A stretch of DNA of 58,135 bases, filler included, from Streblomastix strix (lineage: Eukaryota), in the NCBI GenBank assembly GCA_008636045.1. It is 3 parts of 3 records of this genome, joined end to end, with 100 filler letters (N's around TTAATTAATTAA, not from the genome) between each part and the next. Parts side by side here need not be neighbours in the genome. Positions count along the whole stretch, not along the records: positions 38,826 to 58,135 come from SNRW01000525.1; 2 more parts are not named here. One strand, 5' to 3'. The notes beneath the pieces were generated by a model, which was not told the origin of the DNA, ran no database searches, and worked only from the letters and a program-made list of their open reading frames with translations. The position numbers and the translations under genes are program-made. Below are positions 1 to 58,135 of this stretch, piece by piece; the stretch's first letter is position 1, and the number at the start of each line of letters is the position of its first letter.

Positions 1-3000
1 GATGAACATAAAGATGAATATGAAAATAAATCTGGTATAGTAATAGAGGATTTTTCACTAGAATTAAAATCTTATTTTGCTTATATTGAATTAGTTTCTG
101 GAACTATAATATATGAATTCTTATTGGATTTAAAATTTATTGGCTTATTATTTGGAGGTCGTTTAATTGAACGTAAAGATTAAGATGAAGATGAGCTATG
201 AAGTTATTTAGATATACTCTACTATGAATATGTTGGAGTATTTTATTTATTTTGCTGATATAAATTTATATTCTAAACTTATTTTTTATTCAGTGATTAA
301 TTTGGAGTATTAAAATGATCAGGAGATTTACACTAAAAAGAACCTGATTGTGATTGATTCACTGCATTAATATTTGGAGGATGTAAAGAACTTACTGAAT
401 CTTAATTAATTATCTAATTTAAATTATCATTTTGAGGCATTTATATTTTGTTATTTTACGATTCATCACTATTAGTTGATTTTTAAATTTATGGAGTCAT
501 TTCTATTCCTATTCTATGGTTTTCATTTTTAATACCCTAATCATAACCGGTTTCAATATTTTTCTCTTCTTTATTCTTTCTCCAACAAAAGCATATACAG
601 CAATTAAATATAATTATTACTAGAATTACAGAAGATAAAACGATAATAAGAATAATCCACCAAGAAATGTGAGTAGTTTTATCAACATCATCTTTTTCTT
701 ATTCAATATCGTCTTCTTCAATTATAATTTCTAATGGATATGCTTCATCTTATTTTCCTTCAATTCCTGAGAATATTCTTTTATCATTTGATACAAATAC
801 TCCATAATGTTTATTATCATAATCTAACCAAGAAATGTCATTCATTCCAAATGATGCAGTTTGTAAACTATGAGGAACACCTTCAATAAGAATGGGTTTA
901 CTTGACCCATCATCTGGTGGATATATAATCTCAAAAGCATAATTGCTTATATGTTTTATTTTGCTAATGATCTTTGAATTTATATTTGCTTTAGTAAATA
1001 TTGAATTTGAAGATTTTGTTAGAATGTAAAATTACAGTTATTAAAATCTATTATTATTATTATTATTATTTTGTATTTATATTTCTTTTAATTTATTCAA
1101 CTAGCTTATTTGTCCTTATTCTACAATTTTCACAGCAAATTATCCTTTAATCATATTATATCCTTCAAGATTAATTAATAATGTCTGATTGATATTTGAT
1201 ATATTTAATGTGGCTGATGCTTTTGTAAGATTTGATATTTACATCCAATAAAATTAAAGAGCAGATTATATCTGTTGAATAGATTCTAATGAAAGAATAT
1301 CGAATGACGATTAATTGTTAGGAATTCCTTCAAGATCTTCAAATTAAGAAAATCTATCACTATAATTTCCTTTCGTATATTCTCCTAACATTCCAAATTA
1401 ACACCATTCAATTAATCTACTCATTATTACATATAAGCTTTATCCTCCTGATGAAGCGGAATTATTATATATCTTCATTCCTTTCAAGTTAAGTTTTTAA
1501 CTTGATGGATCATAATCTCCACTTCCAGTTAGGAAGATTCCTCCTCCATATCCTGTTGGAGGAAGATCTTTTGACGTATCAGTAATTGCTTAACATTCTT
1601 TTATCAAAGCATCTTTAATATTGAATATGAATTCGGAAGTAAAATCAATATCAATATATATTGCTCCTCCATTTCCTTTATCAATAATGCATTTATAGAA
1701 TTAACATGAATCTTCAATTATAACTTTACTTCCATGTTTGTTTTCCATATAAATGGCGGATCCTCCTCGACCATTCGAATCTCCAATACTGTTGATGTTA
1801 TTAAATTAGCAGCCTTTAATGGTTGCAGTAATTGGCTATGATCCATTATTTAATATTCGAATAGCATTCCCACCTTTCAATTAAATTTAGATGTTTGAGA
1901 AGGTGCAATTTGATGCAATAAATTATGAGTTATCGTATTTAATATGAATAATTCCTTTTGATTCTGTTGTTGGAGATAATTTGATTCCACTGAATGTATT
2001 TGAATTAAGTTCCAGTAGGGATTTAGAATCTTGAATGTAGATAATTGGAATTAGAAGTTGAGAATTATCCATTATAATATTTAGTCCATAAAGATGCAAT
2101 TATAACCCTTCAAATACTGATATCCATCCTAGTTTTCCATTTTCTTTATTATCATCATTATTTTTTAAAATCTTCATTTCTGCATTTCCTGACATTTCTG
2201 ATGGCGTTCCATACATTTATTTCATTATCTTAATTACATCAGTATGGCAATCACTTTTGTTTAATTGTATTGGAGATTATAAATCATATCCTAATTAATT
2301 GATTCCAATATTCTTCTAATCAACTTTAGTTATTGAGCTTCCTTATTTAATCGAGATTAAATCAATTGCATATTAAATAGTTAGACAAGCTTCATCCCAA
2401 TTTCCACACCATTATTAATCTTATCCATAATATTATCCTCCATTTCTATTTTGAATATGATAAATAGAATTTCTTACATTCCAATAGTATTCTAAAGCTC
2501 TTTATTGAATTTGAATTTATTCATTTTGAAGAATATTGAATGATTATTAATCGATAGGGATACCTTAAAGTTCATTCAAATTAGATATTCCATCTGAATA
2601 ATTTCCTTTTACATATTCACCTGCATTACCAATTATACACCATTCTTTTAATTTTGTCATTGCAACATATAAGCTTTATCCTCCTGATGAAGCGGAATTA
2701 TTATATATCTTCATTCCTTTCAAGTTAAGTTTTTAACTTGATGGATTATATTCTCCACTTCCAGTTAGGAAGATTCCTCCTCCATATCCTGTTGGAGGAA
2801 GATCTTTTGACGTATCAGTAATTGCTTAACATTCTTTTATCAAAGCATCTTTAATATTGAATATGAATTCGGAAGTAAAATCAATATCAATATATATTGC
2901 TCCTCCATTTCCTTTATCAATAATGCATTTATAGAATTAACATGAATCTTCAATTATAACTTTACTTCCATGTTTGTTTTCCATATAAATGGCGGATCCT

Positions 3001-6000
3001 CCTCGACCATTCGAATCTCCAATACTGTTGATGTTATTAAATTAGCAGCCTTTAATGGTTGCAGTAATTGGCTATGATCCATTATTTAATATTCGAATAG
3101 CATTCCCACCTTTCAATTAAATTTAGATGTTTGAGAAGGTGCAATTTGATGCAATAAATTATGAGTTATCGTATTTAATATGAATAATTCCTTTTGATTC
3201 TGTTGTTGGAGATAATTTGATTCCACTGAATGTATTTGAATTAAGTTCCAGTAGGGATTTAGAATCTTGAATGTAGATAATTGGAATTAGAAGTTGAGAA
3301 TTATCCATTATAATATTTAGTCCATAAAGATGCAATTATAATCCTTCAAATACTGATATCCATCCGAGTTTTCCATTTTCTTTATTATTATCATTATTCT
3401 TTATGATTTTGAATTCAGTATTTCCTGACATTTCTAATGGCGTTCCATACATTTATTTCATTATCTTAATTGCATCTGTATGACTACCACTTTTGTTTAA
3501 TTATATTGGAGATAATAAATCATATCCATATTAACTGATTCCAATATTTTTTTCTTCAATAACTTATGTTTCTGATCCTCCAATATTAAGTGAGATTTGC
3601 CGTATCGCATATTCAATTGTTTTGCATGGTTAATTTGTTTATCCACAGTTTAATGCATCTGTTCCATTTTATGATCCAAATCGTTACTAAACATGCCAGA
3701 TTGAATATGATGGAATTGCGGTTCTCCAATAATTTTCTAAAGTCTTTTAATTACTAATAATGGATTACTTAGAAGAAAGACTAATAAAGAGAAAGTCTTT
3801 TATAAATCCTTAAAGATCGTTTTCATTTGAATTTGTATCACTGTAATTACCTTTAACGTATTCTCCTAACAATCCGTATTCGCACCAATCTTCCAATTTA
3901 TTCATAATTACAAACAAGCTTTATCCTCCTGATGAGGCAGAATTATTATAAATCTTCATTCCTTTCAAGTTAAGTTTTTAAGTTGATGGATTATAATCGC
4001 CATATTAGCCAATAAAGATTCCACCTCCAAATCCTGATAAATTTGTGGCTGAAACAGGTGTAACTGCTTAACAATTTTGAATTAGAGCATCCCTGATAAC
4101 AAATGAACTAGATGAGTCCTACATATTGGGAATTTCTGCATAAATTCCTCCTCCATTTCCTGAATTTGCGTTGCATTCTTTAAATTCGCATGAATTTTCA
4201 ATGGTTATTTATCCAGCCAAAGTGATTATAGCGCACAGTCCTCCACCACTTTTTGCTTAGCATTATAAAAATTATGTTCGTGTTAATGTAAATTGTGCAT
4301 TTGAATTCGATATTAATGTATAAATAGCACCTCCATTAGTATCTTGAGCTTGGCAAGCAGTAAATTTACAATTTGAAATATCTAATTTATTTGATTAGAA
4401 ATATAATACAGCTTTTATTGCTCCGCCAATAACTGTGTTCCCAATCTTTGTTATATTCTCAAATTAACTGTCAGTAATAAGTACTGATCCTGTTGTAAAG
4501 AAATTGATTGTAATGATGTTATCATAAGAAGAAATATCCTTCGAATTCAAATTAGAAATTATATGGTTATCACTATAATTTAATCGAATAAGAGATCTTC
4601 CAATTAATGATCCAGCATTCTACATGTGAAACTGACAGTCATGTAGATCAATTTCAGCCCATATTGCTAATCCATAAATTCCTGGAAGATCTTAATATCC
4701 AGTGTTCTCCATTATAAAATTTATTAGTTAGAATCTAGCTTTTCCAAAACAATTGAATACACCAGGAGATATAAATAGAATACTACTTAACTGAGTGCTA
4801 TCTAATGGATAGTTCCTGAATGTACGCGGTGTGAGTGCAATCTATATTGCTAGCGTATTAGTTATGGAAGTGCTGTCATATATATAAACAAAATATGCAT
4901 TAATACTGTTGATATTAGAAATTATAACAGATGCATTTAATGTCTTACAAGGATTTGATAAGGTGCATTGCTAGGCATCGTTTCCAGTTGATTTAACATA
5001 ATATTCATTTCTACCTGCATTCCAATAATCTTTAAGATAATTCTATTGTTAATTAATAGTACCAGTTGAATAAGAATTGAATGTTGCTGAATCTACAGGA
5101 ATTCCTTAGAGTTCATTTAAATTAGATATTCCATCAGTGTTATTTCCTTTCACATATTCACCTGCTGTTCCTCTTCTAGACCAATCTACAACTTTTGTCA
5201 TAGCAACATACAAGCTTTATCCAGCTTTATCAGCAGTATTATTATATATCTTCATCTTTCTGAAATCGAGCATCTTTGACAAAGAATCATAATCACCATA
5301 TCCAGTTAGAAATATTCCTCCTCCATATCCGGTTGGTGGAATATCTTTAGTTGTATCAGCTAATGCTTTACACCTAAACAAAGATATATTGACCATCTTG
5401 AATTCGGAAGATGCACCAAAGTCTATACTAACATAGATACCTCCTCCATTCCCTTTTATACATTTGCAATCCTCTGCTGTGATTTGATTTATTTGTATGT
5501 AACCTTTCGAATCACTGACAATATGAGTACCTCCTCCACGAGATACGGATGAACAGTTGGTGAATGACAGTTACTCAATATAAACATGCGCTTGTAGCTA
5601 ACTCAATAAATACATCCCACCTCCTTTATTAGAACTTTAGCAATCTTCGAATTAAATCTGATTAATAGTAAGCTTAGAGTTTATACCACTAATTACAGTA
5701 TACAAAGCTCCACCAACATTACCAGTACAATTCTTGAATTTAATCAACCCTTCAAAAGTAGATGTAGATCCTGCAGAAATATCAAGTCTAATCGCACCAC
5801 CGTTTGCTATTGATGTACAATTAGTGAAAGTGCAATCGATAATGTTTATTGATGATCCATTGGAAACCTAAACACTTAATGCTCCTCCGTTTTATGTAGT
5901 ATAACAATTGGAGAATGTGCAATTATTGATTATGTATATATCATAATGATAGTGAATGTTGATTTGACGATTACTTACTCCATCATAAATTTAGTTTTCC

Positions 6001-6074
6001 ATTGTAACAGTAGCTGCAGATACAATAAATGAATCTTTGATTATAAAACATGATATTAACATGAGTAGAATCAT
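1..6074 (-). CDS. Large type I membrane surface protein with right-handed beta-helix (pectin lyase/POMP-like GGA repeats); 3' end runs off the window
   Basis: With TAA/TAG=Gln the frame starts MILLMLISCFIIKDSFIVSAATV (signal-like). Repeated F-x-N-C...GGA(I/L)/GGG(I/M)Y motifs follow (NNCTFSNCYTTQNGGALSV, DCTFTNCTSIANGGAIRL, CIKGNGGGIYVSIDF). A TM helix WWIILIIVLSSVILVIIIFNCCICFCW followed by RKNK lies at ~580-665, then an S/P/Q/N-rich tail. Confidence 0.85.
1429..3560. repeat. Intragenic tandem duplication, period 1236 bp (412 codons)
   Basis: 1429-2105 is near-identical to 2665-3341 and similarity continues, more diverged, to ~2320/3560. The anchor AAGCTTTATCC recurs at 1435, 2671, 3916 and 5212. 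Confidence 0.95.
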
Positions 6075-7762
6075 ATTATTATTATATCGTGTTATTCTCT
6101 TACGTTTCTGATATATATATTAAGAATTAATTCTGAGAAGAAGTGATATGATAAATGATATGAATGAACAAAGCATTGCAATTGTATTAATCAATTAGGA
6201 GAATCTAATTTTTTAATTAAATGATTTGAATTAATATTATTGTTTAACAACGAGTGAATCGTGGTTTGTAATGATGTCACCTTCATTTGGAAATGCACCG
6301 GTTTTCATTTAACTGTCGAGTACGCCATTTATGGGAAGCAATGGTAGAGAATTGATAGACATTATGGGAAAACTATCATTCATCTTTATACAAAAAATAT
6401 TTTAGGATTTATGGAACTGCTAAAAGCAAATGAAACACAAGTCTAAAGTTTAATAAATGCCAGAAAATGAGCAAATTGATATATTACTATCTCTATGTAT
6501 ACGCAGATATATATTCTAGTCATATATGTCTTGAATAATTGAATTTATTGATGATTGACGATTAATTTTATTTCTTGAAGTCAAATTCAGCATATTTGTA
6601 TAACATGAGGTTCGATGTGTAATGAAATTGTTGTCAGAGTCAAGTTGTCTGGTGTGGCTATTATTATTTCGTATAATCACTATTTCTTTCTAGCAGAATT
6701 CATCAATTTTCTGATTGTGTTTCGGTAAAATACTTTATCGAGCTTTAAAATATGAACTTGCAGGAATTTAAGAGCTATAACGATTTATCTTATCAATATT
6801 TATGAAAATTTAAGATATTGCAAGCATGCTTCGTTCCAAAACACTAATTTTGTTTGTATTATCGTTAATCTCGTTCAATAAGTAATATTTCGTTGGGTCG
6901 ATGGATTAAATGAAGTGAATAGCATTTACAATAGAACAGGCAAGTAGAAATATCGCAATAGTACTGAAATATTATGTTTGCGGTGTGATTTATAATTGGC
7001 GAGTTTATTCTCGTTCTATAGCAACAAAAAGCATCTTAATATAGTTAAAAGTAAATAATATTAGAATATAAAAATAAATTATTAATATTTTTTATTAGAC
7101 CTTTGGACTTAAACTAAACCAATCAAGATAAAAATCGGTGGAATAAAAAACATTACTAACAAAATTTATTTTATAAAATTTAATTGTTTATTAGTATGAT
7201 TAATGTAATGATAAATCTTTTACATTTCATTTTATAAATAAGTTTCATATAAATAGACCTTCAGCAAAGTTCAATATAATTTTCATTTTTCATCATTGAA
7301 TGCTTGTTAGAATTATGAAAATGTTGTTGACTTCATTTTTCGCATAATAAGCATTGTATGCAATGCTGTGCATATCCCAAACGACTTCTCCAGCTTCTGA
7401 ATCGTGATATAAGAACAAATGAGATTCAATTTCATCTATTCCATTTTATTCTTCAAATTGTTCTTCCACATATTTGATAAGAAATCTTATTTATCATCCA
7501 TGATATAAATGCGAAAATTTAATAGAAAGTTCGTAATGATTAAAAAAAAAGTATTCTTTTCATGGTTATAAATTTTGTTAATAATATATTTAAAATATTT
7601 TATTATTCACATTAATTAATATTTATTTGAATTAATACCAAATAGATTTCTAGCTCAAAATATAAATTAATTCGGTTCAAGTATAACTAGTTCTTTTTCA
7701 GCTGAGAAATCTAACAAAATATATCATTATAACTACAGAAGAAGATACAACAGACAGCCTCT

Positions 7763-8575
7763 ATGACAACAGATGCTAGTAGAACTGGATGGGGAGCGGT
7801 ACTGAAGCTGGGTTAATCAGAATTACTTCAAGCCTCGACATGGAAGAAACCAATGAGTCTTAGATCCAGCAACTAGAGGGAAGCGAGAGCAATTCTTTAC
7901 GCGCTGAGAAAGTTCAAACTGTAACTTGCGGGCATAGATCAATTGACGGTTCAAACGGATAATTAAGTCGCTGTTATGAACCTTTAACGGAAAGTATCTG
8001 CAGCCCCACTAGCGACAACAATGAGATTAATCTTCCAAGATGCAATGCAAATGGGATTGATGTTGCATGCAGTGCATATTATGGGAGTGGATAATAGGTA
8101 AGCTGACGCATTGAATAGACTCGAACTAGTAGGAGATTATCAAATAAGAACAAAATATCCGACTACTGCCCTACTATAACTAGGTCTCACTCTACAGGAG
8201 TACATGTTTGCAACTAAGAAAAATGCGAAGTGCACAATATATTACTCCCTAACATAGGAAGAGGCAGCAGCAGGTACAGTAGGAATTCAAGATGTTTGGG
8301 AGAACAAAGTAATTCTTATTAATCCACCACTAACACTAATTGGCAAAGTAGTACAGAAACTTCGCACAGTACTCAATTGCACAGCAGTAGTGATAGCGAT
8401 GGACTGGCCGAATCAATGGTGGTCTCAGCAACTGCAAAACATGGCATCGGATTAGATTATTCTGGGTAATTCCGAACGAATACTCAAAGAAGGCCCCTCA
8501 ATGAAGCACAGAAATATGAAACTACCTCCAGGAAGAGTAATACTATCCGTGATAAGAACTGGAGAAGAGATATAA
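7763..8575 (+). pseudogene. RNase H plus N6-adenine methyltransferase-like C-terminal part of DIRS pol (frameshifted)
   Basis: TDAS..GWGA, the E and D catalytic motifs and an NPP motif are present. Frame breaks occur between motifs. Confidence 0.8.
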
Positions 8576-9556
8576 TCTTCAACTAATTTGCAATTGCTAA
8601 TCGATTATAAATAGAAGAGTAAGAGTCTTTGATTTGGGAGATGGGACCCATTCTTTGGAGAACACGAAGAGATGCACTTTCAAATCAGGATGTTTATCTT
8701 AAATCGAAAAACAAGAATGCTTCATCTCTTCTTAAAGGAAATGTTGTTCAAAACTTTAGAACGTCGCTTGATTGAATACAAAAGATGGGTAAATCTAATT
8801 AATAAATGGTTGCAATTAGAATAGGGGTATGTTCAATTTTTGCATTATTCATATACAGCAAAGACTTCACAAGATCTCCATTAATCTCAACTGTTATGAG
8901 ACAGATTGTGTCTGGAATAGTAAAGAAACCAAGATATTGCAAAGCCTGGAACTTTAGCATGCTACTAGACTTCGAAGGTCTTAAGAGCAATGAGAAGACA
9001 CAATAAAGTGTTATACTGCATGTGTTAATATTATTAGAAGCTTATTTTACTTTGCGTGGCTCATAACTTGCGCTGATTACTAAGAAATAAATTACAATGG
9101 ACACTGACTAAATTAAGACTATTGATTCAAAAAGAAATGCAAACAATGGCTGCAAAGAAATTAAAATAAGACCAAGATTCAATAAAACGATTTGTCCATA
9201 AGTTGCACTTTCCAAACGGATTGAAATGTTGAACAATAGATTTCCCAACTAGAATTCAGTTCGGTTAAACAAAATGAAACATCTATGCATCAGATTTAGG
9301 CGTTAGAGATTTGATTAGAACAAGAATTAGGTAAGCAGGAATAAGTAAAGAATATGGGTCTAATACAATAAGACATTCAGTAAGGACTCAATTTAGAAAA
9401 TCTAATCTTTCACAGAAATAAGTCAACAAGCTTACAGATCACGCCCAGGGTTCCATAGTAGTAGATGAATACTATAACAAACCGGGTCACCCTCTAGGCT
9501 TAGATGACTTCATCAGTCAAAGTGTGCCAGCCACTTTGATTGATGCTCCCAAGTAA
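8570..9556 (+). pseudogene. Tyrosine recombinase of the DIRS element (disrupted)
   Basis: KKPRYCKAWNFSMLLDF, FTLRGSQL (catalytic R), TICPQVAL, YGSNTIRHS (HxxR-like) and LTDHAQGSIVVDEYYNKP (H and catalytic Y). In-frame TGA and frameshifts are present. Confidence 0.8.
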
Positions 9557-11489
9557 CCTCTATGAAACTCTCAAACAATAAAGAGTGAGGAAATCACTTT
9601 GTGTTGTAATAAAATCAGAATGAAACGATTGATTTTGTTAGTCACAAACAAGTGACAACCCACTTTTTATGAGCCCACCAAAGGCAATTCATACATATGC
9701 CATATGTATAATAATATATTTTATCTTTAATAATCATTTCCTCCCCACTTTTAATTCATATTTCTTTCTTTTCTTTTCTTTTTTTAACAAATATTTAGTT
9801 AACTATAACTGAGATTAGTTCTGTTGTATTCATTTATTGACCTGCGAATTTATACTCGACAGGTGGATATGGGCAATTAATTAATATAACTTATGAGTTA
9901 GCAGCCTCGATTGAAGAGTACCTTGAGAGCTATCATTTCAATCAAAATGAGGGAAAGAACCAATCAATATATTGCCTTCCAGTTACTAGTTTTTTCCAGA
10001 TTCATCTTGAATTTTTTGCTCTCTGATGTAGCTTCCTATGCGCCATCAATGTAAGACAGTCGAGATGAAGCAATTAGGGAGATGGAATGAAAGAATCGAT
10101 ATAACTTTGTATAAACAGCATGTATGGCAGCAAGCAGGGGAGATTGTTTGAGACTTCCATCAATATTACCTTACATTTATATCTATTATAAAAATGACCT
10201 ACAGGTTTCAACCTCTAATACTTCAATCACGGTGAAGTTAGTTATTATGATCAAGATGGCATGATGAGTGAGAAAATACAATCGACAACCATGAGCATTC
10301 TGTCGTCACTCTTGAACTGCGCGACTTTTAGGCAACAAATGATTCTCATTTATTGATGAAATTAATTTTATTTGACTTACATGTAAACTGACGCACCGCC
10401 TCTGAAACGGGAAAGAAGGTGAACAAAGAAAAAAAAAAGCAAACGTTTTATTGTTTTTACTTATAAATATGTTCTCTTCACGCTGTTTCGAGCATTTCCA
10501 CTTCACTTTGATCAACCTTGACCCGTACGCGAAGGCTGTAATCAGAGCATTTCATAATTCGCATCTCAAACAAAAAAATAGGTTGTCACTTGTTTATGTC
10601 TAACATTTTAAATCTATTATATCAATATTATCAAAAATCTAAACAATCATAAGTAAAAATAATTACTCAATAATAATATATATAGATCATAAAAAATATT
10701 ACCTTCTATTTAATACTAACCTTTTTCTTCTTCATAATCTTCTAAATATTCTTAAAATTCTATTTTTTCAGTTCTTTTAAATTAATAACCAACTTTCATC
10801 TACATTATTATTCAGTAAATTTTTCATTCATCTTCATTTTATTCTTCTTCATCATTCAATTCACATGCTCTTACATCTTAATATTCTCACCATCTGAAAA
10901 ACTTTGAATAAACACCATCTTCATTAGAAATGCAATAATACTATTAACATTAATTGTTAATATCTTATTCTTATTATTAATCTACTCAATTCAAAAATCA
11001 AAATCAACTTCATTTTTATCTGAATTCAATTTTGATTAAATTTCAAAAATGCACAGCGAAAGCTCAGTTGAAAGTATGAAAGAATGCCTATATTAAAATT
11101 TATTGATATGCAAAGATAGTGAGTAAAAATAAGAATATGTTATTTAAATATAAATTTAAAATCATGAAATTTTCAATCAATCTATATAAAAAAAGAATAT
11201 TTAGAGTTGAGAATGATTATATTAAATTTAAGGAATGTCTCTACTTTTAACTATAAAGAAATTAAAAATAAAAATTAATACGATGATTATATTTTTAAAA
11301 TTCCAAAAAACATTTTTCAAATCTTCACCCATTCATTCAATATTGTTATTTTTATCAATATATTTTAATAAAAATAAAAAATAAATTATTTTAAAAATAA
11401 CTATTTCCAATAACTCTTTCAATTTGAAATTATTTTAAAAAAAACTTTTAATTTTTGGGGCTACAATTTCGTCTTGACTTCAAATTGCA

Positions 11490-12761
11490 ATGTCTCAGCA
11501 AATCATCAAAATAGTTTGGGAAGCGACGAATGAAATCAGGAAAATATAAGTGGATGAAGATAAATGGCTTGATGGAGTGATAGAAAAAGTCCGAGATTTA
11601 TTTGGAGTTTGCAAGATTGGGGCTGATGAAGAGCCAAATATTCGATTGTGGTATATAGACAATCATGGAGATGCTATATATGTGTCAACATCAGAAGAAT
11701 TGAGGATTGGATTGAGATCAGGGTTGCGTAGCGAGCTTGTTTTATTTGGAAGTTTACTCCAAAGAAATTCATCATCTGATTAAAGTGGGAGTAACCAATC
11801 CGAAAGATATGAAACTAAAATTAGTCGAGAAAGATAAGTGATAAAAAGATATTATTCAGGGAAGGTTCAAATACCAAATGAAGATGAAAAAGAAAATCCT
11901 TTTCTTAATTTTAGAGGAATGAATAGAAAATTCCATGGTTTGTGTGAAATGTTTGGAAATAGGAATTCAAATGAATAATTTGGATTGAATAATGAAAGAC
12001 AAAAGATGTTTGATGGAAAGAATCTGTGGAAAGGAATTGTTGATTCGATTGGAAGATTTACAGGAAAAGGAAGTATTGAAAGCGAAAGAATGATTTAATC
12101 ATTTATTCAGAAGATTCTATAATCACATTCATAATTTGGTAGATAAGAAGATTAAAGCTAAAGGTAATCAAATGAAACAAATTAGAAATCAGAAAGTTAA
12201 TCTGAATCATAATCATCTGAGAAAAAGAAAGAAAGAGAAAAAACTAAAGATGAATAATTGTTATGGAATACAATGTTTGAAGATTTCGGACTTGAAGCTG
12301 AACGACAAGGATCTTAAAAATAAGAGAAAGAAAAAGAAAAAGATAATAAATAATAATAATCAGATGAACATAGATAGAATAATAATAGTGAATATGAATA
12401 TCCACAAATGTGGCATTAGTTTGGTGATATGGCTCTTCAATTTCTGAATCAGATGAATAAGAACAGATCAAATGGATTTGAATAATAGAATTTGAGATGT
12501 TCATAAGATTAGATTGGATAGCATGATAGAACAGAAGACTTCCTTGCATGGGAAGGAATCCGTCAATAACAAATACAAACTCAGACACAAACACAACATC
12601 AATAATAATCATCATCATCTTCTTCTTCTTCAACATCAATACCCATTGAATTTGCTAAAGGATCATCAGTTGAAGGATAAACTGGATCAGAAGACAAAGT
12701 TGAAGAAAAGAAAGAATGAAAGATTCCAGTTGCTTTGTTTATAAATTTTACTGTTAATTGA
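11490..12761 (+). CDS. PB1-domain protein with low-complexity C-terminal region
   Basis: MSQQIIKIVW...IRLWYIDNHGDAIYVSTSEELRIGL carries the PB1 basic Lys and an OPCA-like motif (Y-x-D-x-x-G-D-x8-E). The frame continues with TAA/TAG=Gln to TGA at 12759-12761. Confidence 0.7.
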
Positions 12762-13113
12762 CTTAATCAATATCATTCACATTTCTATTTCAATTTTTTT
12801 GTGAATATATACGAAATATTAACAAGTTTTTAAAATTCACTTTTAAATTAATTCTCATTTTATTCGACTACCATGATGTCAAATGAATAAAATTAATCTT
12901 CTGATGACTAAAAATTGATATAGATATCAGATTTAATAAAAAAATCTTATGATACATTTGTGGTGACATAATTAAAATAATCTTTGATTCAATAATTTTA
13001 TTTATTAAGTTCAACTCTGTGGTGATTAAATAAATAAATGAGAATAAACTGTTATATATAGTGGCATGCTAGTCTATTCTTTGATTTTTCTTTCTAATAT
13101 CATCTTTTCTATT

Positions 13114-15028
<1,915 letters not shown>

Positions 15029-16448
15029 GAATTATTTTTTGGTTCAAACTTTGGGTCTCACATTCGATTAGTCCTATATTCCAGGAAGGCGTAACGATTC
15101 TGACTGCCGCTCAGCCATCGCTCTGCAAGTCAACTTTCCAATTTTATTTATTTATTTTTTTTCAATAAACTTACATTTATTAGAATTTAAACAAAGTATT
15201 TAACTTTCTAATAAAAATAATTTATTATTACTTACGTATAAAATGTCAATTAAATTAAATTTAAATGAAAATAAGCTAAGAATACTGAGAAAAAATTAAT
15301 ACGAAAAAAAAAAAAAAATTATTAAAAATTATAGTTAATAGCGCTTAACTTGCCAGTTATCTTGTCCATAAGTGCAGTTGTCTATATAAAAAGCATGTAA
15401 GTGATTTTCTCTAATTAAATAATAATATAAAAAGATAAATATAAAGGATAAATATATGTAAAAAAGTGAATTTTGGAAGCGGTTAGTTCTGCTAGCAAAT
15501 AAATTATTGCGGCGGCTACTGTAAACTCCCGCATATCTTCCACTATTGGTAAGGGGCTGCACTGCTTAGTTTAGCGTAGCTCTCAAACAGCTCATGTGGA
15601 TAAAATAATAAAAAAACTTTCAAATTGCAATTCTCGCGCATGAAATATATTAATTCATATAATATAAGCATGATGATGCTATAGTTACATTTCCCCACCA
15701 AATTATTGAGTTCGTTTTGAGTTTACTTATTTGCTACTTTGATAAGCAGCGTATTTTCAACGCAAACTGTTATTCTTGAAATACTCGATTTAAGCTAGTC
15801 AAAAGAGTTTTGTGTATGTATAATTGAATTTGAAGAGTAATTTTTTGTAAATTTAAAAGGAGAAATATGTCAATTTTATGTTATTAAGTGCGAGAAATGG
15901 AGTAGATTAAAGTTAAAGAGATTTTCAAATTAAACCTCGGCAAATAGAATATTTGTTGTATGGCAATTGGAATATTAATTAAAATTGCATATTTAATGAA
16001 ACTAAAATAAAAATTTAGTTAAATGTATGTGTTTTAGTAAGAAAAAGTTCGAACTTTCAAATATACAGCTTCTTCTTTTTATATAACTAACTAATTTTAT
16101 TTGAAATGGTGTAAGAGTTAAAAAATATTGCATGAAAAGTCGACCCAGATAAATTTTGTATGAGGAATATAACTTTTGAAACTATTAATTTATCTATAAT
16201 TATTTCTTTATCTCTTACTTGAACTTCATCTCATCAATTAATTACTTCACTGAATAACCCTGGCTTTTTGGGGAAAAACTCTCCCCAAGCACTGTAAAAT
16301 ACACGCAAAGCTTAAATGATATTACATAAATCATAGTCACTATTAATGATAAAATTATTAACAGATATGCTTTTGGGGCTGAGCAAAAATCAAAATTTTG
16401 CGTTCTCAACATACATGAAATAATTAGTCAATTATCTTTAAATTTTAT

Positions 16449-16610
16449 GCAAATGAGCTTGGGTGTATGTCCAAAAAAATTTTGTTTCAATTATATTGCT
16501 TTGGATCACTTTCAATTTTTATCAGTCTTTTTTTAAAATGGTCTCAATTTTGGCGAATTTTAATAAATTCGTGCAAATGAGCTTGGGTGTATGTCAAAAT
16601 TTTTTTTGTT
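16449..16610. repeat. Two direct copies of GCAAATGAGCTTGGGTGTATGTC, 124 bp apart
   Basis: Exact 23-mer at 16449 and 16573, with similar downstream flanks (AAAA..TTTTGTTTC). Confidence 0.85.
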
Positions 16611-16949
16611 TCTACTAATTTGAGCTTGTTGTTTAGAAAAAGTATTATGCTTTTTTCTCGCCAACTATATATTAATTTGTTATTATATATATATAAATAT
16701 TATGTATGTCATAAAATTAATTTAATTATTAAAAAATATTTATTTTCTAATTAATGATAACTTTTTAATATGATTTATTATTTTTATTTAATAAAATGAA
16801 ATTTCCAAACTCACTTCATGATTATAAAAACCACTGTTCTACTCATATTAATAAAATTTATATTTTTACATACATTTTTATATTTTATTTGTTCCAATTC
16901 TTATTAAAATTCATCCTATTTTCTCTTTCTCACATTACTCTTACAAAAT

Positions 16950-19315
16950 GCAGTAGTTTCAATGCTTATAAATGCCCCTGAAGATTATTTAACCCTCATT
17001 GATATTCACAATAATACATACCTATTTTACAACTCATGATATACCACAAATCCAATTTGGGGGGATGGTGATGCCAACTATGGGTTAAATTTCAATGATG
17101 ACGATGCCACTAACAATGTTGACAATGTTCTTCTAAGCAGGATTAATGGTTTAAATTTCTGTTGATCGTGTATAGGAGTTTCTTATGCTTCCTGAATTGA
17201 AAGTAAAACCACAGGATGAACCTTTAAATAATCAAATTTCAGTTGAATTGATTAATGGTACATTTATATGGAGCGATTCTCCTGAAATCCAACTGAGAAA
17301 GAGAGACAAAGAATTAATTTTGAAAGAAGCTATTAAATTAAGAAAGACTATATAGAAAGAAGCTGCGAGATTAAAAGATAAAGAAAAGAAATAGAAAAAG
17401 ATTGAAAACTAATAAAAAAATGGATGAAGATAGCGGTGGATCATAAAAATCTGTTCAGATGGTTGAAAACGTGGAAGTTTCATCGTAAGACTCTGTTTTC
17501 AATGAAGCTCAAAAAAGAATCAAACAAACAATTTCAATTCAGATTATTCAAATTCTGAGATATAGAACTAATATGCAATAATAATCACTCAATTGTTTCC
17601 AACTTAATTTTCTCCTTCACCTTCTCCTGATCCATTATCATCTCCTTCACAATTTTAATCACCATCATTAACTCCTTATTCGATTACATCTCCTATATTA
17701 AATGAGAAGAGAGTAAAGCCATCAACACTAAAGAACATATCGTTCACTTTACCAAAAGGAAGTTAAACAATGATTATTGGAGTTGTTGGATCTAGAAAGT
17801 CATCAATAGGTTTGCAGATTAATGATAAATAGAAATGAAATAATGTTTAATATATTTATTAATAATTATATCATCATTTTTACTTATATATTTAGGAGTT
17901 GCTTTGATTGGAGATATAGATAAATAGGGAGGAAGTAATCATGTTGATGGAACTATTGCATATTGTCCACAGACAGCCTGGATCAATAATAGCACAGTTA
18001 GTGGAAATATTACATTTGGAAGCACTTTCTAAGAAGATAAATATAAAAAGGTTGTTCGTGTTTGTGCATTGGAACCCGACTTTCAGACTTTAGCAGCTGG
18101 CGATATGACAGCGATTGGCGAGAAATGAGTGAATTTGTCAGGTTTGTTTATATATAAAGAGAAAATAAAAAAGAAGTTTAAAACTAAAATATTAATATTA
18201 ATATAAAAAAAAAATAATGTTAATAAATAAATAAATATTTTAAAAAATAAAATTATTTACATACAGGTGGACAAAGAGCCAGAATTCAATTAGCAAAAGC
18301 TGTTTATTCTGATAGAGATATTTACATCTTAGATGATCCACTTTCAGCTGTTGATGCTCATGTTGGTCGCTTCTTACTAGAGGAATGCATTGATGGAGAA
18401 CTGAAAGGGAAAACTCGACTCTTAATGACTAATCAGCTTCAATTTATTGTCAGAGCTGACAACATTATTCTACTCAGTAAAGGACTTATTGCTGCATAAG
18501 GAACATCAAAATAGTTAAAAGAATAAGGAATTAATTTTGATGAATTCATAATCAAGAGTACAAATAAAGATAAGAAATCAAAGCATCATCATCTTCATCA
18601 TCATAATGATAAATAAGAAGAAACGAAAAAAGAAGAAAGAATGGAATAAAAAGAAGAATTTAATGATAACAAAGATAATAAACAAAACAAAGCAGCTAAA
18701 TAGATTATGACTGAAGAAGAACAAGAAACTGAATCTGTTTCATGGGGTTCTTATTTCTATTACATATTATCACTTTGTCCATGGCAGATTGTAATACCAT
18801 ACTTCCTATTAATTGCGATTCCTGAAGTCATTCAAGTGTATCAATCGTGGTGGATGGGCATAGTTGGTGATCCATTGAGATATTCGTAGATTTCATATCA
18901 TTGGAAGGTTTGATCTAAGAATAATTTAATTTAATTAATAAGATTTTATTTTTATGATGTTATTATTATTCCTCAATTCAATTTAGATCGGAATTTATGC
19001 ATTCTTTTGTTTAGGTTCATTAATCTTCTTTATGATCTGTTCAGTAATATCAGCATTTGCAGTTAAAAGATCGAATAGAATAATTCATCAAGAATTGCTA
19101 TAAAATGTTAAGTAGGAACCTAGCTCATTCTTCGATACAACATCATTGGGACAGAATATTTAATCTTTTCACTGGAGAAATTACAATAACTGATCAAAAT
19201 ATATATGTGCTCTGGTTATTAGTAGTATCAATGTGGAAGGTACTTGTTGGATAAATTGTGGTTGTCTCTGTGAATACTGTATGGTTCTTAATGATTGGAA
19301 TACCAGCACTAATAC
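16950..19315 (+). pseudogene. ABCC/MRP-family ABC transporter fragment (end of TMD1, NBD1, start of TMD2), disabled and cut by the contig end
   Basis: ISVDRVQEFLMLPE; Walker A GVVGSRKSS (G>R); [38 protein letters not shown] with in-frame TGA at 18126; [36 protein letters not shown]. Confidence 0.85.
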
Positions 19316-19415
19316 NNNNNNNNNNNNNNNNNNNNNNNNNNNNNNNNNNNNNNNNNNNNTTAATTAATTAANNNNNNNNNNNNNNNNNNNNNNNNNNNNN
19401 NNNNNNNNNNNNNNN
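19316..19415. other. Artificial contig linker (44 N + TTAATTAATTAA + 44 N)
   Basis: Exactly 100 bp, with a 12-mer giving TAA in all six frames. An identical copy lies at 38726. Confidence 0.97.
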
Positions 19416-19810
19416 CCCGAACATGTCAGTAACAGTACAACATCAGCATCTTTACTCGCTTCAGTTACTTCTTTTGTGTAATCTGGCTCAGTGATTGTAA
19501 AAACTCTCCCAAATTTATTTCTCTTTTGTTCTTATTTAATCTGCTGCATTTTTTATTCTTTGTATTTTTCTAGGAAAATTCTCTCTTCTTCTTCATCTTC
19601 TTCCAATTCTGAAGATGACTGTACTATTTAATCATCTGGTCTGAAATATCGTCCATCAATTTTGACTGCAGGTTCAGGCTCAGGAGGAGTGTCTAATAAA
19701 CAGAGCAATGATGAATAAAAATATATGCAAATGAACTTACCATCTTCAATAATGCCTCTCTTCACAAGCTGATCATGAAATTCTGTTGTAACAACACCAT
19801 CCGAGCGCAT
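19416..19810 (-). CDS. Phosducin-like protein (PhLP2/PDCL3 type), 3'-truncated by the contig end
   Basis: MRSDGVVTTEFHDQLVKRGIIE (resembles TEWNDIL..GI), an acidic stretch, then FLEKYKEQKMQQIKQEQKRNKFGRVFTITEPDYTKEVTEASKDADVVLLL. One intron at ~19693-19741. Confidence 0.85.
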
Positions 19811-19944
19811 ATTAGTTCCTGTATCGACAAACATGATAGTTATGTGATGAACTATAAATAAATTAATAAATATAAACATGAAATATGTAATATATTAAAA
19901 TTTAGAATAAAATTTATTATTTAATATGAATTTCTTAAATATAT

Positions 19945-21245
19945 AAAAATATATGGATAAGAGATAAATTAATAAAATATTAAGAAATTTTGTATTGAGT
20001 TTAACATAATTGATAATTTAATTCCTTTTTTATTTTAATATAATTTGGGTATGAATATCATTTATATGCTTTGCTTCACTATTTGAACAAGATATTTATG
20101 TGGAAAATAAGTGTGAAATGGAAAATAAGATAAATTGAATTTTTGCAGCAAATTAAAGATTAAATAAATTGGAATGTTGATTTGAAAGAATAGAATAGAT
20201 CAGAGATAATATTTTCTTATCAAATTCAGAAATAGATGATATTTGAATTGAGAATATGCTGACAAATTGAGAAATTTAGAATTAAAATAAAAAGTTATTT
20301 TAAAAGGTTTGAAGAGTTTGAAAAAGTATTAAATAATATAAAATGTATTATAAAAACAAATTATTATTATTTTAAAAACTTTGAGCAACTACAATTGTGA
20401 ATAAGTGGAGAGGAAATCTGATTCCAAATTTTAGACTTATGAATTTTTTTGAAGTAAATTCGGAGAAATTATAAGTTTGGTGTGTTGATGATAGAATTGA
20501 AAAACATTTAAATTGAAACTTAAATATTATCGATATTTAAATAATATTAAATTATCAATTAAATGACAATAAGTTAGAAAGTGGAGAAAAGTAATCAATA
20601 AATTAATCTTTATTCTTTATATTTCCCCAGCATGAAATTAATTTGTGTAAAATTTAATAAAAATTGATGCGTGCTTTATCATTAATGTTTTTAGATATTT
20701 ATCGTTCAAAAATATCTATTTTTGGCATGAAAAAAAATCAAAAGCCTAAAATTTGGAATTAGATTTTCTCTCCACTTATTCATAATTGCTGTTGTTCAAG
20801 GTTTTAAAATAATAATAATTTGTTTTTATAAAACATTTTATATTATTTAACACTTTTTCAAACTCTTCAAGCCAATAAAAATAACTTTTTATTTTAATTC
20901 TAAATTTCTCAATTTATCAGCGTCATCTCAATTAAATTATCATCTATTTCTGAATTTGATAAGAAAATGTTATATCAGACCCATTTTACTCTTTCAAATC
21001 AAATTTTCAATTTATTTAACCTTTGAATAAACTGCAAACATTCAATTTATCTTATTTTTCATTTTACACTTATTTTCCACATAAATATCTTGTTCTAATA
21101 GTGAAACAAAGCATATAAATGATATTTATACTCAAATTATATCAAAATATAAAAGGAATTAAATTGTTAATCAGATTAAATCCAATTTAAAAATTTCTTT
21201 TTATTTTATTTCTTTATTATTAATCTCTTATTTGTATATTTTTAT
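19945..21245. repeat. Long imperfect inverted repeat (arms ~19945-20440 and ~20740-21245, spacer ~300 bp)
   Basis: 20049 GTATGAATATCATTTATATGCTTTGCTTCACTATTTGAACAAGATATTTATGTGGAAAATAAGTGT matches the reverse complement of ~21065-21131. 20392-20438 matches the reverse complement of 20741-20788. Confidence 0.92.
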
Positions 21246-21291
21246 ATTCTTAATCTATTTATTAAAAAAGATTTAATATAATTTTATTTAG

Positions 21292-23792
21292 ATGAATTCC
21301 ATGTTTGGATTTGATCTTGCACCTGATGTTGACATTCTTCCAGATGTTTGTATTTCTTTTTATCTTTTTATAAACATATTAATTTATTATTTCAGGATTA
21401 GGATTAGCTTAACAAATCATAAATATCTGGAATAGAAGTTCAACCAGGAAATATTTTTACAGGAAAATAAATTGATCTTCAAATTAATGATTAATCCTTC
21501 AATGCTGGAGATTGTATTTAATTTATTATTCTTTCTTTCTTTTAATTTATTATTTACCAATCTTTTAGTAAGGAGAAATTTTGTATAACCAAAACCTCAG
21601 AAAAGAAAAAGAATCAACACTTCAAAGAAGAAGTTAACAGATGATCCACAGAACTATGAAGGACCCTGGGCTAATTATGAGGATGAGAATCTCTAATCAA
21701 GTGGTCTTGATGTATGTAATGTTTTTTATTATTATTATAGTATATAATATCTTATAATAAAGCCAGATAGATACAAAGAAGTATTAGATGACAGAATATC
21801 AAGGATGAACCCAGACAAACTTTACAGATGGCAGAGATAGAGAGAATTGAAGGAATAAGAGAAAGAGAAAGAAAAAGAGAAAATAAGGAAGATTAATAAA
21901 GAGAAAGGAATCATTGTTGATGAAGAAGTAACTGGATCTGTAGTGAATGAAAAAGATAATAAATAAACATCATCAGCTTCATTCTTACTTGGACAAGATG
22001 ATGAAGATTAATCTGAAGAAGACTTAGATCAGTATAAGAAGGATCGAGCATCAGGTATATTGGATGAATAGAAGACAGCAGCATAAGAGATGCAGGAGAG
22101 ATCTGGTATATCAATGAGAGCTAGATAACTGCCTGCATTTCTTCAGAGGGAGATGAATGATAAGGAAAAAGAGGCTCATTCAAATGCTAATAAGAGAGCT
22201 GGTCTCAATGAATTGACTTCTGCATCTTATTTAACTGGTGATAATGAATAAGATGATGATAACTTAGATGATGATGATGATTAACCCAGGAAGAGAATGA
22301 GAATGACAGAAGATGATACAAATTAGAGGATAAAGAATAAGAAAGAAATTGAAGAAGATGCTTTTGGACCTTTGATTCCTGGTTAATCTGAAAAGAAAGA
22401 TGAAAAAGAAGATTAAATTAATGAGGAAGAAGAAGATGAAGATGAAGATGAAGAAGGAAAGAAGAAGAAAAGATCAAATCAAGGAAATAATGAACCAATT
22501 CCTGAAGGATATATTGAAACAGTCCGACCTGGATCTGGGACTTCAAAGGATAAAAGAGCTGTGGTTGAGAAAGGAACTGAAACTACTCGTTCAGATCCTA
22601 AATTATAAGAGCGAGATTTCCAAGGTCGCACGTATCTACATCCACCAACAGAATGGCGTGGATTAACAACAGATTGTCGACCACCAAAGGGAACCAGTTG
22701 CATTGAATTAGTCGATACACACCGTGGCGCGTGTTCAGCTGTCAGATATTTCCCAAAATCAGGTCACTTATTACTTTCATGTGGAATGAGAGATGGGATA
22801 ATAAAGATATGGGATGTTGCTAAGAAGAGACTTAAATGGCTCAGAATGATGGATACAGGGACATCAGCTCCAGAGATCACCAATGAATATGGTATGGCTG
22901 GAAGATCCAATATAAGGAGTGGATAAGGAGGAGTGAAAGACATCCAATTCAACAATGATGGATCCAGATTCTACTCAGCTGGATTTGACAGATGGTTGAG
23001 ATTATGGGATACAGAAACAGGGAAATGTATGAGTAGATATACAACTGGGAAGATGATCAATTGTGTTCGTACATATCCATTGGATGACAGAGTTGTGTTG
23101 TGTGGGATGGGGGATAAGAAGATCGTTCAATGGGACTGCAGATAGAAACATATCACATAATAATACAATGAACATCTTGGTCCTGTTCTCACTGTCACAT
23201 TCCTGAGAGGATCTGGATAGTTCGCATCCACTTCAGAAGATAGAAGCATCAGACTGTGGGAGTTTGGAATTCCTGTACAAACAAAGCTTATCGCACATGA
23301 GAGTATGTATCCAATACCTTTTGTTGCAAAACATCCATCAGGTTTGAATAGAAGAAATATTCTTATTATACAATTTTTATTTTCTTATTTCTGAACTTAT
23401 TTTATTTAGAAAACTTTATTCTTGCTCAATCTGAGGATAATCAGATTATTACATACTAATCTGGAGATCGTTTCATTCGTGGACCAAAGACTTTTAAAGG
23501 TCACATTTCTGCTGGTTTCTGTATCGAGACTTGTGCATCACCAGATGGGAAGTATTCTTCGATTTCATATTTTTAACTTCTTATATTTTGTTTCATATAT
23601 TCTAGATATATTATCTCTGGGGATAGTAAAGGAAAACTAATGTTTTGGGAGTGGGATAATCCAAAGAAGAAACCATGGTGGATAAACGCCTTCGACACGG
23701 TGTGTTGCGGAGCTGCTTGGAACCCAAATCACGCATTGCAAGTGGCATCATGCAGCTGGAACGGAAAGATTAAGATCTGGGATGCTAAATGA
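21292..23792 (+). CDS. CDC40: Pre-mRNA-processing factor 17 (WD40 second-step splicing factor), multi-exon
   Basis: RKRKR...DPQNYEGPWANYEDE, ERDFQGRTYLHPP, AVRYFPKSGHLLLSCGMRDGIIKIWD, VKDIQFNNDGSRFYSAGFDRWLRLWDTETGKC, QYNEHLGPV, IRLWEFGIPV and VASCSWNGKIKIWDAK*. Confidence 0.92.
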
Positions 23793-24003
23793 GTGGAGCA
23801 CTCAATTCACTTCATTTGTTGGTAATGAATGAATTAAGCACTCAATTCACTTCAATTAGTAATAAATGGTTTTATGATTGGCAAGTTTCGTCTGTAAAAT
23901 AGACAGAAATTCATAACTATATAATATTTTAAAAAATTAGTTCATATCATCTGTAATTGATGATAATAATATTGAGATTGGGTAGAAAACTTATTATTAA
24001 AAA

Positions 24004-25723
24004 ATGGAGCTGTATTCAGCGCAATAGCTATAAAAATATCTATCAAATCATGCTATATCACGACATTATATTATTACGCTATTATATACAGCAAATTATT
24101 AAGTTTAAAATCATATACATCCTTATTCATGCATTTTTACTTTTTGTAAAAAACATTCGTACAGCTAATGATTGAGGAAGCCCTTCACAAAGTTCTTGGT
24201 GACAGTCAAGCTAAAAGATAGAAAGATCTTATTGATAGAAAAGACAAATGCAAAATAGTCTGGGAAAAGGTGAAACCACTTACAAAAGATCAAATTATAG
24301 AATATGAATCTCTTGAAGTTGGAGAACCCTCGGAGATAAGAAATATGCTGAGTAAGATTGCAATTGTATGCAAAACTTAAAATTTTAGATTCAACAATCA
24401 CTCTTATTCCACAATTTTGTTTAAATATACAAGGTAAAGCTAAACGGTGGCTTGGGGACTACTATGGGTCTTTCTGGCCCAAAATCAACAATTGTTATCC
24501 GAAACAGAAAGAATTTCTTGCAGCTGACATTTGAGTAAGTAATGCATATTAATAAGCAATATCAAGTAAACATCCCAATAGTTATCATGAACAGTTTCTA
24601 CACCGAAGTGTAAACTTAGGAATTTGTAAAGCAATTCCCCAAACTAAACATCATTTGCTTCAATTAAAACCAATTTCCAAGATTGAATCGTGAGACGCTA
24701 CTTCCAATAGCACAATCAAGGGATGCCCCAGATGAATATTGGTATCCCCCAGGACATGGTGATATTTATGACTGTTTACATCATTATGGAACATTGGATT
24801 AACTCATTGGTTAAGGAATTGAAGTACTGTTTCTTTCAAACATTGATAACCTTGGAGCGACTCCCGATGATCGGATTATGAGGCAGTTTCTTAATCCATA
24901 AAAAAGTAAAGATGCAAATAATACAGACATACTCATTGAATTGACAAGCAAACTCCCCGTCGATGTGAAAGGAGGAACAGTTATCAACTATCCACTCAGT
25001 GATGGATCAAACCAGATGGGATTCAAACTTCTGGAGATTGCATAGGTACCAGCTGATCATATTGATGAATTCAAGAGTGTGAGAGTATTCAGTGTATTCA
25101 ACACCAACAATGTCTGGATAAGGACGGGATTTCTGAAGAAAACACTGGAAACTGAGAATTTGAAGTTGGATGTGATACAGAATCCGAAGAATATTCCTGG
25201 CTTACCCCCCATATTATAACTCGAGACTGCATGTTGTGCAATTGTATCATGTGCCAAACGCATTGAGATTGTTCATGTTCATCGTCTACGCTTCATTCCA
25301 ACAAAGACATGCGCTGATTTGATGCTATTAATGAGTGACTATTACGAACTCTTACCTTATCCTAATGGTGAATAATAGCAGGATGATAAGGAATAAAAAG
25401 AGAAAGATTAGACAGAGGCCAAATAAGAACCTTGTTTCCTCCACGTCAGCAAAAAGCGCAACTTTCACACAACAACTCCATCAATCTCACTTGGTCCATT
25501 CTACTCTACAATTACAGATCTATAGAAAAGATGCCCTCATATACCATCACTCGTTGATATGGAAGGATTAACTGTTGTTGGAGATGTATCTTTTGGTTCT
25601 GGCGTCTGTATTAAAGGATAAGTTGCAGTAGTTGCCCCCACTGGATAGAAACTTATTCTGCCCCCTGGTTCTGTGTTGGACAATGTTACTGTGTGCGGTG
25701 GACTTGATATTACCCCTCGTTGA
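24004..25723 (+). CDS. UGP1: UTP-glucose-1-phosphate uridylyltransferase (eukaryotic UDP-glucose pyrophosphorylase)
   Basis: [74 protein letters not shown] and [15 protein letters not shown]. Two short 5' introns. Confidence 0.95.
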
Positions 25724-25943
25724 TTGCACAGGTTGATTCTTGATATATTTGTTATAAATAAAACACCTATTATACAGTTATATATTTATTTTATCATTTA
25801 TGAAGATAGATTTTATAACTATCGAGTTATTTTTTGTTTAATAAATCATCAAAATTATTAGACATTAATATTTATTATCAAAAGCTTTTCTTTTATTAAT
25901 AATTTATAAATGATGTTGTTTAATATCAATTTATTCTAAATAG

Positions 25944-26330
25944 AGACGTATGAACTTAAGTATGGAGTGAGATGCAAGATGAAATTATGATTGAGTTGAA
26001 AAGAGCAAAAGGTATGATTCTATAAGGTTAAAAATTAGATAAACTAATTGAAGTTGCACCACTGAAGATGCAATAAATGAGTGAGGGAGAGGAATAATAA
26101 GAAGAAAATGAGGAGTTAGAATAAAAAAAGAAGTTCTTTATAAAGATGAAGATATTGATGGTAATATGATGAAAAAAGAAAAGAATGGTTTTATTATTTC
26201 GTCTGCACGCTGTTCAGTATTTCATAATTATACCAAAAATTAATATTACTTAAATTTAACTTATTAATTTCAATAATAATTAATAATAAATATCTAGTGA
26301 TTAGATCGGAAAACAAATTTAGAATATATT
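25944..26330 (+). pseudogene. Orphan duplicate of the 3' end and 3' flank of the Cid1-family gene (source ~34792-35320)
   Basis: GATGAAATTATGATTGAGTTGAAAAGAGCAAAA...GCACCACTGAAGATG...GAGGGAGAGGAATAATAAGAAGAAAA aligns to 34826-34993. The downstream AATGGTTTTATTATTT..ACGCTGTTCA is also shared. Internal deletions and a frameshift are present. Confidence 0.85.
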
Positions 26331-26555
26331 ATTGAAAATACAACTCAAGTGATGTTTGTACATACAAAATATCACATTATTCAATAATATTAAAATATTA
26401 CACATTATTAAACACCCAATTCAAATTACAAATTAGCCTTTGCCGTTCATACTAATTTTTATTTTGTTTTAACGTGTAAAAAACAACCTATGAAGCTTAT
26501 AATTTTATTATAAAAATATAACTATTTTGATATAAATTTTATCATTATAAAGAAA

Positions 26556-27472
26556 ATGAGTACGAAACACTTTAATTACTTGTACCTACTAGGAAAAGGT
26601 AGTTTTGGTCAAGTGTATGTCTAATTTCCCATTTGAGTCAAGTTATATTTTTTAATTTGCTTTGTTAGACATGCTGTCCGACGTATTGCCGATGGAAAAA
26701 TATATGCATTGAAAGAGATAAATATACGAAACATGACTTTGAAAGAAGAATAGGAAGCACTGAATGAAATCCGCATTCTAGCATCGTTTCAGCACAATAA
26801 CATAACTCGATACTATGAGTCTTTCTATGAAAATGAGAAATTATGTATTGTTACTGAACTAATTGATGATGGTGATCTACTTCAATTAATTTAATTACGA
26901 CGAAAAATGAGAGCATTTTTGAGTGAAAATTAAATTTGGAGTATTTTTGTATAAGTCAGTCTGGGTACTCTCTTTTTACATGAATAACACGTCTTGCACC
27001 GTGACATCAAAAGTGCAAATGTTTTCCTCTCAAAAAGTGGAGTTGTCAAGATTGGTATATAAAAATAATTATTATTACAATTGGATCAAAAGCAATATAT
27101 TTATTTTTTATTAAAATTATTATTTAGGTGATCTGGGAATATCCAAACTTTTAGCTGGTAAAGATTCTCTTGCCAGGACAGCCATTGGAACTCCGTATAA
27201 ATATACTTTAATATTTATTTATTTATTTTATTTGAACATATTCAGTTATTATTTGTGTCCTGAAATGTGGCAGAACAAACCTTACAATAATAAAGTATTA
27301 TTTACATTAAATATTTTGAATATTGATAAAAGAGTTATAAAAATTAATAATGTATTATTTATCTCATTACTTTCTTCTATTTTATTTATTCATTATTATT
27401 TGCTTATATTTTACCAGTCTGATGTTTGGAGTCTTGGTATGAATATTAGAATGATTAATATAAGCAAACATA

Positions 27473-27512
<40 letters not shown>

Positions 27513-42327: not shown

Positions 42328-42704
42328 ATATAATAATAATAAAAAAATAATAATAATATCTAAAATGAAATAAAAATTTGATGTTTATTAATGTAAAAGA
42401 AAATAAGCACTTGAATAAAATTAATGTTTGACGTATATAGAATGATTAATGAATATATGATATTGGAATCGATTAATAAATTGATTAATGATGTATGATT
42501 TTTGAACGTATGGCACTCTCCATATTTTCATAATTATATAGGAAAGTTGATGGAGTTTGTTGATGAATTTGAACAAATGGAATTATTAAAATATAATTAT
42601 ATTCGGAAACTTAAAATTTATTGGAGAAATCTATAGTGAAACCATTAATAAATGAACATAAAATATATTGGTAAGTGATGCACCGAGTGCATCGAGTCAT
42701 AATA

Positions 42705-42860
42705 CATCGATGGATTTATCGAAATTGGCACGAGAAAATGGAATAGTTAATCAATAGCTTTTGACAGCACCGAGTGCATCGAGTGCATCGGGTCAGAAAC
42801 TTCTATAAAAAGCTGCGGCTAACTTGACAACTGGCCAATAATTGAGAAAAATAAATATTT
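42705..42860 (+). repeat. Viral dispersed repeat copy R1
   Basis: CACCGAGTGCATCGAGTGCATCGGGTCAGAAACTTCTATAAAAAGCTGCGGCTAACTTGACAACTGGCCAATAATTGAGAAAAATAAA. Confidence 0.92.
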
Positions 42861-42867
42861 GCTTATT

Positions 42868-45252
42868 TCAATCGTTAGCATCTTCATTTGCTTCTTCATT
42901 TGCATCTTCGTTGTTATCTTAGTCTTCTTCTCTAAGTCTATCGAACAATTTTATTAAATCTCCATTCCATTTATATATTCATATTCGTTTTCCTGCAATT
43001 GATTTATATATTCTTTGAGATTTATTTTTTAATTATAACTAGAATGATTTCTCTTTAACATCGAATGGTTCGAATTATAATGCAATAGTGCAAGGCATGC
43101 CTTCTTTAAACGCTTGATAATTTTATATGATTATATTATCAAGCTATAAACATGATGTTCTAATTATATCCTATTTCGCCTTTGTGAATGGAATGATTCT
43201 TTAGTTCCAGCCTTTAATATTTCTGGTCATAAAATAAGTAAATAAATTATTGTAAAATTCAATAGTGAAACCTTTAGATAAAGTTGTGAAATATTCAACA
43301 TCGTCTCTATGAGCTGCTTTATATCTGTATACAACATATCACCTATCGTTTGCTTCTATCTTGATTGAGAAATCATTATTGGTTACCATTATCAAATTCA
43401 TAACATTTTCTGATATTCAATGAGGTTAATTTTTTTCATTTATTCTTATTTAATTATCGGTTATTATTGACTTCAACGCATCCATGTTCGAATATCTTGT
43501 TTCTTCAAAATTTTTAAGTTCATTGGCTATTCCAAGCATTATTTTTTCAACGATTGAATTAAATTAGCCTGTAAATTCGCTTATATCAGTAATATTTTTA
43601 ATTGAATATCCAGCCAATAATTCACATAAAACATCAGTGAATCTTTTTTTGCCTATACCTTGACTGCTTTACAATATCAATGCCTCTTCTGATTTAACAC
43701 AAATATTTTACATAATAAACGCAATCCAATTTAAGATATAATTATATAAATTTTAATCTTCAGCTGCTATTGGTTCATATATTAAATTTAAATAATCATT
43801 AATAAGGTCCTCATTAACCACGGATAATTATTAATATTTATAACCTTAAAATATACTGAAAACGTCTTATTCACCGCTCATAAATTTTATAGCTCTCAGT
43901 GCGAATAAAGGATTATATTTTTCTAGAACAAGTTTTAATGTTATTTTCTTTTATCCATCTTCCCATAATCTTACCATTTACAACTAATCATAAGCAGCTG
44001 TTTTATTCATGAATTAAATTTTATTCTTTTTATTTCCTGCATCATATTATTTATCTATGGATAATTAACCTCCATCGCATGGAGCAGTTCGTAATATTCT
44101 GGGTAAGTTCTGAGCTATTAGTTCATATTCATTATAATTATAGATGCTATTTTATAACTTTTTTTACATGTTGAACAATGTGAAACTATCTTTTAAATTA
44201 ACTTTTTATACTTCAATTTAATTTTTACATCTTTTTTCATTAACTAACATAGGCATTACATATTCTTAATAATATTTTGCATTATATTTTTTAATTATTT
44301 TTTATAAAACGAATGGATGTGATTATTTTTATTCATATCTTTTTTAGCTACATCGAATTATTATTTTTCTCTCTCTGTTAAATTATTATTATTATTTATA
44401 TTTTCATATGTTTCTTTAATGTATTGATTATCAATTCCTTCAACGTTAATTATACTATTAATTGCTACAAATAATGGAGATAAAGTTATTTCTTCATTTA
44501 AATTATGACCTTATGAATCGTTATATATTTCAAGACCATTAATTCCTTTACATAACATAATCACGAAATATTTTTCATATCGATTAATCCTGTTTGTTGT
44601 AGCAGTGGTTTGTCTTACTCATTATGTTATTCTTTTTAATTTCGCATAATCTATTAATTAACATCTAAATCTATTCCAAATTTGTTCAAATTTGTCCTAA
44701 ATCACATAAATTTATTTTATCTAAATAATCATTTATATCTTCAAATTTATATATAACTTTAATTTCCCCAACTTATTTATTCAAATCTTCCATTTGTTTT
44801 GTTGCTTTAACTCTATTGCGTGTTTTCAACCCACATTACATAATCCGCCGTTACTTATCATCCACACATGCAAATATATCCATATTAAAACTATCACTTT
44901 TATAAACTTATATATTTGATGTTCTCTATAATTCATATCCATTGATATCGCAATAAATGTGAAGTCCTCCATGTACTGTTCTGATTAATCCCACATTTTA
45001 AGGCATTTTTTCTACTATATATTCTCGAATTTATTTTTAAATTAACTTATCTTAATTTTTGTTTATATCAGTATCAACAATAGCAAGATTTTAACATTTT
45101 GATATATAGATTGCTCTACCTGAATATGATTTACCTATCTTGCCAATGATTAGAAATTTATTATAATCATAAGTGTTCACATATGAGTTTTAGATACGTT
45201 CTTGAATTGTTAATGATTGGCTGGTTTGAGCTTGATTGTCTTTTGACTCCAT
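42868..45252 (-). pseudogene. Primase (prim-pol/AEP-like) fused to D5-like SF3 helicase
   Basis: N-terminal LAIVDTD (DxD) and RTVHGGLHIY (GxH). C-terminal Walker A LQSSQGIGKK, GQFNS, IANEL (Walker B), LKSIITDNQIRINEK and IMVTNN..IEANDR*Y. In-frame TGA at 43339 and 43417, plus frameshifts. Confidence 0.88.
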
Positions 45253-45351
45253 TTATATATAGTTAAATAGTTGAATTAATTAAAAACAAACTCATATATT
45301 TTTAAAATAAGATTAAAAATTTTTAAAATTGATTTTTTTTCTTATATACGT

Positions 45352-45480
45352 TTTATTTTTCTCAATTATTGGCCAGTTGGCCAGTTTGTCACAATTTTTA
45401 TAGAAATTTTTGACTAGGTGAACTCGATGCACTCTGTGCAGTTAAAAGTCATTCATTAACCACATCAATTATCCGTGTTA
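45352..45480 (-). repeat. Viral dispersed repeat copy R2 (inverted partner of R1)
   Basis: Reverse complement reads GCACAGAGTGCATCGAGTTCACCTAGTCAAAAATTTCTATAAAAATTGTGACAAACTGGCCAACTGGCCAATAATTGAGAAAAATAAAA. Confidence 0.92.
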
Positions 45481-45858
45481 AAATCATATATTTTTATATT
45501 GCAAAATTCGGATATATGAACAGTTCAAGATTCCGATTTAAACGTCATTTTTGAATTCTACATATCAACATTGTAAATAAACATCATTCTCAAAGTTAAA
45601 TGGAAACATTAATTTTTTGGCATATTTTTCTGGCTTAAATTTTTTACAGTCATTATATATTGTAATTAAAAAAATTAAAAAATTAAAAAATAACTTTATT
45701 TTTATGAAATTTTAAATTCATTTGATAATCAACTATATACACAATTTATATGTGCTGATTCCGAATATGACCATTTTAGTTCAATTTTAAACCGTTGATT
45801 AGGCTCAATTAATAGCTTTATTTTACTCAAATAATTAATTATTTTTAACATAATTAAA

Positions 45859-46407
45859 ATGAAAAGTCCAACTATTCAAGAAGTGGAACCATAATTTGAA
45901 AAGGAAATTGACCTATTTCAGCTACCACTCCAGCAACATATTATAAGATGTGAATCGACAACCTTGTCAGCTAGGCGAAGAAGTTCAATATTTGAAGAAA
46001 CTTTAACTCCAGACCCTTCAGTTTGTTGTTGGCTTTTAGATATCATTAGTGAAGACGTGCAAATGGTTAAAGAATCAGTGTATTTCGTATTATCTGAAAA
46101 TTAATTGATTCTGGTTGTTGCTTACACTTTTGACGTCCCTGGAAGTTAAATTTAATTGAGTATAGAGAATGAAAGATGTTGTGGTAGGTTCTGCAGCGAT
46201 TCGATTTAAACATTAAATGAGATATTAATTGGGAACGTAAATATATTAAAGCTCGACGTCGAAATAGTAAATTTATTAAGGGATAGCTATAAAATATGCT
46301 TATAAAAAATAAGAAAAATAAGAAGTATTTTAGATTCAGGATAAATAATAAGCAAAATTATTAGTGCAGTATCAAAAGGATTAATGACTGTGTTAAATAA
46401 AATTTGA
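45859..46407 (+). CDS. Hypothetical viral protein (182 aa) with internal Cys-Cys motifs
   Basis: Uninterrupted frame MKSPTIQEVEPQFEKEIDLFQ...ENERCCGRFCSD...KGLMTVLNKI*. Confidence 0.65.
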
Positions 46408-46477
46408 TGCTTGCCGCAGCCTTCTTACGCAGTAGGCGGAGTTTTACGTCATAATAAATTATTTTTATTTTTATAAA

Positions 46478-49091
46478 ATGAACGGAGATTTACATATGGT
46501 TGATGTTGTTTTAAATCGTGATTAAGTGCTTTATGGTTCAAGTAGATATAACACCATTGGCTTAATTAATGAGGTTAAAAACATTGAAAATTTAATAAAT
46601 ATGACTAATGAAGCGCCTGAACCTTATAATCGTGAAGATATTGATGAAACGTTAGATAAAAAATTAAATATTATCGATTAAATCGATGCATATTCGGAGA
46701 CTGAAGCCGATGCCCAGTTGCTGTTAAAGGCAGATAAAACAGAGCTAATTGATGCATATTCGAAGACTGAAGCCGATGCCCTACTCGAAAGCAAATCAAA
46801 TATAATAGATTATATCGATATATATTCGAAGACTGAAGCCGATGCCCTACTCGATGATAAATTAAATATATCTGATTAAATTAATGCTTCCGCTAAATAA
46901 GAGGATAACGCTTTGCTATTGTTTAAGGCTTATAAAACATAGCTAATTGATGCATATTCGAAGACTGAAACTGATGCTTTACTTGACGACAAATTAAATA
47001 TTTCTGACTAAATTGATACTTATACTAAAAAAGAAGATGATATTCTGCTGTTGTTGAAGGCTGATAAAACAGAGTTAGCGGATTACGTTAATTTAGGCAC
47101 TGTTCAAACAATAACAGGTCAAAAATAATTCGGAATAATAAATGTTTCAAGCATATCGAAATAAAATAAAAATGATGCTTCTATTCTTCTTGCAAGAGGT
47201 GGCGATATGATAGTAAGTTCATTAGTATCATAGCCGTAATTATAAGAAGTGCGAGATATTGCTTCATGTAAATCAAAAGGATATGTTTTTTGACAACTTA
47301 TGAGATGAATACTTGGATGGAAGAATAGGAAAACGTTGCAAAATTAGCAATTGGTGATAATTTTTATATAATTGATAAGTAAGTCATGGATTATTGGTAG
47401 GATGGCACTGGTCTTCGAGCACAAGAAATAGAACTGCAAGATATGAGCAACGTCATGACCATTTTTGGAGCTGTTACAGGGGAAGCAATGCTATAACAAA
47501 TTTATCATTTGATGGAAATTCATTAATATCTGCGAAAAATAGTTCATTTATTACAACTAATTATGATGAAACTATTTTAGGTTAAAAGACTTTTAACACA
47601 ACTATCCACTCAATCGGAATAATGGTTCAAAATTACGATAACTATTCTGTTGTTTGTGCTGGAGGTGGTGTTAAGGCAATATTGGATATAAATCCAAGCG
47701 TTGATTTTTCAAATTATTATAGTAAATCATAAACATATTCATAAACTGAAACAGATTAAAAATTAATTCTAAAATTAAATATTTCTGATTAAATCGATGC
47801 TTATACTAAGACATAAGATGATGCGTTGCTGCTATTGAAAGCTGATAAAACATAACCAATTGATGCATATTCGAAGAATGAGGCCGAAGCCCTACTCGAC
47901 GACAAATTAAACGTTAGCGATTAAATTGATGCATATACTAAATGAGAAGATGATGCTCTGCTGTTATTGAAGGCAGACAAAACATAATTGGTTGATGTAT
48001 ACACTAAAGGAGAAGCTTATAATCTGCTCAATATTAAAGCTAATTCAGGAATATCATACACAAAAGGAGAAGATGATGCGTTGTTGTTGTTGAAGGCAAA
48101 TCAATCAACAACTTTTACCAAAACTGAAATTGATTACTTGATATCTTAAATTGAAGTTGGTGATGTTGATTTAAGTGGTTATATGACCTTAGTCACTTCA
48201 TAGACAATAACAGCAAACAAGACAATCAATAATGCTTGTAGATTCGTAAGTTCTATCGATGGAACGGCAATAATTACAGGCGCATTGTTTGATAAATCTG
48301 GCGCTGACGATACTGTTATATTACTTGGAGTTGGTGGTACTAAGCAAATTTCTGAATTTGCGGGTACTCCAACTTATTTATCGGACTATTACACAAAAAT
48401 ATAAACATATTCGAAAACAGAAACGGATAATAAATATGTAAGATTGGAAGATTCAATTAAATAAACAATAACAGGAAGATTAAAATATGTTTGTCCATTT
48501 GGTTAGACATACGATGAAATATAACACCCAGTTGTTAATACTTATTTGACTATGTCAGAAGTAGATTCGAAGCTATCAAATTATATTAATGCCACTAATA
48601 ACTAATCAATAAATGGCACAAAGACATTCAACGCTAATGTTAATGCTACTGGATTTGTTAAAACAGGTAAGCATGATACATCCGTTTTATTGGCATGTGG
48701 AAGTGATGCGTTGATATCATCATTTGGTGGATTAACATTAGAATATATTACGTTTACGAGTAATGTTGTCCCTCCAGTATCAATAACATTTTTCTATTGT
48801 TATCGTGTAAGACCATTGGTTATATTATAAACATAAATATATATGACAAGCGGAACAGGTAATGATGCTGCATCAATTCATGTTGCTACTCTTGCAAGTA
48901 CTGGATATCCGAAAAATTAATTTTATTATTTTAGCACAATGACCAGCAGTCCAGGCATTCAAAACGCATGATGGACTGTATCAACTAGCGGAGTCATTAC
49001 AATATCAATAATATCGCCAGAATCAGTAAATCCAGGCTTATATGCTTCTGTATCTTCTTATATTAATGTTATATTTCCAGCTAAGAATTGA
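46478..49091 (+). pseudogene. Fibre/tail-fibre-like repeat protein
   Basis: Many IDAY(S/T)KxE(A/D)DALL..K(AD/LN) repeats interleaved with QTITGQKQF, ETILGQKTF, QTITANKTI and QSINGTKTF repeats, then a C-terminal beta-rich head. Frameshift at ~47290 and TGA at ~47943. Confidence 0.7.
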
Positions 49092-49189
49092 AAACAATAA
49101 TCCTTTCAATTAAACTTCGTGTTAATGCTGCCTCTGGTTATAATTGTTTGAAATTGTTTGGATTATTTATTTATTTTTATTGAATATAA

Positions 49190-50845
49190 ATGTCGAACGT
49201 TTATATCTATGAAAGATTATTAGGCGCTGCTGGTATATCTGACTTCGCAGAGTTATACGCATATATAAAAGAACGTAATCCTAAGCCACTCGATCAATTA
49301 CAGCAACTAATTCCAATTGGGGATCAAACTCTGCAACAGCAGGTGAAAAACAATGATGATATTATCTATGGTTCAGGCTCAAATGAGGAGTTCGAGCCAC
49401 CAGTGCTGAATGCAATAACGAATTTGGATTTGAGTTCGCAATTTGAGCGATAAAGTTTCTTAGCATCCAGTGGTTCAGATCCATAATTAATCATATATGG
49501 CGGTAGAATCACATTGACAGCGTCATATGCAACAACAGGTGTATTTCCGAACGATTATTTATTTAAAAGTTATCCCCAGAAAGCGAGACCAAAACAAGGT
49601 GATTAAGTGATTGCATTGGTTGGAACCGATGCATCTAATACATATAATATATTTTGTTATATTGATTAAAACGGGTCATATATAATAATCTCCAGTTAAT
49701 TACCATCAAATACTGCTCTCGTGCTTAACATTAAATATTAAAAAAATTTTGAATCATCAAAGTAAATAAATTATGTTAATAATAAAGATGGAAAAATAGA
49801 CATTATGGACACGTGGAATGTAAATGGTAAAGGCAATTTTGAAGAATAATCGTATGTTTATGAAACAGTTAAAAAATAAACTGATTTAATTGAGGCAGGA
49901 GTTTAAGGGCTAAATAGAACTAATTATTTGAATAATGAAATTAAATCATTGGATGAATTAGCGATATATAAAGCAGATAGGGCAGCATATTTTATTAAAG
50001 ATGGATCATTTATCATTTATAGTTTTGGAGAAATATTGGCTCAATTAGGAGCTAATTTTGAAGCTTAATAAACCGTATATAAATTATTCTCGACAATCAG
50101 TAAAAAATTACTACCACCATATACGATATATATGCCTATTCATGTAGAACAGCAGAAATTTTCTGCTATGTATCTGTTCAATGATATTTATGATAAATCA
50201 TCTGCGATATTGGTCGCCATTAGTGGATAATTAATTATGTTTGATTGCGAATTTCAAGGAACTTATATTCTTGATAACTATATGAATAGCACAAACGCCA
50301 ACGAATCAACACATGAAGATATAGAATCTTGCATCGACGAAGTAATAATAAAACATGAAAAATAATTAGGTTCATCACCGCAACCACAATATAAGATAAC
50401 AAATTTCTATAATCAACTTATGATAAATGTTTTTTTTCTTTCATCAGCATATAATACATTCTATATCGTTGATGATGGCATTTGTAGAGTATGCGTAATC
50501 AACCTAAATTTAGAATAAAAACGTTTGGATGGGAGAACATAAGAAGTTGGTCGTATTCCTGATTCAATTTTATTTGTTCATGGTAAAAGTTTGGGCTTCC
50601 CTGCGGCTGTATATAGAACATAGGGCGGAAGATAGAATAATTTTACTGTGAATTATTTTATTGTAAATGCATAATTTAAAAATGTTATACTTTTAATTAT
50701 AAGAACCATAAGAGTCAATTCCATAAGATTCGGCTGATGCTTATAAATATTGAGCTAGTGGAATGTATTATTTATGAAAAACAGCGCCAGCAACATCAAC
50801 GAAAAGCATTGAATAGGAGCGATAATTTGATTTAGTTAGTAAATG
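49190..50845 (+). CDS. Hypothetical viral protein with repeated beta-rich domains (receptor-binding/fibre-head-like); 3' end disrupted
   Basis: Open from MSNVYIYERLL to TGA 50735-50737, then continuing after a frameshift with further stops to 50845. Segments include YPQKARPKQG, KLLPPYTIYMP and VGRIPDSIL. Confidence 0.6.
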
Positions 50846-50950
50846 ACTTTTAGGTGTTCCGAGTGTTCCAAGTGCTCAGAGTCAAAAACTTTTATAAAAA
50901 GCTGTGAACAACTTGGCAAATGGCCATAAATTGAGAAAACATTAATAAAA
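50800..50950 (+). repeat. Viral dispersed repeat copy R3
   Basis: ATGACTTTTAGGTGTTCCGAGTGTTCCAAGTGCTCAGAGTCAAAAACTTTTATAAAAAGCTGTGAACAACTTGGCAAATGGCCATAAATTGAGAAAACATTAA. Confidence 0.92.
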
Positions 50951-51012
50951 AAATCATTTATTTAAATCCAAAATATGATATATAAAATTTTATTATGATT
51001 ATAAATAAACTT

Positions 51013-51327
51013 ATGACTGTAGACATATTCTCAAAAATAAAGCAATTAGTTTAAAAAGTAGGGAAGGGTCTTTAATGGGTAAATAATAACTTTTATATCC
51101 CGTTTATAAAACCATTTGCTGAACCGATACTTGGAGCACTGAGAACTGTCGGCTAAACAAAAGGTAAAAGGTTAGATGTTGCGAGTTCATTTCTTGATTA
51201 TCGTTATGGTGCGGATAAAAATAATTAATTTAGATAAGATTTTGTAACATTGAGAATTGATAAATATTTAAGATAAAAATTACCCATTGATATATAGAGT
51301 CGAAGAATATAATTATAGAACCAATGA
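51013..51327 (+). CDS. Small basic protein with an N-terminal amphipathic helix (candidate membrane-lytic, adenovirus pVI-like)
   Basis: MTVDIFSKIKQLVQKVGKGLQWVNNNFYIPFIKPFAEPILGAL..., located just upstream of the capsid gene. Function is inferred only. Confidence 0.5.
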
Positions 51328-51396
51328 TATATAAAAAATTATGTTCAATTCATTAGGTCGGTCTTCCAAACTCCGCATACGGCTGTTTAAGAATAT

Positions 51397-51560
51397 TTAT
51401 TTTTTAATGTTTTCTCAATTATTGGCCAGTTGTCCAGTTGGGCACATCTTTTTATAAAAGTTTTTGACTCGGATCACTCGGAACACTCGGAACAATCGGA
51501 ACACCTAAAAGTCATTCATAATTCAATCTAAATTATAGTGTCAAAATAATGCTTTTTTAT
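51397..51560 (-). repeat. Viral dispersed repeat copy R4 (inverted partner of R3)
   Basis: Plus strand reads TTAATGTTTTCTCAATTATTGGCCAGTTGTCCAGTTGGGCACATCTTTTTATAAAAGTTTTTGACTCGGATCACTCGGAACACTCGGAACAATCGGAACACCTAAAAGTCAT. Confidence 0.92.
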
Positions 51561-51632
51561 CAATGATTTTTCTAATTATCAACGTTTTTATATTTCACTA
51601 AGTAATTATTTAACTATTTCATTTTTTATTGA

Positions 51633-53353
51633 ATGTAAAAGATGAAAAGATTTCTAATGAAAACCACACATTTACAACAAGCAGGGCCCATTGAAGAAAT
51701 AATGTAAGGTAATGCCGTTGTTCCATTTGCCAATGATGAAGAATATCATTATTCAATCAAGGAAATCATACCAGAATCTTAAATGCCAGCGTTGATTGAA
51801 AAGGAGAATATCATTAGTTTATCAGATACCGACCACGACATCACATAGATATAAAATTCGTATATGTCTGTAGTGCTAACGGCAAATATCTAATTTGATG
51901 AAAAATTTGATAAAATTGATGAATCATATAAAGATGAATTGGTTCTATTTGTAGGACTCAAATCAGGTTCAAATCTTATTCGCGAATATACCATCTAACA
52001 TAAAGGTAAAACTATTGATTGAAGTCTATAGATTGAAGCAACAACTGAATCATTCATTTATAACGCAATCTAGCCAAAAAGTGAGAAAAATAATAAAATG
52101 CATAATTATTCTTTATACGAGAATATTCATAATTTTGATACGTCAGCGCGTGGAACATATATAAGTATGCGAGAGATTGAAGAGCTAATAGGAAATCAGA
52201 CAGCGATTCCATATACAATTACAATAAACTTCAGAGTCAGCATTCCACTTGATGACCTCTTGATATTCTCTGCATTCACTGATTATCCTAATGGCCTATT
52301 TGGTGATTTAAAAATAAAATTCAAAATTAGTCCTCATGCATTCGTGTTCTATTAAGTGAATCTAATTATTTCAGTGGCTAAATATTTTACAATGAATAAA
52401 GATGAGTTATTGGGTAATAGTCAGTAAATGTTAATGGATATTGATTTTATGTTCAGAAATTGGAGTCTGACATTCTAATACACCAAATAATTTACATAAT
52501 TAGGATGCACTGCTGATTTGATTACAGGACTACATGCGGAGCCATTAACTGAATCAGGACTGAAAAATTTAATATGTGACATCAAACCCGTTACCATAAG
52601 CATTAAAATTATGTCATTACAAAGGTGACCGCTAACATGGCAGGTTATAAAGCTACTGATGCATGCCTTAATCGAGTCCGTTAATTCAATTGCTAACGTA
52701 CATTTGTTGTTCCCACTCAGCAAGTGGAAATATGTCCATTTCCAACGAATGCTACATTAATGGGAATACAAACATCTTAAAATATTCCTTTGTCTCATGT
52801 AACCGACTTCTGTCTGCTATTTCCGAAAGATGCAAGAGCTACGACTTGCTTTGAAAATTTTTGTTATCAGTTTATGCAAATAACTACCAGCGGACATAAT
52901 TTCCTAGATATGCTTATGAATACGCTTGACTAGTAATTCTTCTAATTATAACTCAATGCGTCAAATATTGATCTACTGTTCGACGCTACAAATGAGTGCG
53001 AAGATGCATTAACAGCACTAAGAAATATACCAACTCGAAGACAGAATCCTCTAACCGATTTAGTAAGCATTTTGATAAATCTGTAGTGTGAAAGAAATAG
53101 TAATGGAGCACTAACTTTTGACGGACTGGACACTCAGAACTAATATACTTCTGTCGAACTCAGAGCAGCGCCGATATGTCAAGGGGCAACAAATTCATAC
53201 TACAATGTAGATATCAGTGGAAAGAGAGCACCATTTGCGATTTTATGTACAGTACATGATACGTTTTGGTTATTCTCACCCGCTGCAGGTTGTAGCTGCA
53301 TATATGATACTAATCATACATTTGATGAAGTTATTGGACCATTAAGTGCTTGA
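51633..53353 (+). pseudogene. Putative major capsid protein (double jelly-roll, Polinton/Maverick-like)
   Basis: ~570-codon beta-rich frame: LFVGLKSGSNLIREYTI, HNYSLYENIHNFDTSARGTYIS, SIPLDDLLIFSAFTDYPNGLFGDLKIKF, NIPLSHVTDFCLLFPK, CERNSNGALTFDGLD. It resembles my recollection of metamonad Maverick capsids and has the right size and context. TGA at ~52020, frameshift at ~52600. Confidence 0.72.
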
Positions 53354-53495
53354 AATAATTGAACCGTTATTTGATAACATTTTTATTTTTTTATCTATAT
53401 ATATATATAACTAACACCTAAAAATTAATAATATGGTTAATTAAATAGGTCATTAGTTATATGTCCATTAAATATTTTCATTTATTTCTTAATAA

Positions 53496-54000
53496 ATGGT
53501 TTCAAATATGACATCAGCATAAAACTTAAAATTTTACACTTTGACATAAAGCGAATGAGTTTTTATCGGAGAAAACGGATAAAATGGAGTTGGTTTTGCA
53601 TTACCATATGCGTTTGCAAATTCTGATAATTAAAGAAAAATAATATTCTGCTAATGTTATTGTTCAAACTTAGGCACTAACGAGAACATAAGCGTGCATA
53701 GTTCGATGGTTAAAGAGGTGTAATATTTCGATTAATTTGTTGGCTATTGTAATGAATAATGAGTTTATAAGCATTTCATCTAATACAACCACAACAGATA
53801 TTTATATGTTTGGTTCCGTTAAAATTAAGAATTATTGGAAATAAATTAATAATTAAAATTTGTTCTTGAGTTGATGCTGGAATACTGAAATAGTTGCTGG
53901 CTCAAAAATGAGCTAGCACATTAATACGTTAATTTTTGTTCATATCTTCGAGCCATTTCATCGGCTGAATTTCAGCCAACCAAAATTAATCGATTTATTT
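53496..54000 (+). pseudogene. Disrupted hypothetical viral gene downstream of the capsid (possible minor capsid)
   Basis: MVSNMTSAQNLKFYTLTQSE*VFIGENGQNGVGFALPYAFANSDN..., with broken frames. The assignment rests only on position and beta-rich composition. Confidence 0.3.
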
Positions 54001-54033
54001 ATATTTAAATTTAACTTTTTATCATAATATAAA

Positions 54034-54895
54034 ATGGAGTTATAGGTCAGCATTGAAGGCAAAGAAGAATTTATCAAAACATCATATAATGGAATTGAAA
54101 TTATTGCTAGGAAATCAGATGGGTACATTAACGCTTCAAAAATAGTAAGGAATCTAAAAAGAAATGAGCATATTAAAATAAATGAATTATTTAAAACTAA
54201 AGGAAGGCAATTATATTATAAAAATTTTGTTTAATTATAGCAAAATAATCAAGGGGCGATTTTTCGCCTCTAGACTTTTATGGAGTTAAATTTGAAATAT
54301 TCAACAGATTTCAGAGGATATAATGTTCATCCAAAATTAATTAATTATATTGCAATCTGGGCGTCCCCAAAATATTCTTCACCAATAGGAGAAATAATGG
54401 ATGTAATTAATGAACGTATATAAGTTGCATACAAAGAAAAATATTAATAAGATGATTAGACATCCATGGCTGATATTGTAAACGAATAAGTTTAATTAGT
54501 TATAGAAGAATAAAAAATAGTAATAAATTAAAAAGATGAAGAAATAAAACAATTGAAACCAAGAACAGTTCCACAGGGCAAAGAAACAGCTTACGTATTA
54601 GCCGTTTATTATATAGAAGTTGATGATAAAAATAATACAATTTTAAAGGTTCGAAGAAGAAATAAGAAATGGATTAGTCGAAAATTGATGCAGGAATTAA
54701 AAGATGTATTTGTTATACTACGACTAAGAATGTATTTCTATGACTAAAAATGAAGCCCTCAAAGAATATTTAAATAAAAATATGGAAGGTATTTAATTTA
54801 AAGGAACCAAATATATATTTAATGAAGATTTAACTGATGATGTTATAAAAAAAATTAAAGAAAATATTAATAAATAACTTGAATAATAAATTTGA
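54034..54895 (+). CDS. KilA-N domain protein (late frameshift)
   Basis: YNGIEIIARKSDGYINASKI...FRGYNVHPKLINYIAIWASPKY are classic KilA-N motifs, followed by a coiled coil. Confidence 0.88.
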
Positions 54896-55285
54896 ACGAT
54901 AATTTAATTTATTTTCGCAGAAATTAAATGGAAAGAATATTGTTCGACAACAGAAAAAAACAATTAATTTATTTCGAAATTATAAATAGAAACAGATGAA
55001 TAGGAAGAAATACCACTCTAGGATGGGATCGAAGGTTAGATTTACGGACATAAATATTTTGAGAACTTAAACGATTTCAAATAATTTATTTCCTAAAATC
55101 AATATTAATTATCTAAACTATCAAAGTAAAAATTAAAAAAATTATATAAATTGGATGGCCATAAGTTATCAAAAATGGAAGGTCAAGTATGTATAAGAAC
55201 TTGTGAAAAAGATTAATTTGTGTAGTATTAAGTTTAAATTAGACTAGTTTTTGGATGTTCTGAACCATTTGGTTTAAGCGCTGAA

Positions 55286-55405
55286 ATGAATGTCTTTTGA
55301 GTGTTCCGAGTGTTCTAAGTCAAAAAACTTTTATAAAAAAGCTGTGGCCAACTGGCTAACTGGCCAATTTATTAATGAAAAAAAAAATGTGAGAAAAATA
55401 AAAAT
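55286..55405 (+). repeat. Viral dispersed repeat copy R5
   Basis: ATGAATGTCTTTTGAGTGTTCCGAGTGTTCTAAGTCAAAAAACTTTTATAAAAAAGCTGTGGCCAACTGGCTAACTGGCCAA. Confidence 0.92.
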
Positions 55406-55443
55406 CTATTAACTATTTCAAATTATTTTAACAACTATTCCAC

Positions 55444-56215
55444 TCATTTCATATTATACCACTAATGCTTATTATTTCGTTAGTCATACATACTCATATC
55501 ATATTGTTTCTTTATCTGGTGATATTGAAGACTATTAGAAAAATTAATTAAATTTTAATCTGTTAAATGAACCGAAGAACCATAATGAATCAAGATTTGA
55601 CTTAATCGCAGCATCTAAACCAATAAAATCCTAAAAACAAAAGAAGTATGTTATTCTGGGCTAACGGTTCTAAAATAATTGCTTAAATAGTGGATTATTT
55701 TTATTTTTAAATATACTCATTGCATCATCAAATAAATCAATTGTACGAGGAAATTTTACGTTAAAATTACCTTCTCCACTAGCTCCAAATACATTGATTA
55801 ATATATTATTTTTTAATTCTTCCGTTACCTCTTTTTATAATTATTTTTCTAATATTTCATCATAAGCCTATTTACATTCTATCTAATCATTCAGCGCTTA
55901 ATCCGCTTCGTCATATGGAATAATTTTTGGAGGTATTTTAATAAAATTCTTCATCTTTTTGTAAGTGGTGTCATTATTTGAGTCGCTGACGTATATGAAT
56001 AGTGTATAACTATGTTTTTTAAATTAGTTTAATTTAATTAGCTCCTTGAAAGCGTTGTATGTCTTATCACTACCACGCTAACCTATCAATAAATTTACAG
56101 TTTAATATGTAAAATTTAATTCTTTATGAATAATTGTACAAATTTCGTGCATATTCACTTTTATTTCTTTTCATTTGTTATCTACTTTTTATGTTAAACA
56201 CGCCAATTTTTCCAT
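55444..56215 (-). pseudogene. A32-like (FtsK-HerA) DNA packaging ATPase
   Basis: Walker A VNLLIGQRGSDKT (G>D), Walker B TIDLFDD, then NRQPRITYFFCFQ (Arg finger and Gln sensor) and IKSNLD. Early in-frame TGA at ~56171. Confidence 0.85.
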
Positions 56216-56244
56216 ATAAAACTTTTATTTATCGATAAGAAATA

Positions 56245-57351
56245 GAATTGCATCATCATTAACAGAATAAAAATTACAAAAAATAATCGATTAAGAAGAA
56301 TCAAACGCAAAGAAAGAAACTGAAGCGAAAAAAAATAATAAGGTGCAGGTGGTAGTAGTTCAGGTGATTTGATAGAAATTGATGGAATGGAAGATGATTA
56401 CGATTATTATGAATCACAAGCAACAATATAAGACAGAATGAAATCACGAACAAAACTGTTTGGTAGGCTGCGATTTCATCCCAGTATGATTCAAAGAACA
56501 AGAACGCATGCAGGCACATAATTTAGAGAAGAGGCAGGCGATGTTCTTGCTACACTTGTCGGTTATTTGAACAGAGATATTAAGAAAATTAATAGGTTAT
56601 CGTCTGCTGTTAGTGCTCAAAAATATATTGACGATAAACATTTAGGCAAACGATTTAGTGTATAAGAATAAGACTTAGATGATAATTTAGCCACTCCTAA
56701 CAATATGGTTGTTTATGATAAGAAAAAGAATGCAATTCATTCAGTCGATGGTTATACGACAGCAGTATGATTTGGAGACCCAGAATATAAATATAAAAGA
56801 AATTCGAAGAAAAAATATTATTCAGATGTTAATGATTTAGAACGAGCTGCATTCGCTGCCAAATTAAAAGTATCTGGAATAAAAGGCGGCCCTTATATGA
56901 AATAGCTATCAATGACTAAGACGTATAAGGTAAGAGAAATAAAAAATTATTGTTTCAGAGCATTCACCATCAATGCCAAAAAAGTCATAGACCAAAATGG
57001 AGACGCATTATTGCAAATGGTAACCAAACAACAAATAATAGCATCTGCTTGGAATTCAGTACTTATTATTCCTGCCGTAGAAATATTAGAAAGATAAGAT
57101 GGAAAAATAGATATATGTAACAGAAGCAATAAAGGACATGTATAAAAAGGAGAATACGAATATTTACCACTTGCTAAAGGATAGTATAAGAAAGAATTAC
57201 CTACCGTTATTACTCAACTATATTAAACCGAAGATGTCGATGCTAGGATTAAGGAAGCTCTTGGATAAGCTATGTAATAATATGGTCAATTCTTACGAAG
57301 AGATAACAATAAATTAGTTGTTTCGATTTTGCTAAATATAAAGTCAAATGA
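56245..57351 (+). pseudogene. Hypothetical viral protein divergent from the ATPase (disrupted; start not identified)
   Basis: Long near-open frame VLATLVGYLNRDIKKINRL...DLDDNLATPNNMVVYDKKKNAIHSVDGY...MTKTYKVRE, ending at TGA 57349-57351. Internal TGA and frameshifts. Confidence 0.55.
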
Positions 57352-57361
57352 TTTAGGAGAA

Positions 57362-57513
57362 TTATTTTTTTATCACTTTTTGGCCAGTTGTCCAGTTAGC
57401 CACAGCTTTTTATAAAAGTTTCTGACTCGGAACTCTCGGAACATTCGGAAAGCTCAAAAAACATTCATAATCCGCATCATTTTCTCGTGCCAATTTCATA
57501 AAATTCATTGATG
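57362..57513 (-). repeat. Viral dispersed repeat copy R6 (inverted partner of R5; outer extension shared with R1)
   Basis: Plus strand reads TGGCCAGTTGTCCAGTTAGCCACAGCTTTTTATAAAAGTTTCTGACTCGGAACTCTCGGAACATTCGGAA...ATTTTCTCGTGCCAATTTC. Confidence 0.92.
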
Positions 57514-57582
57514 CTTCTACTCAATCCACCAAACACAATCCAATTTATTTATGTAATTATTTTTTATTTTTATCTCTAATAA

Positions 57583-58135
57583 ATGGCAGATAAATAGGGG
57601 TAAGACTCATAAAGACGACGTACGCCCCCGATTGTGCCTCAGATTGTGCCACCGTTAATGACTCAAGAATAACCAGATCTTTTACCATTAAATTTACCTC
57701 CTCATCAATCGCCCAGATAAACATAATAATAAATGACTTAAACGTAGGACTATATTATGTAAATGTAAGCAAGTAATTATTAACTATCGCTTGAATTATA
57801 AATGGAGCAACGGCAATAATTATTGACATAAATGCAGAATTATATTACGTAAATGTATGCACATAATAACCAATTATCGCCTGAACTGCAACCCGAACAA
57901 CAGGACGAAGCTCACGATGTGCGGATGGATTATCAAATGGATTTAAGACCTAAAAAATTAACTCAAAATATTATAAGAGAATTAATGTTTTTATATGACC
58001 CTGAAATATAATAGAAAATAAACATTAACGAATTAAGGTCTTAATTTTCATAAATTTTAGATAAAATCGGTTTAAATCACGGTAGAAACAATAGAGATAT
58101 AGTTCGAAATGCAATATTATAATCAGAACCATTTG
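57583..58135 (+). CDS. Hypothetical P/Q-rich viral protein, runs off the window
   Basis: MADKQGQDSQRRRTPPIVPQIVPPLMTQEQPDLLPLNLPP... stays open to the window end. Confidence 0.65.

Follow-up and report, generated by a model that had tools for sequence, protein, structure and literature searches.

A decayed Polinton-like virus embedded in the genome of Streblomastix strix contains six repeats with cores of about 105 bp, placed in strict +/- alternation. What could be the role of these repeats, and why do they alternate? The window is the whole stretch of DNA that was analysed, 58,135 nucleotides including filler. The host is an uncultured termite-gut protist, and the viral genes match S. strix.

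Viral genes and repeats of the window

The viral element is incomplete, with a scaffold gap at its left and the window end at its right. Broken reading frames on the - strand (38826..40957) run into the gap. They match no family in Pfam or PHROG and contain the motif YITYDFES, which we take to recall the exonuclease I motif of protein-primed polymerase B. The next gene encodes a primase-SF3 helicase of the D5/NrS-1-like type (42868..45252, - strand; Pfam DUF5906, E 4e-11) and is broken by frameshifts and stops; its assignment also follows from homologs, from PHROG primase families matched by a homolog, and from the PDB entries 6k9c/6k9e matched by the family. The backbone block 45859..50737 (+ strand) contains an ORF without assigned product, a repeat-rich, broken gene called fibre-like from its sequence appearance only, and a 515-aa ORF (49190-50737). 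It is followed by the genes of a small amphipathic protein (50995..51327, +), the major capsid protein of the Metamonada group (51633..53353, +, broken by frameshifts) and a KilA-N domain protein (53908..54753, +; Pfam E 2e-12). In another copy (P0340) the KilA-N gene is likewise 3' of the capsid gene and co-oriented with it. The last genes are those of a broken A32-like packaging ATPase (55415..56200, -) and its divergent partner (56300..57351, +), which is also broken, has approximate ends, and has no Pfam match and a weak match to an unnamed PHROG only.

The capsid gene has 83 S. strix homologs and belongs to a star-like clade of 14 members. Its assignment is supported by Atlas look-alikes with Capsid_N and Sputnik_MCP members, and a row in the supplement of PMC10120064 pairs a similar S. 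strix capsid protein with PDB 3j26. The capsid profile had no match among PDB sequences, capsid scans for further copies had no match, and the structure prediction is of low confidence (pLDDT 32). The ATPase has 230 relatives, and 4 of the 17 scanned match Pox_A32. No long fusions of the ATPase gene were found, and none of 150 relatives matches another window gene or a repeat translation. The group's capsid, the A32-like ATPase and a replication gene place the element among the Metamonada-group Polinton-like viruses of S. strix, with which it shares host, genetic code, capsid family and the capsid, packaging ATPase and primase-helicase genes (Bellas et al. 2023, PMC10120064). The available part of that source describes only terminal inverted repeats in this group.

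The R1 core (42748..42852, +) consists of three TGCATCGAG-type 9-mers, an AT-rich palindrome and an 8-bp tandem ending in TGGCCA. The R2 core (45356..45458, -), about 100 bp upstream of the helicase start, is of the same TGCATCGAG type. The other cores are of the TGTTCCGAG type: R3 (50837..50941, +), R4 (51408..51521, -) with one additional 9-mer, R5 (55286..55379, +), the most decayed copy and short by one 9-mer, and R6 (57366..57470, -). A nucleotide HMM built from the six cores, and thus circular for them, picks out these six, and no others, as strong matches (E 3e-23 to 9e-31) in the 58-kb window; the next-best match (E 0.07) is a partial outer block adjoining R1. There is no match in the 38.7 kb of host flank DNA. 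Thus the first-pass annotation was right in reporting six alternating repeats, and, as far as can be tested, in associating them with the virus rather than with a scattered MITE. Read depth over the repeat bins is within the range of the gene bins; this is not a copy number, and it hints against a far more abundant MITE.

Each core can be aligned as a 9-bp unit occurring about three times, with an adjoining AT-rich palindrome. A scan for GC-rich tandems of short period found six arrays in the viral part (four of 9 bp, two of 8 bp), all inside or at the cores and representing five of the six repeats, whereas the same scan found none in the 38.7 kb of host DNA. The palindrome is short, and long imperfect palindromes of the baculovirus hr type are absent from the cores. 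Rfam yielded no match to the repeats, and neither did pattern scans of viral contigs, metagenome contigs and prokaryote genomes. A stable single-strand structure was rejected, as folding is no better than that of shuffled sequences (z from -1.98 to +1.44; 9-189 of 200 shuffles equal). Hence the word "structured", applied to the repeats earlier, is not borne out.

The repeats are non-coding elements of a Polinton-like virus. One might take them for small paralogous ORFs, since an ATG opens the conserved block in five of the six copies and one indel is exactly 9 bp, or for artefacts of whole-genome amplification or assembly, given the scaffold gaps. However, a coding role was rejected, as the share of synonymous differences equals the column-shuffle null in all six frames (p 0.43-0.88). 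The copies are 70-86% alike and not near-identical, contigs from two studies span repeat positions (the R1/R2 helicase unit is outside that coverage), and gene models of other contigs show the repeat at the R4 position. This explanation is largely refuted and retains hardly any credibility.

The inward-facing pairs bracket, in turn, the primase-helicase gene, the small amphipathic gene, and the ATPase gene with its divergent partner, as had been proposed. Partners within these pairs are 2504, 467 and 1987 bp apart, and outward neighbours 5379 and 3765 bp. By chance, six repeats would alternate strictly with a probability of 2/64 = 0.03. From 45859 on, every backbone gene identified outside the pairs reads on the + strand, and both identified - strand genes, helicase and ATPase, are enclosed by pairs.

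Four repeats, R1, R4, R5 and R6, closely follow a gene end, and all four have one orientation relative to the gene they follow. The inner end of R1, downstream of the helicase gene, is 15 bp from its stop codon; R5 is some 20-40 bp from a viral stop codon, R4 about 75 bp from a likely gene end, and R6 close to one. R2 and R3 are 55-100 bp ahead of a start, in the opposite relative orientation. Such positions would be compatible with transcription signals (terminators, insulators or enhancers) parting convergent or divergent genes. Baculovirus hrs, repeats that one viral genome carries at several dispersed intergenic sites and whose putative role is that of origin or enhancer, act in both ways (PMC4746121). 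However, the same element would have to work at starts as well as ends of genes, a stable hairpin is lacking, several viral genes are free of repeats at either end, and the design matches helicase-linked iteron arrays. The hrs themselves belong to large circular genomes and consist of arrayed imperfect palindromes, whereas the window contains alternating opposed half-sites, and homology is not implied. A primary role in transcription is thus improbable.

Kinship of the repeats and gene order in other copies

The first-pass annotation held that the partners of each pair share private variants. This is strongly supported for R1/R2, which have their own 9-mer variant (83% core identity, nine exclusive shared sites, bootstrap 98 in the maximum likelihood tree), and moderately for R3/R4 (86%, two sites, bootstrap 79). 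It is not confirmed for R5/R6, which are 77% identical, share one exclusive site and are not joined in the tree; R4/R6 are 83% identical, and GCTGTGGC/GCTGYGG is nearly shared with R1 and R3 too. The three-pair tree was the best of eight tested. The alternatives of pairing outward-facing neighbours (AU p=0.004) or of grouping the repeats by orientation (p=0.006) were rejected, but the three-pair tree is not better than trees splitting R5/R6 or R3/R4.

The outer flank of R1 (42680..42747, +) includes a further, partial 9-mer block (42680-42701) as well as a stretch common to the outer flank of R6 (57471..57530, -). The two flanks are alike over about 60-115 bp (score 71, shuffle mean 21 +/- 3.5, reached by 0 of 300 shuffles). 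Thus R1 is mosaic, with a flank like that of R6 and 9-mers like those of R2. This shared flank had been overlooked earlier, and so had the iteron-origin anatomy, linked to the primase-helicase, of the repeats.

In other S. strix copies the repeat is present at the R4 position with other 9-mer variants, and in P0001 and P0006 with R1/R2-like 9-mers. A repeat is at one end in seven of eight long-range joints, among the 15 of 274 joints listed. At the joint 57511-51476 another copy links an R6-type flank to a partial 9-mer block; at 51395-55416 an R4-type inner end adjoins the ATPase end, in our reading. The short side of these joints is only 20-38 letters, and paralogy alone would produce such joints.

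The helicase of the window belongs to a clade of two members (100/97), apart from 16 + 3 other S. strix models. Its gene itself looks mosaic, being 37% identical to P0147 in the N-terminal part and 78% in the C-terminal part. Therefore exchange does not require the repeats.

Site-specific inversion systems such as shufflons are marked by a dedicated recombinase, by short sites and by a population of mixed orientations. The window resembles them in that inverted repeats bracket segments that could flip, and the first-pass annotation suggested such a system. Recombination sites, site-specific or homologous, serving mainly to invert or exchange gene modules would be consistent with the enclosed - strand genes among a + strand backbone, the mosaic R1, the change of position of repeat variants between copies, the repeats at joints and the minority helicase clade. 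However, no tyrosine or serine recombinase was found among the viral ORFs scanned in this element, which is cut by the gap and the window end, and neither short sites nor mixed orientations were seen. Moreover, of the 25 fused gene models available from further S. strix copies, 24 retain the window order and orientation, even where the capsids are as little as about 45-60% identical; this evidence is one-sided, as an inverted gene cannot appear as a fusion. The sole exception joins two genes internally, with the breakpoint not at a repeat. In 17 of 83 other S. strix gene models the small gene points the same way as the capsid gene, the orders small gene-capsid and capsid-KilA-N recur, and the order of the backbone block is likewise seen in other copies. 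Thus inversion by a shufflon or cassette system is not borne out, exchange has some support for the helicase module, and a primary role of the repeats in recombination appears unlikely, though not implausible.

The pairs might also be terminal arms of nested mini-elements, with R1-helicase-R2 as an autonomous replicon of one gene and the others as non-autonomous units that have captured viral genes and are copied by the helicase in trans. The 2.7-kb helicase unit is bounded by the pair most alike, and decay of about 7-8% per copy predicts that arms identical at first are 85-87% alike today, which R1/R2 (83%) and R3/R4 (86%) fit. D5-like helicases flanked by repeats have been described as mobile (PMC11296320). 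Many related helicases are on contigs barely longer than the gene; however, metagenome assembly alone would produce these. No target-site duplication above chance was found at four candidate boundaries outside the pairs, where the longest direct repeats of 4-5 bp are equalled by 62-97% of random pairs, although decay could have erased one. Further, R5/R6 are not sisters, the enclosed genes include a core virion gene (the ATPase), the position of the small gene is fixed across copies, and no repeat copy is outside the virus within the window. Nested elements are therefore an improbable explanation.

Comparison with iteron origins

The origin of SaPI contains iterons directly downstream of rep, with an AT-rich centre and at least two iterons to either side of it, the two sides having opposite directions (PMC9371898). 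The window is similar to the SaPI/PICI module (Rep or fused PriRep5 with an iteron origin) in that a primase with an SF3-type helicase is followed by direct repeats and an AT-rich stretch, and blocks of opposed direction are common to both (PMC9371898). Firstly, the cognate primase-helicase gene adjoins a site, R1. Secondly, short tandem iterons are next to an AT-rich stretch. However, the opposed blocks are not combined around an AT-rich centre in one compact site. The SaPI origin is such a site, with penta- or hexanucleotide iterons (PMC9371898), whereas the window has a 9-bp unit in six blocks of putative binding sites, with partners 0.5-2.5 kb apart and genes between them; at this spacing the test for a compact origin was negative. 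The 8-bp block resembles an inverted copy of the 9-mer block at p<0.05 in only one of the six repeats. Hence one repeat alone is not a whole origin.

Compact arrangements do occur in distant relatives. Of 26 viral loci, 12 have opposed blocks with 9-bp spacing beside the primase-helicase gene; in 11 of them the blocks are at most 450 bp downstream, and in one at most 700 bp upstream. Among 165 control windows that follow other genes, none has them. When helicases of 75% identity or more are counted as one group, 8 of 16 groups have such blocks, and more are visible by eye; the detector was designed after seeing examples, and leaving out the three groups used for discovery gives 6 of 13. The viral helicases behind this support are distant, with 24-31% identity to that of the window, and their 9-mers differ. 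The repeat HMM found nothing significant on the viral contigs L001-L014 (best E 0.54). Among closer metagenome relatives, compact blocks were seen in 0 of 10, seven being too short downstream and three negative. One contig with a capsid gene (L038) has origin-like units at three separate places, and its helicase lies between two of them.

Two of 35 S. strix helicase models continue into a triple CPE repeat, and one of these has a triple TQD repeat about 70 codons further on. Only one 9-mer, TGTCCTGAG, reads CPE and, on the opposite strand, TQD; it is identical to the window TGTTCCGAG at seven of nine positions, and 28 of 2680 tripeptide classes are compatible. Thus another S. strix copy likely has an opposed 9-mer pair directly behind its helicase, to judge from translated gene models with uncertain introns.

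Inverted repeats beside the primase-helicase, proposed as origin and recombination substrate, are also known from the end modules of Polinton-like viruses, and in Gezel-14T one copy of a TIR repeat is internal (Barth et al. 2024, PMC11296320). As in the window, the repeats adjoin the primase-helicase; replication modules are exchanged between elements, as is probable for the helicase unit of the window, but the end-module repeats are terminal and beside a tyrosine recombinase (PMC11296320). The window repeats are internal and six-fold, bracket structural genes too, and have no recombinase found with them. Literature searches and 36 related loci gave no other six-site alternating layout with genes inside the origin.

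Proposed split origins and possible exchange of modules

The reading we favour, with somewhat better than even confidence, is that the repeats are half-origins binding the helicase, each inward-facing pair forming a split origin homogenised by conversion. The primase-SF3 helicase of the virus would bind the 9-mers, and two hexamers would load in opposite directions, as in SaPI origins. The halves would have moved apart, so that genes are now between them, while relatives keep one compact unit. Alternation would follow if the functional unit is an opposed pair, and an inversion between two opposed copies would leave the alternation unchanged. Partners would be kept alike by gene conversion acting between the closest copies of opposite direction, which are the inward-facing pairs, and the fold-back between partners invoked by the first-pass annotation may explain this homogenisation.

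Several observations count against an origin. Two of the three pairs enclose no helicase, and the four repeats just past gene ends also fit a role in transcription. A protein-primed polymerase starts at the genome ends, and the element seems to encode one as well, judging by the YITYDFES motif.

The R1-helicase-R2 unit was probably swapped in as a replication module. The minority helicase clade and the R1/R2 9-mer variant support such an exchange, in which the helicase unit may have brought its own sites. Any inversion or exchange of the remaining modules would be a by-product of homology and not the work of a dedicated shufflon. In Polinton-like viruses that carry a primase-helicase, replication modules swap often (10.64898/2026.06.19.733378; PMC11296320).

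General interest is limited by the decay of this copy, the uncultured host and the absence of observations supporting inversion in the window or the fused models. Still, the window offers concrete candidate binding sites for the replication start of Polinton-like viruses with a primase-helicase. The candidate 9-bp unit differs between helicase clades within one host with hundreds of copies. Thus co-variation of sites and enzymes, as well as module exchange, can be tested in a single public assembly. A bolder proposal, to which we give a fairly small chance, is that this virus lineage has divided a single primase-helicase origin into the three half-site pairs, and that the genes enclosed by them form separately copyable and exchangeable mini-replicons, which the helicase could amplify, invert or trade among the hundreds of endogenous copies. 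If it is true, this would be a DNA virus genome built of origin-bounded modules.

Six alternating repeats in a Polinton-like virus

The window is read in genetic code 6. A decayed Polinton-like virus extends from the scaffold gap at 38726-38825 to the window end. It contains genes for a primase-SF3 helicase, a repeat-rich fibre-like protein, a 515-aa ORF, a small amphipathic protein, the major capsid protein, a KilA-N protein, an A32-like ATPase and the divergent partner of the latter. Broken ORFs near the left end carry a putative polymerase motif. The N runs at 38726-38825 and 19316-19415 surround an identical 12-base linker and are read as scaffold gaps. Since the left end of the virus enters the former gap, its join to the preceding host gene is a scaffold join with no visible integration site. 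The capsid fragment matches 83 proteins, all named Streblomastix strix, and departs from its own clade in 36 out of 223 positions that are conserved there, corresponding to about 7-8% nucleotide decay. Bellas et al. 2023 (PMC10120064) assign S. strix capsids to the Metamonada group, and the row of this genome in Table S1 reads 820 in what is probably the capsid count column.

The first-pass annotation reported six repeats in strict strand alternation. Indeed, six cores of about 105 bp occur within the virus at 42748-42852 (+, R1), 45356-45458 (-, R2), 50837-50941 (+, R3), 51408-51521 (-, R4), 55286-55379 (+, R5) and 57366-57470 (-, R6), and the feature is real. In each core, about three 9-bp units are accompanied by an AT-rich palindrome and by a tandem of 8-bp period with a TGGCCA end. 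The unit is of the TGCATCGAG type in R1 and R2 and of the TGTTCCGAG type in R3-R6. A coding role or an artefact is very improbable. The cores have no coding signal. They do not match Rfam families and fold no better than shuffled sequences. Four of the six closely adjoin gene ends. That the repeats are transcription signals is unlikely.

The 38.7 kb of host DNA in the window contain no copy of the core. An unrelated long inverted repeat lies there at 19985-21195 (arms of about 190 and 227 nt, 84-89% complementary). At 1244-5587, a unit of about 1.24-1.3 kb occurs four times (65-79% over 300 nt), apparently as a decayed tandem gene array. The region 7763-9468 holds the remains of a retroelement: matches to RNase H and to a Dam-like methyltransferase, then an ORF without matches. 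It resembles a DIRS-type element.

Pairing of the repeats and gene order in other copies

The repeats had been described as three private inward-facing pairs, around the primase-helicase, the small amphipathic gene, and the ATPase with its partner. The pairing is uneven: bootstrap values are 98 for R1+R2 and 79 for R3+R4, whereas R5+R6 has none. Tree tests rejected outward-facing pairing and grouping by orientation. R1 and R6 have an outer flank in common, which makes R1 a mosaic. With this amount of decay, copies that started out identical would be expected to show 85-87% identity today, which fits R1/R2 and R3/R4, but also R4/R6. As the inward-facing pairs are nearest neighbours, proximity-dependent conversion could account for the pattern without cassettes.

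Other S. strix copies were viewed indirectly, through NCBI gene models splicing adjacent viral genes and through contigs drawn from two studies (four runs) and aligned to 48500-58135. Among the 83 capsid models 25 are fused to another gene of the window, and 24 of these retain its order and orientation; this evidence is one-sided, as an inverted gene cannot be fused. In the sole exception, helicase and capsid are joined inside the genes, away from any repeat. The small gene lies ahead of the capsid in 17 of the 83 models (13 by tblastn and 4 from uncovered segments); 34 further cluster members add one such fusion and one of the capsid followed by KilA-N. In the contigs, the repeats occupy matching places. 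Among 15 of the 274 joints, eight are long-range ones, and seven of these touch a repeat, as explained by short sides (20-38 letters) and paralogy. Neither the fused models nor these joints demonstrate an inversion, and the proposed inversion mechanism is left without support. Gene order is conserved where the fused models show it. The repeat variants move between positions: the models P0001 and P0006 have a repeat translation at the R4 position with a 9-mer closer to the R1/R2 type, and one contig joint, in our reading, places an R4-type inner end beside the ATPase end. Dedicated sites for inversion or exchange of modules are a rather doubtful explanation.

Opposed 9-bp blocks beside related helicases

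Self-comparison of viral contigs with related primase-helicases revealed opposed 9-bp triplets immediately next to the gene. A detector designed after examples had been viewed was positive in 12 of 26 viral loci, which amounts to 8 of 16 groups, or 6 of 13 once the discovery groups are set aside. Behind other genes it was positive in 0 of 165 windows. Two earlier detectors, GC filter included, gave fewer positives. None of ten closer metagenome loci was positive, seven being too short. Two of 35 S. strix helicase models continue into triple CPE, one of them also into triple TQD; TGTCCTGAG is the only 9-mer reading both, with 7/9 identity to the unit of the window.

Dispersed non-coding repeats were found in nine of 36 loci compared, and six alternating repeats in none. 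In L038, a capsid-bearing viral contig, a unit of about 120 bp, with short opposed repeats on either side of an AT-rich centre, occurs at 940-1075, 8780-8910 and 11430-11560. Each terminal repeat holds one copy, and the third lies upstream of the helicase; two of the copies flank this gene. L038, with three origin-like units, is a related step. In contig L017 (12335-12970), a single helicase gene is followed by two distinct 9-bp iteron families arranged in tandem; one of these forms two opposed pairs. In four Polinton-like contigs, L010-L013 (one labelled human gut metagenome), the capsid is weakly related (E 2e-6 to 7e-5), a small amphipathic gene lies upstream of it, and there are no dispersed repeats; in L010 a short opposed AGGTGA/TCACCT motif directly follows the helicase.

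The opposed blocks have the origin layout of SaPI, as described in PMC9371898. The window does not have this compact layout, and hence its repeats do not belong to SaPI-type iteron origins; by analogy, we lean towards their working in a similar way. Judging from sequence, they are, on balance, probably half-origins bound by the primase-helicase, each inward-facing pair being a split origin. The primase-helicase would bind the repeats and be loaded there, repeats would undergo conversion, and modules would be swapped. Against this reading, the window is negative in the compact-origin test, two of the three pairs do not enclose the helicase, the relatives that support the reading are distant, and four repeats are close to gene ends.

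Barth et al. (PMC11296320) already propose inverted repeats of PLV primase-helicases as origin and recombination substrate, and describe mobile helicases flanked by repeats. Nested mini-elements copied by the helicase are quite unlikely here, and target-site duplications around the repeats are not above chance. In a search of openly readable text, six internal alternating repeats are not described in the portions covered of 10.1101/2022.07.28.501842, 10.64898/2026.07.28.741278, 10.64898/2026.06.19.733378, PMC4642659 and PMC4746121. Scans of viral, metagenome and prokaryote sequence collections yielded no match to the repeat, and separate capsid scans found none either.

Origin of the replication module

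Most ENA/Logan helicase relatives (P0095-P0168, about 750 aa) come from contigs no larger than 2.3-2.9 kb; flanking repeats, gene-sized molecules or simple assembly bias could be the reason. Among S. strix models (set P0162, P0007, P0147), one helicase is fused to an HNH domain, and one model links part of a helicase to the middle of a capsid gene.

In the helicase tree, which left out one short row (P0167), the copy from the window falls into a two-member clade beside S. strix clades of 16 and 3 models. In the capsid tree (60 rows, each with at least 200 aligned residues), its capsid lies within a 14-member clade. The helicase is 78% identical to P0147 in the C-terminal part and 32-37% in the N-terminal part, and looks mosaic also within the gene. 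The minority helicase clade, together with the private 9-mer of R1/R2, suggests that the replication module may have been swapped into this virus.
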